This document shows, in pieces, positions 1 through 64,000 of a stretch of DNA of 64,000 nucleotides. Position numbers and translations under genes: made by a program. The notes below the pieces were generated by a model. The model saw only the letters and a list, made by a program, of their open reading frames with translations. It did no database searches and was not told the DNA's origin. Origin of the DNA: Planctomycetes bacterium UBA1146 (GTDB lineage Bacteria > Planctomycetota > UBA8108 > UBA1146); assembly GCA_002311345.1 (NCBI GenBank), contig DCAA01000006.1, forward strand, positions 14,532-78,531. The letters run 5' to 3'. The stretch's first letter is position 1. Each line of letters opens with the position of its first letter.

Positions 1-634
1 CCATCTCGTTGAGGGTGGCATCTCCACTGAAAGACAGCAGCGTGCCCACCTGCGCTTTCCAGCCAAACTTGCCCACGACCAGTGGAGCGTTGAGATCTTC
101 CAGCAGCGGCACCAGGTGCGCCACACCGCCGTTGTTGATCGCCAGCAGGTCGGCATCGGGGATCGCCTCGATCAAACCGGCACCGAGCAGCGACGGAGTG
201 ATCCGTTCTGCGGTGACGGTCGCCGCCGCCGGAACCGTCTCCAGGCATTCGTCCGAGATGGCGTTGGCTTGCAGCAAAGATCCTCCGAGGAACGCCAGAG
301 GATCGAACGGTTCTCCTTTGTCTGCGGCCCCGAACCGGGTTACTGAGATGCTTCCACCACCACCGACGGGATTCGAGTGACAGGAGGCGCAGGAGTCCTG
401 ATTGAATCCAGGGCCCAGTCCATCCGCCTCGACGAAGGTTCGCAGGAACTCATCCCTGCCCGCAAAGAAACGATCCAACTGATCCGGGGTGAGACCGTCG
501 ATGGGATCCCCCATACGCGGTTGCAATTGCTGCCCCTGGAGCAGTGGAGTCACTCCCACGAGTAAGGCGACCACCAGCAGCAGGAATGTAACCATCCCGC
601 AGCGGGTGAATCGGCGAACGATGTGCGTCTTCAT
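1..634 (-). CDS. Di-heme cytochrome c / DUF1111-like thiol oxidoreductase, partial (C-terminus runs off the window). The translation starts MKTHIVRRFTRCGMVTFLLLVVALLVG, which reads as a signal peptide, and carries a CASCH heme-binding motif.
   Basis: Read manually on the minus strand: ATG at 632-634, with GGGAGATGAG as a possible RBS a few nt upstream. There is one CxxCH motif (CASCHSNP) and an N-terminal hydrophobic signal. It is absent from the ORF track because no stop codon falls inside the window. Confidence 0.6.
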   Translation of the reverse strand, partial: MKTHIVRRFTRCGMVTFLLLVVALLVGVTPLLQGQQLQPRMGDPIDGLTPDQLDRFFAGRDEFLRTFVEADGLGPGFNQDSCASCHSNPVGGGGSISVTRFGAADKGEPFDPLAFLGGSLLQANAISDECLETVPAAATVTAERITPSLLGAGLIEAIPDADLLAINNGGVAHLVPLLEDLNAPLVVGKFGWKAQVGTLLSFSGDATLNEM

Positions 635-827
635 TAGATCCGACATTTCTCATCTCCCAAATAACACCTGAGCCAGGCGGGCATTCTCGAGGGGTCCCGG
701 ACCCCAGATACTCCCCACGATGCGACAACAGCCTGACGGTCCCCCGACCGTCCGCAAGCACACCTCGCTCGATAGAACCCATATCTTTCCCCGAAAATGG
801 GGAGTCTTGTCTTCGCCGAAACAGGCA

Positions 828-859
828 CCGCCGAGGCTGGCTTGTGTCCTCCTCGGCGG
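828..859 (-). terminator. Candidate intrinsic terminator downstream of the FG-GAP gene, formed by a perfect 9-bp inverted repeat with a 14-nt loop (CCGCCGAGG...CCTCGGCGG).
   Basis: The inverted repeat lies 60-90 nt past the stop at 920. On the minus strand it is followed by TGCCTGTTTCGG, which is only weakly U-rich. Confidence 0.35.
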
Positions 860-919
860 TGTCCGTCTCTTCACAAACCACTCGGCCGGATCGATTCCGA
901 CGGAAAGTGGCGTTTTCTC

Positions 920-3472
920 TTATATGCAGCCACTCGCGCACCCGAGCGAGTCATCGGTCGGGTCCGGACCACAGTCGACCGGCGCTGGCAAGTTACCAGT
1001 CCCTCCGAAGAGAGCGCTGAGGATTGCCACGGCGTCTGCGATGTTCAGCGATCCGTCGTCGTTGGCATCTGCGGCATCGTCACAACCCACTGCAGTTCCG
1101 TTGAACAGCATCTGCAGGATCGAGACGGCGTCGCTGATGTCGAGGCTCACGTCGAGGTTCACGTCTCCCCGTTTGAACTGCGGTCCCTGACTGTTGCAGG
1201 TGGTCGTTTCCACGGTGAAATCGTCCATCCCGGCCTCACATAGTGAGTTGTTCGGCGAATCCGATGCCGTGAACCGGAACACCATATTGGCGCTCGGAGT
1301 GACGATGTCACTGACCAGGATCTCGAAGGTCTGCCAGTTCGAAGAGGTACCGAGCGCTCCTCCAACGACCAGTGCCGTGCTCCAGGTCACTCCCGCATCG
1401 GCGGAGATGGAAACGACGAAGTCGTCGAACTGGTTCGGATCGGATTCGATGTTGGCATACCAGAGGCTGAAGCTGATGATCGGCGTGGTCCCTGCCAGGT
1501 TGTAGGTAGGACTGATCAGATGCGTTGGCCCACCATCGAGATCGGCGGTACCGGCGGCTCCTCCAACCACTCCGTTACCCGTGACCCAGCACAGGGCTCC
1601 ACTGGCAGCATCTTCCGACTGGGAGGCAGTTCCACCGCTGGTGGTGCCGTTCGGATCGACCAGTACCCATGCTCCGGCGCTGACGCTGGCATCGGTCTCG
1701 ACGGTCCAACCATTGTTGCCTGCTTCGAAGTCATCGACCTCTCGATTGATTTGATCGGCGAGCACGTTGAAGAAGATCGGGCTGACTTGCGCGAGACCAC
1801 TGGTCAACTCTGCGCTGACGAACCACTGCATCGAGGCAGTGGCCAGAGTGCCATCGAGGATTCCCTCGTAGAGTCCATTGCCGATCGGTGACATCACGGT
1901 TACGACGAATGGACCTCCGTCTGCAGAGACATTAATCTCCACGCTCGGTTCCGAAACCACTCCGCCACCGAAGGCCTCGACCTGGGCGGTGACGGTCACC
2001 TGACCTTCGCACGGAACCGCATCGGGGGTTCCGGCCGGGAAACTGATATTGAGTCCGATGGGAGCCTCGTTCATCCACACCTCGGTGCCGCTGCAGGTTC
2101 CGATGACCATGTCGAGCCAGCCGTCACCATTGATGTCGAAGACGGCCACGTCATGGACACCGTTGGGCCTCCACGCCGCTCCATCATTCTCCTGGCGCAG
2201 GGTGACATTCGGACCGTTACCCAGGTTGTGGTAGATGTGCATACGACGGGCACAGCCAGAGATGTCGACATCGACGTCAGAGATGATCACATCGTTCCAG
2301 CCGTCATTGTCGAGATCTGCAATGACGGAGTTGCCGCCAAAGCCGTCGTCTCCGGTGGCGCCGGTGCCGCCAGCAAAGCTGTAGAAGAAACGACTAAAGT
2401 TCGCCAGCCCGTTGCCATCGTTTCCCGTGTTGAGCAGGAAAGAGTCGGCATTGTCATCGGTGACGACCAGGTCGTTTCTACCATCGTTGTTGAGGTCGCC
2501 GACGGTGGTGTGGTACGGCGCCATGTTGGCGAAACTCTCCTTGTGGGATGAGAATGCACCGCTTCCAGCAGGGTTGTTGTAGGAGATTCCAACGTACTGT
2601 GGCGGATTGAGCGCTGTGTCCTTGATGATATCCAGATGGCCATCGCCATTCATATCTCGGATCGAAGAGGCCATTCCAAATGCAGACTGCTGGAACGGGA
2701 ACGGACTACCGCCGACGATGATATTTCCGCTGAAGTGGGAAATGGTTTCATCGGTGAAGAAACCGTTTCCATCGTTGATCAGCAGGCGGTCGTTGAAGTC
2801 GAGGGTTTGTCCGCCTCCGCTATCATAGTCACCCAGGTAGACATCCAGGTCACCGTCACCATCGATGTCTCCTGCATCCAGTGAGCAAAAGCGAGGAGCG
2901 TGCGGTGAACCACCGTTGTTCCCCTCGAACTGGGGGATGCGTGCATCTTCATGCAGGAAACCCTGCCACTGACCGCCTGAAAGACCGAGATTGCGGTAAA
3001 CGCGTGGATAAGCGATGTGCTTCGGAGAGCCATCGGCCAGCGTGACCGCAGTGATGATGTCGAGCCAGCCATCTCCGGTGACATCGGCGAGGATCACATC
3101 ACGGTCATTGGTGGGGGTGAGGAAACCGTTATCGCCGGGGACGTCCGATGCACTTGCATACTCGGATGTCCGGTCGACGAGAACGCCGTTCTCGTTCATG
3201 AACAGCACATTGGTCCGAAATGCGCCGACGCCTCCACTGGTGAAGGGTTGTTTGCGGACCACGACCAGATCGATGTCTCCATCCTGATCGACGTCACCCC
3301 AGATGTAGTCCTTTTCAGCCGTGTCAGAGGTACTGACATTCCCAGCTGCATTGATGCGAGTGGCTGTCTCATTGTTGAACTGAACCCAGTCCGATTGAGC
3401 AGACACATGCGTCGCCAGAGCCAACCAACAGATCACGGCGGGGTAGATCCGTATAAATATCCTTCGATCCAT
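920..3472 (-). CDS. Secreted FG-GAP / ASPIC-UnbV-like 7-bladed β-propeller protein with a C-terminal dockerin-like (EF-hand pair) domain.
   Basis: 850-aa ORF. It has an N-terminal signal peptide (MDRRIFIRIYPAVICWLALATHVSA). About 7 Ca-binding DxDGDGxxD repeats are visible (GDVDQDGDIDLVV, ADVTGDGWLDIIT, GDIDGDGDLDVYLG, RDMNGDGHLDIIK, GDLNNDGRNDLVVTD, ADLDNDGWNDVIISD, FDINGDGWLDMVIG). The C-terminus has the duplicated dockerin signature DVNLDVSLDISDAVSILQMLF...DANDDGSLNIADAVAILSALF. Confidence 0.8.
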   Translation of the reverse strand: MDRRIFIRIYPAVICWLALATHVSAQSDWVQFNNETATRINAAGNVSTSDTAEKDYIWGDVDQDGDIDLVVVRKQPFTSGGVGAFRTNVLFMNENGVLVDRTSEYASASDVPGDNGFLTPTNDRDVILADVTGDGWLDIITAVTLADGSPKHIAYPRVYRNLGLSGGQWQGFLHEDARIPQFEGNNGGSPHAPRFCSLDAGDIDGDGDLDVYLGDYDSGGGQTLDFNDRLLINDGNGFFTDETISHFSGNIIVGGSPFPFQQSAFGMASSIRDMNGDGHLDIIKDTALNPPQYVGISYNNPAGSGAFSSHKESFANMAPYHTTVGDLNNDGRNDLVVTDDNADSFLLNTGNDGNGLANFSRFFYSFAGGTGATGDDGFGGNSVIADLDNDGWNDVIISDVDVDISGCARRMHIYHNLGNGPNVTLRQENDGAAWRPNGVHDVAVFDINGDGWLDMVIGTCSGTEVWMNEAPIGLNISFPAGTPDAVPCEGQVTVTAQVEAFGGGVVSEPSVEINVSADGGPFVVTVMSPIGNGLYEGILDGTLATASMQWFVSAELTSGLAQVSPIFFNVLADQINREVDDFEAGNNGWTVETDASVSAGAWVLVDPNGTTSGGTASQSEDAASGALCWVTGNGVVGGAAGTADLDGGPTHLISPTYNLAGTTPIISFSLWYANIESDPNQFDDFVVSISADAGVTWSTALVVGGALGTSSNWQTFEILVSDIVTPSANMVFRFTASDSPNNSLCEAGMDDFTVETTTCNSQGPQFKRGDVNLDVSLDISDAVSILQMLFNGTAVGCDDAADANDDGSLNIADAVAILSALFGGTGNLPAPVDCGPDPTDDSLGCASGCI

Positions 3473-3974
3473 GTCGAGGACACTCCCTTCCCATCACACG
3501 CACGAATCCCCGGCGGGGGCCGGGGTTTCCTCGAATACGTGTGTGACTGCCCCCCCGGGCAATCGAATATCCCTATTTTCTACCAGGAGCCGGAAGGCTC
3601 CCCTCCTACCTCGATTATAGTGCTGATACCCTGGGGGGGGATAGGGCAGTCAATCGCCTTCTTGCCCACAGATGACGGCAAATTTGCCCGAAACCGCCCG
3701 GGGTTGATGTCGAAGGGGTCAATTTTACAGTAGAAGTCCACGACTCAGCAACTGTGGCTGGTGGGGGAACTGGCATTGGTGTCAGTCGCGTATATTTGGC
3801 GGCATCGATGGAACTTCGATGCCGTCGGCTCCGATCGACCTGGATCAATGAGCAGGTCCGGTAGCCAGGTGAGTGTGACCGCCAGCAGGCGCTGAGGTGG
3901 TCTGGAAGTGGAAGTTGACCTCCGGGGCTCGGATCCCTAGCATCCGCTTGCTCGGGGTCGTTGAAGACGACAGA

Positions 3975-4048
3975 GGCGGCATCGCCAAGTGGTAAGGCAC
4001 GGGTTTGCAAAACCCGCATCCCCGGTTCGAATCCGGGTGCCGCCTCCA
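3975..4048 (+). tRNA. tRNA-Cys (anticodon GCA), 74 nt, with an encoded CCA end.
   Basis: Folded manually. Acceptor stem GGCGGCA/TGCCGCC; anticodon stem CGGGT/ACCCG with loop TTGCAAA (anticodon GCA); T-arm CCCGG-TTCGAAT-CCGGG; discriminator U73 (a Cys identity element); 3' CCA followed by TTTTTTGTT. Confidence 0.9.
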
Positions 4049-4084
4049 TTTTTTGTTCACGGGCACCGTGGCGCAGGAACCTCG

Positions 4085-6526
4085 CTAAGGTTGATCCTGA
4101 TCTTCTCGGAGATCACCCAGTCGAGCCGCGGCATCCCCCAGGTCTCCATTGGCCTGCTGCGGCGAGCAACTCCCGGTGTCTGGAGTCGGGTCGTCTTTGC
4201 CCTCATCGGTGCCCACGGTACGCAAAGATCTGAGCCGTTCGAGAGCGGTCTGAATTCCTTTTTGCGTTTCCTCAGTGCCACCATCGGGTGTTATTTCCTC
4301 CGGTAAATTGGCAGCGGTCTGTGCCGGAGGCGAGGAATCCGAAACCTGGACGTTACGGAGTTTCTCGGTGATCCCACCGAGGCCGGTGCGTACCACTTCA
4401 ACGCGTCGGAATTCGGTCACTGCAGACGCCGTTGCAGTCGTTTTCAGGAACGGGTGTTCCGGATCGACCTCACAAAACTCTTCTCGCAGCAGTTGAACCA
4501 GTGGATCGGATTGTTGATCGAGTTGCTGCACAATCTCCTCCAACTGGGACAGGCGATTTTCCTCCGGATCGATCAGTGCCGACAGGATCGCGCCCACCAG
4601 TTGGTTTGCATCTGGCTTGTCTGAAACAGTGCACCGTTGTCCCTCGAGCACCGAGAGCAAACTCAGTCTGAGAAGAATCGATCGTTGCTGTACAGATCCT
4701 TTTTTCGTGAGGGGCACAGAGCGTTCCAACGCGATACGACTGCTCCTATCACGCTGTAACAAGGCCTCGATCAGTTCTTGCTCTCGCGGATGGCCGCCAG
4801 GGAGTTGATCCAGGGTTTGTTCGAGGGTCGAGATCGCCGTCCGGATGTCACCTATTTGTTCTTCCAGGTGTGCACGTTGCAGTGCCACTTCGAGGTTTTC
4901 AGGTTGCAGCAGTTGACTGCGGCGGGCCGCTTCGCAGGCAGCGACCAGATCAGCCTCCTGCTGGTGGGACAGGCACTGCTGGTGTCGGGCAGTCGCTTCT
5001 CGTTCTACATCGCCAATGCGCCGCGCATTGTCGGCAATCCAACGATGCACATCGGACGGTGCTCCAGCAGCCTGAGCGAGAAACTCCAGGGCTTCTTTCG
5101 TTTCGGCGTCCAGGATACGAGGATCTCCCTGAGGTCCGACCAGGGCCTGTTGGCAGCACTGCCGTGCCGAATTGGTATCGCCACGGTGCATCGCGACCTC
5201 GGTGAGACGAAGCGACAGCAGTGGTTCGGGTTGTTCTTGCCTGGACAGGTATTCGTAGTGGGCTGCGGCTTGTTCCAGCTGGCCACATGCTCGCAACGAT
5301 TCTGCTCGACGCCAGCGCGCCTTGTGACTGCCATGAGGATCGCCAGCACTACAGGCGGCTTCCTCGTGCATCTCATGAATGCGAGGGTCAGGAATCATGG
5401 CACCGACAGAATCGAGCAACTGGCAGGCACTATCGGCCTGTTGAACATCGATGAGGGTGCGGGCCAGTTGCAGGCACAGAGCAGGATCGTCACCAGGTTC
5501 TTTTTGCCACAGTGCGATGGCTCTCTTGCGAGCTTCGGGATCTTCGGGATCGATAATCGCTATGTTCGACCACGCATCTCGGGCCGCATCGATGCGGAGT
5601 TGATCGCTGCAGCGTTGAGCATGGGCCCGAAGGCGTCGTTGGGCTTCGGCGGTTCGTCCGGTTTCTGCGCAGGTTGTGCCGATCCGGGCACCGAGGTCGA
5701 AATCATCCAGTCCCATCTCCTCAGCACGGCGCCAGCGACGCAGAGCCTGGTGTGACTGACCGTCAGCAAAAAACGTTTCTCCTGCTCGGAACAACTCCAT
5801 CGCATTCTGTGTCTCGATATGTCCCAGAGCCACCAGCTTGAGCAGGTGATCGAGTGCGTGCCATCTGTCGGGACGGGCTCCGGCGATCTCTGCGATGTCA
5901 TGAAGCCCATCGGAGGCCTCGAGCAGGGCTTTGGTCTCGGCAGCTTCATCGGGATCCTGGATCACCCTCATCGCCTGGGGAGTTGCAGCGACAACGTCTC
6001 TCAGGAGCGGCAGATCGATCACCGATTTCCAGAGGCCATGACGGCGTGCCGAGCGCAGGAATGCTTCCTCGAGAGACTGTCCCAGATCGACGCGCCCGAG
6101 CAGGCCGCTGCTGATCGGTTGTGGATGGGGCCCGGACCAGAGCGATGCACCTGCTTCCAGGACAAGCATCAGATCTCCATCGACCACCTGGCCGATCGCT
6201 TCAGCGGCGTTGTTCGTATCGAACAGTCCGGCGTCGAGACAAAGTACTCCGGGGCAGGTCTGCTGCTCGGCAGCTTGTTTCTCGAGTTGTTTTCGATCCT
6301 TGGCTCGAAGGGAATCACCATCGATGAGAGCCCGGATCAATACGCTCGGGTGCTCTGGTCGATGCAGGTCGACGAGGCGATCATCTTCGATCTGGACCAA
6401 CAACTGTGGGCTGTCGGCATCCGCGGGCTTCCATTGCCAGGTTCCGTTGCCGTGGCAAGAGACCAGATCGAGTAGCGTGCGAGCAGCATCGCCTGGCAGA
6501 TCGGCGGTTCGGATCAACTGGGGCAT
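4085..6526 (-). CDS. Large TPR/helical-repeat protein (813 aa) of unknown function.
   Basis: Long ORF rich in Ala, Leu, Arg and Glu/Gln with TPR-like helical repeats in the central and C-terminal regions. The N-terminal ~250 aa are not recognisable. It is co-oriented downstream of the HEAT/TPR and UDPGP genes. Confidence 0.5.
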   Translation of the reverse strand: MPQLIRTADLPGDAARTLLDLVSCHGNGTWQWKPADADSPQLLVQIEDDRLVDLHRPEHPSVLIRALIDGDSLRAKDRKQLEKQAAEQQTCPGVLCLDAGLFDTNNAAEAIGQVVDGDLMLVLEAGASLWSGPHPQPISSGLLGRVDLGQSLEEAFLRSARRHGLWKSVIDLPLLRDVVAATPQAMRVIQDPDEAAETKALLEASDGLHDIAEIAGARPDRWHALDHLLKLVALGHIETQNAMELFRAGETFFADGQSHQALRRWRRAEEMGLDDFDLGARIGTTCAETGRTAEAQRRLRAHAQRCSDQLRIDAARDAWSNIAIIDPEDPEARKRAIALWQKEPGDDPALCLQLARTLIDVQQADSACQLLDSVGAMIPDPRIHEMHEEAACSAGDPHGSHKARWRRAESLRACGQLEQAAAHYEYLSRQEQPEPLLSLRLTEVAMHRGDTNSARQCCQQALVGPQGDPRILDAETKEALEFLAQAAGAPSDVHRWIADNARRIGDVEREATARHQQCLSHQQEADLVAACEAARRSQLLQPENLEVALQRAHLEEQIGDIRTAISTLEQTLDQLPGGHPREQELIEALLQRDRSSRIALERSVPLTKKGSVQQRSILLRLSLLSVLEGQRCTVSDKPDANQLVGAILSALIDPEENRLSQLEEIVQQLDQQSDPLVQLLREEFCEVDPEHPFLKTTATASAVTEFRRVEVVRTGLGGITEKLRNVQVSDSSPPAQTAANLPEEITPDGGTEETQKGIQTALERLRSLRTVGTDEGKDDPTPDTGSCSPQQANGDLGDAAARLGDLREDQDQP

Positions 6527-6597
6527 CGAGTCTGTCCTGGCGGTATGCCAAGCCTTCCCGAGAAGAATAACATCCTGCCCAAAACGGGGCTGGTGGC

Positions 6598-8082
6598 TCA
6601 GGAACCCTGCATCTGCTCGATCAACTGCTCGAAGGCTCGAAGCCCCCGGAGCGACTCCAGATCGGCATCGGAGAGGGTGTGGTCGGCGTCCGAGTAGCCG
6701 TGCTTCATCGCCTGCCTGAGGGATTCAAGTGCCTTCTCAGAATCTCCCGAGAGAGCCCAGGCACAAGCGAGGTTGTAGTGGATGGAATCATCGGTTGGAT
6801 CGAGCGAAACCGCCTGCTCGAGTTCATCGATGGCTCGGTCGAGATCTCGCATCCGCATGGTGACCACTCCGAGGGCGTGATGGATCTGCGCATCGGCGGT
6901 GATGCGTCGGGCCAGTTCGTCGAGCAGCGCCAGGGCTCCTTCCAGATTTCCATCGTTGCGCAGTCTTACCGAGGCACGGAGGATTGCATCGCGGCTGGCG
7001 GCCTCGACCTGGCTGGCGCTGAACTGTCTTTGTGCCAGCAACAGTCTGGCACCGCGAGGGTCTCCCAGTAGAGAGAGCAATTCTGCACAGCGACGTCGTA
7101 CCGAAGGATCCGGGTCATCTCGGGCCAAGATGGCAAGCGTCGGGGTGACCAGTTCTCCATGGACAGCGCGCAACTGGAGCAACTGGTCGCGGCGTGTCGA
7201 CGCATCCAGTTGGTCCCAGTTTGCCACCGAGATGGAAGAGTCGAGATCAACCAGAGCCGGAATCCTCAATCGGTTGCGGATCGTCCACTCTTGACGGATT
7301 CCAGGAGGAACCGGAGACGATGGACTACTTTGACTCCATTCGAGCAGTTGCCGTCGACCCGTCTGTCCCAGATCGAGCAACCATGAGCGAGCCAGCGAGA
7401 TGCGGGATCGGTCAAAACTCTCCAGTTCTTTGATGGCAAGTTGCGCTCCTCGCTGGGCGATTTGATCCCAGCCGGGGTCTTCTCCTCGAGGCGGCAAGAG
7501 AGCGCAGAGACAGCGTAATACGGGCTCCGGGATGTCCCGGGCTGGGGGCAATTGCGGCCAACGATTCTCTACTTGCTGTCGAAGTCGCTCCCTCAGTCGC
7601 TCCCTCACGCGTACCACCAGCGAGATGGCAGTTCCTACCTGTTCATCGTGACGAGCCAGAGGGGGAGCCAGAAATAGACCACTGACGGCCAGTTTTTGCT
7701 CGACCTTCTCGACCCGGTTTCGGGCTGTTTCGCGGCCTGATTTGGCCTCATCTGATGGCTTCGGTGGTCGACGAGTTCGCTTGCGTGCCGTTGCGAAGTC
7801 GGTCACCGCGGCGTCCAGTTCTGCCAGCATCCCGGTCAGAATCGCGTCCAGTTTTCCCAACAGTATTGCCCTGCTGCGCGGCGAAACTTCACCTTCCAGG
7901 GTGACTCTCAGAGCCATCACCGAGGAGTCGTCGAGGGCCTCGAGCGACGACAGAGCCCTCGCTACGACCAGCGCATCTAAAGAGTCGAGGTCTGAAGCGA
8001 TGCGGGCAACCGGGGAATCGATGGCCCAACCGACTCCCGGTGCAATCCACAGTACTAGCATCAACAAGGTGGAGATCTTCAT
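6598..8082 (-). CDS. Secreted HEAT/TPR repeat protein. The start is placed at internal MKISTLLMLVLWIAPGVGWA, which has an ATGA overlap with the upstream gene.
   Basis: The track ORF 6598-8247 extends into the upstream CDS. The ATG at 8080-8082 gives a clean signal peptide and overlaps the UDPGP stop (revcomp TCAT at 8079-8082). There is a C-terminal TPR (AQIHHALGVVTMRMRDLDRAIDELEQAVSLDPTDDSIHYNLACAWALSGDSEKALESLRQAMKHG). Confidence 0.55.
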   Translation of the reverse strand: MKISTLLMLVLWIAPGVGWAIDSPVARIASDLDSLDALVVARALSSLEALDDSSVMALRVTLEGEVSPRSRAILLGKLDAILTGMLAELDAAVTDFATARKRTRRPPKPSDEAKSGRETARNRVEKVEQKLAVSGLFLAPPLARHDEQVGTAISLVVRVRERLRERLRQQVENRWPQLPPARDIPEPVLRCLCALLPPRGEDPGWDQIAQRGAQLAIKELESFDRSRISLARSWLLDLGQTGRRQLLEWSQSSPSSPVPPGIRQEWTIRNRLRIPALVDLDSSISVANWDQLDASTRRDQLLQLRAVHGELVTPTLAILARDDPDPSVRRRCAELLSLLGDPRGARLLLAQRQFSASQVEAASRDAILRASVRLRNDGNLEGALALLDELARRITADAQIHHALGVVTMRMRDLDRAIDELEQAVSLDPTDDSIHYNLACAWALSGDSEKALESLRQAMKHGYSDADHTLSDADLESLRGLRAFEQLIEQMQGS

Positions 8083-9515
8083 CTGAGCAGGATCGGCCCT
8101 TCTAACGGAAGTTCGACATCCACCAGATATCGTTTCAGTTCCGCGGCGTTGCCGGCGACCAGTGGAGAGATTTCCACCACTCGATCGGGGATTCCATCTT
8201 CGTTGAGAGTCAGTTCGACCCCTGCTTCGATGAGCCATCGAGACCACAGCTTTTGCAACGCGGCCCGGGAAGTGTCAGGTGAATCGACTCCGGTGCCGTT
8301 CTTGACCGGAGCGAATTCCAGTTCCCGGTCAGCCTCCACCACCAGTGACCGTTCGCACAGCGGCAGAACGTCGAAGATGAAGGTCTCGAAGCGAACAGAG
8401 TTGGGTTTTTCCGACTGTTGCCATCTCCCATCGCACCAGTGACGAACCGATTTTCGGGCCTGATGGAAGGGCAACTGCAGTGCAGTTTTCTGCTCGGCAG
8501 GAGCGATGAAATCGAGATCGATGACATGGGTCGCGATGTTGCCGGCTCGAAATGACAGTTCTCCGCCCTCGTCGCGCGCATTTCGGTCCGACTCAGCCAG
8601 TTCGCTGTATTCGATAACACGCATTCGATCACCGACCTGGCAGAAAACACCTACCTTTTCCTCGGGATCGGTCTTTGCGACTGCCTTCGAGGTGAACTGG
8701 GAAGAATTGGCCAGATGCAGTCCGACCAGTTCCGGATCGGCGATCCAGGCCAGCGGATTGTCGACCTGATGGGTATAGATGTGGCGGATTCCCTTTTCGC
8801 GCAACCGCGTCGATTCCCGCTGTAGCAATCGAATCGCTCCCCCGTGGCCATCGGGACCAAACAGGATACGACCTGGTTCACTGCGCAAGATCTTGCCTCG
8901 GTGTGGATCGAGTACCGGCAACTGGTGCTGAGAGAGGATCGAGACTTCCGAGGGGGGAAGCCCGTGGAAGGAGTTGTGCCGGAAGTATTCCACCGTCTCC
9001 TCATGGTTCGAGGGGCTGGTCATGATCAACCAGTGGATGTTCTTGCCCAGTTGTTTTTGCAATCGACGAATCGATTCGGCGAACATCTGGAACAGGGTCG
9101 TTCCACTGATGGGCAATAACGGATACGCACCTTTTGGTCCTGGATGGCCGAGTCGGGTTCCCACTCCTCCGGCCACCATCAGCACCGCGACTTCCCCACG
9201 CCCGAGCGCCTCGAGCCCCTGTTGCTGGACGCCTGATCGAATCGGATCCCCCAACGTGATCCAGCGGGGAGGATCAGGGGCAGCAATTGGAGCCTGTGCT
9301 GCATCGGAATCGAGATGATCGTGAATCAATTGCTGGAGGAAGCCGAGGTCTATCCGGTGTAAATCTGCCAGCAAGGTGCGCCGCTGAGACGATTCGAGTT
9401 GTTCCCAATCGGCGAACAGGTGCTGCTGGTCCGCTTCGTAAAATTTGGCAACCACGGCCTGGTCAGCGGGATCTTCGACTCGGATCATGTGGATCCAGAC
9501 CTCCGGGATCTTCAT
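8079..9515 (-). CDS. UDP-sugar / UDP-N-acetylhexosamine pyrophosphorylase (eukaryotic-type UDPGP family).
   Basis: Nucleotide-binding signature LMVAGGVGTRLGHPGPKGAYPL (the UAP/UDPGP AGGxGTRLG motif). At 478 aa it fits the family size. Confidence 0.7.
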   Translation of the reverse strand: MKIPEVWIHMIRVEDPADQAVVAKFYEADQQHLFADWEQLESSQRRTLLADLHRIDLGFLQQLIHDHLDSDAAQAPIAAPDPPRWITLGDPIRSGVQQQGLEALGRGEVAVLMVAGGVGTRLGHPGPKGAYPLLPISGTTLFQMFAESIRRLQKQLGKNIHWLIMTSPSNHEETVEYFRHNSFHGLPPSEVSILSQHQLPVLDPHRGKILRSEPGRILFGPDGHGGAIRLLQRESTRLREKGIRHIYTHQVDNPLAWIADPELVGLHLANSSQFTSKAVAKTDPEEKVGVFCQVGDRMRVIEYSELAESDRNARDEGGELSFRAGNIATHVIDLDFIAPAEQKTALQLPFHQARKSVRHWCDGRWQQSEKPNSVRFETFIFDVLPLCERSLVVEADRELEFAPVKNGTGVDSPDTSRAALQKLWSRWLIEAGVELTLNEDGIPDRVVEISPLVAGNAAELKRYLVDVELPLEGPILLR

Positions 9516-9722
9516 CTCCTGCTCCGCATGCTGGAGCCAGCCCCCGGACCCACGGTCCGGTGGCCTGTGATGGTACGCATCCGATCTGTATGAAGCCAGA
9601 TAGCCGCTGAAGTCGAGCCGAAATGATCAGATTCTCGCCGCGGGGCAGAGACGTCACCTTGTCGCTGGGCTCCGATTCGGTTCCACTTCTGTCGGTGTGT
9701 GGCGAGATCAGGAGGGAGCCCG

Positions 9723-10664
9723 ATGGAACAGCAAGGGACCGGCGATCTGGACCGTTTCTGGCTGCGCGATGACGTCCAGCAGCAGCTTTGCGACTGGATC
9801 GATGCCGCTCTCGAGGAGGATCGAACCGATGAGGATCGGACCTCGTTGCTGTTTTCGAGCGCCCCCGACCAACTTTGCCGTGGAGTTGTCTCCACAAGAG
9901 AAGAAGGCATCGTCTGTGGAACCGCTGCGATGAGCGCGGTTTTCAAACGTCTTGCCGCTGATTGTCGAACCGCATGTCGGGTTTTGGACGGGACCCGTGT
10001 CGAATCAGGCACCGAGATCATGACGGTCGAGGGGTCTGCTGTAGTTCTGCTGGCAGGCGAGCGGATCGCCCTGAACATCGGATCTCATCTTTGTGGAATC
10101 GCGACGCGCACCGCACGATTGGTCGAGTGTGCGCCGACCGCCACCATCCTCGATACCCGTAAGAACATCCCGGGGCTTCGCATCTTTCAGAAACAGGCGG
10201 TGCGTGCCGGAGGCGGGGTCAGTCATCGAGCCGATCTGGCCGAGTTCCCGCTGGTCAAGGAGAATCACAGGGATTTGATCCAGAGTCTTCATCCAGAACT
10301 GGTCGGCGATAGGCAAGCAGAGTTGACCTTCATCCGCGACACCCTTCGTAGCGGGGGAGTGAAGGGACCGATCGCCATCGAAGTCGAGGATGAGGAGAGT
10401 TTTCGCTGTTGTCTTGGGCTCGAAATCGAGATCATCCTGGTCGACAACATCTCACCCGAGATTCTCGAGCAGTGGATCGCCCGTGCCAGGAGCGACGATC
10501 TACCGCTGCGAAATGACCAGATCGAAGCCAGTGGTGGCATCGATGAGACCTCCGCAGCCGCCTACGCCGCTGCGGGAGCCGGGCGAATCTCCAGCGGAGC
10601 CATCACCCATTCGGCACCGGTTCTCGATCTCACCATGTCGATATCCGGGGGAGGGATCGAGTGA
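9723..10664 (+). CDS. nadC: Nicotinate-nucleotide pyrophosphorylase [carboxylating] (quinolinate phosphoribosyltransferase).
   Basis: QPRTase signature region DTRKNIPGLRIFQKQAVRAGGGVSHRADLAEFPLVKENH. The start is chosen at the second ATG (9723), which is preceded by an AGGAGGGAG RBS; the track ORF begins at 9699. Confidence 0.85.
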   Translation: MEQQGTGDLDRFWLRDDVQQQLCDWIDAALEEDRTDEDRTSLLFSSAPDQLCRGVVSTREEGIVCGTAAMSAVFKRLAADCRTACRVLDGTRVESGTEIMTVEGSAVVLLAGERIALNIGSHLCGIATRTARLVECAPTATILDTRKNIPGLRIFQKQAVRAGGGVSHRADLAEFPLVKENHRDLIQSLHPELVGDRQAELTFIRDTLRSGGVKGPIAIEVEDEESFRCCLGLEIEIILVDNISPEILEQWIARARSDDLPLRNDQIEASGGIDETSAAAYAAAGAGRISSGAITHSAPVLDLTMSISGGGIE

Positions 10665-11254
10665 ACGAGCAGCAGTCCAGACTGGACGATTCGAGCCGAC
10701 AAGAAAATTTACCACCCGGTGACCCTGCAGTGAGGAATCCCTCGATGTGGCGCCGCATCCTGCAACTCGAGGGCAGTTCTCACTCCATCGCCCTCGGGAC
10801 CGCGATCGGTCTATTCGTGGCGATGACCCCTACCGTGGGGCTGCAGATGATCATCATCCTCATCATCAGTCTGGTGATCCCTGCCAACCGGCTGGCCGGT
10901 TTCATCATGGTTTACGTGTCGAATCCGCTGACGATGATACCGATCTACTGGCTCGACTACTGGGTCGGGTTGAAGTGTCTCGCCCAGGAGGGGCTGACTC
11001 GCAGTAATTTCGAGCAGCGCTGGCTCGAGGCCCAGGGCAAGGCAAGCGAAGTTGGATGGTACGAGGGGACCCTGGAGTTATTGCGTTCCATCGGGAATGA
11101 TGTTCTGGGGCCGCTGTTTCTGGGAGGAGCCATCGTGGGGTTGCTCTGTGCTCTACCTGCGTATCCGGTGACGCTACGATTGGTGCAGCAGTACCGTGAT
11201 CACAGGAAACAGGGAATCCCATCGGGGTCTGCTGACGAGGAGTCGAGCCAATGA
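10661..11254 (+). CDS. Small polytopic membrane protein, possibly DUF2062-like.
   Basis: Hydrophobic segments (GLFVAMTPTVGLQMIIILIISLVIPANRLAGFIMVYVSNPLTMIPIYWL...). It overlaps the nadC stop by ATGA. Confidence 0.45.
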   Translation: MNEQQSRLDDSSRQENLPPGDPAVRNPSMWRRILQLEGSSHSIALGTAIGLFVAMTPTVGLQMIIILIISLVIPANRLAGFIMVYVSNPLTMIPIYWLDYWVGLKCLAQEGLTRSNFEQRWLEAQGKASEVGWYEGTLELLRSIGNDVLGPLFLGGAIVGLLCALPAYPVTLRLVQQYRDHRKQGIPSGSADEESSQ

Positions 11255-11775
11255 ACACCACAGAGCCACTATTCAGATCTGCGCCCATCTCGCTGGCATT
11301 GCTGCCTCTGTTGTTACTGTTTGTGGTCACCGTTGGTCCCGGGTGTAACGGGCCAAAGCCATCACCCCACACGCTGCGACCAGGGATGCATGAGGTGGTG
11401 ATCTCGGGAAACAAGCTCTGGACTTACATCGCTGCTGATACTGCCAGTCGCCAGAGAGGTCTGATGCACCGCAGTTCCCTGCCCGAGGATGTAGGTATGT
11501 TGTTCATCTTTCCTGAGCCCAAGGTGCAGGGCTTCTGGATGAAGAACTGCGTCATCGATCTCGACATCGCATACATCGATGACGAGGGATTCATCATCGA
11601 CATCCTCCAGATGAAAGCACCGACCCCCGGGCAGGTGATCCTGCCTCGCTACCGTTCTTCGAAACCGGTTCGGTATGCCCTGGAGGCCAATGTGGGGTGG
11701 TTTTCTGCTCATGGTATCGAGCCAGGGACGAAGGTGTCTGGCTACAAGGGTCGACCTGGCTTACAGGTGCGATAG
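11251..11775 (+). CDS. DUF192 (COG1430) family secreted protein.
   Basis: Signal peptide, then the conserved core GMLFIFPEPKVQGFWMKNCVIDLDIAYIDDEGFIIDI, which is the DUF192 FWMKN...LDIAF motif. ATGA overlap with the upstream gene. Confidence 0.65.
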   Translation: MNTTEPLFRSAPISLALLPLLLLFVVTVGPGCNGPKPSPHTLRPGMHEVVISGNKLWTYIAADTASRQRGLMHRSSLPEDVGMLFIFPEPKVQGFWMKNCVIDLDIAYIDDEGFIIDILQMKAPTPGQVILPRYRSSKPVRYALEANVGWFSAHGIEPGTKVSGYKGRPGLQVR

Positions 11776-12195
11776 ATGGGATCTTGGACCGGGACCATCA
11801 CCTTGGTCGAGTCGTACGGTCATCTGCTGGCATGGGGTCTATTGCTGGTATGGGCGTCTCTGACCACAGGTATTCGAGTGGCTTCACAGCCGACTCCCAT
11901 CATGTTGGGAGCAGATCTACCATCGGCGGCTATCACCGAGCAGGTAGACCTGTGCAGGGATCCTGTCGGTCGTCTGGTTCTCATCACGGGAATCGGAGAA
12001 GTCACCGCAGGTCGAATTGTTGCCGGTAGGCGAGGTGACGAGGGTTTTTCGTGCCTCTGTCAGATTCTGCGATTACCGGGAGTTCCCGATGGACCACTGC
12101 TGGAGGCGGGCCCGTGGCTGAAACCGCGGCCTTGCTTGCCCGGATCGTGTCGCTCCCGGTTGCCGGATGGGACGTCGGTTCGACGGAAGAGATGA
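11776..12195 (+). CDS. ComEA-like helix-hairpin-helix DNA-binding protein.
   Basis: N-terminal transmembrane/signal segment, then the HhH pattern LVLITGIGEVTAGRIVAGRRGDEGFSCLCQILRLPGVPDGPLLE, comparable to ComEA LPGIG...A..I...R. Its 3' end overlaps the uvrB start by 29 nt. Confidence 0.5.
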   Translation: MGSWTGTITLVESYGHLLAWGLLLVWASLTTGIRVASQPTPIMLGADLPSAAITEQVDLCRDPVGRLVLITGIGEVTAGRIVAGRRGDEGFSCLCQILRLPGVPDGPLLEAGPWLKPRPCLPGSCRSRLPDGTSVRRKR

Positions 12196-14242
12196 GGAAC
12201 CATTGAAGTCCTTTCGCTTTCCAGGTTCATCCTTCGAGGTTCGTTCCGAGTTCGAACCCAGTGGTGATCAACCCCAGGCCATCGAGCGCATCGTTACAGG
12301 CTTGAGGCAGGAAAAAGAGGATCAGGTTCTGCTCGGCGTGACCGGCTCCGGAAAGACCTACATAATGGCCCAGGCCATCGCCAGTTACGGAAAACCAGCC
12401 ATCGTCATCTCACATAACAAGACGCTGGCAGCTCAACTTTACTCGGAGTTGAAACGGTTCTTGCCCGAGAATGCAGTCGAGTACTTCGTCTCGTACTACG
12501 ATTATTACCAGCCAGAGGCTTATCTTCCCGCGCGCGATATGTACATAGAAAAGGATGCCGGTGTCAACGCCGACCTCGATCGGCTCAGGTTGGCGACGAC
12601 GGCGAGCCTGCTCACCCGAGAAGATGTGGTGATTGTAGCGTCGGTCTCCTGCATCTACGGCCTCGGTTCCCCGGAAGCCTTCAAGGGAAAGATGATCACC
12701 CTTGTCGAGGGTGAACAGATTGATCGGGATGAATTGCTCAAGAAACTGGTCGACATCCAGTACGAGAGGAACGACTTCGAGCCGACTCGTGGTTCTTTTC
12801 GAGCCCGCGGAGATGTGGTCGAGATTCATTCAGCGGACGAAGAGGTGGCTTACCGCATCGATCTGTTCGGAGATAACATCGAGAGGATCGAACAGTTTCA
12901 TCCGGTCAGTGGGGTGGTGATCCGACAACACGACCAGCTCACCGTTTTTCCTGCGAAGCATTATCTGGTCAGTCGTCAGGACATCGATCAGGCAGTCGCC
13001 GGCATCCAGACCGAACTCCACCAGCGACTGGCAGAGTTGAGAGGCCAGGGCAAGGAACTTGAGGCGCACAGGCTCCAGTCGCGCACTCGCTACGATCTGG
13101 AATTGCTATCGGAGGTGGGATATTGCCCCGGGATCGAAAATTATTCGCGCCACCTCAGCGGGCTGGCAGCCGGTCAGAGGCCGCCGAATTTGCTCGATTA
13201 CTTTCCCGATGGATTTCTCACCATCGTCGATGAATCGCACGTCACGCTGCCACAATTGGGGGGGATGTATGAGGGGGATCGATCCCGCAAGCAAACCCTG
13301 ATCGATTACGGATTCCGCTTGCCGAGTGCTCTCGACAATCGACCGATGAGATTTGCCGAATGGGAGCAGGTGACAGGCAAGACCCTGTTCGTCAGTGCGA
13401 CTCCGGGTGCCAAGGAACTGGAGAAGACCGGTGGAGAGGTGATCGAGGTGATCAACCGTCCTACAGGCTTGCTCGATCCTCTCGTGGAGGTACGGCCAGC
13501 CACTGGCCAGGTGCAGGATTTACTCGACAGGATTCGCGAGACGTTGGCGCTGGGGGATCGAGTGCTGGTCACCACATTGACCAAGAGGATGGCCGAAGAT
13601 CTGAGCGATTTCTTCCAGGAGACCGATATCCGTGCTCGATACCTGCATTCAGAGATCGATACCCTGGAGCGGGTGGAAATCATCCAGGAGTTACGTAAGG
13701 GGGTATATGATGTGCTTGTCGGAGTAAACCTGCTGCGAGAGGGCCTCGATCTTCCCGAGGTCTCCCTGGTTGCGGTGATGGATGCTGACAAGGAAGGGTT
13801 TCTTCGCAGCGATACAGCGCTGATCCAGACGATGGGTCGTGCAGCGAGAAATGAACGAGCACGGGTAATCCTGTATGGAGATGTGATCACCGGATCGATG
13901 GAACGGGCTATCGAAGAGACCAGTCGTCGCCGCGAGATCCAGCAGGACTTCAACAAGGAGCACGGAATCGTTCCCCGGAGTATCCCGCGGGTGGTGGGGA
14001 CCACCGTCGAGGAAGAGGTGCGCGCCAGGGTCGAGGAGATCGAGCAAGGAGCCACGGAGGTTCAGACCGTCGATCGAGAGAAACTCGCAATTTCTCTCGA
14101 GGAGGAGATGCTCGAGGCAGCCCAGGCGCTCGAATTCGAGAGAGCGGCGCTGTTGCGTGATCGAATCGCAAGATTACGAGGCGAGGACCCGGACCCGGAT
14201 ACTCCATCGACTCCACCGAGGAGGCGAAGAAGGAGGCACTAA
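12167..14242 (+). CDS. uvrB: Excinuclease ABC subunit B.
   Basis: N-terminal β-hairpin/helicase region (FEVRSEFEPSGDQPQAIERIV, LLGVTGSGKTYIMA), DEAH-like helicase motifs and a C-terminal UVR domain (LEEEMLEAAQALEFERAALLRDRIARLRGE). The precise start is uncertain: ATG at 12167, or the in-frame TTG at ~12200. Confidence 0.9.
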   Translation: MGRRFDGRDEEPLKSFRFPGSSFEVRSEFEPSGDQPQAIERIVTGLRQEKEDQVLLGVTGSGKTYIMAQAIASYGKPAIVISHNKTLAAQLYSELKRFLPENAVEYFVSYYDYYQPEAYLPARDMYIEKDAGVNADLDRLRLATTASLLTREDVVIVASVSCIYGLGSPEAFKGKMITLVEGEQIDRDELLKKLVDIQYERNDFEPTRGSFRARGDVVEIHSADEEVAYRIDLFGDNIERIEQFHPVSGVVIRQHDQLTVFPAKHYLVSRQDIDQAVAGIQTELHQRLAELRGQGKELEAHRLQSRTRYDLELLSEVGYCPGIENYSRHLSGLAAGQRPPNLLDYFPDGFLTIVDESHVTLPQLGGMYEGDRSRKQTLIDYGFRLPSALDNRPMRFAEWEQVTGKTLFVSATPGAKELEKTGGEVIEVINRPTGLLDPLVEVRPATGQVQDLLDRIRETLALGDRVLVTTLTKRMAEDLSDFFQETDIRARYLHSEIDTLERVEIIQELRKGVYDVLVGVNLLREGLDLPEVSLVAVMDADKEGFLRSDTALIQTMGRAARNERARVILYGDVITGSMERAIEETSRRREIQQDFNKEHGIVPRSIPRVVGTTVEEEVRARVEEIEQGATEVQTVDREKLAISLEEEMLEAAQALEFERAALLRDRIARLRGEDPDPDTPSTPPRRRRRRH

Positions 14243-16891
14243 ATGGGAGCGACTGGTGACCAAGCTCCTGAAATTCCCGGCTTTCAGCCCCTGCACATCC
14301 GCGGAGCCGGGCGGCTGGGGATCTGGATCGAGGCGCGCCAGGTGCGTCTCGATCGGCGCGTATTGCTGAAGGTGCTTCCGGCGGCAGAGCAAAGCCTTCA
14401 GCAGGAGTTCGTGCGGGAGGTACAGGCGCTGGTTCGACTCGATGGCGAGGGTGCCCTTCGAGTCATCGATGAGGGCGCGGTCGGTGCAGCCCGTTATGTT
14501 GCCCTCGATGAGGGTGAGGCACTGCCCCTGAAAGGTCCTCTTCAGGATCCGCGGGACAAACTCCAACTCGGTTGCTCGATGCTCGATTTGTATCAACAAC
14601 TGCATGCCCTCGAAATCGTTGCCGGCCCCATTCCCGCCAGTGCGCTGAGAAGGCTTCCATCGGGCGGATTCGTGGTTGCGGAAATGGGAGCGGTCGAGGA
14701 GCAAGGCTCCGAGCAAGAAATCCGTAATCGCGCCGCCATCACCATCGAACAAATGGCGGCAATATTCAGGTTGGGAGCGCCCTGGCCCGAGGTCGCGCGA
14801 GTTATTCGCAATGAGGTCGACGGATTCCGCAAGGCCCGTGGGGTCATCGATCGCCATCAACTCGCGCCGACACGAGTTCGTTCGAGAATCGCCTTGCTGG
14901 TCGGGGTTGTTCTGATCGTTGCTGTCGGTTTTCTCGGGCCTCGCTGGTGGCGAGAGGTCAAACGGGACCCTGTTGATGAGGGGTTGCCACCGGTGACTGT
15001 TTCCTCGTCGGTAGATGAAGAAGGTGATCCGAAATCAGGGGATTCGGCTGATGAAGGTGATCCAGGTGCTGCCCCGGATCAATCTGCGACCGGAGATTCT
15101 CGACAAAGTGATGAAATTGCAAGAACACGAATCGAGCAACAGGATCTTTTGCAGCGGCAATTCTCCACCTGGGAAGTGTGGTGGCCGCGTCGTGATCAGA
15201 TCCTGAATCTTCTGGAAGCCGGAGAACTTGCCGCCGGCCGTCGCCTGCTGGCAAGTCTTCCCCCCGTGATCGAGGATAGTGATGCATACGGATCGATGAC
15301 CGCGGAAAAGGAATCGCTGTTGCAGGCCTGGCTGTGGATCGAGCAGCGTGCCGTGGCCCGGGCGAGAGCCCGAATCGATGCTTCCGTCTCCGTCGACGCT
15401 TATGAAGTTGCAGCGGATGCACTGGCTGAACTGGCGAGAGATCTTGGACTCGAGCAGCGCTATTCGCCCGAAATCGAGCGTCTGAAGAGGCGCGGCCAGT
15501 TGTTTCGCACCACACTGGCGACGATGGAACGGCGGATGGAGCAGGTGTTGCTAGAACTCCCGTCATTCGGGGTGACTTCGTGGCCACTTCCGCAAGGAGT
15601 GAGCTCCTTCGAAGGACTGCATCGGCGGTGGAACTCCTTCGAGCGCGACTGTCAATTCGCACAGCAAGACGTCCAATCCATCCTCGATGCAGCGAAGGCC
15701 CGCCTCGAAGCGGACGAGTTGTTTTTCTGGAGTGTCAAAGACGGAGGACCTCTGATTGCAAGGTCGTTCGAGGCGCGGGTCACTGCGGTCGATGAAAACA
15801 CCATCTCCTTGCGCAGGGTGGGGCGCCGAAATCCGGAGGTTCATCCCTGGAATACTGTTCACGGGAGCACCCTCGAGCAAATGGCCATCGAGGCAGGCAG
15901 AGAAGTTACCGATAGTTTTCGCTTTCGCGCCCGGGTTCGCACCGTCTGGGGTGGCAGTGAGTCGATTCTAGAGATCGCCCGCGATCCCAGGAGCGCCGAG
16001 GAGGTGCTCGGGACCGCCGGGCGCCTCTGTTGGCAACGAGTCGAGCAATGGCTTGCCGATGGTGAACTGGCCGAACAGCAAGGAGACGTGCAGCGCCAGA
16101 GGTCGCGAGCCGTCGAAATTGCCCGCTGGGTGGAAAAAGATCAGCGTCCGCAGGTCGAGAAGAGACTTCTGAGGTGGTGGGCGGCATTGGCAGACAGGGA
16201 TGGTCCCGCGGCTCTTGGTCTCTTTCGCGAGGCGGGCCTCAGCGAGTGGGATCCGACCACCCGATCTCTACAGATCCGGTCGCTTGCCGATGAACGAGGT
16301 CTACCGGGTTGGAAACCCACGGACGGATCTTCGATCTCGAGCAGAGGTGAACTGGCCTGGGTTCAGGGACGTGTCCATCTCGATTCCCCCGTACGGTTTT
16401 CAACCAGCCTCGAGGTTCGGGTTATCGGGTTGGTGACGCGCGAAGATGCTCCCAATTTCAATATGGTGCTGTGGGACGGGAGTTCGGATTCGTTGCTGTT
16501 CGGGGTCGGAATCCGTCCCCCCCAGGTCTCCTCGATTCGTGTCGGCGAGGTGGATGTCCTACTTCCGGCCCACATGATCATCGAGGAGAAACTGCTCGCC
16601 GAAGGGGGCGGGGAAATCCCGATGCCCGCTCCCCGACCACGGGTTGTCCCCGGGAAACCGTCGCGGTTGATGGTTCGTGAGGATGGAGAGGGAGCTTCTC
16701 TGGAGGTCGATGGAACGATGGTCATCGAAGCTGATCCGCGTCCTGTGGCTCTGCTGGGAGGAGTCGCGATCGAGACCTTCGGGGTTCCCGTGGTGATCCG
16801 GGAAGTGGTTATCGTGGGCAGAATCGCCCGTGATGACTGGTTCGAATTGCTCCAAAAAAGTGCCAGATCGGCGCTGTGGAACGATAGATAG
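14243..16891 (+). CDS. Single-pass membrane protein with an N-terminal kinase-like domain that looks like a pseudokinase, plus a ~650-aa extracytoplasmic region.
   Basis: Residues 1-200 follow the Hanks order. There is a degenerate glycine loop (GAGRLGIW), then VLLKVLP with a lysine and EFVREVQAL with a glutamate, but no HRD and no DFG (the corresponding stretches read LHALEIVAGP and FVVAEMGAV). A transmembrane segment follows (IALLVGVVLIVAVGFLG). The start codon directly abuts the uvrB stop (TAA-ATG). Confidence 0.55.
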   Translation: MGATGDQAPEIPGFQPLHIRGAGRLGIWIEARQVRLDRRVLLKVLPAAEQSLQQEFVREVQALVRLDGEGALRVIDEGAVGAARYVALDEGEALPLKGPLQDPRDKLQLGCSMLDLYQQLHALEIVAGPIPASALRRLPSGGFVVAEMGAVEEQGSEQEIRNRAAITIEQMAAIFRLGAPWPEVARVIRNEVDGFRKARGVIDRHQLAPTRVRSRIALLVGVVLIVAVGFLGPRWWREVKRDPVDEGLPPVTVSSSVDEEGDPKSGDSADEGDPGAAPDQSATGDSRQSDEIARTRIEQQDLLQRQFSTWEVWWPRRDQILNLLEAGELAAGRRLLASLPPVIEDSDAYGSMTAEKESLLQAWLWIEQRAVARARARIDASVSVDAYEVAADALAELARDLGLEQRYSPEIERLKRRGQLFRTTLATMERRMEQVLLELPSFGVTSWPLPQGVSSFEGLHRRWNSFERDCQFAQQDVQSILDAAKARLEADELFFWSVKDGGPLIARSFEARVTAVDENTISLRRVGRRNPEVHPWNTVHGSTLEQMAIEAGREVTDSFRFRARVRTVWGGSESILEIARDPRSAEEVLGTAGRLCWQRVEQWLADGELAEQQGDVQRQRSRAVEIARWVEKDQRPQVEKRLLRWWAALADRDGPAALGLFREAGLSEWDPTTRSLQIRSLADERGLPGWKPTDGSSISSRGELAWVQGRVHLDSPVRFSTSLEVRVIGLVTREDAPNFNMVLWDGSSDSLLFGVGIRPPQVSSIRVGEVDVLLPAHMIIEEKLLAEGGGEIPMPAPRPRVVPGKPSRLMVREDGEGASLEVDGTMVIEADPRPVALLGGVAIETFGVPVVIREVVIVGRIARDDWFELLQKSARSALWNDR

Positions 16892-17031
16892 GGCTACGGG
16901 CTCACCTTGCCCCAATTGCTCGCTCCGCCTAGACTCGTGGTCACCGCCAGTACTTCGCATCCGTGGCGTCATTCGGGGTCTGTCGAGGGCGGGAGTTCGT
17001 CATCTGGATTGACAGTCGTTAGGAGAATTCG

Positions 17032-18984
17032 ATGCGTTCCTGGTGTTTCTTGCTGCTGTTGACGATCCCTCTGGCCGCCTTGGTTCTGGCGGCTGGCTCG
17101 ATGCCCGTCTTGTCACTGGGAAATGTGACCCAGCCAGCCCGGGTGGCCGATGATTTCGATGCGATCAAGGTCGGTGATCGGATTCGAGTCACGCTTCGTC
17201 GTGGCGGCAAATATGAAGGAGAAGTGGTGGAGAAGGTCGGACAGATCATCTCCGTCAAGCACAGGTTCGGCACAGCCCGGATCGATCGTTCCGATGTTCT
17301 CGAATGGGAACGGTTCAAAACCATCTCCGAGCAGTTCGATGAACGCGCCGAGCAGTGCAAGACTGCCGAAGAGTGGTGTGATCTGGGCGACTGGGCAACC
17401 GAGCAAGCAGAGAACTCTCTTGCCGAACAGGCCTGGCGCAAGGCCACAGAACTGGACCCATCCAACAAGCGGGCCCGAGATGCCCTCGGTGAGGTTCTCC
17501 ATGAAGGAAAGTGGATGCCCCTCGAGGAAGCGATGCGAGCGCAGGGGAAGGAATCCTACGGCGGAGAGTGGCTCACCCCGGAGCAGATCGAAGCGCGCCA
17601 GGAGGAAGAATCAACGGCCATGCGCAAGGAATCGCTCAAGGGCCGTGATGCTTACATCGAGGAGTTGAAGGGGCGCCCGTGGGCAGAGATGGAGCCAATC
17701 ATCACCCCGCATTACGTCATCTACTGCAACTCGACCGAGGACAACGCAAGGTATTACTCGGATGTCATGGAGTCACTCTATCGTGCCTATGACAAGGTGT
17801 TCAAGGAGGAGTTCTGGCCGCGCAAGTTCAAGAAATTTGCCCGCAGTGAGGTCTACATCCACGCCAACCACCAGCAGTTCATGGACTGGACCGGCAATGG
17901 GCCTGGAATCGGTGGTTTTTACAACATGCTGCGCCAGGACGTGACCGTATATCACGGATCATTCGGGACCACGGGGAGCACCGAGGAAGTGCTGGCACAT
18001 GAGGGCACGCATCAGTTCGAAGGCATGATCTTCAAATCGCTTCCCTCGTTACCCATCTGGTTTGTCGAGGGGCTCGCGGTTTATTTCGGCGATGGATCGG
18101 AGATCAGTCGTCGCAAGATCGGGATCAATGAGATTCCGCGCGACCGGTTGGTCGGATTGAAGCAGGCCATCGAGGACGGGAACTACTGCGATATTCGGAA
18201 GTTGCTCAGGGTGCCTCACTCCCGTTTCGGGGGTTTCTTCTACGGCCATGCCTGGGGTGTTCTGTACTGGTGTCTGTACGGTCACGAGCATGGTGCATGG
18301 ACCAAAAAAGACAATACCGGCGTCAAGATCATGACTGATTGGGGACTGCACTGTCAGAAACTCAGTGGCCCTTGCAATTACGAGCAGGAAGCCCAGTTCT
18401 TCGAGGGCCTCATCACGATGCATACCGGTATGAGCATCGAAGAGTGGGAAACCGACTACAAGGAGTGGATCCTGGGGCTTCCGGTCAAGGAAACCGGTAG
18501 TAAACGAGGCCGGGTATTCAGCAGTGAGGAACTCAAGATGGAGATCACCAAACCTGCAGGCTGGCGCTGGCAGAAGCCGGGCGATCTTCACTCCGATGAA
18601 GTGGTTTCGTCCATCAGTGGTGGATCTTCCAAGAAGCGTATATCCACATATTGCTGGCCCAACTGGCAACATGCGGAACTGAGTGAGGAATATGCTCGTT
18701 CGCTGCTCAATAACATCTTCCAAGACATGGTTTTCATCGAGGAGATCGAGAGCAAGCAAATGGGGGGAAACCCGATGGTTGTGGCGGTGTTCGATGGCAA
18801 GAGAGTGATTGGCCAGGGTGCCAACAACGAACCCGAGTTGGGACCACAGAAGCGTTTCGCCATCGGTTTCTTCGGATCTCCCGACAAGATCTACGGTAAC
18901 GTGTTGGAGTGCGAGGCAGACGAGTTCGAGGACTCCAGGAAATTTTTCGAGGAGTACGCAGATAAATTCCGGAATACCGAATGA
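17032..18984 (+). CDS. Secreted putative zinc metallopeptidase (HExxH; DUF1570-like zincin), paralog 1.
   Basis: Signal peptide MRSWCFLLLLTIPLAALVLAAG, with AGGAG 6 nt upstream of the ATG. Core motif VLAHEGTHQFEG...WFVEGLAVYFGDGS, where the downstream Glu is a candidate third zinc ligand. There is an N-terminal small β-domain and a TPR-like helix pair. Confidence 0.6.
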   Translation: MRSWCFLLLLTIPLAALVLAAGSMPVLSLGNVTQPARVADDFDAIKVGDRIRVTLRRGGKYEGEVVEKVGQIISVKHRFGTARIDRSDVLEWERFKTISEQFDERAEQCKTAEEWCDLGDWATEQAENSLAEQAWRKATELDPSNKRARDALGEVLHEGKWMPLEEAMRAQGKESYGGEWLTPEQIEARQEEESTAMRKESLKGRDAYIEELKGRPWAEMEPIITPHYVIYCNSTEDNARYYSDVMESLYRAYDKVFKEEFWPRKFKKFARSEVYIHANHQQFMDWTGNGPGIGGFYNMLRQDVTVYHGSFGTTGSTEEVLAHEGTHQFEGMIFKSLPSLPIWFVEGLAVYFGDGSEISRRKIGINEIPRDRLVGLKQAIEDGNYCDIRKLLRVPHSRFGGFFYGHAWGVLYWCLYGHEHGAWTKKDNTGVKIMTDWGLHCQKLSGPCNYEQEAQFFEGLITMHTGMSIEEWETDYKEWILGLPVKETGSKRGRVFSSEELKMEITKPAGWRWQKPGDLHSDEVVSSISGGSSKKRISTYCWPNWQHAELSEEYARSLLNNIFQDMVFIEEIESKQMGGNPMVVAVFDGKRVIGQGANNEPELGPQKRFAIGFFGSPDKIYGNVLECEADEFEDSRKFFEEYADKFRNTE

Positions 18985-18994
18985 GGTTCCCTCG

Positions 18995-21136
18995 ATGAGA
19001 TGGACCTTTTTACTGTTACTGAGTTTTTTCGTCGTGGGTTTTCCTGCGCTGGCGTTTTCGCCATCCTGGTCGAGCGCAACATATTGTCTTGTTGCCGGCG
19101 AGAGGGTCATCGTTGTTCTCAAGGATGGGAGCGAGGTGATCGGAGAAGTGGTCGAAGAGAACGCACAGAGGATTTCGGTGAGCAGCGTATTTGGAGTTAC
19201 CTCCATCGAGATGGATCGAGTTGAGTCCATCATCCGGGGTGAAGAAGTAGATCGCAGAGAGTTCGATCAGCGGCAGAAGCGAGCGCTTCGACGTGGTTCA
19301 GCGGCCGGATGGTACTCCCTGGGTGTGTGGGCGCAGGAGAGAGGGCTCGCGGACAAGGCACGAAGTTCCTTTGAGAGTGCTCTCGATATCGATCCTGAAC
19401 ATGAACCCTCGAAGATCGCACTCGGTTGGGGCAAGGTCGAAGGAGAATGGAAGAATCCTGAAGAAATCGCCGCCCTCCTCGATAAGGGATGGCGTCGTGA
19501 TGGTGCAAACCTGCTGCCGCCGCGGGCGGGAACTCCTGTTGGACCGAAGAAGCCCGAGCCGAAAAAGCCAGAGGCCACTTCGCCGAAGCCCGATTCGACC
19601 AGGCCTGGAAGAATCTCGACGCCGGAATCAGTACTCGGGAAACTCTCTCCCAAGGAGCAAAAGCGACGCGAGACAGAACTGGAGAGAAGACGTCAGGAAC
19701 GGCTGAAGTTCGAGCAGGGGAAACGTCGTGAGTATGAGGGGGTCCCCTGGCCTCGTCGTAGTATTATCAAGTCAAGAAACTGGCAGATCGAGTGTAACAG
19801 CACCCCCGAGGTGGCCCGCACATACCAGTGGATCATGGAGGCGCTCTCTTCCACTCTTGGCAAGATCTTCAAGGCGCCGGATGTGCGCAGGCAGAAGCCG
19901 GTGGTGAAGATCTACCGCAATCATGACGAGTTCATGCTCAAGACTGGAATGGGCGGCGGCGTCGGTGGCTTCTATCAACCTGATTCGCAAAATGTGGTGG
20001 CCTACCACGGCACCTTCGGATTGACGGGAACCACCTACACGGTTCTGGCTCACGAAGGGACACACGCCTTTCAGGGCAAGAAACTCGCCCGTATGACGAA
20101 TTACCCGAACTGGTTCATCGAAGGAATGGCGGTCTACTTCGGCGACGGTTCTAAACTGGACTACAAGAAGAAGAGAGTGGTCACTGGACTGATTCCCCGT
20201 GATCGCCTCTTCCACATCCAGGAGAAGATCGCTGAAGGTCGCCACACACAACTTTCCAAACTGGGAGGTCTGCCCCGGAATCGATTCAGCGGCACTCACT
20301 ACGCCGATTCATGGGCGGTGATGCACTACCTGATCAATGGTCCAGAGAGCAAGAAGGGGCAACGATTCCTCGTCGATTACTGGAAACTGGGAGAGAAGCG
20401 TCGCGTTGGTCAACGGCAATTCAACAACCTTGCCGAGCGGTACTTCGGAGATGTCGATCAGATGGAAGCCGACTGGCAGAAATATGTCCTGTCCCTGAAG
20501 CCGGATCCTGCCGGTGAGATCGACGGCGATCATTTCGTCTCGATGGATTTCATGTTTTCCATCTCTCGCCCTGATGAGAAGTGGGAATATGTTCTCGACG
20601 AGATCCAGGATCGCGATCTCGTACTGATGCGTATTCCCGAGACCCGAAACGAGATCCGGGTTCGCATCCTCACTAAATCCGAGGATAGTCAGCGCCCCCA
20701 GGACTGGATCGATTCCGAGTTGCTTCCAGCTCTGCGCAAGAAGTACCGGGACGTCCGCTCCTTTTCCGGTGATCTCGGTGGGTTAGACGCTTATGTGTTC
20801 GAGTTCTACGACCGTCCTCCCGAGCCGGAGAAGAAGGAAGAAGAACAGGATGGGTCCGCCGACGGCGAGCAGGGTGCCGGCGCAGGAGACACGAAGAGTT
20901 TCTTGCAAAAACTGACCATGGCTGCTCAGCAGGAGCCTCCGGATCCAGATGACGGCGAGAAAGGCACGGCTGAAGAGGCGCCAAAACTGCTCAAGCATCG
21001 TTCTTATGTCCTCGTTGGTGTTTCCAATGCGTATGAACTCAGAGGATCATTCGAACAGACACAGTTCGACGAACTGTTGGGGGACCTGGAGTGGGTCGCC
21101 TTTTCCTTCGAGAAGATTCAGAAAAATCGCTGGTGA
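18995..21136 (+). CDS. Secreted putative zinc metallopeptidase (HExxH; DUF1570-like zincin), paralog 2.
   Basis: The start is taken at internal MRWTFLLLLSFFVVGFPALA (18995), 10 nt after the paralog-1 stop; the track ORF begins earlier at 18809. Domain order and motifs match paralog 1 (VLAHEGTHAFQG...WFIEGMAVYFGDGS). Confidence 0.6.
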   Translation: MRWTFLLLLSFFVVGFPALAFSPSWSSATYCLVAGERVIVVLKDGSEVIGEVVEENAQRISVSSVFGVTSIEMDRVESIIRGEEVDRREFDQRQKRALRRGSAAGWYSLGVWAQERGLADKARSSFESALDIDPEHEPSKIALGWGKVEGEWKNPEEIAALLDKGWRRDGANLLPPRAGTPVGPKKPEPKKPEATSPKPDSTRPGRISTPESVLGKLSPKEQKRRETELERRRQERLKFEQGKRREYEGVPWPRRSIIKSRNWQIECNSTPEVARTYQWIMEALSSTLGKIFKAPDVRRQKPVVKIYRNHDEFMLKTGMGGGVGGFYQPDSQNVVAYHGTFGLTGTTYTVLAHEGTHAFQGKKLARMTNYPNWFIEGMAVYFGDGSKLDYKKKRVVTGLIPRDRLFHIQEKIAEGRHTQLSKLGGLPRNRFSGTHYADSWAVMHYLINGPESKKGQRFLVDYWKLGEKRRVGQRQFNNLAERYFGDVDQMEADWQKYVLSLKPDPAGEIDGDHFVSMDFMFSISRPDEKWEYVLDEIQDRDLVLMRIPETRNEIRVRILTKSEDSQRPQDWIDSELLPALRKKYRDVRSFSGDLGGLDAYVFEFYDRPPEPEKKEEEQDGSADGEQGAGAGDTKSFLQKLTMAAQQEPPDPDDGEKGTAEEAPKLLKHRSYVLVGVSNAYELRGSFEQTQFDELLGDLEWVAFSFEKIQKNRW

Positions 21137-21163
21137 TCTTCTGAAGTTGGCTCGGATCGGGCC

Positions 21164-21805
21164 TTATTTGGCCGGAGAGAACCTCAGTTTTTTACCATCG
21201 TACTCCAGATGGCGTATTTCACCGATGATGGGAACCAGTTGCCCGAGCAGATCGGTGATGATTTCTTTCGAGTTCTCCTGGCTCAAATTCTCTCCCTTGT
21301 AGATAGAGCCCCACTGATAAAGATCGAGTTGTGCATCGGCAACACTTCCGGAGACGATCTTGATCGTCCCGACGATTTCCAGATTGGCGAAACGACCGCG
21401 TAACAGCCAGGGGACAGTCTCCAGATCTTCAGAAAATCCGAGGGTGAGCAATAGGTGCAACGGACCGTCTGGTTGAGGAATCAATCTCATTCCGCTTCCT
21501 GCTAGCAACTCGCCATCGGCGATCTTCGATTCGATAAGAGCAGCGATGAGTTGATTCCAGCGAGCAGGAGTCAACTCGAGTTCTCCACCGGAAGAGCGCC
21601 AGAGTTGCATCCAGGAACTCGGTTCTGTCGCTTCTTCAAGTGGTGGTAGAGTCAAAGGAGAAGTCGGCAAGCCACCGGAGATGACCATCCAGGTCGCGAT
21701 CAAGGCTCCCAGTCCCAGGGCCAGGATCAGTAGCAGCAGGCAACCCCCGAGGCGGAAGAGCGGATTCCCTGTGGACGGGGAGTCGGTTGGGTCGATCGTG
21801 GTCAT
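21164..21805 (-). CDS. Hypothetical membrane-anchored protein (213 aa).
   Basis: N-terminal transmembrane segment (LGGCLLLLILALGLGALIATWMVI). No recognisable domain. It is convergent with zincin paralog 2. Confidence 0.4.
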   Translation of the reverse strand: MTTIDPTDSPSTGNPLFRLGGCLLLLILALGLGALIATWMVISGGLPTSPLTLPPLEEATEPSSWMQLWRSSGGELELTPARWNQLIAALIESKIADGELLAGSGMRLIPQPDGPLHLLLTLGFSEDLETVPWLLRGRFANLEIVGTIKIVSGSVADAQLDLYQWGSIYKGENLSQENSKEIITDLLGQLVPIIGEIRHLEYDGKKLRFSPAK

Positions 21806-22048
21806 TTCTTCCCTTATTACAGGGCTTCGACGTGACAGCCCATCCGCCCGAAAGTACCGTTCAATGGCCGAGGACGGACCATCAGGGTAGATGGGAGTGC
21901 TCGATGGAGCCAGGAATGAGGCCGATATTCGTCCAGATTTCCTTCCACGAAAGGCGTCGAACCGATAAAAGCGATCAGTAGTTTCTGTGACGAACCTGGT
22001 GTCGAGTCAGGTCACATCTGAGAGTTTCTCTTCCGGGTTGGATTTTTA

Positions 22049-25000
22049 ATGCAAGAGAGTGGAACCAGCAAGAGATGGAGCGGCCGACTTGTTGGCCTTC
22101 TGGATCCTTCAGATCCACGACTGACTGACGATCGCCTGGCACCGATCCTGCGTGATTTTCTGGAACAGTACGACTCTGTTCTCGATGAACTCGATGACGA
22201 GGATGTTCTCCGGTCTCTGGCAGAAGATCTCCTGACAACCTTCAACCTGTTTCTGAAGCGGAAAAAAGAGGAGATTCTTGTCCACCTTTCCGCTGAAGAG
22301 ACTCCCCAAGAAGAATCCAGTACCACCTTCATCGATGTAGTGTGCAAGGATCAACCATTCATCGTGGATACCCTCGAGATGATTCTCGATGAATTTCACC
22401 TGGAGGTGATCAGCAAGCATACCGCCAGTGCTCCTGTGATCCGCGATCGCGACGGCACCATACAGGCCATCGATGGAACCGCGGCCAAGGCCAGGGACGA
22501 AATCATCTGTCATTTCGAGATCAGTGATATCTCGAAACAGGAAGTTCGAGAGCAACTGCTGGAACAGATCCGAGAGAGGCTCTCGATGGCCGCAATCGCT
22601 GTCAAGGATTTCAAGCGAATGAAAGGGGTGCTGCGCGATTCGATCCGGTCGATCCGACGCTCGGCAGCAGGTGATCCCGAGGGGGATTACAATCAGACTC
22701 GCAATCTGCTCGAATGGTTGTTACAGGATCATTTCATACTGTTCGGTGTCAAGCGCTGGGCTTGCTCTGACGAATCCCTCAGTTCTCTCGAGGAGGATAT
22801 TTCCCTCGGGATTTCATGTCCCGATTCAGAGGATGACGAAGTCATCCGTCATGCGATCGAACGACTCGGCAGCGATAACCCGCCAATAGATCGACTGGTC
22901 TCCTTCAAGGGGATGGCCGAATCATTCATTCACCGTCAAGGAAAGATCGACCATATCGTTCTGAAAGAGCCGGGGGGTCTTTCCTCGACCCGGTTTGTGC
23001 ACATCTGGGGTCTATTCACCTTCAAGGCGGTCCAGACCCCCGGAGATCAAATTCCTCACGTGCGTAACAAATTCGAGCGAGTCATTTCACAGCACTCCTT
23101 CCCGAGGGGCGGAATGCGTTACAAGGCCTACCAGAACTCCTTCAACTCGATACCGGTGGAGTTCCTGTTCCAGGCGCAATCCAGCGAAATCGATGCTGTC
23201 ATCCAGGCGATTCACTTCGTCGAAAGATCGAAGGAGATTCGCGGGCATCTGGTCGTCGATGAAGAACGTCGCAAGGGGTTGTACTTCCTGATCACCCCAC
23301 GAGACGGATATTCCGAGGAACAACGATCCAGGATCGAGGAGATTCTGTTCGAGTTGATGGGTGCAAGTTATTCCGATTCCCGGGTCAAACTGGGAAAGCA
23401 TGGCACCGTACTGCTCTCTTTCTTCTTCACTGCTACCGACAAGTTACACGAGGTCACCCCCGAGCAGATCGAGGAGAAGGTACGACTGGTCGCCGGATCC
23501 TGGTCAGATCGCCTGCATCGGCAACTTCATCTCGACATCGGCTCAGCAGCAGAATCGCTGTTTCGCAGCTACCGTGATGCGTTTCCAAAGGGGTATCAGA
23601 TCAGCCATTCCCCTGATGAGGGGGTACAGGATATCGAGAAACTGGAGCAGATTCGTCCCTCCGATGAGTTCGGGATGGCCTTCAGTGTTTTCCGAAACGA
23701 GATCGATCGTGACAGGAGTTCTGCGCGCTTGAGGATCTATCAGCGCAAGAACCTGTTTCTGTCGACGACATTGCCGATTCTGGGTAACTTCGGCCTCGAG
23801 ATCGTCGATCAGAACGCTTTTCAGGTCTCTCCATCAACCGGAGAGAAACTGACCATCGATACCTTTCAGGTGCATGGTGTAACTACAGATGACCATCCCC
23901 TGGTGACACGATCCGCGCTGGTCGTCGATGCTCTGAAATCGATCTTCAATGGATCCAGTAGTAGTGATCTTCTCGATAGACTCGTTCTCGAGGTAGGAGT
24001 CGATCACCGCGATGTCGACTTGATCCGAAATCAACTCCACTTCCTCCACCAACTGGGAATCTCAACCACCATCGCTTTTGCCTCGGGGACTCTGTGCCAA
24101 CATGCTGGCATCACGAGGAAGTTACTGGAGTACTACCACATCCGATTCGACCCGGATCTGGACCTGGAGATGTGTGAGAGAAAATCAGAATCGGCGGAAA
24201 TCCACGGTGATATCCTTCGCGCTCTCAATGACGTTCGATCCAGTGCACAGGACATCTTTCTTCGTAGGGTTCTCGGGATCTTCGAATCGACACTCAGAAC
24301 CACCCGATTTCATCACAATCAAGATCCGCTCCAGGCATACAAGTACGACTCCGTCGCCTTACCCGTGGGCGCTCACCCGAGACCATGGAGAGAGATCTTT
24401 GTTCATCACCCGGAGGTCGAGGGAGTCCATCTGCGTGGCGGACCTCTGGCCCGAGGAGGTCTGCGGTGGTCTGATCGGACGACCGACTACCGAACAGAGG
24501 TACACGGTCTGCAACGTACCCAGATGGTCAAGAATGTGCTCATCGTTCCGGTTGGAGCAAAGGGTGGATTTATCCTGCGCAAACCGGCATCGGATCGAGG
24601 GGAGAGGAGAGAGCAGGCTGATCGACTCTACAGGGTCTTCGTCGAGGGACTGCTGAGACTGACCGATAACGTGGTCGATCAGCAGGTGGTAGTTCCTGAA
24701 CGTACAATTCGTTGGGACGGAGATGATCCTTACCTGGTCGTGGCCGCCGACAAGGGCACCGCTCACCTGTCCAATACCGCCAACGAGATTTCGAAGGAAC
24801 ATGGTTTCTGGCTCGGAGATGCGTTTGCCTCCGGTGGCAGCAATGGATACGACCACAAAAAACTCGCCATCACGGCAAGGGGATCGTGGGAGCAGGCGAA
24901 ACTTCACTTCCGGAAACTTGAAATCGAATTCGAAAAGGATCCCTATTCGGTCGTAGGTATCGGGGATATGAGTGGCGATGTGTTCGGTAATGGCATGCTG

Positions 25001-26842
25001 CTGGCACGAAATGCCAAGTTGATCGCTGCTTTCAATCATCTGGATATCTTCATCGATCCCGATCCTGACCTGGAATTGGCTGCAAAGGAACGGGAGCGGC
25101 TGTTCAAACTGAAGAGATCGAGTTGGCGAGATTATGATCCAGAGTTGATTTCCGCAGGAGGAGGGGTTTTCGACAGGAGTGAGAAAAAGATCAGCCCTTC
25201 TCCGGTTGCCAGAGTGCTGCTCGGTTTGCCCGGTAGTGGAGACTTCTCACCGGAAGAAGTGATCCGCTCCATCCTCGGTGCGGAAGTCGACATGATCTAC
25301 AACGGAGGGATCGGTACTTTCATCCGATCTTCCCAGGAGAGTAATCGAGATGTCAACGACGCTTCGAACTTTGCCTGCAGGATCGCAGCCGATGCTGTGC
25401 GTGCCCGCATGGTCATCGAGGGCGGAAATCTCGGAGTGACTCCCAAGGGCAGAGTTGAACTGGCCCGCGCCGGAACGCAGATCAATACCGACTTCATCGA
25501 TAACTCGGGTGGGGTGGATTGTTCTGACCACGAGGTAAACCTGAAGACCCTACTGCATGATGTGGTTCGCTCGGGTGCGATCACCCTGGAAGAACGAAAT
25601 CAGGTCCTCATCGATGTTCAAGCAGATGTTTGTGAACAGGTGCTCGACAACACGCGAGAACAGGGTCATCTGCTCGGCCTCGATGAGGTTCGTTCCAATA
25701 GTGACCCCTTCTCCTTCGAGAGAACCATGATGATCCTCGAAGATCGGGGAGTCCTGGACCGGGAGGCGGAATCTCTGCCGAGTCACGAGGAACTTGCGAC
25801 TAGACATGCAGCAGGAGGTGGGCTGACTCGACCGGAACTCGCCGTTGTCGGAGCACACGCGAAGATGGATGTCTATCGTCGTCTTCTCAAGCAACCAGAG
25901 GGTCGAGTCGATGAGAACAGACTTCTCTTCGAATATTTTCCCGAGAAGATTCGAGAGCAATTTCCCGAATCGATCGCGAAGCATCAATTACGTCGAGAGA
26001 TCGCGATGACGGTGTTGACCAACAAGATCGTGGATCGTGGCGGTTCTTCATTCTGCCTCGATATGGAGAGAGAGACGGGAAGATCCATCGGTCATGTCGC
26101 GAGATCATATCTGATGGCCGATGATCTCATCGGTGCCGAGGAGATGAGAAAAGAAATCCTTGCACTCGAGAACATCTCTTCAGAAGTGGTCTACACTTCT
26201 CTGGTACGAATCGAGGAGGCTCTGCGCAGGACCGCTGCCTGGCTGCTGTCGACCAATGACGATGACCGTCTCGACCGCATCGAAGCCCTCATCGCCGAGG
26301 GAGTGAGGCCGCTGCAGGAGTACGAGGATTCGATTCCCGGTTGTCTCGCGGGCCCGGAACTGGAGCGTCATGAAAATCACCTGCAGGAGGCGATGGCACT
26401 CGGGTTGTCCGAAACTTTCGCCCAGCGTATGACGAAGTTCGAGTATCTCACCGCCGGGGTGCGGATTCTGGACATCAGTCGTAGTTTCGAAATCCGTGTT
26501 CCTGATGTGGCCCGCCTCTACTATTACCTGGGCAATCGCAGTGGACTCCATCCGCTGGTGAGAAAGTGTGACGAAGCGGATTTCTCGGGCCGCTGGGATT
26601 CGCTCTCGATGCGGATTCTGCGCAATACCATCCTCGATGGTCTCTGGGCTCTGGTGGCCAAGATCTGCAGCAAGGCGCCAAAAGACCCCAAAGATGGCTG
26701 GATCGAGCAACTGGTCGAGGAGCTGCGCAGAAAGCCGAGTTTCAAGGCGATGGAATCGGACATTCGCCGCATCGGCTCGGAAGAACTCAGCATCGCATCG
26801 GTACAGGTTCTGAGTGTGCGTTTCCGCAGATTCGTTCAGTGA
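22049..26842 (+). CDS. gdh: NAD-specific glutamate dehydrogenase of the large ~180 kDa bacterial GDH family.
   Basis: 1597 aa. Family-typical core GGLRWSDRTTDYRTEVHGLQRTQMVKNVLIVPVGAKGGFILRKP and a GDH catalytic region (GDMSGDVFGNGMLL). Confidence 0.85.
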   Translation: MQESGTSKRWSGRLVGLLDPSDPRLTDDRLAPILRDFLEQYDSVLDELDDEDVLRSLAEDLLTTFNLFLKRKKEEILVHLSAEETPQEESSTTFIDVVCKDQPFIVDTLEMILDEFHLEVISKHTASAPVIRDRDGTIQAIDGTAAKARDEIICHFEISDISKQEVREQLLEQIRERLSMAAIAVKDFKRMKGVLRDSIRSIRRSAAGDPEGDYNQTRNLLEWLLQDHFILFGVKRWACSDESLSSLEEDISLGISCPDSEDDEVIRHAIERLGSDNPPIDRLVSFKGMAESFIHRQGKIDHIVLKEPGGLSSTRFVHIWGLFTFKAVQTPGDQIPHVRNKFERVISQHSFPRGGMRYKAYQNSFNSIPVEFLFQAQSSEIDAVIQAIHFVERSKEIRGHLVVDEERRKGLYFLITPRDGYSEEQRSRIEEILFELMGASYSDSRVKLGKHGTVLLSFFFTATDKLHEVTPEQIEEKVRLVAGSWSDRLHRQLHLDIGSAAESLFRSYRDAFPKGYQISHSPDEGVQDIEKLEQIRPSDEFGMAFSVFRNEIDRDRSSARLRIYQRKNLFLSTTLPILGNFGLEIVDQNAFQVSPSTGEKLTIDTFQVHGVTTDDHPLVTRSALVVDALKSIFNGSSSSDLLDRLVLEVGVDHRDVDLIRNQLHFLHQLGISTTIAFASGTLCQHAGITRKLLEYYHIRFDPDLDLEMCERKSESAEIHGDILRALNDVRSSAQDIFLRRVLGIFESTLRTTRFHHNQDPLQAYKYDSVALPVGAHPRPWREIFVHHPEVEGVHLRGGPLARGGLRWSDRTTDYRTEVHGLQRTQMVKNVLIVPVGAKGGFILRKPASDRGERREQADRLYRVFVEGLLRLTDNVVDQQVVVPERTIRWDGDDPYLVVAADKGTAHLSNTANEISKEHGFWLGDAFASGGSNGYDHKKLAITARGSWEQAKLHFRKLEIEFEKDPYSVVGIGDMSGDVFGNGMLLARNAKLIAAFNHLDIFIDPDPDLELAAKERERLFKLKRSSWRDYDPELISAGGGVFDRSEKKISPSPVARVLLGLPGSGDFSPEEVIRSILGAEVDMIYNGGIGTFIRSSQESNRDVNDASNFACRIAADAVRARMVIEGGNLGVTPKGRVELARAGTQINTDFIDNSGGVDCSDHEVNLKTLLHDVVRSGAITLEERNQVLIDVQADVCEQVLDNTREQGHLLGLDEVRSNSDPFSFERTMMILEDRGVLDREAESLPSHEELATRHAAGGGLTRPELAVVGAHAKMDVYRRLLKQPEGRVDENRLLFEYFPEKIREQFPESIAKHQLRREIAMTVLTNKIVDRGGSSFCLDMERETGRSIGHVARSYLMADDLIGAEEMRKEILALENISSEVVYTSLVRIEEALRRTAAWLLSTNDDDRLDRIEALIAEGVRPLQEYEDSIPGCLAGPELERHENHLQEAMALGLSETFAQRMTKFEYLTAGVRILDISRSFEIRVPDVARLYYYLGNRSGLHPLVRKCDEADFSGRWDSLSMRILRNTILDGLWALVAKICSKAPKDPKDGWIEQLVEELRRKPSFKAMESDIRRIGSEELSIASVQVLSVRFRRFVQ

Positions 26843-26854
26843 CCTCTGACCGCT

Positions 26855-27829
26855 TCACTGTTTCAGGATGACGATCGACAACAGCCACAGCGCATAGAGC
26901 AGCAGCAAGAAGAAGCCGAGACCATTCTGGAGGCGTGGCGATTTCATGGGGACCAGTAGCAGGCAGATCGAAATCGTCATGATGACCATCACCACCAGAT
27001 CCATCTGGATTTCACCGATTCGAATCTCGAGGGGGCTCACGATGGCGGCAGCCCCGACGATGGCGATGAAGTTGAACAGGTTTGATCCCAGCACGTTTCC
27101 GACGGCGATTTCTGAAGACCCCCTGCGGAACGCAGCAAGTGAGGCGAACAGTTCTGGAGCACCGGTGCCTGCTGCGACGATGGTGAGGCCGATGGTGCTC
27201 TCCTTTATGTCGAGCGATTTGGCGAGGGTGATGGCTCCATTGACGAGGAACTCACCTCCTATCCATAGTAGCAGGGTTCCCAGGATCAGAGACGTTGTCA
27301 CTTTGAGGGAACTCTCTCCGGTGGTCATCTCATCGACCTCTCGGAGGACTGAGGATTGTTTGCGTCCGGTCCTGTAGATGAGCAGCAGCAGGATCAAGAA
27401 AACGATCTCCAGCACGATTCCTACGCTCCATGTCAGAGTTGATATTCCGTCGGATCTCTGATCGAGGTAGAGAGGGATCAGAAGTGCCAGTGTCGATAGG
27501 ACCAGCAATTTTATTTCGAACGATCCGGCCTCGATCCGACTTTGCCGGTTCAAGATGAGTACCAATCCCAGCACCAGTCCGAGATTGAAAATGTTGGAAC
27601 CGACGATGTTGCCGATGGCGAGCCCCGAACTCTGCTCGAACTGAGCGATCACGCAGACGACCAGTTCCGGAAGAGAAGTTCCGGCAGCGACCACCGTGAT
27701 TCCTATGAAGAGGGGCGAGACCTTCATCCGTAGAGCAAGGTTTGCGGCCCCGGCGACCAGGAAATCCCCTCCCCAGGCCAGGATCGCAAGCCCTCCCAGC
27801 AGGCTCGCAACCGCCATTAGATTCTCCAC
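26855..27829 (-). CDS. Ca2+:cation antiporter of the CaCA family (YrbG-like Na+/Ca2+ exchanger).
   Basis: Two internally repeated alpha-repeat halves (GDFLVAGAANLA...GTSLPELVVCV and GGEFLVNGAITLA...GTGAPELFASL), which are typical of CaCA, with ~10 transmembrane segments. Confidence 0.75.
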   Translation of the reverse strand: MENLMAVASLLGGLAILAWGGDFLVAGAANLALRMKVSPLFIGITVVAAGTSLPELVVCVIAQFEQSSGLAIGNIVGSNIFNLGLVLGLVLILNRQSRIEAGSFEIKLLVLSTLALLIPLYLDQRSDGISTLTWSVGIVLEIVFLILLLLIYRTGRKQSSVLREVDEMTTGESSLKVTTSLILGTLLLWIGGEFLVNGAITLAKSLDIKESTIGLTIVAAGTGAPELFASLAAFRRGSSEIAVGNVLGSNLFNFIAIVGAAAIVSPLEIRIGEIQMDLVVMVIMTISICLLLVPMKSPRLQNGLGFFLLLLYALWLLSIVILKQ

Positions 27830-27839
27830 CGGTGCCTTT

Positions 27840-28982
27840 CTAGAAGGGGGCGAACAGGATGCTGAAGAAGGCTGTGACCGGTTCCTGTTCGCGAAGATCC
27901 TCGGTGGAGTCGCGCAGCAGGGTCAGGGTTTCTCGGGCATCCTGATACAACTGCTTGTCGGTGATGAGGCTGTACAAGGTACCAGGACCGGTTTCGATGG
28001 ACGAACTGATACTGGCGATGGATGAGACGGCATTATCCAGCTTCGTGGCGAGTTCCTTGTCGTGGAGAATGCGACTGAGTGATCCGGTGCCGGATTCTGT
28101 CAGTTGTTCGGAGGCGGCTCTCCAATTGGCCACGGTATCTCTCCAGGTCTCTTTGAAGGTCGCATCGTTGAGAATCATGCCGGCGAGACCATCGGTACCG
28201 GTCAGTTTCTCCGTGATCTTGTCGATCCTGTCGACAGCAGTCTCCACTTTTTCACGAGCAACTTGGTCCTTGAACAGCCAGCCTATCGTGCCCTTTCCGT
28301 CGTTGAACTCCTTCATCGCCAGATCGATTCGGCCCAGTACCGACTTGAACTGTTTGTGCTGATCCGAATCTTCCAGGAACAATGATCCCAGGATTCCATT
28401 TCCCTTGGAGAGATTGGTGGTGAGCATTTCCATATTTCTGACCGTGGTCAGGAAATTTTCCTTTGCCTCTGGGTCCTTCAGGAGACCGCCGAAGATGCCC
28501 TCTCCGGAGTCGAGTGCGGTCAGCAAACTATCGAGTGAAGCCAGGCCGTGCTCGATCCGCTCTCGATTTTCCCCCAGGATCTTGCCCACCATGCCCAGTA
28601 TGTCTCCTTCGGATTTCCCCCTCAGATTATCGATGGGGACCAGATCCCCTGTCCCCGGATCGTAGTGGAGGTAGGAACCACCCAGGGCACTTGCGGGCTT
28701 GACCAGGAAGGTGTGATCTTCTCGTGGACTGAGATCGCTGCTCAATTTGATACGCACGAGGGCGCGTCCACGATCCTGTTGCAGTTCGATCTTGTCGACG
28801 GCACCTGCCCTGAGGCCCCGGACCCGTACCGGATCACCGGGTCCCAGTCCTCCCACGTTCTCGAATCCGATCTCGAGTATCAGATCGGATCCGGTCGGGA
28901 ACTGTCGCAAGTAAAAGGTGAGTGCCCCGACCAGCGCCAGTGAGGCCAGAAAAATGACTCCGACGATGAAATCTCTTGTCAT
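27840..28982 (-). CDS. mlaD: MlaD/Mce-family substrate-binding protein with a long C-terminal helical extension.
   Basis: N-terminal transmembrane anchor, then an MCE domain (ILEIGFENVGGLGPGDPVRVRGLRAGAVDKIEL). At 380 aa it is about twice the size of E. coli MlaD. It overlaps the mlaF stop by 4 nt. Confidence 0.7.
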   Translation of the reverse strand: MTRDFIVGVIFLASLALVGALTFYLRQFPTGSDLILEIGFENVGGLGPGDPVRVRGLRAGAVDKIELQQDRGRALVRIKLSSDLSPREDHTFLVKPASALGGSYLHYDPGTGDLVPIDNLRGKSEGDILGMVGKILGENRERIEHGLASLDSLLTALDSGEGIFGGLLKDPEAKENFLTTVRNMEMLTTNLSKGNGILGSLFLEDSDQHKQFKSVLGRIDLAMKEFNDGKGTIGWLFKDQVAREKVETAVDRIDKITEKLTGTDGLAGMILNDATFKETWRDTVANWRAASEQLTESGTGSLSRILHDKELATKLDNAVSSIASISSSIETGPGTLYSLITDKQLYQDARETLTLLRDSTEDLREQEPVTAFFSILFAPF

Positions 28983-29776
28983 GATAGACCGCTCTCTTCC
29001 TTGTCTGGCTGGTCGGGCTCGAGTTGCTCGCTCGTCTCGCGGCCCAGTGGGCCTTCGACCAGTCCGTGAATGAATTGCTGTACTGCTGGATCGCTGGATT
29101 CCTGGATCTCATGTGAATTGCCGAGAGCGATCACCTTGCCTGCATGGAGCAAGGCGATGCGGTCGGCGACTTCGAAGGCGGAACGCATGTCGTGGGTCAC
29201 CACCACCTGTGTGATCCCCGTTCCGTGAAGTTTCTGGATGAGGCCATTGATGATGCTCGATGAGATCGGGTCGAGACCTGAAGTGGGTTCGTCGTGGAGC
29301 AAGATCTCCGGATGGCCGATGAGGGCACGGGCCAGTCCAGCGCGTTTTCTCATGCCACCCGAGATCTCGGAGGGCATTTTGTCACCATGCCCGTCCAGTT
29401 CGATTTCCGACAGGACCTCCTCGACTCGCTCCTGGATCTCCTTTTCCTTCATGGAGTGACGCTCACGAAGAGGAAGTCCGACGTTGTCAGCGATGGAGAG
29501 CCAGTTGAGCAGGGCCCCGTCCTGGAACAGATAACCGATCCTGCTGCGAATCTCGAGCAGAGCCGCCTGATGGCGAGCCGAGATCTCCTGGCCCAGTACC
29601 TCCACCCGGCCTTGATCGGCGGTCATCAGACCGACGATGTGTCTCAGGGTGACGCTCTTTCCGGTGCCGGAGCGTCCCAGGATGACCAGTGTTTCTCCCT
29701 GCTTTACCTCCAGGTCGAGTCCATCGAGGATCGTTCTACCACCGAGTTTCTTGTGGACATTTTCGAGGCGGATCAT
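28979..29776 (-). CDS. mlaF: ABC transporter ATP-binding protein, MlaF-like.
   Basis: The start is taken at internal MIRLENVHKKLGG (ATG 29774-29776, ATGA overlap with mlaE); the track ORF extends upstream through mlaE. It has Walker A (GRSGTGKS), an ABC signature (ISGGMRKRAGLARAL) and Walker B (LLHDEPTSGLD). Confidence 0.8.
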   Translation of the reverse strand: MIRLENVHKKLGGRTILDGLDLEVKQGETLVILGRSGTGKSVTLRHIVGLMTADQGRVEVLGQEISARHQAALLEIRSRIGYLFQDGALLNWLSIADNVGLPLRERHSMKEKEIQERVEEVLSEIELDGHGDKMPSEISGGMRKRAGLARALIGHPEILLHDEPTSGLDPISSSIINGLIQKLHGTGITQVVVTHDMRSAFEVADRIALLHAGKVIALGNSHEIQESSDPAVQQFIHGLVEGPLGRETSEQLEPDQPDKEESGLS

Positions 29777-30630
29777 GACAGAAAACTCCAGGAGATGTAG
29801 TAGCCCAGGATGATGACGAGAAGGAATGAGACGACCACTGATCTTCGAGCGGCCTGACCGACACCCGTGGCTCCGCCTCGGGTGAGGAGACCCTGAGTAC
29901 AACCAACGGTGGCGATGGTGATGCCGAACACGACCGACTTGAGCATCCCGGTGAACACATCCCGAAATTCCAGGCTCTCGAGTGCATCGGTGCGATATGC
30001 CAGCCACCCGACATCGAACTGGGAATTGGCGACCAGGCTACCTCCGAGGATTCCGATGAATGCCGCGAAGATGGTCATCACCGGAGTCACGAGAGTGAGA
30101 GCCACCATGCGTGGCAGCACCAGAAAGCGAATGGGGGGGATCGACATGATGCGAAGTGCGTCGATCTCCTCGGAGATCTTCATCGTGCCAATTTCTGCTG
30201 CGATTCCACTGCCGAGACTTGCGGTGAGGATGAGAGCGGTCATGAAGGGACCCATCTCGCGTATCATCGAGACGGCAACGATCGGCCCGATGAGACTTTC
30301 CTGCCCCAGCTCCTCCAGCGAATTACCGCCATTGAGCGCCAGGATCATACCGGTGAAGAGGGCGACCACGGAGGTGACGAGAAAAGACCCGATGCAGTAG
30401 CTGTAGCACAGATCGAGACTGTCACGGATCCGTCGGCGACTGAACAAGAAGGGCGTGTTCAACATCGTCCGGACGAGGAGGACCAGACCAAATCCGGTGG
30501 AATCAGCGCTACGCCGAAGGAAAGACAAGAGGGGAGCGATGTAGCGACCGATGAACACTCCCAGTTTCTCGACCAAACTTCTCATCCTGCTCCATCCCCG
30601 CGGCCGTGGTCGGCCGTTCCCCAGTTGCAA
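29773..30630 (-). CDS. mlaE: ABC transporter permease, MlaE-like.
   Basis: Polytopic permease with conserved MlaE-like segments (IAVSMIREMGPFMTALILTASLGSGIAAEIGTMKISEEIDALRIMSI). The start is either 30630 or the internal Met at ~30585. Confidence 0.75.
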   Translation of the reverse strand: MQLGNGRPRPRGWSRMRSLVEKLGVFIGRYIAPLLSFLRRSADSTGFGLVLLVRTMLNTPFLFSRRRIRDSLDLCYSYCIGSFLVTSVVALFTGMILALNGGNSLEELGQESLIGPIVAVSMIREMGPFMTALILTASLGSGIAAEIGTMKISEEIDALRIMSIPPIRFLVLPRMVALTLVTPVMTIFAAFIGILGGSLVANSQFDVGWLAYRTDALESLEFRDVFTGMLKSVVFGITIATVGCTQGLLTRGGATGVGQAARRSVVVSFLLVIILGYYISWSFLS

Positions 30631-30673
30631 GATCTGCGATCAACTTACCTCCGCGAGACGGGAGGTGATCTCC

Positions 30674-31987
30674 TCAGAGAGAAATGTACAGGAGACGCCA
30701 GCGAGAGTCATCCTGTCGGACGCCTCTCTCTCGTGAGAGAAGTCCACCCAGGACCGAGAAACCACCTTGTTCGGTGCCGCTTTCGGCGGTCAAGAGCCCC
30801 CAGAGAAGTTCCAGACCCCAGTAGTCTTGCTCCTGGCGCCATCGAAGGATTTGCCAGGCGCGCGAATGAGACCAGGAGATCCCGTCCTGGTCATCGAAGG
30901 GGAGGATCGCCGGGGCAGATCCTGTCTTGCGTCCACTGGCATCGGTCTCCCATCGTGCCAGCGGCCACAGCAGATAATTCGATCTCTTGCCTCGCTCGGG
31001 ATCCTCATCGGTGATGCTGCGCCAGATAGGAAAGAGACGCCGTACTTCTCGGCGCCGACCCGCCGCCTGCTGATCTTCCCACTGCCAGATGGGCCACAGG
31101 AAGAAGCCACTGCTGAGACCGGGTCGCTCATGTCTTCCCCAGATGGGGTAGAACTCGAGACGAGTCCATTCCCCCTTCCGTTTCCCGATGGTCCAGGGCA
31201 GCAGTGACCAACTCGATGTCTCGCTCCGAGAATCATGTTCTTCGGTCCATAGCGGGTAGAGGATCGTTCTTGCGATTCGAGATTTCGATTCGATCTTGCC
31301 ATAGAAGGGCCACAGCCACCTGGAGATGGTTGGATTGTCCGTATCGAGTTGAGTTCTCGTTTGGTGCCAGAAGGGCCACAGGATGTAGGTGGATTCGTCA
31401 CGCAATTTTCCATCGCTGGTGAAACCCCGACTGCGGGAATAAAAGGGAAAGACGCGCAGTCCCTGACGAAGAGGACCTTCCTCGATTTCGACGAAAGGAA
31501 ACAGCCAGTAGGTGGAGACCTGGTCTCTGTCGCGCAGTCGTGCCCACAGTGGGAACAGGACGAAGTCGATCCGATCCTTTCCCAGGATCCCCTTGATGGT
31601 TCCACCGAGCGGGGCAAATGCGAAGTAGTTCCCTTCTTCATCGTCGAATCCCCACAGGAAAAAGGGCAGCAAGAAGCCATCGATATCCTCGCTCCCATCG
31701 GTATGGGTGTAGGCCATCCGGTGGTAGAGGGGGATGAACCAGGTCTCCCGGACCCGCTCCTCGATTCGGTCGCGAAAGAAGGGGTAGAGCACCCGAATTT
31801 CTTCGCTATCGGGCGTCTTGCTATGAGAGAAGAAGGGCCAGAAGTGTTCCGATTCCCGCACGATTCCGCCAGCAAGTTGTTCGCTGCGTTCGATGTAAAA
31901 GGGAGGAAGCCCCCGATCGGCATCGACTGGGGTTACGCATCCTGAGACCAGGGTGCTGCAAAAGATGGTCGCCAGCAAGATCCTCAT
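30674..31987 (-). CDS. Lipoprotein built from ~16 tandem aromatic-Pro repeats, of unknown family.
   Basis: The start is taken at MRILLATIFCSTLVSGC, a lipobox, with ATG at 31985-31987 that overlaps the upstream stop by ATGA. A [LFY][WLFY]P[FLI][WFY] core recurs every ~22-27 aa: FWPFF, LYPFF, FIPLY, LLPFF, LFPLW, LFPFV, VFPFY, LWPFW, LWPFY, LYPLW, FYPIW, LWPIW, LFPIW, LLWPL. Confidence 0.6.
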   Translation of the reverse strand: MRILLATIFCSTLVSGCVTPVDADRGLPPFYIERSEQLAGGIVRESEHFWPFFSHSKTPDSEEIRVLYPFFRDRIEERVRETWFIPLYHRMAYTHTDGSEDIDGFLLPFFLWGFDDEEGNYFAFAPLGGTIKGILGKDRIDFVLFPLWARLRDRDQVSTYWLFPFVEIEEGPLRQGLRVFPFYSRSRGFTSDGKLRDESTYILWPFWHQTRTQLDTDNPTISRWLWPFYGKIESKSRIARTILYPLWTEEHDSRSETSSWSLLPWTIGKRKGEWTRLEFYPIWGRHERPGLSSGFFLWPIWQWEDQQAAGRRREVRRLFPIWRSITDEDPERGKRSNYLLWPLARWETDASGRKTGSAPAILPFDDQDGISWSHSRAWQILRWRQEQDYWGLELLWGLLTAESGTEQGGFSVLGGLLSRERGVRQDDSRWRLLYISL

Positions 31988-34900
31988 CGGTCCAACCGGA
32001 CGGGTAGCATCAGATCGGGGCAGCATCCTTCCCAGATCCGGTCGAGATCCCTGTGCAGAACCATCCCCGGAGTGAGAGCGAGATACTTGGTCGCGCCGCT
32101 GCCTGTATCATCGTCGGTGACGGCGATGCCGATTCTCATACGCATACCTGGCCAGGGTACGAAATCATCTTCACCTCTCTGTTCAGCGATGCCCTTCCAT
32201 GGGATTGTCATCTCGTAAACTGCTCCCGTTCCATCGGCTTTGCGAACCACGATGTGTTCCCCTTCTGGTCCATCTTCATCCTCATCCCTGAAGGGGGGAG
32301 GATCTTCTCCTGACTCATCTGTTTCTCCCTCCTCGGGAACCGGCTGAGGCCGCGGAGGTACGAAGGCCAGGGTCAACACCTGATCATCGCTACGTGGCCG
32401 AACCCCTCCATCGCCTTTCGTATCGAGTACAAGGATCAGGCAATCACCGATCCACCTCTTTGCGTCTCGGTCGTGGCTGGTGGTGTTATCGTCATCGATG
32501 TCCACGGCAATATGCAGCCCTTCTTCAGACCAGCCGAGGAAAACTCGACCGGAGAGGTCTGCCCGGTCTTGCCAGGGGATCCGTGGTTCGCCCGGCCCCT
32601 GTAGCCCCCGGATGAAGCGTGGCCTCTCGAGCGGAATGCCACGGGTAGCATTCCACGGCTCATCCAGTGATCCGTCGATGATGGGTGCGACCTGCATCCT
32701 GGCAATCTGGTGATCCTTTCGTGCCTCCAGGGCTTGTTGTCGCGCTGCTCCTTCGAGCATCCAACTGGCTGTGGCTCGCTGCAGCGGATCCATGTTCAGA
32801 TCGAGGATCGTACGCTCGATCAAGTCGATGGCCTTGTGCGACTCCTGCAAGTCGAGCAATCGAACGGCCTCATCTTTCCAGTTGGTTGACTCTTGCAGGG
32901 ATTTCCACGCCGTGATCTCTCGCTTACGTGCCGTGACAGAACGGAAACCTGCTGCACCACGGGATGAAACGGTGAAAAGCGTATCGCCGACCACTGATGC
33001 ATGGTGGAGCCGGCCGAGCGGTTTGATGTGGTCCGTCACTTCCTGGATTCCCTGGCGTGAGGTGAGCGGGGTACCGGTCGATCGATCGAGTATGGTCACC
33101 TCGCCCCGAAGTCGATCGGCCACCACGACCCAGTCTCCACGAGGCTGGAGATTCACCGAGTCATAGGCAGGAGCCAGTTGGTGCGTCCACTCCAGTTCCG
33201 CTTCCGGGATCGCCAGTAGAGACAGCCCGAGTGTCGATCTCAGTTTCAGTATGGTCCTCTTCTGGAAATCGCCGCACACCAGCAGTAGTTCATCTGCATC
33301 GATCTGGAGTGCCGTGATTCGACGACGTTCTTCGGAGAGGTGGCGTTGCCAGCCTACCTTTCCCGTCTTCATGTCGAGTCCGAGCAGGGTGGGTCGATCC
33401 GCCCTCCAGTACAACTCGCATACCAGTTGATCTTCCGAGGGTGAGGGGTGCATTTGCGAGATGATGTGGGGCAGGTCCGTGGTCCACAGGGTCTCTCCGT
33501 CATCGGAGTATCGACTCACGTTACCGCCTTCGAGCGCCACGATGAATCCCCCCGGAACCAACACAGGAGTCGAAGCGAGAGAAGCTGCTGCCTCCTCCAG
33601 TTTCAGCTGCTGGAGAATCTCACCATCCTCCATCGAGCGCAGTTCGACCATGTCAGGGATTGCATACCCGATGAGCAGTCGTTCATCCCGGATCACCGGG
33701 TCATCGAGCAGAGCACCCCTTCGAGGTTGCGTCCACAGTCTCTGGCCGCTTCTGGCATCGAAGGCGATGATGCGTTGATCTTCGGTGACGGTGATCAGGG
33801 TCCCTGCACCCGCACACGATTGCGCGATACGAATCTCCTGATCCGGAAGATCATCATCGGATCGGATCCGGTGACTCCAGGCAACAACGCCATCCTCGAG
33901 TTGCAATCTCCAGATCTTGGTTCGATCGTGGAAGATCAGACCTGTGTCATCGATGTGAACAGGTGCAGAAGGAAGATCTCTGCGTGAAAGGATGATGCTT
34001 CCTCTGATCTCGATCGGGTCTCGATTCAGATCAGTTCTCCACAACAGAACACCGTCGCGTGAGTCCAACAGTTGCGCAGATGAGCTGGTGAGGATCAACA
34101 CACGCGAGTCATCCTCGAAATGCTCGTTGCCAGAGAGGGGCCAGATCTCACTGGAGCGAGTCTGACCCAGTTCCAGTCTGCCACTCCAGGCACGATGAAG
34201 TGGAAGGCCCGGGTGGTTTCTGCGGACTTCAGGCAGTTTCGTGATTTCGTTGCGCAATTGCTGAAGTCGTTCCCCGAGGGTGACCGTTCGCTCGATTCCA
34301 TCGATGATCCGGGTCATGGGACGGTCTCCATCGGATCTATTCAGTTGTTCGATCTGATCGATGGCTTGTCTCAGGCGTCCCTGTTCACGCAGAACTTCAC
34401 ATCGCCTCAGTTTTCCGATCACGGCCTCGTCGCTATCCGGCTCACGAACGATCAACAGGTCGATCTGGTGGAGGCAGCGGTCCAGATCCCCGATGCGGTA
34501 ATAGGCTTCGGCAGCTTCCAGTCGCGCATTTCTTCCGGTAGCGCAGCCAGGTCGCATCAGAGCCAGAGTTTGCCAGCGAGCAGGTGAAGGAAAGTCTGCC
34601 AGTTCTCTGGCCTCAGCGACAGCGCGGACCTCACGCTGGGCAACTCTCTGCGGGCCCCCGGCGGCTCGATCCAGTTCTAGTAACAGGTGAGTGAAGGCGG
34701 CCTCTGCTGGCACCCAACTGTTGTTTCGAGATTCGACCAGTGTAGTCGCGAGTAGACGGGGCGATTCATCCAGCATCCTTGTGCAGATCAGGGTGGCACA
34801 GCCCAGTGCTCCGGCACGCAGCGAATGAACCGCACGCTGCCAGCCAGATGCGATTCGATCTGGCGGGTGCGATTCGGCACCGATGAGAGCGGATTCCAGC

Positions 34901-36993
34901 AAGAACCTCTCGGTCTCGGGGAGCACCAGATCGGAGCGTTCCAGTCGAAGCTCCACGGTCCGGCGTAGAGCTTCCTGCTGGGGCGAGTCGCCGGACAGGT
35001 CCAGCGACTGTCGTGGATAGTGTCCCGTTAACACGCTGGTCCAGAGATCGTGTTTCGCCGTCTCGGAAGGCACCAGGATTCGCACATCGACGCCTGATCT
35101 GGTCAGTATTGCCCCGTCGAGAGGCTGCATCTCACGTGAGCTAGCTCCGATCCCCTGGACCGATTGAAGCACCCCCTCCGGGCTGTACGAAATAATCGCG
35201 TCGCCCGAGCTGACCCACCAGCCGCCCCCTGCAGCAGCGATCACGTCTGCGATCTCTCCAGAAAGCGGTGCGGGCAGTGCACTTCGCCACAGGAATCGCG
35301 GTGAATCATCGCTACCACAACTCCAGCAAACTAGTTCTGATCCCTCGATCACCACCAGAGAATCTCCCGTCGAAGAGAGGCACCATCGACGCGCAGAGCG
35401 AGTGGGGATGGTTTCCAGGATCTGGCCATTGCGCGCATCGAGGATGGAGATTCCCGGGGCTCCGGGGGGCAAGGCGAAGAGCCGGAAACCGCTTCTACGC
35501 AGCAACTGGCCACTGGCAGGGTTTTGCATCAAGTGGTTGCGAAGGCCAAAACTGCTCGGACTGTTCAGATCCTGCATCCACTCCACCGCGCCATCCGAGG
35601 TGCGCAGGCTGATGACGGTTCCACGACCGCTCGACCAGTGGATTCGACCGGTTCCGGCCACCGGAGTTGCCGGCGAGGACCGCAGTGCCAGCCACGTGGA
35701 ACCGGTCGTTTCTCCCAGATGGCGAACCCAAAGGACTCTACCCCGCTCGTCGATGTGACTCGCGAAAGCCTCGACACGATCCCCCTCACTCGCGACCGCC
35801 ACGACAACGATGCCGCCCGGAACCTTACACGGGGAAGAAAGGGCCCGGATCGCTTGAGGCGTCTCTTCGGGTCCGAGGATGGCGTCGAGATCGACCTGCC
35901 ACAGTTGCTGACCGGTAGATCCATCGAGTGCCTCGATGCGGTCGGTGAGGCTCGCGATGATCATCGATCCACGTCGAACCGGACGAAGGATGGTTCGAGG
36001 AAGTGGATTCCTGTGCTGCTGGGGGAGAACCCGTCTCCAGATCTCCTCGGCGCTGGCGAGATCTATCGCACGGATCTCACCAGGAAACTGGATCCACACC
36101 CGTGAATCATCGGAGACAGCTCCGACACGCCCCTGGGCGAATTGCCACGGGGCCTCGAATCGATCAGATTCGCCGAGGCCAGCCTCGCAGTCGATGGGAA
36201 TCAGCACCTCGTCTTCATCGATGGGGGGGCCGACGGCTGTGGTTGCCATGGAAGACGATTCGACACCGGGATTCTCGATCCAGCGCAGTTCGACGGATCG
36301 TTGCCAGCTGTGGAGATCACCGCGTTCGAGTGCAGATTCTGCCAGAGACCTGGCCAGAGGCGCAGGAATTACTCCGATCGGAAGGTCCATCAGCAAGCAG
36401 GTACGTCGACGATCCGCACCAGCATCAAGACCCGGCACAGGAGTTTCAGGGATGCGAGGCAAGGTGCGCAAACGGATCTCGTCGATCACTCGATCCCGAA
36501 GCGGCACCTTCAGTTGTGCGACCGTTCCCCGCAGATAGACACCGGCACCGACATGGAGTCCTCCTCCCACCGGAGTACTCCCGCCCGGATCCCCGTCGAC
36601 GAGTCGTTCGGCGAGGGCCGCCAGGGAATCGAGGATTTGTGCCTCGACCCCGGTTTCCAGGCTCTCCTCGATGCGCCGCACCAGAGGAGTGAGTTCGTTG
36701 CTACTGGCCGGGATCCACACCGGATCGGCCGCCCACACCGGTGTGATGGTCAGAGTCATCGATGCGCAAACCAGCAGTGCGCAGAGTAGCCTCACGGAGA
36801 TGCCGCGAGGCAGCAGCGAGAAGATGCTGCGAAGGTGTCGCGAGTTCGGGTCTGACGGTCTCATCAGAAGGCCTCCTGGAGTTTCTCCGGGGTCCCTCTG
36901 CTTGTAAGAGATGTGTCCCTCTGGCTCAACCAGTGGTGGCGGAAGAGCGGCTGCCGATGGAGCCCAGAAGGGCCGCTGCTGCGTCTGCAACAC
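31984..36993 (-). CDS. Giant secreted protein (~1630-1670 aa) with PQQ-like β-propeller repeats, TPR segments and a C-terminal CBM9-like domain.
   Basis: Several PQQ-type blade motifs (GQQLWQVDL, GAVEWMQDL, DGVLLWRTDL, DGVVAWSHRI, GQRLWTQP, GETLWTTDL, GKVGWQRHL). The C-terminus resembles a family-9 carbohydrate-binding domain (VAPIIDGSLDEPWNATRGIPL...FLGWSEEGLHIAVDIDDD). The likely true start is the internal MRPSDPNSRHLRSIFSLLPRGISVRLLCALLVCASMTLTITPVWA at 36864, which has a signal peptide and removes the overlap with the response-regulator gene. Confidence 0.6.
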   Translation of the reverse strand: MLQTQQRPFWAPSAAALPPPLVEPEGHISYKQRDPGETPGGLLMRPSDPNSRHLRSIFSLLPRGISVRLLCALLVCASMTLTITPVWAADPVWIPASSNELTPLVRRIEESLETGVEAQILDSLAALAERLVDGDPGGSTPVGGGLHVGAGVYLRGTVAQLKVPLRDRVIDEIRLRTLPRIPETPVPGLDAGADRRRTCLLMDLPIGVIPAPLARSLAESALERGDLHSWQRSVELRWIENPGVESSSMATTAVGPPIDEDEVLIPIDCEAGLGESDRFEAPWQFAQGRVGAVSDDSRVWIQFPGEIRAIDLASAEEIWRRVLPQQHRNPLPRTILRPVRRGSMIIASLTDRIEALDGSTGQQLWQVDLDAILGPEETPQAIRALSSPCKVPGGIVVVAVASEGDRVEAFASHIDERGRVLWVRHLGETTGSTWLALRSSPATPVAGTGRIHWSSGRGTVISLRTSDGAVEWMQDLNSPSSFGLRNHLMQNPASGQLLRRSGFRLFALPPGAPGISILDARNGQILETIPTRSARRWCLSSTGDSLVVIEGSELVCWSCGSDDSPRFLWRSALPAPLSGEIADVIAAAGGGWWVSSGDAIISYSPEGVLQSVQGIGASSREMQPLDGAILTRSGVDVRILVPSETAKHDLWTSVLTGHYPRQSLDLSGDSPQQEALRRTVELRLERSDLVLPETERFLLESALIGAESHPPDRIASGWQRAVHSLRAGALGCATLICTRMLDESPRLLATTLVESRNNSWVPAEAAFTHLLLELDRAAGGPQRVAQREVRAVAEARELADFPSPARWQTLALMRPGCATGRNARLEAAEAYYRIGDLDRCLHQIDLLIVREPDSDEAVIGKLRRCEVLREQGRLRQAIDQIEQLNRSDGDRPMTRIIDGIERTVTLGERLQQLRNEITKLPEVRRNHPGLPLHRAWSGRLELGQTRSSEIWPLSGNEHFEDDSRVLILTSSSAQLLDSRDGVLLWRTDLNRDPIEIRGSIILSRRDLPSAPVHIDDTGLIFHDRTKIWRLQLEDGVVAWSHRIRSDDDLPDQEIRIAQSCAGAGTLITVTEDQRIIAFDARSGQRLWTQPRRGALLDDPVIRDERLLIGYAIPDMVELRSMEDGEILQQLKLEEAAASLASTPVLVPGGFIVALEGGNVSRYSDDGETLWTTDLPHIISQMHPSPSEDQLVCELYWRADRPTLLGLDMKTGKVGWQRHLSEERRRITALQIDADELLLVCGDFQKRTILKLRSTLGLSLLAIPEAELEWTHQLAPAYDSVNLQPRGDWVVVADRLRGEVTILDRSTGTPLTSRQGIQEVTDHIKPLGRLHHASVVGDTLFTVSSRGAAGFRSVTARKREITAWKSLQESTNWKDEAVRLLDLQESHKAIDLIERTILDLNMDPLQRATASWMLEGAARQQALEARKDHQIARMQVAPIIDGSLDEPWNATRGIPLERPRFIRGLQGPGEPRIPWQDRADLSGRVFLGWSEEGLHIAVDIDDDNTTSHDRDAKRWIGDCLILVLDTKGDGGVRPRSDDQVLTLAFVPPRPQPVPEEGETDESGEDPPPFRDEDEDGPEGEHIVVRKADGTGAVYEMTIPWKGIAEQRGEDDFVPWPGMRMRIGIAVTDDDTGSGATKYLALTPGMVLHRDLDRIWEGCCPDLMLPVRLDR

Positions 36994-37858
36994 AGCGCAA
37001 GTAGGTCAGTGGGGGCATTCCAGGAATCTCGGCGTGATCGGCATCGATCACGAAGAGGCCTTCTAGTCGCCCCAGCCAGAAGAGAGGAAGAACCACTGCT
37101 GCCTCCTTCTCGGGCAACAGATCGGGAAAATCTGCCTCTCGCCATCGTTCTCCTGGATCGGTGAATCGACCCACTGGCAAGGAAAAATGTTCGGCCGGAA
37201 GTTGTGTCGAGCTGGAAGAACATGGGATCAGCAGCTGATCCTTGCGCACGAATAGAAGTGCACGGCAGCCGGTCGGAATGGTAGAGAAGATCAGATCCTG
37301 CAGTTGATCCTCCGTGGCGGATGCGATCTTTCGAAGCAATTGATCGACCGGGAATCCAGCTTCGGTGGCGCGGCGTTCTCTTTGTTGAGCCTCCAACCGG
37401 TGCAGGGTTAGTTGCAATTCTCTCTGCAGGTCTCGGTTTGTCTGGCGCAACTTCCGCCGTTCGGCTGCGCGAAGAAGCACTTCGAGGAGATCCTTCTGCA
37501 GGTCCACGATCGGCTTTTCGATGTAGGAGTAGGCTCCCAGCCTCATTGCGGCCAGCGCACTCTCGAGCGTTGCCGCTCCAGTTGCCATCACAACCTCGAC
37601 TTCGGGTGCGATCTTCTTGAACTCCCGCAACACGTCGAGTCCGTCGATCCGGGGCATCCTCAGATCTACCAGTGCAACATCGGGTTCGCGTTGGTGCAGC
37701 ATCGCCAGCCCCTCCTCGCCACCGCTTGCCGACCTGACTTGAATTCCTTCCGATTCGAGAAATAGTTGCACGCTTTCTCTGACGAAGGGGTCGTCATCGA
37801 TGATGAGGATTTCCAGTTCTGTGGCCGAGCCTGGGTTCATCGGGATTGTCCCTGCCAC
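36926..37858 (-). CDS. Response regulator with a REC receiver domain and a C-terminal GAF-like domain.
   Basis: Receiver motifs (ILIIDDDPFVRESV..., phospho-acceptor VALVDLRMPRIDGLDV, T/K region VVMATGAATLESALAAMRLGAYSYIEKP). The C-terminal ~170 aa are uncharacterised. It overlaps the kinase gene by 22 nt. Confidence 0.75.
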   Translation of the reverse strand: MAGTIPMNPGSATELEILIIDDDPFVRESVQLFLESEGIQVRSASGGEEGLAMLHQREPDVALVDLRMPRIDGLDVLREFKKIAPEVEVVMATGAATLESALAAMRLGAYSYIEKPIVDLQKDLLEVLLRAAERRKLRQTNRDLQRELQLTLHRLEAQQRERRATEAGFPVDQLLRKIASATEDQLQDLIFSTIPTGCRALLFVRKDQLLIPCSSSSTQLPAEHFSLPVGRFTDPGERWREADFPDLLPEKEAAVVLPLFWLGRLEGLFVIDADHAEIPGMPPLTYLRCVADAAAALLGSIGSRSSATTG

Positions 37859-39603
37859 ATCGAAGAGACATCGAGTGGATCGAGTTCCTCGCTGCCGAGT
37901 CGAGCCATGGAGTCGGGCAGTCTTAGGCGGAAGGTCGTTCCGCTCCCGGGGGAGGTGGTCAGTTCGATTTCTCCACCGGCACCATCGATAATCCTTTGTA
38001 CGACGAAGAGCCCGAGTCCACTGCCCCTGTCGGCGTCCTTGGTGGTGTATAGCGGTTCGAAGGCGCGTTGGGCGACCTCTGGATCCATCCCGGGACCATC
38101 GTCGATGACTTCCAGTTCGATTCCGCCATCGGGATTTTTTTTGCTCCGGATGGTTAATTTCGATCCGGTTCCAGACTCACGGACTGCATCTGCGGAATTG
38201 AGGATCAGGTTCATGATCACCTGTTGTAGTGCCGTGGCATCTCCCGACAGATGGAGCCCTTCTTCGATCTCGAGTACCGTCTCGAGACCAGCATCTCTGA
38301 GACGTGCTTCACAGATCGCCAGCGTTCTCTCGATGGCATCGGAGACGCAGAAAGGCGCCTCTCCACCGGGATGGAAGGGACGAGTCCGTGCAAACGCGAG
38401 CAGGTTTCTGCACAGTGCGCGGCAGAAATCTGCGGCATCATGAGCGCGCTTCAACATATCCTTGGTGCGGGATCCTTGCTCTTCTTTATCGATTTCTCGC
38501 TGAGCCAGTTGTAGGAATCCGATCACTGATGCGAGTGGATTGTTCAGATCATGGGCGAAGCCACTGGCGAGCCTTCCGATGGCAACCATCTTCTCCTGGC
38601 GCGACAGTTGTTCGCGGCTGGCGAGCAGTTCTTCATGTGCACTGCGCAGTTCCTCGAAGAGCCGAGTATTCTGGAGATCGACCGCCAGTTGTGCAGTTAC
38701 CGCGGCGACCCAGTTCAGTTCCTCGACCTGGAACGGCTCGGTTCCGAAGCCTCTTTCCAGATAGAGGACCGTGGCGTTCTCTCCTCGGCCGGCCAGCGGA
38801 AGCGCCAGTGCCGAGATCGCCTGTTTTCGACGCAAGCATACGCTTGCTTCGAAAGATTCTCCGACCTGAGAAGAGATGAGTCCCTCACGGCGTCGTCTCG
38901 CTGCGTCGATGAGGGTGCGACTGGGGTCGAGGTCTTCCAGATCGATCATCTCATTGTCGCGTTGACCCACGGCATGGGGACCTGTTTCGTCATCCCAGCG
39001 GATCCAACCCCAGGCCTCGAAGTGAACCCCTGTCCCGATCACGGCAACCACCTGACTCACCAGTTCTTCTGCTGGCAAGTCCGACTGGGCGAGCATGCCC
39101 ACCTCGAACAGAGCTTCCTGAAGGCTCTTCTTGACCTGGGTTGGGGGCGCATTCTCCCGAAGTCGTTTTTGCAGGCTCTCCGGATCGATCTTCAACGAAA
39201 AAGTACTGAGATGCTCCTGCACCGCGTGGACTGCGATACGACAGTCGCCGATACCGATCACATCTCCGGGTTCGAGGATGGTCCGGTCGACGATCTCGTC
39301 ATTGAGAAGGGTCCCGTTGCGGCTGCCACCGTCACGTAGCAACCAGGAATCATCTCCGAGAGGGATCACTTCGGCGTGATGACGAGAAGCTCGTGTGTCA
39401 TCAACGATGAGGTCATTGGTCGGATCACGACCGATACGAACCGGATCGTTTCCGAGTACGAAGCGTTGCCCACGACCTGGTCCCTCGACGATGATGAGGT
39501 GCACTTGAATCCTTCCGGGACCTCTCTGGAGAGACAGAGGGGTTCCGAGAAGATTACGATGATGCCTCAGATGGAGCCGACGGGGCCGCAGGAAGTGGCT
39601 CAA
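37837..39603 (-). CDS. Sensor histidine kinase with FHA, GAF, HisKA and HATPase_c domains.
   Basis: N-terminal FHA (GQRFVLGNDPVRIGRDPTNDLIVDDTRASRHHAEV...SRNGTLLNDEIV), a central GAF-like region, the H-box (AIGRLASGFAHDLNNPL), and N/G boxes (LNSADAV..., IDDGPGM..., GSGLGLFVV). Confidence 0.8.
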   Translation of the reverse strand: MSHFLRPRRLHLRHHRNLLGTPLSLQRGPGRIQVHLIIVEGPGRGQRFVLGNDPVRIGRDPTNDLIVDDTRASRHHAEVIPLGDDSWLLRDGGSRNGTLLNDEIVDRTILEPGDVIGIGDCRIAVHAVQEHLSTFSLKIDPESLQKRLRENAPPTQVKKSLQEALFEVGMLAQSDLPAEELVSQVVAVIGTGVHFEAWGWIRWDDETGPHAVGQRDNEMIDLEDLDPSRTLIDAARRRREGLISSQVGESFEASVCLRRKQAISALALPLAGRGENATVLYLERGFGTEPFQVEELNWVAAVTAQLAVDLQNTRLFEELRSAHEELLASREQLSRQEKMVAIGRLASGFAHDLNNPLASVIGFLQLAQREIDKEEQGSRTKDMLKRAHDAADFCRALCRNLLAFARTRPFHPGGEAPFCVSDAIERTLAICEARLRDAGLETVLEIEEGLHLSGDATALQQVIMNLILNSADAVRESGTGSKLTIRSKKNPDGGIELEVIDDGPGMDPEVAQRAFEPLYTTKDADRGSGLGLFVVQRIIDGAGGEIELTTSPGSGTTFRLRLPDSMARLGSEELDPLDVSSMWQGQSR

Positions 39604-39637
39604 ACGGCGCTTCTCGACGATACCGCGAATTTTCGAG

Positions 39638-40597
39638 TTACTGCAGGACCGACTTCAATTGCGCCTGAAGACGAGGGATCACCTCGAACAGGTCTCCGAC
39701 CACCCCGTAGGTAGCCACTTTGAAGATGGGTGCGTTCGGATCCTTGTTGATGGCGACGATCGTTCTCGAGGAGGACATCCCGGCCAGATGCTGGATTGCA
39801 CCCGAGATGCCCACAGCGATGTAGAGTTTGGGACTGACCGTTTTGCCCGTCTGGCCAACTTGATCAGAATGAGGACGCCAGCCCGCATCGACGACTGCTC
39901 GTGAAGCTCCGACCGCCGCCTGGAGCAACTCGGCGAGTTCCTCGAGCAGGACGAAGTTGGCGGGATCCTTGAGACCTCTTCCTCCTGAGACGATGATCTC
40001 TGCTTCAGCCAGGTCTATCTTTCCGACAGTTCCTCGTTTGAAACCTGTGCGTCGAACGGATGACCCGGTGGTGGCAGCCTGTTCGATCACGGTTGCGGCT
40101 TCTCGCTCGAGTCGCTCTCCGTAGTTGGGACGAATTGAAACCAGGGCTGGAAACTGACAAATCTTCTGCTGCATCAACGCCTTACCGGCATAGATGGGAC
40201 GCTCGATCTCGATGACGTCTTCTCGCCTGGTGATGGAGGTGCAATCTGCGGCCACCGAGGTACCCAGGGTTCCGGCGGTCAGAGCGATGACTTCCTTGCC
40301 CGTCGAGGTTGCGGCGCAGATGACCATGTCTGCCGATTCCTCGCGGAAGATGGCAACCAGTTCATCGGCGATGCCATCGGCGATTGCATCGTTGAGGGAC
40401 TCTCCATCTCGGATGATGATTCGATGGGCACCTGCAGTGCTTGCCGAGTGCGCCGCTTTGGCACCGGAGGGTCCGCAGATGACCCCGATAACCTCGCCAG
40501 ATCCGGACTCGGCGAGATTCCTTGCGCTCCCGAGTGCCTCGAGGCTAGGAGCCTTGATCTGACCGTTTCGTGCTTCTATCCACACGATGATCTTCAT
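39638..40597 (-). CDS. etfA: Electron transfer flavoprotein alpha subunit.
   Basis: EtfA FAD-binding C-terminal signature ([37 protein letters not shown]). 319 aa. Confidence 0.85.
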
Positions 40598-40618
40598 GCG
40601 CTTCCTTCCGGATTCACC

Positions 40619-41368
40619 CTAGATGACCTTGGCTTCTTCGCGCAGTAGGCGGATCAATTCGTCCACGGCTTCGGGACCCTCCCCGACGATCCGGCCTTCG
40701 GGTCTCGGCGCAGGAGTAGTGACCGCTACCGTTTCGAAAGAGGGCTCGCCGGTTTGTGGTGTGACTTTCTCTATCGGTTTCTTCTTTGCCTGCATGATGT
40801 CCTTGAGTTTCGGATAGCGAGGTTCGTTGAGGCTCTTTTCAGCTCCGACGATGATCGGCAATGGCCCTTCGATGGTTTCACGTCCACCCTCGATATCTCT
40901 TTCGATGCGAACTTGTTGCTCTGAGACCTCGATTGCGGCGATATCGTTGACGAAGGGCCGACCCAGAAGTCTTGCCACCAGTGCTCCCACCTGAGCACCC
41001 TGAGAATCTACCGCCTGTTTTCCGAACAGAACTATGTCGTCGGCTCTATCTGCGAGAATCGCCACCAGAGAGCGTGCGGTCTGGATCGGATCGAGTGGTT
41101 CGTCGCAGACCGCCAGAATTCCATCGTCAACACCCATGCCAAGAGCCTGGCGTAGTTCCTTACTGGCCCCTTCAGGCCCGACGGTGATCGCCGTGACAGT
41201 ACCTTCTCCCGCGCGTTCGCGAATACGTAAGCCCTCTTCGATGGCGTACTCGTCGTATGGGCTGATCACCCACTGGACCTCTGATGTATCGACAGATTTC
41301 CCATCGGCAGCAAAGGTCAGTCGGGTCGCGGTATCCGGTACCCTTTTCATGCAAACGGCGATCTTCAT
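40619..41368 (-). CDS. etfB: Electron transfer flavoprotein beta subunit.
   Basis: The start is taken at internal MKIAVCMKRVPDTATRL, the canonical EtfB N-terminus; the track ORF carries 55 extra residues upstream. 249 aa. Confidence 0.8.
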   Translation of the reverse strand: MKIAVCMKRVPDTATRLTFAADGKSVDTSEVQWVISPYDEYAIEEGLRIRERAGEGTVTAITVGPEGASKELRQALGMGVDDGILAVCDEPLDPIQTARSLVAILADRADDIVLFGKQAVDSQGAQVGALVARLLGRPFVNDIAAIEVSEQQVRIERDIEGGRETIEGPLPIIVGAEKSLNEPRYPKLKDIMQAKKKPIEKVTPQTGEPSFETVAVTTPAPRPEGRIVGEGPEAVDELIRLLREEAKVI

Positions 41369-41426
41369 CGTCGGAGTCCTCCTCGCCAGCAGTGGCTGGC
41401 ATGCTGGAACAGGTTCCTGAGTTTCA

Positions 41427-42521
41427 TCAACCAGGGAGAGTGTCTCTCTGGCAAGCAGTTCCATCCAGCGAGTCGGTGAAGATCCGTGTGGAGATTGGAT
41501 CAGAGATTCGCTGGTGGAGGCCCCGGGGGTCAAAATTCATCGCCTCGATGATGCGTGCAAGATCCCCAGTGGGGTTGCATCGCAACCTTTGTGGAAGATT
41601 CCAGATCGGATGGGGGAATCGTAACTGAAAGCTGTGCAGAAAAGCTCTCCGAGGGTGAGGGATGCCGGCTGGAAGGACACCGCCGCGGTCTCTTAGCGAT
41701 TGTTCCGTCTGACCGTAACCATGATCTCCAAGAATCGGGAAGCCTGCGACCTGCAAGTGGACCCGGATCTGATTCTGCCTTCCGGTGATAGGACGACAGT
41801 GAAGGATGGAAATCCCATCCCGGCTGCCGAGCAACCGGAACAAGGTCCGGGAGGGTTTCCCTTGCTCATCATCGGCTCGTGCGAGTCGGTGGTCGGTGTC
41901 TCTACTCCGGTCGAGATGGGCAGCGATTCCCGCATCGATTTCAAAGTGATCGTGATCAGGAATCCCTTCGACGATGGCGATATAAGATTTCTGCACCCGA
42001 TTTTCCTCGAAGGAATCCTGGAGTTGTCGGCGCGCTCGTAGGGTCTTCGCCAGCAGTAGTAGCCCCGAGGTGTCGCGATCAAGACGGTGGCAGAGCATCG
42101 GTGTGATCTTTTGAATGCTGCAGTCGTTCAACTTTCTCCAGTGGCGGTGCAGTCCATCCACCACCGTACCAACATGTGTTCGCCCGACTGGATGAACGAG
42201 CATTCCGGCAGGTTTGTCGACTGCAACGATCCAGGGATCTTCGATGATGACGGGTAATTTCGGCGGCATCTCGTCATCTTCGACCCCGGAATCGAGCAGC
42301 ACCTCGATCTCATCGCCGCTTGCGACTTTTGCAGAGGGCTTGACGAGATCACCGTTGAGAAGAACTCGTTGCTGCGCGATCAACTTCTGGATCTTGCTGC
42401 GGGAACTCCAGCCGAGCCGCTGCTGTAGCCACAGATCGAGACGGATCCTCTGGTGCTGTCGAACCTCGAAGGAGGCGGATCCGGCTGGCCTGGACAGATC
42501 TCGTCCTGGAGTGAGCACCAT
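41427..42521 (-). CDS. RluA-family 23S rRNA pseudouridine synthase (RluD/RluC-like) with an S4 domain.
   Basis: The S4 RNA-binding N-terminus (QRIRLDLWLQQRLGWSSRSKIQKLIAQQRVLLNGDLV) and catalytic motif HRLDRDTSGLLLLAK. Confidence 0.8.
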   Translation of the reverse strand: MVLTPGRDLSRPAGSASFEVRQHQRIRLDLWLQQRLGWSSRSKIQKLIAQQRVLLNGDLVKPSAKVASGDEIEVLLDSGVEDDEMPPKLPVIIEDPWIVAVDKPAGMLVHPVGRTHVGTVVDGLHRHWRKLNDCSIQKITPMLCHRLDRDTSGLLLLAKTLRARRQLQDSFEENRVQKSYIAIVEGIPDHDHFEIDAGIAAHLDRSRDTDHRLARADDEQGKPSRTLFRLLGSRDGISILHCRPITGRQNQIRVHLQVAGFPILGDHGYGQTEQSLRDRGGVLPAGIPHPRRAFLHSFQLRFPHPIWNLPQRLRCNPTGDLARIIEAMNFDPRGLHQRISDPISTRIFTDSLDGTACQRDTLPG

Positions 42522-42670
42522 GATCTACCCTTCTCGCACCGTTTCCATCCAGGATGCCGTCTGAAACACCATGGCTCGGATGGGCACCTGCAGTATCGAG
42601 GAACCTCTAAGGAGTGTCGCCCGGCCATTCTAGAGCAAGAGAGCGCCTCCATCTGCGAATTCGGGCTCCC

Positions 42671-42699
42671 TTGACCCCCCGTGGACTGCTCCCTAACAT
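42671..42699 (+). promoter_or_regulatory. Candidate sigma70-type promoter for accB-accC: TTGACC, 17-nt spacer, TAACAT.
   Basis: Read directly in the rluA/accB divergent region: -35 at 42671-42676, -10 at 42694-42699, ~70 nt upstream of the accB ATG at 42771. Confidence 0.35.
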
Positions 42700-42770
42700 C
42701 CGCTATCGGGGCAAGGTGCCCCTTCTCAGAGTCCGGATCCCCTCGGGGAAGGACTCCCAGTTGTGACCGG

Positions 42771-43241
42771 ATGGATCCCGTGGAAACTGCTCGCCTCAAG
42801 GAACTGATCGAACTGATGGACCGCAACCAGCTCGAGGAGCTGGAAGTGGTCGAGGGGGATACCCGCATCCGTCTGCGTAAGAAGCCGGAGCGCTCCGCGG
42901 AAGTGGTATCGATGACCACGATCCCGGCGATGTCGGTTCCCGGCGCCGTTCCCGTCGATGCAGCTGCCTCTGCGGGTAAGTCCGATCCGGAGCCGGTGCT
43001 GGATGAATCCAATATGGTACGGTCCCCGATGGTAGGTACTTTTTATCGGTCCCCTGGTCCCGGAGTCGAGGCGTTCGTCGAGACCGGAGATCAAGTCGAG
43101 GAAGGACAGGTCCTCTGTATCGTCGAGGCGATGAAGGTGATGAACGAGGTGAAAGCAGATCGTTCAGGAACCATCGCTTCTGTTCTCATCGATGACGGTA
43201 GTCCTGTGGAGTTCGGTCAACTTCTCTTCAGTTTCTCTTGA
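42771..43241 (+). CDS. accB: Biotin carboxyl carrier protein of acetyl-CoA carboxylase.
   Basis: Biotinyl-lysine motif EAMKVMNEV. The N-terminus [26 protein letters not shown] matches AccB; the track ORF begins at 42681. Confidence 0.85.
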
Positions 43242-43257
43242 GGAGCGAGTCAATTCG

Positions 43258-44610
43258 ATGAAACCATTTTCTCGAATACTGGTAGCCAACCGGGGAGAAA
43301 TCGCTCTACGGGTGATCCGTGCCTGTCGTGAACTGGACATCGAGACGGTCGCGGTCTACTCGGAGGCGGATCGAGATGCCGGTTACCTTGATTTCGCCGA
43401 TGAGAAGATCTGCATCGGCCCCGCTTCGAGCCTCCATTCTTATCTCGATATCTCCAAGATCATCGCGGCTGCAGAGATTTCCGATGTCGAGGCGATTCAT
43501 CCTGGTTACGGTTTCTTGTCGGAGAACCCACAATTTGCGGAAATCTGCCAGTCCTGTCGTATCCAGTTCATCGGTCCGACTGTGGATAACATCCGACAAC
43601 TCGGTGACAAGGCTCGCGCCAGAGAAGTCGCCATCCAGTCGGGGATACCGGTTGTTCCAGGCTCTACCGAAGTAGCTCCCGATGAAGAATCGGGGCTAGA
43701 GGTTGCCAAAGAGGTGGGATTCCCGGTGATGATCAAGGCGGTGGCTGGCGGAGGTGGTCGTGGAATGCGGATCGCCAGGGACGAGTCCTCGTTTTCTCAA
43801 GCATTCCATGGTGCTAGAACTGAGGCCCAGAACGCATTCAAGAATCCCGATGTCTACATCGAGAAGTTGATCGAAAAACCGCGTCATGTAGAGATCCAGG
43901 TGCTGGCAGATTCCTACGGTAGCGTGATTCATCTTGGAGAGCGTGACTGCTCCCTCCAGAGACGCCATCAGAAATTGATCGAGGAGAGTCCTTCTCCCGC
44001 TGTCGATGACCGATTACGAGTTCAGATGGGCCAGAGTGCTATCGATCTTGCAACCAGTGTCGGGTATCGAGGAGCAGGTACGGTCGAGTTCCTGCTCGAT
44101 CTGGATCTGAACTACTACTTCATCGAGATGAACACCCGAATTCAGGTCGAGCATCCGGTGACGGAACAGGTGACAGGGATCGATCTCGTTCAGGAACAGA
44201 TCAGGGTTGCCGCGGGAGCCCCACTTCGCTACCGCCAGGAAGATGTGAGGATCAATGGACATTGTATCGAGTGCCGTATCAACGCCGAAGATCCCGAAAG
44301 AGATTTCGCACCATCCCCGGGTACGATCACCGATTTCAGGCCACCCGGTGGGATGGGCGTACGATTCGATTCGCATGTTTACTGCGGGTACACCGTTCCG
44401 ACAGCCTATGACTCTCTGCTGGGAAAATTGATCGTGCATCGAGACACGCGCGAGGAAGCAATTCGTACGATGAGACGTGCGCTCGATGAGTTCGTGATCG
44501 AGGGCGTCCACACCACCGTTCCCTTTTACCGTGAGGTGCTCAGGCACTTCCATTTCGTGAATGGAAATCTGGATACCGGGTTCATCGAGGAATACCTGAT
44601 CGACGCCTGA
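43258..44610 (+). CDS. accC: Biotin carboxylase subunit of acetyl-CoA carboxylase.
   Basis: The start is taken at [38 protein letters not shown], the canonical AccC N-terminus. ATP-grasp motifs are present ([24 protein letters not shown]). Confidence 0.9.
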
Positions 44611-44792
44611 TGCGGTTGGCCACGAGGGATCGAACCCTGTGGATCCCGCTGCAACCCCTGCCGTGGGGCTTGCCTCTGACCACTCTACGGTCACAATGAA
44701 GGTCTGTACGGCCAGTGCCGCAGCAGACCTCTCCGTTACCCGGTCCGTCCCAGACCAGGGGGAGGGGAATTTTCCTCGGAAGGGAATGCCGG

Positions 44793-45452
44793 ATGTTCTC
44801 CAGTCATCACTGCGTTACCGATGGGGGTCGCCCCACGGTCGTCAGGTCGAACACCACTCGTTCGGCCGGTTTTACTCTCATCGAACTGATGATCGTCGTT
44901 GCCATCATCGCAGTCCTTGCGACCCTGGTTACCAAGATGATCCAGCAGGCACAGGCGAAAGCTGCCGAAGCGGGTGCAACTACAACCATCTCGACCATCT
45001 CCTCGGCTCTGGAGGAATATAACCGTGATGAAGGTGTTTACCCCGGCTGGGAACTCAATGTGGATGATGTAGACCTGGAAGAGTTCAACGCCTTTCCGGT
45101 GCTCTATGAATCGATCGTCGGGGAACGACCTCCCAACGGCAAGGGTGGGAAGAACTCTCCCTATGTAGATCTGAGTACGGAAATGATCGTCATCGTGGAT
45201 GACGAATACGATGGCGAATACAAGCGACCCGGACGTGATGATATGTTCGATCCGGAAGTGGAAAAGTTCTATTGGGATCCCTGGAGTGAACCGTATCGCT
45301 ATCGGGAGAATAGTTCCAAGCGGAGAAAAGAGGACTGGATGATCAAGCGTTCGACCTTTGATCTCTGGTCTACCGGTCCTGATGGAGAGAACTCGGCCTG
45401 TTTCGGAATCCCCGAGGAAGGGGAAGAGTACGATGACATCGGTAACTGGTAA
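44793..45452 (+). CDS. GspG-like type II secretion pseudopilin / type IV pilin-like protein.
   Basis: Prepilin N-terminal methylation motif AGFTLIELMIVVAIIAVLA with Glu at +5, and the GspG C-terminal signature WDPWSEPYRY...FDLWSTGPDGEN. The start is placed at MFSSHH (44793); the track ORF begins at 44715. Confidence 0.7.
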   Translation: MFSSHHCVTDGGRPTVVRSNTTRSAGFTLIELMIVVAIIAVLATLVTKMIQQAQAKAAEAGATTTISTISSALEEYNRDEGVYPGWELNVDDVDLEEFNAFPVLYESIVGERPPNGKGGKNSPYVDLSTEMIVIVDDEYDGEYKRPGRDDMFDPEVEKFYWDPWSEPYRYRENSSKRRKEDWMIKRSTFDLWSTGPDGENSACFGIPEEGEEYDDIGNW

Positions 45453-46176
45453 GTCCGAATACACTGATTGGCGACCAGGAGGCTGGGTGATCCAGCGGTC
45501 CAGGGCTAGTCAGGGATTCACCATGGTGGAACTGCTCGTGACCATAGCTCTCATCGTGTTCCTGATGTCGATGCTGGCGGTCGGTGCAGGACGGTATCTG
45601 GAGAGTGCAACGAATGCCCGGACGATGGCCCTGATCCAGCGGCTCAGTTTGCTCATCGAAAAGTACCATTCGATCACCGGAGACTATCCTTCTGATGGCC
45701 TCGATGGGATCGATGTCATCACCACGGACGGAACCTTTCTGTTCGGGGGGGCTGCTCTGACTCACGCCCTGACCCAGCCGCTGGTTCTGACCCAGAAGCA
45801 GCCCAACGGGGAGATTCGTGTCATCGGAGAGGAACCCGCCATCGGAGATTTCCGTTCCGATGAATTGTCTTCACCTTCTGATGGAGACCAAGATGCCCGG
45901 CAACTGCTCGATGCCTGGGCAGAGCCGATACATTACGACAATGTATCTGGTGGTGAGGTGTCCTTCAGTGGCCAGGGTCTGGGAGATACACATCTCGATT
46001 GGGACGATGATGAACAGGTGCATTCAGAAGATCCGCGTGAAGTGGGTGAAGGCACCGATGGGATCGGTCCACAGAACACCAATGGATTCGACATCTGGAG
46101 CCATGGTTCCTCTGGTCACAGCGAAGAAGAGAGTTACGACGACCTGAACACCAACTGGCAGGGCGGTCAGCAATGA
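45433..46176 (+). CDS. GspG-like pseudopilin paralog.
   Basis: Motif QGFTMVELLVTIALIVFLMSML; C-terminal DAWAEPIHYDN...FDIWSHGSSG. The start is taken at MTSVTGK (45433), which is preceded by a purine-rich RBS. Confidence 0.65.
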   Translation: MTSVTGKSEYTDWRPGGWVIQRSRASQGFTMVELLVTIALIVFLMSMLAVGAGRYLESATNARTMALIQRLSLLIEKYHSITGDYPSDGLDGIDVITTDGTFLFGGAALTHALTQPLVLTQKQPNGEIRVIGEEPAIGDFRSDELSSPSDGDQDARQLLDAWAEPIHYDNVSGGEVSFSGQGLGDTHLDWDDDEQVHSEDPREVGEGTDGIGPQNTNGFDIWSHGSSGHSEEESYDDLNTNWQGGQQ

Positions 46177-46802
46177 TACCCCTACGCACTTCTAGACGTA
46201 TGTGGGCAGGTTTCACCCTGATTGAGATGATCGTGACCATCGGGATCATCATCGTTGCAGCAGGTTTCATCGCTCCGGCGGTGATGGCCATCTTTCAGGA
46301 TCGGCGCCTCGAAAATGCTGCAGCGACTATCATCACTACCATCAACGAGGCGAGAAGTGCTGCGGTCACCAAGAAACAACTACACTCGGTCATCTTCCTC
46401 CGGGCCGGAGTACGTCTCTATCGTCATCCCAAAGGAGAAGATCCCGGAGGATTCGTAGGTGGTATCCGTGCCATCAATGTTCCTGGTGCGGATCACCTCA
46501 GTTATGACATGCCTTGTGCCCGGTATCTCGCAGCTGACCTCGCTACACAATTGCAAAGCCAGATCGATGGAACCAATCAGGACGATTGGAGACCTTTGCC
46601 CGAGGATGTGTTCATCACCTTGCGGACCGATGGAACGATTGATTTCGGAACCAACGATGACATTCCCAGTTATCGCTTCAATAACGATCCACCTAGTGGA
46701 GGGGATCTGATTCTGCGACAGAAGGGGGATACCCGGGTCTGTTTCATCGATATCCGCCCAACCGGGCGGGTGGCGAGCAAGGTCGGGGAGGAATTCGAAT
46801 GA
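46173..46802 (+). CDS. Pseudopilin, GspH-like minor pilin.
   Basis: Motif AGFTLIEMIVTIGIIIVAAG directly after a short leader. It overlaps the upstream gene by ATGA. Confidence 0.6.
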   Translation: MIPLRTSRRMWAGFTLIEMIVTIGIIIVAAGFIAPAVMAIFQDRRLENAAATIITTINEARSAAVTKKQLHSVIFLRAGVRLYRHPKGEDPGGFVGGIRAINVPGADHLSYDMPCARYLAADLATQLQSQIDGTNQDDWRPLPEDVFITLRTDGTIDFGTNDDIPSYRFNNDPPSGGDLILRQKGDTRVCFIDIRPTGRVASKVGEEFE

Positions 46803-47665
46803 TCCGCCTACGCCACGAGAAGGGATTTACCATCCTGGAAATCCTGTTGGCGGTGGTAATCCTCACCGTCGGGCTGCTCGGACTTCTGGCGGTATTCCCG
46901 GTTGCCATGAGAGCAGGCAAGGACGCGGTCGAGAATACCAATGCAGTGATCATCTCCCAGTCAGTGGAGCAGGCGATCCGTGAGGGATTGATGGAGCATA
47001 AGGCTCAGAGCCCCGATGGTCGTTGGACCTACTTCATCTTCAATCATGACGGAGTGACTGATCCGCTTCCGGCGAGGATCGATCGGGCGCGACCCGATGC
47101 GGATTATTACATCCTGCTTCCGAGCCCAGATCCTGATCGAAAGACTTCCATGAAGCGAACCGAGTTCTGGGAGCGGGGGAAAACTTTCGTTTTTCCCGAG
47201 ACCGATGGGCTGACCTGGATCGTCAGTGACAGTGGAGTGGAGCGTGAAGTTACCGACGAATCATCGTCGAGTCCCCCGAATGGTCGAGGAAATCCGACTC
47301 GGGCCGATGACGATGCTGATGATTATTTACGCGAGATCAGAAGTCCTGATAGCGATCGAGTCCTCGACAGTTACGAAACCTACGATGTCCGCCGCGTCTA
47401 TCGATTGAGCAACAGATTTTTCGATCAAGAACTTGCGCAGGACTATAATCTAATCGATGACGATCCGATTTCTCAGTACTCATTCGCCTTCACCATCCGT
47501 CCAGCAAAACAGGATGGAAGTCTTGATCTGAAATATCCCGATGATCAGAATTTCATCCCATCTGGGGAGTTGTTCGAGATCGAAATTCTCATCTTCCGGT
47601 CCTTCAGGGAAGGAACAAAACTTGCGGATCCGTTCTACCAGTGCCAGATCCTCGTCCACAAATAG
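46799..47665 (+). CDS. Pseudopilin, GspI/J-like minor pilin.
   Basis: Motif KGFTILEILLAVVILTVGLLGL. It overlaps the upstream gene by ATGA. Confidence 0.6.
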   Translation: MIRLRHEKGFTILEILLAVVILTVGLLGLLAVFPVAMRAGKDAVENTNAVIISQSVEQAIREGLMEHKAQSPDGRWTYFIFNHDGVTDPLPARIDRARPDADYYILLPSPDPDRKTSMKRTEFWERGKTFVFPETDGLTWIVSDSGVEREVTDESSSSPPNGRGNPTRADDDADDYLREIRSPDSDRVLDSYETYDVRRVYRLSNRFFDQELAQDYNLIDDDPISQYSFAFTIRPAKQDGSLDLKYPDDQNFIPSGELFEIEILIFRSFREGTKLADPFYQCQILVHK

Positions 47666-48869
47666 ACGCATCACCTGCTCGAGAGAATCTGGCTTCACTC
47701 TGCTCGAATTGCTCGTTGCCTTGACGTTGGCTGCGATCATTTCGTTGATCATCGCCCAGGTAGGCTCCGATTCTCAGGAGATGTACGACAGTACGGTGAC
47801 GATGGTAGAAACGTATCAGAAGTTCCGTTACGCACTCGATGACATCAGCGAGAACCTGTCCAAAATGGTACCAACGGCTTCTCTCGAGTTTTATCAGGAT
47901 CAGGGACGTTCCAGGGGTTACTGGGATGAAGGTGAGGAGCTCAAGGACCAGGATGTCGGGCCAAACCTCGAAGGGGGGGTACCCGGAAAGTACGACGAAG
48001 CCGCGACACTTTTCGAGCGGAAGTACTATCTCGAGGATGCGCGACCCGATGAGCCGCAAGAACACTGGAATGACGCGATTTATTTCAAGGCGCCTGTTGA
48101 GGTGCGTGGCGTGATTCGCCTCGCGAACGTCGAGTACTTCCTGGCCGATCCGCGAAGGCTAGAAGATGGACGCAGTGACGGAAAGATCCCCGCCGATGAA
48201 GAGATGAGTTTCGACGATAGTCGGTCATTGGTTTTGATGAAGGTAGTTCGATACCTTGATCTCGATCAGGGGAACTACAACTCCACAGAGGTTCGAGTTC
48301 GCAAGGTGGTCAGTGAATTGTGTTCGCGTGTCACTGATTTACGGATCGAGTATTTCTATGACAACTACTTCGATTCGAAGCCGGGTGGATTCATGAGCCC
48401 TTCCATCGAGGTGACCCCTGAGTTGGTAGATTCAGAGGATTCTGAATTGCGTAATATTGCCGGGACCTATGCGAAGAAGTTTCTTTACGGCGGTTTCATG
48501 TCGAGGATTCGGACCAATGCCATCCGAGGTATTCGCAACGTTGAGACGGGTGCCAACATGCCCGTACAGTTCAATTACAGCGGCAGTAACAAGATCAAGT
48601 TCTCGCAATTACGTACGGGAGACAAACTGTACATCTGGTCTGACGGAGGTAGCGCTTTTCCCAATGGTGAGTTCACTCTGCTCTACAACAGTAACGGACG
48701 CCTGCTGATGCAAGAGCCGATTCCTTTCAGCACCTGGGACCAGGATCCTGGAGGGCTTCGCTTCCGCGCGCCTTTTGTTCCCCCTGCTTTCCGGATTTCG
48801 GTACGTGTCCTCAATGAAAAGGGTGCCGAACCGAGAACCTTGACGATGGTGGTTCGCACCAATGGTTGA
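47541..48869 (+). CDS. Large pseudopilin, GspJ/K-like (442 aa).
   Basis: Motif SGFTLLELLVALTLAAIISLI. The first in-frame ATG at 47541 lies inside the upstream gene, and there is no ATG/GTG/TTG closer to the pilin motif, so the true start is unclear. Confidence 0.5.
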   Translation: MIRISSHLGSCSRSKFSSSGPSGKEQNLRIRSTSARSSSTNRRITCSRESGFTLLELLVALTLAAIISLIIAQVGSDSQEMYDSTVTMVETYQKFRYALDDISENLSKMVPTASLEFYQDQGRSRGYWDEGEELKDQDVGPNLEGGVPGKYDEAATLFERKYYLEDARPDEPQEHWNDAIYFKAPVEVRGVIRLANVEYFLADPRRLEDGRSDGKIPADEEMSFDDSRSLVLMKVVRYLDLDQGNYNSTEVRVRKVVSELCSRVTDLRIEYFYDNYFDSKPGGFMSPSIEVTPELVDSEDSELRNIAGTYAKKFLYGGFMSRIRTNAIRGIRNVETGANMPVQFNYSGSNKIKFSQLRTGDKLYIWSDGGSAFPNGEFTLLYNSNGRLLMQEPIPFSTWDQDPGGLRFRAPFVPPAFRISVRVLNEKGAEPRTLTMVVRTNG

Positions 48870-48910
48870 TGGTTCCGTCGTGAGAGAACTCGGCCGTGAT
48901 CTCCGGGTCC

Positions 48911-50425
48911 TCAATCCTGTCGTTCGGTATTGAGGGCCAGCAGGAACTCCACATTAGAGGCGGTCTGCTTCAACTTTGCCTTGAGCATCTCCATCGCCTC
49001 GACCGGATTCATATCGTTGAGAACCTTGCGCAGGATCCAGAGTCGTTTGATTTCTTCTGGACTCATCAGCAATTCTTCTTTACGGGTACCTGAACGATTG
49101 ATGTCGATCGCAGGCCAGACTCGTTTGTCTGCAAGACGTCGATCAAGGTGGAGTTCCATGTTTCCGGTTCCCTTGAATTCCTCGAAGATCACCTCATCCA
49201 TGCGGGATCCGGTGTCGATCAGTGCGGTTGCAACGATCGTCAGGCTGCCACCATTCTCGATGTTCCTGGCAGCACCGAAGAAACGCTTCGGCCTTTGCAG
49301 GGCACCGGCATCCACTCCTCCGGAAAGAATTCTGCCGGAGTGGGGGGCCTCGTGGTTGTAAGCACGCCCCAGTCTTGTGATCGAATCAAGCAGGATAACC
49401 ACGTCGCGGCCATATTCGACCAGCCGCCGAGCTTTCTCGATGACCATCTCGGCGACCTGCACGTGGCGACTGGCGGGCTCGTCGAAGGTCGAAGAGATGA
49501 CTTCCCCTCGGACATTGCGTTCCATGTCGGTTACTTCTTCGGGACGTTCATCGATCAGTAGCACCATGAGGTCGACATCCGGATGGTTCGTGGCAATCGC
49601 ATTGGCGATCAGTTGCAAGATGATGGTCTTACCGGTCCTGGGCGGAGCAACGATCAGGCCACGCTGTCCTTTGCCGATGGGAGTCACCAGGTCGATGATC
49701 CTGGTCTCGATGACGTCGTTTTCCGTCTCCATTTGCAGCCGATCATCGGGATACAGCGGCGTCAGGTCATCGAAGACTACAATGTCTTGTACCTTCTCGG
49801 TGTTTTCGTAGTTGATGGCGTCGACCTGGAGCAGTGCGAAGTAGCGCTCCCCTTCCTTCGGTGGACGGACCTGGCCCTGGATCACGCAACCAGTGACCAG
49901 TCCAAATCGACGGATCTGGGAGGGTGAAACGTAGATGTCATCGGCACAAGGGTAGTAGGAGTAACGTGGAGAACGCAGGAATCCAAATCCATCGGGAAGT
50001 ACCTCGAGTACTCCTTCGCCATACATCACGCCCGCTTCCAGGGCTCGTTTCTTGAGGATGACGAAGATCAGATCCTGTTTCTTGAGCCCGGCGATCTCAT
50101 CGATTCCTTCTTCGCGAGACATCTGCTGTAACTCGGCCATCGTCATCTTGTGCATCTCGGATAGATGCAACTCGGGCAGCTTGCCCTTCACCGTCTGTGG
50201 AATCTCATCGAGATCTTCGACATCCATCGGTAGTCCTTCGAGATCGATGGGAGGAGTAGAGGTCTTTCTCTTGGTGACCTTCTTGCGGCGGGTTTGCTTC
50301 TTATCCTCGGTTCCTCTGGTGCCGCGGCGAGGATTGCGCCCCTTTTTTGTACGCGACGATCCGGACCGTGTGCCCCGGTCGAGATCACCTTCGCCCGAGG
50401 TATGGCTCGATTGACGTGGGGACAT
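48911..50425 (-). CDS. rho: Transcription termination factor Rho with an ~80-aa Arg/Lys-rich N-terminal extension.
   Basis: RecA-like ATPase core ([61 protein letters not shown]) and the N-terminal RNA-binding domain. Confidence 0.9.
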
Positions 50426-50444
50426 CAGAGATTCACCTCAATTT

Positions 50445-51146
50445 TCACTCCGGCTCTCCTTCGCCGTGGCCCATCCACTGCTTCAGGAAACTCCGGCACT
50501 GTTGCTTGATCTCTTCGTCGGAAGTCTCGTTCCGATTGGAGATCACACCATCTGCGGTTTCTTTCTTCTCGGAGAGTGGCACCTGTGCCGACTCCCTGAG
50601 GGCTCTTTCCCCCGGTTTCCAGCCCCGATGTTGCTGGAGACGCTGCTCACGATCTTCTTCTGGAGCCTCGATGAAGAGCACCCGGTCGACCAGTTTCCGG
50701 TAGGGAGAACTTTCGAGGAGGGGGATATCCAGGAGGATCAATGGCCGCCCACTAGGGAGCGGACTGCCCCTATCGGACCCCATCTCGGCCACTTTGGCAA
50801 GAGCAACATCGATCCGTTTCCGCACCCTCGGGTGGACGATTTTCTCCAGCGCAGCAAGGGCTTGCTGGTCGCAGAAGACCAACTTGGAGATCGCATCACG
50901 ATTTAGGCTCCCATCGGCAGATTTCATCTGGTCGCCGAGCGCCTGCTCGATTTCGGAGATCACCTCGGGTTGCTCGAGTATTTCGTGGGCCATCTGATCG
51001 GCATCGATGACGTGGGCTCCGAGAGAATCGAAGATTTTTGCCACCGTGCTCTTGCCCGATCCGATCCCCCCGGTGATGGCGATGATCCACGGGTCGGTCG
51101 TGTCGCCAACTGGGTCGTGGTTTTCACACATTTCACTTGGAGGCAT
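50445..51146 (-). CDS. coaE: Dephospho-CoA kinase.
   Basis: P-loop IIAITGGIGSGKSTVAKIF and family-typical length. The start may be the internal MCENHD Met, which would remove the 14-nt overlap with polA. Confidence 0.8.
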   Translation of the reverse strand: MPPSEMCENHDPVGDTTDPWIIAITGGIGSGKSTVAKIFDSLGAHVIDADQMAHEILEQPEVISEIEQALGDQMKSADGSLNRDAISKLVFCDQQALAALEKIVHPRVRKRIDVALAKVAEMGSDRGSPLPSGRPLILLDIPLLESSPYRKLVDRVLFIEAPEEDREQRLQQHRGWKPGERALRESAQVPLSEKKETADGVISNRNETSDEEIKQQCRSFLKQWMGHGEGEPE

Positions 51147-54000
51147 CGAACCAGTCCCTCCCCATGCTCACCTGAACCTCCAGTGGCACCGAGATCTTCA
51201 TCGCCGCTTCCATCACTTCTTTTAGCCAGATGGCACACTCCTCGGAGAGATGCTCGGGAACCTCGAGCAGCAACTCGTCGTGAATCTGCAGCAGGATTCG
51301 CGCTTCGTTGCCACGAGAAAGTGCTTCACGATGTACGTCGATCATCGCCTTCTTGATCAGGTCTGCAGCGGACCCCTGCACCACGGTGTTGATGGCGTAC
51401 CTTTCTCCCTGGGCTTTCTCACGCGGAAGGCGAGAAAGAATCTCCGGGATCGGACGTCGACGCCCGCAGAGAGTCCTGACCTCTCCGGTTTCGATCGCCT
51501 TACGCTTCGTCTCTTCCATCCAATCTCGAACTCGCGGGAAGCCTTCGAAGTAGGACTCGATGAACTCCTTGGCTTCGGCGATGGAAATGCCTATGTCACG
51601 GGCAAGTCCACGGGCACCCATGCCATACATCAGCCCGAAATTGACCGCCTTGGCTGCCGATCTTTCATCCTTGCTCACCGCATCGATCTCTTTGTCATGG
51701 ATCTTGGCCGCTACAGAGGCGTGAATGTCGATTCCCGATTCGATGGTGGAAATCAGACCCTCGTCGCCGGTCAGATGGGCCAGAAGTCTCAGTTCGACCT
51801 GAGAATAGTCGGCACAGACGAAGATACAGCCTTCCCGATTTGGGATGAATGCCTGACGGATGCGTCTGCCCTCGTCGGAACGAATCGGGATGTTCTGTAG
51901 GTTGGGACGATTCGAGGCCAGTCTTCCAGTGGCGGTCACCGTCTGTCGGAAATCAGTATGGATCCTGCCGGTTCCCGGATGCAGATGCTGCGGGATCGCC
52001 ATCACGTAGGTCGAGATCAACTTCGAGAGAGATCGGTGACGGAGGATCAGCGCTGGCAACTTCTGGTCGGGGTGACGCGAGGCGAGTTCTTCGAGAGTTT
52101 CGGCCTTGACGCTGGTGCCGGTCTTGGTGCTGGGAAGTCCTTTCTTGGGCAATTTGAGGTCCTCGAATAGTACCTTCTGCAACTGCTTGGGACTGGCGAT
52201 GTTGAACGGTTCCCCGGCCTCCTCGTGGATGCGGGACTCGATGAGTTCCAGTTCTGCCGAAAGTTTGGTCCCCTGCTCCTTCAAACGGTCCTCGTCGATG
52301 GAGATTCCTTCTCGTTCCATCGCCACCAGCACCTCGATGAGAGGCAGTTCGATCTCCTCCAGAACCTCGCGTAATTGGTACTGATCAATCTCCTGATCGA
52401 GATCTCGATGCAGACGCAGGGTCCAGTCCGCATCCTCGGCGGCATAGTGACAGATTTTTTCAGGCTCGATCTGGTCCATCGATATCTCGGAACCCCGTTC
52501 ACCGATGATTTCCCGGATCGGGATCATCGTGTGGGCGAGACGTTCCGCGACCAGGCCGTCGAGACCGTAGCGCCCTCTCACCGGGTTGATCAGATAGGAG
52601 GAGATCATCGGGTCCCCGCAGATGCCGGCCAGTATCACTCCCTCGTTGCGCATCACCTGGGCATCGAACTTGATGTTCTGACCGATCTTGCCGATGGCAG
52701 CATCTTCGAGCAGCGGACCGAGTCGTTCCATCACATCTTTGCGAGCGATGGGTCCCTCGCCGCTGGGACTCTGAAACGGGATGTACCACGCCTCGGCGGC
52801 TTCGACGGCGATGCTACAGCCGACCACGGTGCAGCCGATCTGATCGAGTGAGTTGGTCTCGGTATCGAAGGCGAAGGAACCGGCTTGGCGGCACCTCTCG
52901 ACGATCTGATCCAGTTCCTCGATGGTCGTTACGAGGTGATATTCGACCGCTGGATCGTCAGGGAGGGGGGGCGGTTGGTGGTCCTGGGCACCGGACGCAT
53001 CCCCACCGGACGCAGCGGCACCAGTATCGGAATCTGTATCGGCGCCCGCGAAGAGGCTCGCTTGTTGTTCGACAGGCTTGCTCATCATCTTGAGGAACCT
53101 GTTGAAGCCGAGTTCCTTGAACAGTTCGCTCAGCAGGGTTTCATCCGGTGCGATCCGGATCAACTCGGTGGGGACACAGTCGAGAGGAGTCTGCTGGGAT
53201 AGGGTCACCAGTTCCTTCGAGAGATGCAGCATCTCTGGACAGGCACGGATCTTCTTCAGAGACGCCGCTGGAATACCATCTGGCACCGGATCCTCGAGCA
53301 GCGTTGCCGGATCCTCGACCAGCGAGAGGATTATTTCTGCACCCTTGGGGCCGATTCCTTTCACTCCGGGAATGTTGTCAGAGGAGTCTCCAACCAGCGA
53401 CTGGTATGCGATGACCTGTTGAGGTTCGATTCCCTTCTTTTCGAGCAATTCCTCCGGTCCGTAGAGTTGGCCGGTCGAGACATCGAGAAACTTGACTCTG
53501 TCGGAGAGAACCTGCTCGAGATCCTTGTCCTTTGTCAGTAGCCGTACATCGATTTCTTCGGACGCGGCTCTCGTCGCCATCGTCGCGATGCAATCGTCTG
53601 CTTCGTGATGAGGAGACTGCAGGATCGGAATCCGGAATGCCTCCAGCAACCGATCGATGAAGGGCAACTGTATGCTCAGTTCTTCCGGCATCTCCTCCCG
53701 GTTTGCCTTGTACTGATCGTAGCGATCGTGACGGAAGGTGGGTCCATCGCATTCCATGGCGATGGCCCACAGATCGACCGGATGATCCCGGCACAGGCGA
53801 AGCAGCAAGTCGGCGATCGCGTAGATCGCCTGGACCTGCATCCCGCGACTGTCGGTCAAACGCCTCATTCCGTAAAATCCCCGGTAGATCTGATATCTGC
53901 CGTCGATGAGGAAGAGGGTCTGAGACAAAGGTATCGCTTTCCGGGTGCTGGTGAGCACTGCTGCGAAGGGTGGGTTATCGATCGAGTTCAGTTCTGCCAC
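51133..54000 (-). CDS. polA: DNA polymerase I.
   Basis: 955 aa with a 5'-3' exonuclease N-terminus and polymerase motifs A, B and C (DYSQVELRLLAHLT, RRAAKAVNFGLMYG, QIHDELLLEVPEH). Confidence 0.9.
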   Translation of the reverse strand: MAELNSIDNPPFAAVLTSTRKAIPLSQTLFLIDGRYQIYRGFYGMRRLTDSRGMQVQAIYAIADLLLRLCRDHPVDLWAIAMECDGPTFRHDRYDQYKANREEMPEELSIQLPFIDRLLEAFRIPILQSPHHEADDCIATMATRAASEEIDVRLLTKDKDLEQVLSDRVKFLDVSTGQLYGPEELLEKKGIEPQQVIAYQSLVGDSSDNIPGVKGIGPKGAEIILSLVEDPATLLEDPVPDGIPAASLKKIRACPEMLHLSKELVTLSQQTPLDCVPTELIRIAPDETLLSELFKELGFNRFLKMMSKPVEQQASLFAGADTDSDTGAAASGGDASGAQDHQPPPLPDDPAVEYHLVTTIEELDQIVERCRQAGSFAFDTETNSLDQIGCTVVGCSIAVEAAEAWYIPFQSPSGEGPIARKDVMERLGPLLEDAAIGKIGQNIKFDAQVMRNEGVILAGICGDPMISSYLINPVRGRYGLDGLVAERLAHTMIPIREIIGERGSEISMDQIEPEKICHYAAEDADWTLRLHRDLDQEIDQYQLREVLEEIELPLIEVLVAMEREGISIDEDRLKEQGTKLSAELELIESRIHEEAGEPFNIASPKQLQKVLFEDLKLPKKGLPSTKTGTSVKAETLEELASRHPDQKLPALILRHRSLSKLISTYVMAIPQHLHPGTGRIHTDFRQTVTATGRLASNRPNLQNIPIRSDEGRRIRQAFIPNREGCIFVCADYSQVELRLLAHLTGDEGLISTIESGIDIHASVAAKIHDKEIDAVSKDERSAAKAVNFGLMYGMGARGLARDIGISIAEAKEFIESYFEGFPRVRDWMEETKRKAIETGEVRTLCGRRRPIPEILSRLPREKAQGERYAINTVVQGSAADLIKKAMIDVHREALSRGNEARILLQIHDELLLEVPEHLSEECAIWLKEVMEAAMKISVPLEVQVSMGRDWFDASK

Positions 54001-54049
54001 AGAAACTATCTCAGAGGCCGACAGACGGCAATGAGCGGGTGTCGACTGC

Positions 54050-54078
54050 TTGACGGGCTTTCGGCTCCAGCGTAGGAT
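54050..54078 (+). promoter_or_regulatory. Candidate sigma70-type promoter: TTGACG, 17-nt spacer, TAGGAT.
   Basis: Read directly in the polA/BRCT-gene divergent region. It lies ~245 nt upstream of the BRCT-protein ATG, so the assignment is tentative. Confidence 0.25.
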
Positions 54079-54321
54079 CAGCGCTTCCGGCCCCGGAAGG
54101 GGCAGGAGCCTCCAGGGTGTGCATCCGGGTTGCTCGGGTCTTCCCTGACTGGTTTCGGCTTTGAGTTGGATTTCCCCAGTATGGAGGTCTTCGGAGCCCG
54201 GAAGGAAATGAACCGCAATCCAGTTGTCTCTGGGTTCTGAGTCCCGATCGGGACCGGAACACCGGCGCGAGAATTGGTGGCCGGGTCCGCATCTTCGGTG
54301 TGGCGCTTACAGGGAGGATAC

Positions 54322-55536
54322 CCGATGGCCCGCAATCAGGGGGGAGCACAGCTCTCTTTTCTCATCGTTTCGCTGATTGGAATTCTGGTGCTCTGTTTCG
54401 TTGTTTTCCAGCAAAACAGCGACATGGAGCAACTCAACACCAGCCTCATTGGAGCAAGGAATGAGGTGGCTACCAAGGAAGATCTCATCAAGGAAAAGTC
54501 CATCGAAATCGGTGGACTCCGGGTGCTGATTCACGGCAACGGTGAATCCGCAGTTCCGGTCCCAGAGGTCCAGGCGATGATCGAGAAATCCGGAAGCGAC
54601 ATCGCCACGGCGCGTGGCTCGAGCAGTGCCAGGGAGTACGAGTCTCTCACCGAGATGTACGACGACTCGATCGATACGATTCGATTTCTCAACAACGAAT
54701 TGCAGAGTCAGCGTTCCGCTGCCGAAGCGAAGGACAACGAGTATCAGGAAGTGGTCATTTCCAAGAGCAACCTCGGTTCCCAGCTGAACGAGGAGATCGA
54801 TTCGCTTCGATCCCAGCTCAATGACATGCAGGTCCAATTGGAGCAGAGTCGCACCAGGGCACGCGAAGAGAGCGCTCGTCTGCGTGAAGAGGTCGAGCGT
54901 CTCGTCCAGGACAACAGTGCCACCGTCTACAAGTTGCAACGTGATCTGAGCATTTCCGAGAATCTCCTCAAACGTTCCAATGACAGGATCGATGAGTTGA
55001 AGCGGGAGATCGTTCGTGAACAGACATTCGCGATGGTCGAGCCCGATGGAGAGGTTCTGAATGTGAGTGAGGAACTGGGCAAGGCGTGGATCAACCTCGG
55101 CACCAATGATCGCCTGCGCAGAGGTCTGGTCTTCGATGTGTTTGCATACCAGAAGGGCGGCAAGCGCATCAGTAAGGGACGGATAGAAGTTCTCAGTATT
55201 CAGGATCGGTATTCGGAGGTGGCGATCCTCGAGAACCTCGATCGCTTCAATCCGATTTCGACCGGCGACATGATCGCCAGTCCTTTCTACGATGGAGAAG
55301 ACGTGCCGGTGTTCGTCTTCGCTGGAGACACTGCTACCAACGGTCGTTACTCGCTGGAGGATATGGCCCGGAAGATCGAACTATTCGGTGGAGTGGTATC
55401 GGACAAGGTCCAGTTGAATACCGATTTCGTCGTGGCCGTGAAGGGCTACGAGGAGACCCCCGAATACGATCTCGCTCGTGATCTCGGCGTCACGATCCTG
55501 AGGGAAGCGGAACTTCTCGAATTCATCGACTTCTAG
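54322..55536 (+). CDS. Membrane-anchored coiled-coil protein with a C-terminal BRCT domain.
   Basis: The start is taken at MARNQGGAQLSFLIVSLIGILVLCFVVF, a transmembrane segment; the track ORF begins at 54274. The central ~200 aa are heptad and charge rich. The C-terminus matches the BRCT pattern (PVFVFAGDTATNGRYSLEDMARKIELFGGVVSDKVQLNTDFVVAVKGYEETPEYDLARDLGVTILREAELLEFI). Confidence 0.55.
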   Translation, partial: PMARNQGGAQLSFLIVSLIGILVLCFVVFQQNSDMEQLNTSLIGARNEVATKEDLIKEKSIEIGGLRVLIHGNGESAVPVPEVQAMIEKSGSDIATARGSSSAREYESLTEMYDDSIDTIRFLNNELQSQRSAAEAKDNEYQEVVISKSNLGSQLNEEIDSLRSQLNDMQVQLEQSRTRAREESARLREEVERLVQDNSATVYKLQRDLSISENLLKRSNDRIDELKREIVREQTFAMVEPDGEVLNVSEELGKAWINLGTNDRLRRGLVFDVFAYQKGGKRISKGRIEVLSIQDRYSEVAILENLDRFNPISTGDMIASPFYDGEDVPVFVFAGDTATNGRYSLEDMARKIELFGGVVSDKVQLNTDFVVAVKGYEETPEYDLARDLGVTILREAELLEFIDF

Positions 55537-55556
55537 AGCAGTTTTCTTGCTACTTA

Positions 55557-55592
55557 GAAGACGGCGGCGGGGAACTCCTCGCCGCCGTCTTC
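55557..55592 (+). terminator. Strong hairpin downstream of the BRCT-protein gene: perfect 13-bp stem (GAAGACGGCGGCG / CGCCGCCGTCTTC) with a 10-nt loop.
   Basis: Inverted repeat read directly, beginning 21 nt after the stop. The trailing sequence TCCTGTATCTG is only weakly U-rich, so it may be a bidirectional or protective hairpin rather than a classical terminator. Confidence 0.45.
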
Positions 55593-55776
55593 CTGTATCT
55601 GACGGTGGTTACGAACCCCTCGGAGACAGGAGAACTGTGCGCTGAGGTTTGCCGCTGACCTCAGGTCGTGGCATCTTGTCGCTCCAGGACCAGGATCTCA
55701 GGTGGATCCTGACGGCGTCCGGCAGGAGGGCTGGAGGATGAAGCAGGTTCCCGGTTCCCAGGAGAATCTGAAGACG

Positions 55777-57075
55777 ATGTCTTTCGGCGATCATCTCGAG
55801 GAACTTCGTTCCCGGGTGATACGTTCGATTCTGGTGGTCCTCATCTGTGCGGCGGTCGCCTTCATCTACCAGAACGATCTGATGCAACTGGTCACCGGAC
55901 CACACCGGCTCGCCTTGTCTCAGATCGAAGCCCGCAATCAGATCTGGCAAATCGATGAAGATGTAACCTCGGCGCAAAAGTCGCTGCAGGCATTGCCGGC
56001 GGCGATGGCATCCAAGGTGCTACTCGATGTCGATGAGAACGAGGACTGGTGGAGTCGCTGGAACCAGTTTCGACAGCAGCAGGTGGAGTCGGGAGCGAAC
56101 ACCGATCTGGTCGAGTTGCTGCAGGAGCGGATCACCGATCTCTATCCTGCAGACAGTTCCTCGTTGGTTCTGGCCGGGACAGTTTCGCGTTTTCAGTACA
56201 GTGCGGCCCAATTACGATTGGTCCAAAACGATGCGCCCTGGGGTACCAGTACCCCGATCGAGCACAGCATCGAGGGACTGGAGGCGATGGCCAGCTTGTG
56301 GATCGGCTGGACCGAGATTCCGGCGACCTCGCCGGATCCCGGCGAGTCGAGTGATCCGGATGGAAATTCGGAACCCGAAAACGATCCGGTCATCAAACCT
56401 GCCGCAGTCGATCCCGCGGTGATCGAGGTGCTCGAGCAGGTCGCGGGACTTTCCGTCACCATCGAGAGCCGCAGTCGCGATCTGCTCGGCTGGAGAAGCC
56501 GGGCTCTGCCCCTGGCGTTGCTCAGTTATGCCGAGGCGTTCTTCTCGTACGTGAAACTGAGCCTTCTGATCGGCCTGCTGTGCGCTCTGCCGTGGTTGAC
56601 TTTCGAGATCTGGCAGTTCATCGCTGCCGGGCTCTATCACTCCGAACGCCGTGCAGCACTTCCCTTCCTTCCGGTCGCGTTCCTGCTGCTGGGGCTGGGA
56701 GTCACCTTTGCCTACCTGGTGCTGATCCCGGTCGGCCTGTCCTTTCTCGCTGGATATGGAGATCCACAACTGGTTCGTCCCGTTTTCACGTTGCAGAACT
56801 ATCTGGGTCTGGTTTTCACGTTGATCCTGGGTATGGGGCTCGTATTTCAGTTGCCACTGCTGATGATATTCCTGACACGCAGTGGGTTGCTGCAGGTGGA
56901 CAATTTCCGCCACTACAGAAGGTACTCCATCGTCGGCGCGGTGATCCTGGGAGCCTTGTTGACTCCCCCCGATATCGTGACTCAGTTGTTGATGGCCGGA
57001 CCGCTGGTGATCCTCTATGAAGTGGGCATCATCGCCTGTGCGATGAGTGCCAAGAAGAAGTCCGGAGATGATTGA
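55777..57075 (+). CDS. tatC: Sec-independent protein translocase TatC with a ~230-aa insertion in the first periplasmic loop.
   Basis: Canonical N-terminus MSFGDHLEELRSRVIRSILVVLICAAV and a conserved C-terminal core (LPWLTFEIWQFIAAGLYHSERR..., LLTPPDIVTQLLMAGPLVILYEVGI). About 230 residues with no TatC counterpart lie between TM1 and TM2. The track ORF begins at 55702. Confidence 0.75.
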   Translation: MSFGDHLEELRSRVIRSILVVLICAAVAFIYQNDLMQLVTGPHRLALSQIEARNQIWQIDEDVTSAQKSLQALPAAMASKVLLDVDENEDWWSRWNQFRQQQVESGANTDLVELLQERITDLYPADSSSLVLAGTVSRFQYSAAQLRLVQNDAPWGTSTPIEHSIEGLEAMASLWIGWTEIPATSPDPGESSDPDGNSEPENDPVIKPAAVDPAVIEVLEQVAGLSVTIESRSRDLLGWRSRALPLALLSYAEAFFSYVKLSLLIGLLCALPWLTFEIWQFIAAGLYHSERRAALPFLPVAFLLLGLGVTFAYLVLIPVGLSFLAGYGDPQLVRPVFTLQNYLGLVFTLILGMGLVFQLPLLMIFLTRSGLLQVDNFRHYRRYSIVGAVILGALLTPPDIVTQLLMAGPLVILYEVGIIACAMSAKKKSGDD

Positions 57076-57130
57076 TTTGTCCGGTTGGTCGGAGATCTTC
57101 GATCACCTCGACGGGAAAAAGGTGTAGATC

Positions 57131-58423
57131 GTGTGCTCTGGTGAAGACAAGGTCCCCGATTCTGACCTCGATCAAACGGCCCGGGAGAATCTCCGCGTCG
57201 GGGTGATCAGTGTTGGAGATGAGATCCTCGAGGGGCGAATCGTCGATCTCCACTCGCGAACCACGTCGGCACTTCTCACTCCTCTCGGGGTCGAGGTCGA
57301 ATGGCATCTGAGTATCGGAGATGCCCCCGGAGCTCTCAGTTCGGTACTCGCTTCGATACCTGCACCGGTCGATGGAATCGTCATCGCCGGAGGGCTGGGT
57401 CCCACCGCGGACGATCGTTGCCGCCAGGAGATCGCGACTGCAACGGCAGCCCCGCTCGAGTTCGATGAGGAGGCCTGGCAACGAATTCAAGATCGCTTTG
57501 TCATGGCGGGTCTCGAACCGGCGCACAACAATCGAAACCAAGCGTTCCGTCCCCAGGGCAGCGAAACTCTTGTCAATGAATGGGGCACCGCCCCTGGATT
57601 CCGGATGTCCTTTGGCGATGGGACGCTGCTCTTTGCGCTTCCTGGAGTTCCATCCGAGTTCGATCAGATGTTGAGGGAATACGTTCTTCCGTGGGCCCAG
57701 TCACGCTCCGACAAGATCGAGACCGGTGAGATTCTCGAGTTCATCGGCATCCCCGAATCGCAACTCGATGAGTGGATCCTCTCCCAACTCGGAGTCGATG
57801 GAGGTCACCACATCTGCGTCAAGGGTTGGGGGCAGATCGAGGTGCGGCTCCCTGCCGCGCTTTCGTTGCGAGAAGAGGCGAGCGACAGGTTCGGGGCTCG
57901 TTTCATCGGAGAGGGAGGGATCGGTGCCGAGCAGCACCTGGTGAAGGCCGCTCTCGCTGCAGGGATCACCATTTCGACAGCGGAATCGTGTACCGGAGGG
58001 ATGATCGGATCCCGGATCACTGCAGTCCCCGGCTGTAGTGAGGTCTATCTCGGCGGCTGGGTTTGCTATTCCTACGAAGCAAAATCACGCGACCTGGGAG
58101 TCGATCCGGCAGTGATCGAGGTCGAGGGTGCCGTCAGTGCTCCGGTGGTGGAAGCGATGGCCTCGGGAGCTCGTGACAGGTCGGGATCTGATCTGGCGAT
58201 CGCCGTCAGTGGCATCGCCGGACCGGGCGGGGCCACCGACGAGAAACCGGTGGGGACCGTCTGGATGGCACTGTGTGGCCATGGCAAAACCGATTCCCAT
58301 CGTTACCAGTTGAAGGGGACACGCGATCGCATCCGGCAACTCACCACCAACCTGGCTATGCAGGTCGTCATGGCGGAGATTCGTCAGCAGGAGATTCCCG
58401 GATGGTCGAAGCAACGATCCTGA
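57131..58423 (+). CDS. cinA: CinA-family protein with an N-terminal MoCF-binding domain and a C-terminal NMN-deamidase-like CinA domain.
   Basis: N-terminal LRVGVISVGDEILEGRIVD, and C-terminal TAESCTGGMIGSRIT...AVSGIAGPGGATDEKPVGTVWMAL. Confidence 0.8.
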   Translation: MCSGEDKVPDSDLDQTARENLRVGVISVGDEILEGRIVDLHSRTTSALLTPLGVEVEWHLSIGDAPGALSSVLASIPAPVDGIVIAGGLGPTADDRCRQEIATATAAPLEFDEEAWQRIQDRFVMAGLEPAHNNRNQAFRPQGSETLVNEWGTAPGFRMSFGDGTLLFALPGVPSEFDQMLREYVLPWAQSRSDKIETGEILEFIGIPESQLDEWILSQLGVDGGHHICVKGWGQIEVRLPAALSLREEASDRFGARFIGEGGIGAEQHLVKAALAAGITISTAESCTGGMIGSRITAVPGCSEVYLGGWVCYSYEAKSRDLGVDPAVIEVEGAVSAPVVEAMASGARDRSGSDLAIAVSGIAGPGGATDEKPVGTVWMALCGHGKTDSHRYQLKGTRDRIRQLTTNLAMQVVMAEIRQQEIPGWSKQRS

Positions 58424-59154
58424 CACGGGATGGATCCCCGACTCGTTACCATCCCCGATACCAGCAGCACTACCACTCTCTCAGCGGCGCCCACCTCGAG
58501 GCGCGGATGCGTTACGTGGTTGCCAGTAGGGTCGTCGAAAGGGCACGTGATCAGGGCAAGGTGAGGATTCTCGATGTCGGATTCGGGTTGGGGACGAACC
58601 TGGCCTGGGCGATTCACGAGATCCAGCAAGAAGTCCCGGGTGCCTCGATAGAGATCGTTTCTCTCGAGCGGGAATTGCTGCCGGTAGACGTGCTTCTTCC
58701 TCATTTCAGGGCGCTTCCTGAAACGAGGTTGGCACGGATGTTGAGGGATCTGGTGCAGACAGGAGAGTGGATCGAGAGGAACCTGAGACTCCAGTTGATC
58801 TGCGCAGAAGCACAAATAGAGATCGATTCTATCGAGGGCCCCTTCGACACGGTGTTTCTCGATCCATTCTCGCCCAGGTGCAATCCTGAGTTGTGGGCAA
58901 GCCCGTTTCTGGCCGCGATTCGCAGCAGAATGGCCCAGGGTGGTATACTGACAACGTACAGTTGTGCCCGATCAGTTCGGCTTTCGTTGCTACGGGCCGG
59001 TTGGGAGATCGGCGTCGGTCCGCGAGTCGGATCGAAGTCGTCGGGAACCCTCGCCTCGTGTGGATCGGTGCTGCCGCCACTGGTGGCCATCGATCCGAAA
59101 CAGAGCCGTTGGCTCGTTCGACAGCTTCGGGGCCCAGGAGATGGAGAAACGTGA
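58402..59154 (+). CDS. MnmC-type (MnmD-like) tRNA mnm5s2U biosynthesis methyltransferase domain protein.
   Basis: Motifs ATILTRDGSPTRYHPRYQQHYHS (the A.I.W.DG.P.S..F.D.Y signature), ILDVGFGLGTN, and FDTVFLDPFSPRCNPELWASPFL. The start is taken at MVEATIL; the track ORF begins at 58273. Confidence 0.65.
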   Translation: MVEATILTRDGSPTRYHPRYQQHYHSLSGAHLEARMRYVVASRVVERARDQGKVRILDVGFGLGTNLAWAIHEIQQEVPGASIEIVSLERELLPVDVLLPHFRALPETRLARMLRDLVQTGEWIERNLRLQLICAEAQIEIDSIEGPFDTVFLDPFSPRCNPELWASPFLAAIRSRMAQGGILTTYSCARSVRLSLLRAGWEIGVGPRVGSKSSGTLASCGSVLPPLVAIDPKQSRWLVRQLRGPGDGET

Positions 59155-59786
59155 TGATCTGGACTATCTGCGGCAACTGGCTACGGCCAGGATTGTTCTT
59201 CTTCTGCATGGTGAGTCTCTTGGGTAGTTCGATCGTTGCCGATACGCCGCCAGCACCTGCGGAGAAAAAATCGATCTCCTCGCAGCAAGCAGAATTGCCG
59301 AAGTTGACGCCAAAAGAGCAGCAAGAGGTTCAGACCTGGGTGCGCGAATTGCAGCGCCAACGGGCAACAAATCGAACCAGGGCTGAAAAGCATCTGCGGC
59401 GAGTGGGTGCTGCAGCCGTGCCCTATCTGCTGCCGGTTTCCCGCTCGGAATTCGACCTGGCTCGCATTGCGGCGTTGCGAATCCTGCACAGGTCGCCGCG
59501 CTACGAGGCCGCCTCCAGTGCCCTCGAGGGGCTTCGGGCCGAGAATCGGTGGGTGCGTAAACTCTCCTGGCAGTTGATCGAGAAGATCAGCGGGATCCGC
59601 AGCACATTTCCGTGGGATGGCGACAAATTCTCCAGTCAGCGCAAGAGAAAAGCGCAGATCTGGCAGCGCTGGTACCGGCTCCAGGAGCAACTTTGTCGCC
59701 AGGAAGAGAAACTCTCGCGCGAATCGCAGCCGCAGGGCTCTCAACCGCAGAAATCGGCGAAATCGGATCCACCGACCGACGGATAA
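59155..59786 (+). CDS. Small secreted HEAT-like repeat protein (210 aa) of unknown function.
   Basis: The ATG at 59155 directly follows the upstream TGA stop. Signal peptide MIWTICGNWLRPGLFFFCMVSLLGSSIVA, then helical repeats (LLPVSRSEFDLARIAALRILHRSP...) and a basic C-terminus. Confidence 0.5.
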
Positions 59787-60312
59787 CAGCCCCCATCCGT
59801 CTCGAGGGCCTCGCCGCGTGGCGGGGCACTTCTCTCCCCACGAACATCATGGCTGTCTCCGTCGCGACCCTTGCGAGTGGGTCTCCCCTTTGCTACGTTC
59901 GGCCGCTGCGGTGGGGGATGGATCTGGCGAAACTTCTGGTTCTTCAGGAGTATTCCTTTTCACCCTCCAGCGACTCTGTGAAGTGATTCCGATCCCATCT
60001 CGGTGGGAAGGCATCGATGCAAAGATCGACACGAAGTCGATGGGAGAAGAAACGCCCAGGTGCGTTCTGATCCGGGTCCGCATCGAACAGCACAGATGTT
60101 GAATCAACTCCGGACGAGGTTCTCGATCAGAGTGTTTCGCATCATCGTTACGGGTGTCGACTGGCATCCGTTCTCGGAGTCATACCAGAGATTCTGACGA
60201 GGTGTTTCGTAGCGTGGTGCAGTTCGATTGCGCAGATGGTGATCGTTCTGATGAACCGATGCGTTGAGTAGTACTGTCATCGGAAGCGCATTGCTTTGAA
60301 TCTGGGGGATCG

Positions 60313-61785
60313 TTGAGTTCTCAGGATAGTTCAGCCACCACCGTCGAGGAAGTCTGGGAACGACTTCAAATCGTCATCACATCAACCATCGGGGAGATGA
60401 GATTGAAGAGGTGGTTCCAGAATGTAACTCCTCTGGAGGTGACCGATGGTGTGCTTCAACTGGAAGTACCATCCCGCACCGCACTGGATTGGATCGAGAA
60501 CAACTACGGTGAGATTCTGTCCCTGGCAGCACGCCAGGCGGGACTCGAATCGATCCAGTTGATTCCTCAGAGGGGATCATCTCGAGTATCTGCCGAGCAG
60601 TTCGACAGTGAGTCTGGAGCGATCAACCGCAGGCCTCCCGGCCGCGGATCAGCGGTAGTTGTCAGGGAACTGGAGTTCGCGCCGGATCCGCCAAACGGTA
60701 CCGATCCAGCCGACCATGTCACCAGTTGGACGCCTAACGCCCGTATTTCTGTTGTTTCTGGAGGAGCTGCGGGATTGCGCAAGGATCTCACTCTTGAACG
60801 GTTCGTGGTCGGGACATCAAATCGGGTTGCCTATTCGGCGGCCCTCGAGATCCTGCGGACTCCGGGCCTCTCCTTCAATCCACTCTTCTTGCACGGCGGA
60901 CCTGGACTGGGAAAGACGCATCTGCTCCAGGCGATCACCAAGAAGTTTTTCATCCAGGGAGAGCGTGAGATTCGCTACGTGCAATGCGAGTCATTCGTTC
61001 ATCAGTTTGTTCGCGCTCTTCGACAGCGCTCCCTCGATAGATTCCGGTCCAGTTTTCGAGAACTGAAGGTTCTCGTCATCGATGACGTCCAGATGATCGC
61101 GGGTAAGAGGAGTAGCCAACAGGAACTTCTCGAGACTGTCGATGCCATCGCCATTCAAGGTGGACAGGTATTGCTCGCCAGCGATGCTCCGCCGAAAAAA
61201 CTGGTGCATCTGCATCAACAGTTACAGAATCGTTTCTCCGCAGGCCTTGTGGCGCGCGTTGACCCCCCTGACATGGAAACCAGGGTGAGCATTCTCAAGC
61301 AGGAAGTGATGCGTAGCGGCGTTCAGGTGCCTTCCGAGGTGCTGCGACACATCGCCGATACGGTGCGTCTCAGTGTTCGAGAGTTGCTGGGTGCTCTGGT
61401 GAGAGTGGTGGCCGAATGCGAACTCTCTGGATCTGAAGTCACCATGTTGCGGACACGGGCGATCCTGGAACCGATCTCGGCGGTGTCCAAACGGCGAATC
61501 GTGGTCGAGGACATCGTTGAACGGGTCGCGGTTCGCTGGGGAGTGCCTCCGGAGGAGATCTTGTCTCGTTCGCGCACGCGCAACACTTCGATGGCCAGGA
61601 GCGTGGCCACTTATCTGGCCCGGGTTCTTACCGATTATTCTCTGGCAGAGATCGGTGAGCAACTGGGAGGCCGATCTCACGCGACCACGAGTAGTTCCTA
61701 CCGCAAGATTCAACGTCTCATCTCGCGGGATGATTCCCTACGCCAAGAAGTGGAACGTCTCGTGAGAGATCTTCGCGGTGGATGA
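60313..61785 (+). CDS. dnaA: Chromosomal replication initiator protein DnaA, with a TTG start codon.
   Basis: AAA+ Walker A (LFLHGGPGLGKTHLLQAI), box VII, and the C-terminal DNA-binding domain (SRSRTRNTSMARSVATYLARVLTDYSLAEIGEQLGGRSHATTSSSYRKI). The ORF's first codon is TTG at 60313-60315. Confidence 0.85.
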   Translation: MSSQDSSATTVEEVWERLQIVITSTIGEMRLKRWFQNVTPLEVTDGVLQLEVPSRTALDWIENNYGEILSLAARQAGLESIQLIPQRGSSRVSAEQFDSESGAINRRPPGRGSAVVVRELEFAPDPPNGTDPADHVTSWTPNARISVVSGGAAGLRKDLTLERFVVGTSNRVAYSAALEILRTPGLSFNPLFLHGGPGLGKTHLLQAITKKFFIQGEREIRYVQCESFVHQFVRALRQRSLDRFRSSFRELKVLVIDDVQMIAGKRSSQQELLETVDAIAIQGGQVLLASDAPPKKLVHLHQQLQNRFSAGLVARVDPPDMETRVSILKQEVMRSGVQVPSEVLRHIADTVRLSVRELLGALVRVVAECELSGSEVTMLRTRAILEPISAVSKRRIVVEDIVERVAVRWGVPPEEILSRSRTRNTSMARSVATYLARVLTDYSLAEIGEQLGGRSHATTSSSYRKIQRLISRDDSLRQEVERLVRDLRGG

Positions 61786-63983
61786 GAAGAGCAGTGATGG
61801 TCGGAACAACATCTGACTCTCACCGCGACGATCCTCTGGCCGAGGATACGGCAGAAGATCTTCTGCTGGCACCCCTGCACTCCTTGCGAGGAATCGGTCC
61901 TGCGATCTCCGATCGACTGGCACGAATCGGCCTTTCGACCATCGGAGATCTTCTCCATCACTTCCCGAGCCGCCATGAAGATCTGGTCATCCACGGTTCT
62001 ATCCGGGATGTGCCCGATGGCGAGCGCCGTAGCATCTACGGCAAGGTAGAGCAGGATCCAAATTGGATTTCATCGGGGCGAGGACGCTGGCAGACGAGCC
62101 TGATCTCGCTCGATGAGCCCGAAGTGGAGGTCACGCTGCAGTGGTTCCATTCTGGACGTTACCGTCCCCCCATCGGTGCGAACTGGCAGGGGTGGGTAAC
62201 CGGTCCGATCCGGCAATTTCGCGCCCCGGTGATGACGCATCCATCACTGGCGCGCAGCCAGCAGAGGGAACCGATCCCGCCGGGACATGGTCAGATCGTC
62301 TCGGTCTATCCCTCGACCGAGGGGATCACCCAGGATCTTCTGCGTCGTTCGATCCAGCAGATCCTGGAAATTGCAGATCTCGATCTCGATCACGATCTTC
62401 CGCCGATCATCGGTTCGTCTCGAAGTTTGCTCGCCATCTACTCGGGATTTCATCGACCTGCCTCGGCAGCCGAGTACGAGACGTGTCGGGCTCTACTGGC
62501 ACAAATCGAGATGTATCTCCACGCCATCGGCCAAGCACGAGCAAGGGCTGCACGACAGGCTCGCAAGGTCGATCCGATCATGGTGACTGCAGAACTGGAG
62601 GAGAGGATTCTTGCTCGATTCCCCTACTCGCTCACTCGAGCGCAGCAGCAGGTGATCGAGGAGATTCGATCGGATCTCGCGGCAGGATTTCCGATGGCTC
62701 GGTTGGTCCAGGGAGACGTTGGCAGCGGTAAGACCGCGCTGGCGATCTGGACCTTGCTGGTGGTGGTTGCCGCTGGCCGACAGGGAGCGTTGATCGCGCC
62801 GACGATGACTCTGGCTCAACAACATAGAGATACTCTCGAGCAATATCTTGCTGGATCTCGAGTTGAAGTGGCACTGGTGGTTGCCGGGAGTACTGCCGAG
62901 CAACGAGAATTGGTCACCACCGGAAAGGCATCCGTGGTGGTGGGAACTCACGCTCTGCTGTCTGAGACGATGGAATTTGCTGATCTGGCGCTGGTCGTGG
63001 TTGACGAGGAACAGAGATTCGGTGTCCAGCAACGTCAGGAGATGGCCCACAAGGGCGAAGACGTGCATCGATTGCACCTCTCTGCGACGCCGATTCCAAG
63101 AAGCCTGGCGCTCGCCATCCGGGGAGATTTTGATCTCTCACGAGTTTCCGAGCGTCCTCCGTCGCGGCCTCCGGTGCTAACCCGCGAGGTCGTCTCCGAG
63201 AAATTCGATGATGCGCTGCAGTTCCTGGAGAAAGAGGTGAGCGCTGGAAACCGGATCCTGTTCGTCGTCCCTCGCATAGACGAGGGGGACGGGGACGATC
63301 CGGTCGGGGTCGAACAACTGGCGACTCGGCTGAGGGATTCAACAATCGGGTATGTCGGCATCGGTTCTCTTCACGGTCGACTTCCCGCCCAACAGCAGGT
63401 AACCACGATGAGAGCCTTCCGCGACGGGCAGACTCCGGTGCTGGTGGCGACCAGCATCGTGGAGGTGGGGCTCGATGTTCCGGAACTGACCGTATTGTGG
63501 ATCGAACAGGCCGAGCGCTTCGGGCTGGCGCAACTCCACCAGTTGCGGGGGCGGGTTGGGCGCAGTGAGCGACCCTCGTGGTGCTTCTTCACCGTTGGCA
63601 ATGACACGGACGAATCCAGGCAGCGTCTGCAGGCGTTCCTGGAGGAAGACGACGGCTTCCGGATCGCCGAGCGCGATCTCCTGCTCAGGGGAGGAGGGGA
63701 CGCCCAGGGAGCGCGCCAGAGCGGGCCCAGCGGATTTCAACTCGCCCGCCCGCTCGAGGATTTGCCCGCTTTCCAGGCTCTTGCTCGGGCTGCTGCAGAA
63801 CAACTCGAACAGGGCGCGGACCCGCCCGAGGGACGACTACTCGAGCGCCTGGGCCGGTATCTGGGGCCGCTCAAAGATCTCACTGAGGGGCATGGCACCG
63901 TCATCGACCCCTTGCCGGAGCAGGGGACTGGGATACAATCCGGGTGCAGGGCGGATGATCCCGATAAGGGCCCCTCGCGCTGA
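61782..63983 (+). CDS. recG: ATP-dependent DNA helicase RecG.
   Basis: Wedge domain and helicase motifs (LVQGDVGSGKTALAIW, VVDEEQRFGVQQR, LSATPIPRSLA, QLHQLRGRVGR). It overlaps the dnaA stop by ATGA. Confidence 0.85.
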   Translation: MRRAVMVGTTSDSHRDDPLAEDTAEDLLLAPLHSLRGIGPAISDRLARIGLSTIGDLLHHFPSRHEDLVIHGSIRDVPDGERRSIYGKVEQDPNWISSGRGRWQTSLISLDEPEVEVTLQWFHSGRYRPPIGANWQGWVTGPIRQFRAPVMTHPSLARSQQREPIPPGHGQIVSVYPSTEGITQDLLRRSIQQILEIADLDLDHDLPPIIGSSRSLLAIYSGFHRPASAAEYETCRALLAQIEMYLHAIGQARARAARQARKVDPIMVTAELEERILARFPYSLTRAQQQVIEEIRSDLAAGFPMARLVQGDVGSGKTALAIWTLLVVVAAGRQGALIAPTMTLAQQHRDTLEQYLAGSRVEVALVVAGSTAEQRELVTTGKASVVVGTHALLSETMEFADLALVVVDEEQRFGVQQRQEMAHKGEDVHRLHLSATPIPRSLALAIRGDFDLSRVSERPPSRPPVLTREVVSEKFDDALQFLEKEVSAGNRILFVVPRIDEGDGDDPVGVEQLATRLRDSTIGYVGIGSLHGRLPAQQQVTTMRAFRDGQTPVLVATSIVEVGLDVPELTVLWIEQAERFGLAQLHQLRGRVGRSERPSWCFFTVGNDTDESRQRLQAFLEEDDGFRIAERDLLLRGGGDAQGARQSGPSGFQLARPLEDLPAFQALARAAAEQLEQGADPPEGRLLERLGRYLGPLKDLTEGHGTVIDPLPEQGTGIQSGCRADDPDKGPSR

Positions 63984-64000
63984 TCTGATAGGGGATTCGA

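Follow-up and report, generated by a model that had tools for sequence, protein, structure and literature searches.

A beta-hairpin-repeat protein encoded with MlaEFD in a planctomycete as candidate partner of a putative trans-envelope MCE transporter

MlaEFD systems with a long MlaD protein (374 amino acids on average) represent the ancestral majority form of the Mla pathway, and MlaA, MlaB and MlaC are essentially proteobacterial (Grasekamp et al., 2023, PMC10665443). For the long-MlaD systems, an envelope-bridging role has been proposed (PMC10665443). The C-terminal barrel of MlaD is wholly absent in the PVC and FCB phyla, leaving the contact with the outer membrane unexplained in the PVC group (PMC10665443). 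A different arrangement is established in Brucella, whose four-gene operons encode MlaE, MlaF, an MCE protein and a lipoprotein (PMC12436622). In the PA3213 and PqiB proteins, C-terminal peptides dock on lipoprotein rings and are needed for binding (PMC13631591).

Here, we analyze an mla locus in a 64-kb stretch of DNA (64,000 nucleotides, hereafter the window), whose source is a marine planctomycete. As judged by sequence comparison, the core of this locus is a four-gene module encoding a beta-hairpin-repeat protein, MlaE, MlaF and MlaD.

The mlaEFD genes and the layout of the locus

An earlier note on this DNA had described six co-oriented genes on the minus strand, all of which were found where it placed them. 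Direct reading of the sequence also bore out the three ATGA couplings that it reported, joining the gene for a giant exported protein to the lipoprotein gene, mlaE to mlaF, and mlaF to mlaD; the gap between mlaD and the following CaCA antiporter gene is 10 nt. Two details required revision. The giant had been given a length of ~1650 amino acids. A secreted giant is indeed encoded (31984..36864, minus strand), but it comprises 1626 residues when read from ATG 36864, which is most likely its start, as an AGGAGG sequence lies 8 nt upstream and all database homologs share the same start. With this assignment, the apparent overlap with the response regulator gene on its 5' side disappears. Similarly, the 43-nt gap previously placed between the lipoprotein gene and mlaE, which assumed a TTG start codon, measures 88 nt from ATG 30585; this spacing is kept in relatives, and the ATG is most likely the true start of mlaE. 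The spacer (30586..30673, minus strand) contains two stem-loops in an alignment of six relatives. The second one (30601-30616, CGGCCGACCACGGCCG) directly precedes a GGAG ribosome-binding site, and in the relatives it can still pair despite C/T and G/A substitutions in both of its arms.

All products were searched against Pfam and NCBIfam. The MlaE-family permease (270 amino acids; 29773..30585, minus strand) matches PF02405 (E=7.7e-69) and scores 213.8 bits against TIGR00056, with a cut-off of 212.2. For the ABC ATPase (265 amino acids; 28979..29776, minus strand; PF00005, E=2.6e-31), the top NCBIfam match is MlaF PRK11831, at a score under the equivalog cut-off. Together with MlaD (27840..28982, minus strand), which carries an MCE domain (PF02470, E=3.6e-12), these ATGA-coupled genes provide the permease, ATPase and MCE protein that characterize canonical Mla systems. 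MlaA (PF04333), MlaC (PF05494) and MlaB/STAS proteins were not detected among the ~40 larger open reading frames of the window, nor were MlaA, MlaB or MlaC found in the flanks of ten distant loci. The reported lack of these components thus holds within the window, but it is no anomaly, since it reflects the majority ancestral form outside the Proteobacteria (PMC10665443). The locus therefore shows the combination typical of trans-envelope MlaEFD systems, with mlaEFD but not mlaABC and a 380-residue MlaD that has a helix-containing tail.

MlaD starts with a transmembrane helix (aa 6-25), followed by the MCE domain (aa 38-110) and an extended tail (aa 120-365). Its length of 380 amino acids agrees with the earlier description, but the tail is not the plain long helix that was envisaged: it contains six repeats of ~34 residues each, composed of a GxGxxGxL motif and a helix (aa 160-365). 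The protein ends in a conserved hydrophobic peptide (EDLREQEPVTAFFSILFAPF), whose last residues (...EQEPVTAFFSILFAPF) lie only ~13 residues past the last helix; a C-terminal beta-barrel of the Veillonella type is thus lacking, in agreement with what has been reported for MlaD of the PVC group (PMC10665443). The C-terminal motif recurs in 10 MlaD proteins with identities as low as 23%, with Pro368 invariant and the terminal Phe present in nine of the ten. The number of tail repeats, by contrast, varies from two to six across loci, so that a rigid, ruler-like needle fits poorly. The tail of the window MlaD gave no match to Pfam Helical_needle even at E<=10; its homologs, including those from the distant contexts, match this model with various strengths.

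The beta-hairpin-repeat lipoprotein

The gene preceding mlaE (30674..31987, minus strand) encodes a 437-residue protein with a signal peptide and lipobox (MRILLATIFCSTLVSGC; lipobox LVSGC). The earlier note had recognized it as a lipoprotein with ~16 aromatic-Pro repeats; this description stands, except that the number of repeats is 17. They recur with a period of 17-24 residues and share the motif [hydrophobic][aromatic]-P-[hydrophobic], which can be extended to hydrophobic-aromatic-Pro-hydrophobic-aromatic. The Pro residue is near-invariant, positions -2, -1, +1 and +2 are hydrophobic or aromatic, and the other positions are charged to an extent of up to ~49% across the family. The lipoprotein has no match in Pfam or NCBIfam at E<=10. 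Likewise, a profile of its family retrieved nothing at this threshold from the PDB sequences, which include the PqiC and PA3214 structures. Nevertheless, homologs are numerous: a word search identified 226-242 of them, and an exhaustive profile search yielded 2,877 cluster representatives. They are 430-500 residues long, and those with taxon names come from the Planctomycetota and Kiritimatiellia only. By these comparisons, the protein is a member of an unannotated conserved family and the robust new element of the locus. A PqiC-like identity was considered and rejected, given the lack of matches in all three databases, the size of 437 residues and the all-beta structure predicted below. PqiC has ~190 amino acids and an alpha/beta fold.

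An AlphaFold2 model of the lipoprotein (pLDDT 90.3, pTM 0.72) shows 41 short beta strands that follow one another in an unbroken meander, with the 17 aromatic-Pro hairpin tips arrayed along one edge and the remainder highly charged. The best structural matches, all of them weak, are single-layer sheets, namely the TCP or G-box domain of CPAP/SAS-4, MORN repeats and the central sheet of OspA. These proteins have no sequence relationship to the repeat lipoprotein and lack its aromatic-Pro tip motif; only 130-170 of its 437 residues align, at 5-9 Å rmsd and with Foldseek TM-scores of <=0.19. Moreover, CPAP/SAS-4 and MORN proteins are eukaryotic and cytoskeletal, OspA is a spirochaete surface protein, and none of them is the partner of an ABC transporter.

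The all-beta nature of the protein, together with the ...LLYIPF or W endings of some family members, which resemble a BAM beta-signal, could suggest an integral outer-membrane beta-barrel, acting as the separately encoded counterpart of the Veillonella-type MlaD barrel. We consider this very unlikely. A barrel would be expected to have amphipathic strands of ~9 or more residues, whereas the strands of the model have a mean length of 6.1 and a maximum of 8 residues, 33% of their residues are charged, and only six of the 41 display a hydrophobic face. In addition, an F or W residue, as in an aromatic beta-signal, terminates only 18% of the family members, and the matches to single-layer sheets also argue against a barrel fold.

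The protein might instead act in the periplasm as a soluble lipid carrier or "belt", similar to MlaC or an apolipoprotein. Rather than being a fixed dock at the outer membrane, it would then cover acyl chains with its hydrophobic rim and ferry them between the MlaD ring and other sites. In most family members, the signal sequence is plainly hydrophobic and no lipobox is seen (57% and 35%, respectively, of 288 members), and lipid anchoring at the outer membrane is thus not a family-wide trait. The continuous hydrophobic rim, the highly charged and hence soluble body, and the appearance of the ApoB100 beta-belt among the weak Foldseek matches are all compatible with a carrier. However, the ApoB100 match has a probability of only ~0.33 and a TMq of 0.12, the predicted lipobox points to lipid anchoring in the clade of the window, and long MlaD tails with a conserved terminal peptide typify bridge systems rather than shuttles. 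A carrier function therefore appears unlikely to us, although less so than a barrel.

Conservation of the module and its neighbors

The order repeat protein-MlaE-MlaF-MlaD is found in 10 of 10 distant contexts, in which the repeat protein shows 23-41% identity, and likewise in each contig from close relatives that extends as far as the mla genes. An overlap of 4 nt joins the repeat gene to mlaE in L011 and in L014, which are unrelated contexts, and in several contexts the genes of the module overlap or lie <=20 nt apart. In other lineages, the genes directly 5' of the module encode machinery for lipids or lipoproteins, namely MMPL proteins (L012, L018, L019) or MacB_PCD/FtsX proteins (L016, L017, L020), which is in line with a role in lipid transport. 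Conserved synteny alone could in principle bring together mlaEFD and an unrelated envelope protein in a shared operon, and a scan of the locus for consensus promoters and terminators indeed performed no better than on shuffled sequences. However, order and orientation persist in all of these contexts while every flanking gene changes, and the close packing of the genes also speaks against this explanation, which we regard as the least probable of those considered. The proposal of the repeat lipoprotein as a novel partner of mlaEFD is thus upheld by the constant gene order and by its dissimilarity to MlaA, MlaC and PqiC. The wider cluster fared differently: the repeat gene and mlaEFD stay together in relatives, but the giant and CaCA genes have a lineage-limited distribution.

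The giant protein has a Sec signal peptide, two propeller regions (~aa 305-558 and 963-1308; PQQ_2, E=2e-35), a helical middle part and a C-terminal CBM9_1-like domain. Of the domains attributed to it previously, the PQQ propellers are clear, the TPR match is weak (TPR_14, E=0.002), and CBM9_1 (PF06452; E=1.6e-4) remains below the gathering score, with 22.0 bits against 23.4. The closest solved relative of the propellers is BamB, a ~390-residue lipoprotein with a single eight-bladed propeller. The giant reaches only 80 bits against NF008351 (cut-off 423), and this score, its size and its two propeller regions indicate that it is BamB-like in fold only. On its 5' side lie genes for a response regulator (36926..37858, minus strand) with a REC domain (PF00072) and a C-terminal half that matched no known domain, and for a histidine kinase (37837..39603, minus strand) with Pfam FHA, GAF (weak), HisKA and HATPase_c domains, the latter gene running into the start of the former. 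At the other end of the cluster, the CaCA gene (26855..27829, minus strand) encodes a YrbG-type calcium/sodium antiporter with two Na_Ca_ex domains (PF01699) and a TIGR00367 score of 201.7 bits (cut-off 179.65).

The earlier note had merged the giant, the lipoprotein, MlaEFD and the antiporter into one undescribed system for a lipid or glycan, which we considered as a single novel machine that would move a glycan or glycolipid. In line with such an assembly, the giant gene still shares its ATGA overlap with the lipoprotein gene in L003, L004 and L006, the giant and response regulator genes stay 5' of the module in L009 and L010, in which the lipoprotein is 29-41% identical, and CBM9_1 is recognized in two distant giant homologs (the L010 protein and P0343). 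Yet the giant gene adjoins the repeat gene only in L002-L007, L009 and L010 and is missing from all eight distant contexts outside its Planctomycetota group. P0343, a homolog with 27% identity and the same PQQ and CBM9 architecture, has cNMP-binding and NAD-kinase genes as neighbors and no mla genes. In L002-L006, L009 and L010, the response regulator gene lies 5' of the giant gene, and the kinase gene is syntenic in L002-L006 and L009. On the basis of this distribution, the giant and the two-component pair represent additions made in a single Planctomycetota lineage, at odds with the role of the giant as an integral partner. The CaCA gene, counted as part of the cluster before, is a neighbor kept only in the closest relatives (L003-L005, with lipoproteins at least 70% identical) and is missing from L009-L020. 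The glycan hint also finds no firm support: the CBM9_1 match of the window protein is sub-threshold, a model of the CBM9-like domain had a pLDDT of 44 and was of no use, and the CBM9/DOMON-like fold is not glycan-specific. Overall, a single large machine appears improbable, falling between the carrier and the barrel in our estimation.

A possible trans-envelope transporter and its relation to known systems

We favor, as reasonably likely, the idea that the locus encodes a four-component trans-envelope MCE lipid transporter, analogous to MpcEFDA and PA3211-14, in which the unrelated repeat protein replaces the PqiC-like lipoprotein of these systems. It is probably the missing outer partner of the pump in these bacteria. 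In the following scheme, we infer the stoichiometry, the physical contact of MlaD with the repeat protein, the placement of the latter at the outer membrane, and the cargo; a coevolution analysis (DCA) gave a signal that was too noisy to be of use. As in the Mla, Pqi and Mce1 systems that have been solved, the ATP-driven engine in the inner membrane would consist of MlaF2-MlaE2, and six membrane-anchored copies of MlaD would form the MCE ring. Their repeat-containing, helical tails may assemble into a periplasmic tube that would end in the hydrophobic C-terminal peptide, in parallel to the ring-docking peptides of PA3213 and PqiB (PMC13631591). The exported repeat protein, lipid-anchored in this lineage, could then receive or brace the end of the tube at or close to the outer membrane, with its uninterrupted row of 17 aromatic-Pro hairpin tips serving as a lipid- or membrane-contacting surface. 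The repeat protein would thereby take the role that belongs to MlaA/MlaC in the Proteobacteria, to PqiC-like rings in the Pqi, MpcEFDA and PA3211-14 systems, and to the C-terminal beta-barrel of MlaD in the diderm Terrabacteria. As cargo, a glycerophospholipid or some other lipid of the envelope appears most likely.

The locus shares homologous MlaE, MlaF and MCE-domain MlaD proteins with the E. coli Mla system, and a YrbG-type CaCA gene also adjoins mlaF in E. coli K-12. However, the E. coli genes are arranged in the order F-E-D-C-B, whereas the order here is repeat protein-E-F-D, and E. coli MlaD is short (183 amino acids, compared with 380). E. coli further relies on the soluble carrier MlaC, the STAS protein MlaB and the alpha-helical outer-membrane lipoprotein MlaA, none of which was found in the window. 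The MlaEFD system of Veillonella parvula has mlaE-mlaF-mlaD without mlaABC and an extended helical MlaD of ~374 residues and is inferred to bridge both membranes (PMC10665443). In this case, MlaD ends in its own beta-barrel, whereas the MlaD of the window terminates in a hydrophobic peptide of 13 residues, and mlaEFD is preceded by a conserved gene of its own for a predicted all-beta protein. Close parallels are the chimeric Mla-Pqi systems Brucella abortus MpcEFDA and Pseudomonas aeruginosa PA3211-PA3214, which likewise comprise four genes and no MlaA, MlaB or MlaC (PMC12436622, PMC13631591). These systems and the present locus have in common an MlaE-like permease, an MlaF-like ATPase, one exported lipoprotein and a long-tailed single-MCE protein with a C-terminal peptide, whose docking is predicted here, and an envelope-spanning bridge has been proposed for them, as we propose for this locus. 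Their lipoprotein, however, is a PqiC-like protein of ~190 residues, assembled into an octameric ring and specified by the last gene, whereas its counterpart in this locus has 430-500 residues, consists of beta-hairpin repeats and is encoded first, accompanied by an MlaD whose tail is built from two to six GxGxxGxL repeats.

Organization of the cluster and its surroundings

The six co-oriented open reading frames proposed in the earlier note are indeed present on the minus strand (positions 26855-36993), and the ATGA overlaps at the giant gene/lipoprotein gene, mlaE/mlaF and mlaF/mlaD junctions can all be read directly in the sequence. Two of the proposed gene starts had to be revised. The giant protein (31984-36864), previously put at ~1650 amino acids, most likely starts at ATG 36864, which is preceded by AGGAGG 8 nt upstream and yields a product of 1626 amino acids, a length common to all database homologs. 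Similarly, the likeliest start of mlaE is ATG 30585, which replaces the proposed 43-nt gap by an 88-nt spacer (30586-30673) that is also present in relatives.

Profile searches against Pfam and NCBIfam identified MlaE (PF02405, E=8e-69), an MlaF-type ABC ATPase and an MlaD of 380 amino acids (27840-28982) whose MCE domain spans residues 38-110. In the giant protein, PQQ_2 matches (E=2e-35) mark two propeller regions that are BamB-like, and BamB is its closest solved relative. While its PQQ propeller is thus confirmed, the proposed TPR match is weak (E=0.002), and the C-terminus falls just below the Pfam threshold for CBM9_1 (22.0 bits, compared with 23.4). An AlphaFold2 model of the C-terminal 318 residues, based on 11 sequences, reached a pLDDT of 44, too low for use. 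The gene located 10 nt downstream of mlaD (26855-27829) encodes a YrbG-type CaCA antiporter, with a TIGR00367 score above the cut-off.

A scan for sigma-70 promoters and intrinsic terminators returned nothing above shuffled expectation. The spacer ahead of mlaE contains a stem-loop (CGGCCG-ACCA-CGGCCG; 30601-30616, minus strand), immediately followed by a GGAG ribosome-binding site and the mlaE ATG. Five relatives maintain this stem-loop, with substitutions in both of its arms (GGCCG/CGGCC to GGTCG/CGACC). A second hairpin (CCTCC-N8-GGAGG) lies 3' of the lipoprotein stop codon. The two hairpins may set the ratio at which the lipoprotein and the ABC genes are expressed.

On the plus strand, a gene for an NAD-specific glutamate dehydrogenase of 1597 amino acids with all of its ACT and helical-motif domains (22049-26842) converges on the cluster, a position kept even in locus L009 of the Planctomycetota group, whose enzyme is 48% identical. 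The same strand carries three open reading frames of 882, 172 and 297 amino acids without a Pfam match at E<=0.001 (14243-16891, 17150-17668 and 58893-59786), as well as genes for two proteins with N-terminal prepilin-type methylation motifs (N_methyl), separated by a small hydrophobic open reading frame (45358-48869), an arrangement reminiscent of a cluster for pseudopilins or type IV pilin-like proteins. Towards the window's right end lies dnaA (60313-61785, plus strand). The cumulative GC skew rises near-monotonically over the whole window, and no replication origin near dnaA could be located from it within this stretch.

A repeat protein family linked to mlaEFD

The gene between the giant gene and mlaE (30674-31987, minus strand) encodes a lipoprotein of about 440 amino acids, for which a homology search returned 226 relatives. 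An exhaustive profile search extended the family to 2,877 representatives of clusters with E<=1e-3, 1,138 of which reached E<=1e-30. Neither Pfam nor NCBIfam produced a hit to the protein itself with a cut-off as loose as E<=10, its relatives contain no Pfam domain and are all named "hypothetical protein" in their sources, and a search of PDB sequences with the family profile was likewise empty at E<=10. The Mla/MCE literature that we searched, with incomplete coverage, yielded no mention of the family. With ~2,900 cluster representatives, it deserves its own definition in domain databases. All members with taxon names belong to the Planctomycetota or the Kiritimatiellia, including Pontiella.

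The lipoprotein consists of 17 repeats of 17-24 residues each. Every repeat places a near-invariant proline at the turn that joins two strands; around it, positions -2 and +1 are hydrophobic and positions -1 and +2 aromatic, whereas the other positions are polar, with charged residues accounting for up to ~49% across the family. Judged from their sequences, all members look exported: in a sample of 288, a lipobox occurs in 35%, among them the window's clade, and a plain signal sequence in 57%. A few family members are much longer (P0217, 653 amino acids; P0223, 850 amino acids; P0226, 1767 amino acids with nine matched stretches); in these, 200-400 additional N-terminal residues precede the repeat domain, or a single chain holds several such domains.

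A genome scan with a single repeat protein as the query covered close relatives only, and all of their contigs that reach beyond the repeat gene show the same gene order. We also examined, on the longest contig of each, ten distant members of the family that share 23-41% identity with the window protein. The repeat gene, mlaE, the ABC ATPase gene and mlaD were immediately consecutive on the same strand in all ten cases, each time with an MlaD that hits Pfam Helical_needle, while the genes surrounding this unit otherwise differ. In two of these loci (L011 and L014), the repeat gene and mlaE share a 4-nt overlap. Mere synteny between the repeat gene and mlaEFD, without a common function, is extremely unlikely given this record.

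The linkage that the earlier note proposed to check in related genomes holds in all these contexts for the repeat gene and mlaEFD, but the giant gene is restricted to a Planctomycetota group (L002-L007, L009 and L010), the only loci in which it accompanies the module, together with a response regulator gene and usually an FHA-GAF kinase gene. A giant-protein homolog that shares its PQQ and CBM9_1 architecture (P0343; 27% identical) adjoins unrelated genes. The CaCA gene is retained in L003-L005 only, and we rejected it as part of the system on grounds of synteny. We regard an all-in-one glycan machine comprising the giant protein, the lipoprotein, MlaEFD and the antiporter, as originally envisaged, as quite improbable. 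In E. coli K-12 (NC_000913, 3340275-3341252), yrbG also adjoins the mla genes, divergent from mlaF. Since CaCA is confined to close relatives in the planctomycete lineage, its recurrence next to mla in the window and in E. coli may be a coincidence.

Other genes occupy the slot of the giant gene elsewhere. An MMPL/RND-type transporter gene (925-931 amino acids) lies within ~400 nt upstream of the repeat gene in L012, L018 and L019, and a gene for a MacB_PCD/FtsX LolCE-like permease directly upstream in L016, L017 and L020, with a 4-nt overlap in L020. The window derives from a marine Planctomycetota MAG lineage and is 97-99% identical to UBA1146-type MAG contigs. Two contigs whose lipoproteins are 99% and 70% identical to that of the window were deposited as 'Dehalococcoidia bacterium' (L001, NVWX01000005.1) and 'Bacillota bacterium' (L005, QNYK01000057.1) MAGs, and one of the two shares the complete gene order. 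The phylum labels are implausible and probably arose when Planctomycetota contigs were wrongly binned or labelled.

Predicted architecture of the repeat protein and MlaD

Structure prediction, as suggested in the earlier note, produced a confident AlphaFold2 model of the lipoprotein (pLDDT 90.3, pTM 0.72; alignment of 30 sequences) made up of 41 short beta strands in succession plus a single short helix, for which Foldseek returned TM-scores of 0.19 or lower. Because the proline turn is flanked by hydrophobic and aromatic residues and the other positions are charged, one edge of the meander would form a continuous aromatic and hydrophobic rim on a charged body. An analysis of the closure or stacking of the sheet by mean-field DCA (322 sequences of the family, Meff 280) gave an output dominated by gap and indel artefacts and was discarded. 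The repeat protein could alternatively be a soluble belt that carries lipid, which we consider unlikely. An integral outer-membrane barrel is very unlikely on account of strand length and composition: the strands average 6.1 residues, only 6 of the 41 have a hydrophobic face, and 33% of the strand residues are charged. Moreover, only 18% of the members end in Phe or Trp.

MlaD comprises a transmembrane helix (residues 6-25), the MCE domain and six ~34-residue repeats of a GxGxxGxL motif plus a helix (residues 160-365), followed by the C-terminal end EDLREQEPVTAFFSILFAPF. In an alignment of ten MlaD proteins from these loci (A3), the number of repeats ranges from two in L011 (266 amino acids) to six in the window, so that the predicted tube would vary in length about two-fold between lineages, with a constant C-terminal peptide. 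This peptide stays conserved among proteins with as little as 23% identity; its proline is invariant, and nine of the ten proteins end in Phe. The MCE needles of P. aeruginosa PA3213 and E. coli PqiB attach to the outer-membrane lipoprotein ring through their C-terminal peptides, and binding is lost when these are deleted (PMC13631591).

A candidate outer-membrane partner for MlaEFD

In a survey of 1,083 genomes, MlaEFD was near-universal in diderms and MlaABC essentially proteobacterial (Grasekamp et al., 2023; PMC10665443). Long variants, with a mean of 374 residues, made up 85% of the MlaD proteins, and such systems probably form a direct bridge across the envelope. Many long MlaD proteins use a C-terminal beta-barrel at the outer membrane, but this barrel is wholly missing from the PVC and FCB groups (PMC10665443). 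The mlaEFD genes of the window therefore represent the common ancestral form, and the lack of MlaA, MlaB and MlaC, initially taken as an anomaly, is usual outside the Proteobacteria (PMC10665443); our own screen for mlaA and mlaC in this organism covered the 64-kb window and detected neither. MlaEFD-only systems are the majority form in double-membraned bacteria, with many phyla lacking both MlaA/MlaC and the MlaD barrel, and the literature leaves open how they reach the outer membrane and, for PVC bacteria, what meets the tip of MlaD.

The interpretation offered in the earlier note is supported in part. What is actually new is a family of proteins, so far lacking annotation, whose genes show strict linkage to mlaEFD. 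As a conserved fourth gene whose product has a confidently predicted, unusual fold, the repeat gene provides a concrete candidate for the outer-membrane contact in PVC bacteria and a testable answer to the question of MlaEFD reach. We favor the view that the conserved unit is probably a four-component MCE lipid transporter, in which MlaF2E2 would act as the engine, an MlaD hexamer would form the periplasmic tube and the repeat protein would serve as its distal partner. The data show the domain identities, the gene order, the export signals and the repeat architecture; we infer the contact with MlaD, the outer-membrane location, the cargo and the direction of transport. More tentatively, it is possible that the family constitutes a class of envelope lipid-transport component not recognised before, a single-layer beta-belt of ~40 strands whose aromatic-Pro rim provides an extended hydrophobic track or a crown that inserts into the membrane. 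Such a belt might sheathe or cap the MCE tube of MlaD and be the part that MlaEFD bridges lack at the outer membrane, in PVC bacteria as well as in other lineages; one Planctomycetota lineage would in addition have recruited the giant BamB-like/CBM9-like scaffold to it.

The operon logic of this four-component unit resembles that of Brucella MpcEFDA (PMC12436622) and PA3211-14. However, those systems use a PqiC-like lipoprotein, whereas the window encodes an unrelated beta-hairpin-repeat protein that is about twice as large.

Follow-up and report, generated by a model that had tools for sequence, protein, structure and literature searches.

A hairpin-repeat lipoprotein family encoded beside needle-type MlaEFD lipid transporters and its possible role at the outer membrane

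The lipoprotein gene and its operon

The window, by which we mean the whole 64,000-nucleotide stretch of DNA analysed, contains a tight operon in which a gene for a lipoprotein is followed by genes for an MlaE-family permease, an MlaF-like ABC ATPase and an MlaD/MCE protein (Table 1). The lipoprotein stop codon is separated from the MlaE gene by a 43-nt spacer that carries GGAGG ahead of a TTG start, while the MlaF ATG overlaps the MlaE stop codon and the MlaD ATG overlaps the MlaF stop codon, in both cases as ATGA. On its other side, the lipoprotein gene adjoins a 1669-aa open reading frame, at a junction where ...GAC CGA TGA overlaps ATG AGG. The larger frame has a signal-peptide-like stretch that ends near residue 88, so its true start is probably internal. 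A scan of the operon for promoter and terminator consensus sequences found them about as often as in shuffled sequence.

Table 1. Coordinates of the operon genes and of the features of the lipoprotein, as positions in the window.
Feature	Position	Strand	Description	Basis
MlaD/MCE protein	27840..28982	minus	380 aa	Pfam MlaD
MlaF-like ABC ATPase	28979..29776	minus		Pfam ABC_tran; best NCBIfam match MlaF
MlaE-family permease	29773..30630	minus		Pfam PF02405, E=9e-69; TIGR00056 above cutoff
Hairpin-repeat lipoprotein CDS	30674..31987	minus	437 aa plus stop codon (30674-30676)	ORF list, translation, homologues, AF2
Beta-hairpin array	30677..31915	minus	residues 25-437; 41 predicted strands; 18 aromatic-Pro turns and 3 Gly/Ser-variant turns, alternating with polar turns	AF2 secondary structure, turn mapping, repeat profile, invariant prolines
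Most conserved non-repeat segment	31567..31633	minus	~residues 119-140; G-x-Y-F-A-x-[FA]-P-x-G-G-x-x-K-x-x-L-G-x-D	alignments
Signal peptide and lipobox	31937..31987	minus	residues 1-17, MRILLATIFCSTLVSG/C; Cys17 codon 31937-31939	sequence
ATGA start/stop overlap	31984..31987	minus	lipoprotein gene with upstream 1669-aa gene	sequence
Upstream exported multi-propeller protein	31984..36993	minus	1669 aa, PQQ_2/BamB-like	Pfam, NCBIfam

The MlaD protein of the window has a transmembrane (TM) helix at its N-terminus, a single MCE domain and, at its C-terminus, a helical extension of ~250 aa ("Helical_needle"). Its PDB matches are the MCE domains of YebT, PqiB and Mce1, and a database protein with 100% identity to it (P0333) carries both PF28544 (Helical_needle) and PF02470. 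An AF2 monomer model built from a 19-sequence alignment is helical over residues 128-377, at a low confidence (pLDDT 56) that does not fix the length of the needle.

The N-terminus of the lipoprotein reads M-R-ILLATIFCSTLVSG-C17 and contains the lipobox V-S-G-C, by which it is predicted to be a lipoprotein-type precursor and a substrate of signal peptidase II. An alternative ATG lies 13 codons upstream, at 32026, and serves as the start in one database annotation; we favor the start at 31987 because the N-termini of homologues read MRFLL...PGC. In the Planctomycetota clade the lipobox Cys stands 10-11 residues ahead of the first conserved Pro and its repeat, which makes for a short tether. Across the wider family the strict lipobox pattern is found in 118 of 272 members, or in more if the variants PGC and PAC are counted, and many others have an ordinary SPI-type signal peptide in its place; the function of the family therefore does not depend on the lipid anchor. 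An earlier note on this DNA had described a classic lipobox and an ATGA coupling to the giant upstream gene, and both are borne out, the former as VSG/C17 in the translation and the latter by the junction sequence. The residues after the Cys, which that note had marked for a sorting-signal check, were inspected at position +2: the window protein has Val, and the 118 lipidated members have A, R, S, L, V, T or K, with Asp in 0 of 118, a pattern to be read through an E. coli sorting rule that is not validated in PVC bacteria.

Repeat anatomy and predicted fold

The mature lipoprotein contains 14 copies of the aromatic-Pro motif [LFYVIMW][WLFYIV]P[FLIWVM][WFYVILA], compared with 0.38±0.62 copies (maximum 4) in 20,000 composition-preserving shuffles. 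Anchoring the units at conserved prolines gives 18 of them (P29, 51, 69, 86, 108, 126, 146, 164, 181, 205, 227, 245, 264, 281, 299, 320, 342 and 363), with a Pro-to-Pro spacing of 17-24 residues (mean 19.6±2.2). Three further, degenerate units follow at the C-terminus, where Gly or Ser replaces the Pro (LLWGLL, VLGGLL and LLYISL). The tandem array seen earlier is a genuine repeat, but with 18 + 3 copies in place of ~16 and a period of ~20 residues in place of 22-27. Across 75 sequences that reach down to ~23% identity, 14 of the prolines never vary. In the PVC clade, a C-terminal motif R-L-L-Y-I-P-[FW] often closes the protein with an aromatic residue, while the window protein ends in ...LLYISL. 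A reading of this motif as an outer-membrane protein (OMP) beta-signal was rejected; the motif amounts to a further repeat unit, and a polar tail often follows it.

Across the family the tip of the hairpin has the consensus F-x-L-W-P-F-Y-G. In 1255 aligned family units, positions -2, -1, +1 and +2 relative to the Pro are hydrophobic in 84-98%, and charged residues make up 32-50%, hydrophobic ones no more than 27%, at the flanking positions -9..-5 and +5..+10, so that the charged linkers first noticed around the cores of the window protein hold at family level. The repeat profile confines hydrophobicity to positions -4..+2 around the Pro. Within that stretch the tip is as aliphatic as it is aromatic, with L at -2 in 644 of the 1255 units and F, L or I at +1.

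The AF2 model of the lipoprotein is confident (pLDDT 93.7, pTM 0.79) and all-beta, with 41 short strands averaging 6.0 residues; its sole helices are two of 4 residues each at residues 370-378. Turn mapping on the model shows a strict alternation in which every second turn is an aromatic-Pro tip and the intervening turns are polar. The Pro turns are 57-86% hydrophobic, with one exception at 29%, and the polar turns 0-40%, while, according to the turn mapping and the repeat profile together, the distal strand halves carry polar or charged residues on both faces. The model thus predicts ~20 consecutive beta-hairpins with greasy aromatic-Pro tips and a charged or polar remainder, so that a greasy stripe would run unbroken along one edge of the array, opposite a hydrophilic edge. 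The ~90 hydrophobic residues clustered in this way could instead be no more than the protein's own core. A direct-coupling analysis of strand pairing and ring closure, in which gaps were treated in two ways and the input was 272-319 family sequences (Neff ~220), returned alignment and indel artefacts as its top pairs and no usable signal.

The array has no counterpart in the libraries searched. A scan of the lipoprotein against Pfam and NCBIfam, with WD40, PQQ, Kelch, MORN and Ldl_recept_b included, gives 0 matches at E<=10, and a profile search of the PDB also gives 0, in a copy that presumably holds the PqiC-like structures 8Q2C, 2IQI and 6OSX. These nulls agree with the earlier view that the protein has no recognisable family and cannot be assigned to WD40, PQQ, Kelch, MORN or YWTD. 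Structure prediction and Foldseek, both proposed there as checks, point the same way: the confident model finds no matching fold in the PDB or BFVD (TM <=0.27), and the family adds a fold without a match in the PDB. Local likeness at high probability (0.99-1.00) is confined to two kinds of antiparallel hairpin array, the engineered single-layer sheets of OspA and the MORN-repeat proteins, the latter found in BFVD at that probability with a TM of 0.20-0.24. MORN-repeat proteins and OspA are built of consecutive hairpins in an extended antiparallel sheet, a geometry that the model of the lipoprotein may resemble locally, and their units are of a similar ~20-23 residues, but they superpose poorly overall (TM <=0.27), and the MORN signature PF02493 is absent from the lipoprotein at Pfam E<=10. 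An aromatic-Pro turn on every second loop combined with polar strands is not known to be part of the MORN or the OspA consensus.

A divergent version of a known repeat fold, either a propeller (WD40, PQQ, Kelch or YWTD) or a beta-solenoid acting as a generic protein-protein scaffold, has in its favor that tandem WD domains are among the top Foldseek E-values and that the upstream neighbor is itself a PQQ/BamB-like propeller protein. The superpositions speak against it, with a TM of 0.11-0.14 and an RMSD above 20 Å to tandem WD, IFT-A and megalin propellers, as does the lack of any Pfam repeat family at E<=10. Each unit is a single hairpin of ~20 residues and not a four-stranded blade of 40-45, and such blades would have polar faces that could not pack as in a propeller. 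For the solenoid, the high-probability matches are antiparallel hairpin arrays rather than parallel solenoids, and no beta-helix protein is found among the top 50 Foldseek matches. We consider this reading very improbable. The beta-propeller of the earlier note is not supported, since only local likeness to MORN and OspA hairpin arrays is detected, and its other suggestion, a beta-solenoid, is not what AF2 and Foldseek indicate.

The same model bears on an integral outer-membrane beta-barrel pore, comparable to TGD4 or to the barrel at the C-terminus of Veillonella MlaD. This would suit an all-beta protein with a signal peptide whose PVC relatives often end in an aromatic residue at the C-terminal motif, and porin-like barrels are among known MCE partners (PMC13631591). 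The Veillonella and TGD4 modules, however, are membrane-spanning barrels, and OMP barrels in general have strands of at least 9-10 residues and an aromatic-ended beta-signal, whereas the window protein has a mean strand of 6.0 residues, distal halves that are polar or charged on both faces, and the C-terminus given above. Strands this short and this polar could not cross a membrane. Many members also have polar tails beyond the C-terminal motif, hence no terminal beta-signal, and no OMP barrel is present among the Foldseek matches. A barrel pore has, in our judgment, hardly any chance of being correct.

Family distribution and gene neighborhood

A single-sequence search recovers 226 homologues of the lipoprotein, and a profile search recovers 3018 clusters at 50% identity. 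The homologues, the clusters, the 14 invariant prolines and the confident AF2 model together exclude an artefact of a wrong frame or of low complexity, which had already been judged unlikely. Members of the family are annotated everywhere as "hypothetical protein". Ten diverse members compared with Pfam revealed no hidden family, the only match being an FHA domain in one fusion protein, and we found no description of the family in the literature. Look-ups of the clusters turned up no cultured, named carrier. A family model of its own would be warranted in genome annotation. Within the window, the family HMM finds no second copy, and elsewhere there are repeat-expanded paralogues of 1402-1767 aa. 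One of these, P0147, is not adjacent to Mla genes (the one such locus that could be read), and the hairpin repeat itself is therefore not exclusive to Mla systems.

For the lipoprotein proper, adjacency to MlaEFD crosses phyla. We examined 11 distant relatives (25-34% identity), and in all of them the gene directly adjoins genes for MlaE, an ABC ATPase and an MlaD with PF28544 Helical_needle. These loci come from Planctomycetota (L001, L003 and L033), Kiritimatiellia (L002), Pontiella (L004), Verrucomicrobia (L034 and L006) and Deltaproteobacteria MAGs (L007 and L032), and include an FHA fusion (L031) and a non-lipidated member (L035). Gene order is changed to MlaD-lipoprotein in L032 and L035, which keep the adjacency; the remaining neighbors differ among the distant loci. 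A related-locus search that started from the alignment of close relatives returned 23 loci, mostly labelled Planctomycetota MAGs, and all close relatives with enough flanking DNA share the lipoprotein-MlaEFD arrangement. A functional link of the lipoprotein to the MlaEFD transporter is well supported by this synteny.

Some of the other neighbors are lipid-related and also speak for a role beside a lipid transporter. An MMPL transporter is encoded directly upstream of the lipoprotein gene in two Verrucomicrobia-type loci, as is an FtsX/MacB_PCD permease in Pontiella, and lpxB/lpxI are nearby in Kiritimatiellia.

The upstream gene behaves differently. A protein of the 1669-aa type adjoins the lipoprotein in Planctomycetota loci only, where it carries a CBM9-type carbohydrate-binding module, and the CBM9 protein is absent outside Planctomycetota. 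The stress that the earlier note laid on this giant protein is thus right as to the junction, which is real, but the partner is specific to Planctomycetota, and the conserved link, to MlaE-MlaF-MlaD downstream, had been missed.

The CBM9-type module raises the question of an envelope scaffold that would bind cell wall or glycan through its aromatics and position the Mla transporter through the peptidoglycan, with no direct part in lipid passage. Aromatic-rich hairpin repeats of ~20 residues are typical of cell-wall-binding proteins, as in choline- and glucan-binding repeats, and the units of the lipoprotein resemble them. On the other hand, the Pfam scan gives no match to CW_binding or to any repeat family, and a tip as aliphatic as it is aromatic is more like a lipid-facing or core surface than a sugar-stacking platform. 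Moreover, the CBM9 protein is missing outside Planctomycetota while the Mla link persists there. We regard a glycan-binding scaffold as distinctly improbable.

A proposed outer-membrane partner for needle-type MlaEFD

MlaEFD is ancestral and nearly universal in diderms, with MlaA and MlaC mostly proteobacterial, according to a 2023 phylogenomic study (PMC10665443). Because the MlaD beta-barrel is absent in PVC bacteria, the outer-membrane end of MlaEFD is unsettled there, and the same study asked if non-homologous proteins stand in for absent Mla parts (PMC10665443). Needle-type MCE systems have an outer-membrane lipoprotein in the same operon, as in Brucella MpcEFDA (PMC12436622) and in PA3211-3214 and PqiABC (PMC13631591, PMC10897342). 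As of 2026, MCE lipoprotein partners comprise MlaA-like and PqiC-like folds only (2026 structural paper, PMC13631591).

We propose, with a probability of roughly 0.55, that the lipoprotein is a fourth, earlier unrecognised part of an MlaE-MlaF-MlaD lipid transporter with a needle MlaD, and that it caps the needle at the outer membrane. MlaFE would power lipid movement at the inner membrane, and the MlaD hexamer would form a hydrophobic helical tube that projects across the periplasm. The lipoprotein, kept within ~10 residues of its acylated Cys at the inner leaflet of the outer membrane, would dip its aromatic-Pro edge into that leaflet and receive or cap the tip of the needle, which may shield lipids that pass between the lumen of the needle and the outer membrane. 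It would then fill the role that PqiC, MpcA and PA3214 (ring-shaped caps) or MlaA (an inner-leaflet lipid channel) fill in Proteobacteria, with an unrelated fold. An outer-membrane rather than inner-membrane location is what these comparisons suggest; insertion of the aromatic edge in the membrane and direct contact with MlaD are likewise presumed, and we infer both the substrate of the transporter and the direction of transport.

The comparison with PqiC, PA3214 and MpcA rests on gene arrangement, as these too are operon lipoproteins of needle-type MCE systems (PMC12436622, PMC13631591, PMC10897342), and the family of the window protein shares this trait at all 11 distant loci and at all close loci with enough flank. 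The Mpc and PA3211-3214 operons also encode an MlaE/MlaF-type ABC module, and the window operon has the same four-part logic. It has been proposed that PqiC-like lipoproteins cap the needle, or serve as its dock, at the outer membrane (PMC12436622, PMC13631591, PMC10897342). They differ from the window protein in being small subunits of a homo-octameric ring, where it is a single chain of 437 aa with ~20 predicted hairpins, and they have no sequence similarity to it in the Pfam scan or the PDB profile search (0 matches in each); nor is there a PqiC, LptE or CsgG match among the top 50 Foldseek matches. MlaA (VacJ) is also a lipoprotein partner of an MlaFED transporter, and the hydrophobic edge and short tether of the window protein would allow a similar monotopic placement. 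MlaA differs in its alpha-helical fold, its gene in E. coli lies apart from mlaFEDCB, and it acts together with a soluble MlaC and a short MlaD (PMC10665443), whereas the window lipoprotein is predicted to be all-beta, is operon-linked, is paired with a needle-type MlaD and has no match to PF04333. The C-terminal barrel of Veillonella MlaD and chloroplast TGD4 provide a precedent in which the MlaEFD core pairs with non-homologous outer-membrane modules by lineage (PMC10665443, PMC12436622).

The same synteny with MlaEFD would also fit a periplasmic lipid-handling element, whose aromatic stripe would serve as a rail or binding surface that trades lipids with the MlaD needle, by analogy with the carrier MlaC or with bridges such as LptA/AsmA-type grooves. 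Such an element could be anchored in either membrane, or be soluble where it is non-lipidated, which would accommodate the many members that have SPI-type signal peptides and no lipobox. A 41-strand array would be long if extended, and MlaC is absent from most non-proteobacterial phyla (PMC10665443). One family member, P0170, apparently has the array fused to a cytoplasmic FHA domain via a TM segment; if the gene call is real, the fusion would tether the array to the inner membrane, which suggests such tethering in at least one lineage. Several observations argue the other way: the tether of 10-11 residues pins the array to one membrane in the window protein's clade; the hydrophobic residues lie at the hairpin tips on both sheet faces, with no concave lining as in LptA/AsmA; the Foldseek matches include no Lpt, AsmA, LolA or MlaC fold; and the pTM of 0.79 suggests a compact rather than an extended fold. 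We therefore think a periplasmic element unlikely.

If the lipoprotein does cap the MlaD needle, one polypeptide would do the work of an octameric PqiC ring or of an MlaA-porin complex. Interbilayer phospholipid travel is settled only in a few Proteobacteria, and the family offers a concrete, testable candidate for the missing component. We would tentatively go further, at somewhat less than even odds, and regard it as a third, structurally new class of lipoprotein for MCE transporters, in which a single chain would act as monotopic anchor, lipid gate and needle dock, and which would be the missing outer-membrane end of MlaEFD in Planctomycetota, in Verrucomicrobiota/Kiritimatiellia and in Desulfobacterota-type lineages.

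Conservation outside the repeats singles out one stretch of the lipoprotein, at ~residues 119-140. In alignments of 75 and 142 sequences, conservation of Y121, P126, G129 and D138 within it is complete or reaches at least 90%, and the stretch includes the peptide pattern G[LI][LI]GKDRID, one of the two conserved patterns chosen for the related-locus search. On this conservation, the stretch is a candidate functional or interaction site.

The transporter operon and its conservation

The open reading frame of the lipoprotein begins with a short, positively charged n-region; a hydrophobic core follows, and then the lipobox V-S-G-C, in which the cysteine is Cys17. The earlier note had likewise read a lipobox from the sequence. 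The ATGA coupling described there also holds, as the start codon of the lipoprotein shares bases with the TGA that ends the 1669-residue ORF upstream (...CGATGAGG...). One database entry starts the protein 13 codons further upstream, and the N-termini of homologues favor the shorter form that starts at 31987.

The main biological point, which is absent from the earlier note, is a strict coupling to the MlaEFD lipid transporter, whose permease (MlaE), ABC ATPase (MlaF) and MCE protein (MlaD) are encoded downstream of the lipoprotein. Three ATGA start/stop overlaps, at 31984-31987 (giant protein/lipoprotein), 29773-29776 (MlaE/MlaF) and 28979-28982 (MlaF/MlaD), suggest translational coupling along the entire module, and the spacer between lipoprotein and MlaE measures 43 nt and contains GGAGG. 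In the MlaD protein, a membrane helix at the N-terminus and a single MCE domain are joined by a C-terminal extension that is ~250 residues long; a 100% identical database entry carries the Pfam domain PF28544 'Helical_needle', and an AlphaFold2 monomer is helical over residues 128–377, but at low confidence (pLDDT 56).

The family gene directly adjoins MlaE, the ABC ATPase and a needle-type MlaD in 11/11 distant loci (25–34% identity), which come from Planctomycetota (L001, L003, L033), Kiritimatiellia (L002), Pontiella (L004), Verrucomicrobia-type genomes (L006, L034) and Deltaproteobacteria MAGs (L007, L032), and include a member fused to an FHA domain (L031) and one whose signal peptide is of the ordinary kind, lacking a lipobox (L035). 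The remaining neighbors vary between these loci. In L032 and L035 the gene order is MlaE-F-D-lipoprotein, as opposed to lipoprotein-MlaE-F-D, indicating that the adjacency outlived a rearrangement. The same arrangement is present in all close relatives with enough flanking sequence (tblastn of the window proteins against 34 loci). The conserved module is four genes: the hairpin-repeat protein, MlaE, MlaF and needle-type MlaD.

Features of the window operon and of loci carrying relatives
Feature	Locus	Coordinates	Strand	Remarks
ORF, 1597 aa	window	22049..26842	+	convergent with operon
Na+/Ca2+ antiporter	window	26855..27829	-	after MlaD
MlaD/MCE protein, 380 aa	window	27840..28982	-	after MlaF
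MlaF-like ATPase	window	28979..29776	-	after MlaE
MlaE permease	window	29773..30630	-	directly downstream of lipoprotein
Hairpin-repeat lipoprotein, 437 aa	window	30674..31987	-	N-terminus MRILLATIFCSTLVSGC
Giant exported protein, 1669 aa	window	31984..36993	-	several PQQ_2/BamB-like beta-propeller regions; upstream of lipoprotein
Response regulator	window	36926..37858	-	just upstream of operon
FHA-domain histidine kinase	window	37837..39603	-	just upstream of operon
Giant-protein counterpart	L001	4719-10049		Planctomycetota
Giant-protein counterpart	L003	4896-9890		Planctomycetota
Giant-protein counterpart	L033	1352-6961		Planctomycetota
MMPL transporter	L006	4819-7596		directly upstream of family gene
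MMPL transporter	L034	4124-6976		directly upstream of family gene
FtsX/MacB_PCD permease	L004	2034-3296		Pontiella; overlaps family-gene start
P0170, 850 aa	L031	2954-5506		FHA-fusion member
Second FHA gene	L031	1957-2769		adjoins P0170

Repeat array and predicted fold

The aromatic-Pro repeat is far beyond chance, as a five-residue pattern of two hydrophobic residues on each side of a proline occurs 14 times in the lipoprotein compared with 0.38 ± 0.62 times in 20,000 composition-preserving shuffles (maximum count 4). When anchored on family-conserved prolines, the array comprises 18 units spaced 17–24 residues apart (mean 19.6 ± 2.2), followed by three C-terminal units with Gly or Ser at the proline position; the earlier estimates of ~16 copies and a period of 22–27 residues are revised accordingly. 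An alignment of 1255 family units yields the consensus F-x-L-W-P-F-Y-G. Hydrophobic residues make up 84–98% at positions -2, -1, +1 and +2 around the proline, and positions more than four residues away are mainly charged or polar (hydrophobic at most 27%).

An AlphaFold2 model built from a 75-sequence alignment is confident (mean pLDDT 93.7, pTM 0.79, pLDDT at least 90 at 351/437 residues) and all-beta, with 41 strands averaging 6.0 residues. Its odd loops are the aromatic-Pro turns, with surroundings that are 57–86% hydrophobic (one exception, 29%), while its even loops are polar (0–40% hydrophobic), and this strict alternation indicates that the repeat unit is one beta-hairpin. Neighboring residues along a beta-strand point to opposite sides of the sheet. 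Since hydrophobicity is confined to the vicinity of the proline, it follows that both faces of the modeled array would be greasy along one edge and hydrophilic along the other. The array might close into a ring, coil or stay open, and the high pTM is suggestive of a compact shape. The hydrophobic hairpin tips could form the protein's own core.

A Foldseek search of the PDB returned no superposing structure (best TM 0.27). The highest-probability matches include engineered OspA single-layer sheets and, in a viral model library, MORN-repeat proteins (TM at most 0.24), both of which resemble the hairpin array locally but superpose poorly overall (TM at most 0.27). We read the predicted fold as consecutive antiparallel hairpins with no global match in the PDB. 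Of the propeller and the solenoid proposed from the sequence, we discard the propeller, as the matches to WD, IFT-A and YWTD propellers reach no more than TM 0.11–0.14; a solenoid is disfavored. An integral outer-membrane barrel was likewise rejected, as it would need longer and less polar strands and the C-terminal motif does not qualify as a terminal beta-signal.

A proposed partner of the MlaEFD transporter

A published survey describes MlaEFD as an ancestral system that nearly all diderms possess. It places MlaA and MlaC mostly in Proteobacteria, finds that PVC bacteria lack the alternative MlaD beta-barrel, and asks whether the gap is filled by non-homologous proteins (PMC10665443). In the needle-type MCE systems studied, an outer-membrane lipoprotein from the same operon, such as PqiC, PA3214 or Brucella MpcA, caps the needle (PMC10897342, PMC13631591, PMC12436622), and the partner folds listed as of 2026 are MlaA-like and PqiC-like only (PMC13631591).

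We regard the module as an MCE system for lipid transport in which the fourth component would be new and non-homologous. A functional link between the hairpin-repeat lipoprotein and MlaEFD is well supported (probability roughly 0.85), and the best explanation is that the lipoprotein is the membrane-side partner of the transporter, based on its genomic position, its export, the lipid anchor in its clade, a tether of only 10–11 residues from the acylated Cys to the first hairpin in lipidated members, the continuous hydrophobic edge, and the lack of Asp at +2 in the lipidated members. In this model the lipoprotein lies against the outer membrane on its inner leaflet, dips its aromatic-Pro edge into the lipid and takes up the MlaD needle at its tip; for this specific location and docking mechanism we consider the odds about even. 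Rival readings are a periplasmic lipid rail or carrier and a wall- or glycan-binding scaffold. A caveat is that many members of the wider family lack a lipobox. The FHA/membrane-segment fusion in P0170 and the position of P0147, a repeat-expanded paralogue, away from Mla genes are additional caveats. The family offers a concrete candidate to fill a gap that has been openly acknowledged in envelope biology, and its predicted fold has no match in the PDB.

Family extent and variable neighbors

The hairpin-repeat family is real, large and unnamed. A single-sequence search returned 226 homologues, and when 1.84 billion cluster representatives were searched with a profile, 3018 clusters passed E ≤ 1e-3 and 1243 passed E ≤ 1e-30, most matching end to end over a typical length of 430–520 residues. 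Consistent with the earlier statement that no family is recognizable, Pfam-A and NCBIfam give no match to the lipoprotein even at E ≤ 10, PDB sequences give none to a profile from 75 homologues, and ten diverse relatives carry no Pfam domain save FHA in one fusion. 'Hypothetical protein' is the sole name across search sources, and the family was not described in any paper that literature searches turned up. Named hosts are Planctomycetota, Kiritimatiellia, Pontiella, Verrucomicrobia and 'Deltaproteobacteria' MAGs. The closest genomic records (97–99% identity) are marine MAGs, nearly all labeled Planctomycetota. Two records, a contig 99% identical to the window labeled 'Dehalococcoidia bacterium' (L008, NVWX01000005.1) and a 70% relative labeled 'Bacillota bacterium' (L013, QNYK01000057.1), are probably binning errors, as almost every other relative carries a Planctomycetota label and the envelope proteins encoded at the locus are of diderm type.

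P0130 (1402 aa), P0147 (1767 aa) and P0285 (1350 aa) are repeat-expanded paralogues in which FPLYW-type hairpin units recur dozens of times. P0130 and P0147 are rich in Lys and Asn, which suggests that they come from a low-GC phylum. P0147, the only one with a readable locus, lies near glycoside hydrolase and TonB-type genes with no adjacent Mla genes.

The giant PQQ/BamB-like protein, whose relatives bear a C-terminal CBM9 module, occurs upstream only in Planctomycetota and is missing from the loci of Verrucomicrobia, Kiritimatiellia and Deltaproteobacteria; it may serve as a fifth component in this lineage alone. Other lineages have lipid-related genes in its place. The MMPL (RND-type, sterol-sensing-like) transporter of the Verrucomicrobia-type loci and the FtsX/MacB_PCD permease of Pontiella are genes of lipid or lipoprotein transport, and lpxB/lpxI lie near the family gene in Kiritimatiellia.

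Within the MlaD extension, residues ~160–345 show the motif G-x-G-x-[LI]-x-x-[LI]-x-x-D five or six times (GIFGGLLKD, GILGSLFLED, GTIGWLFKD, GLAGMILND, GSLSRILHD, GTLYSLITD) between long predicted helices, and the MlaD C-terminus matches an NCBIfam model for a Leptospira Mce protein. The antiporter keeps its position in close Planctomycetota relatives (51–69% identity) but not in distant loci. In P0170, an N-terminal, cytoplasmic FHA domain is apparently fused to the family array through a membrane segment, which could be a gene-calling artefact. The FHA association recurs in the window histidine kinase, the L031 fusion and the neighbor of that fusion.
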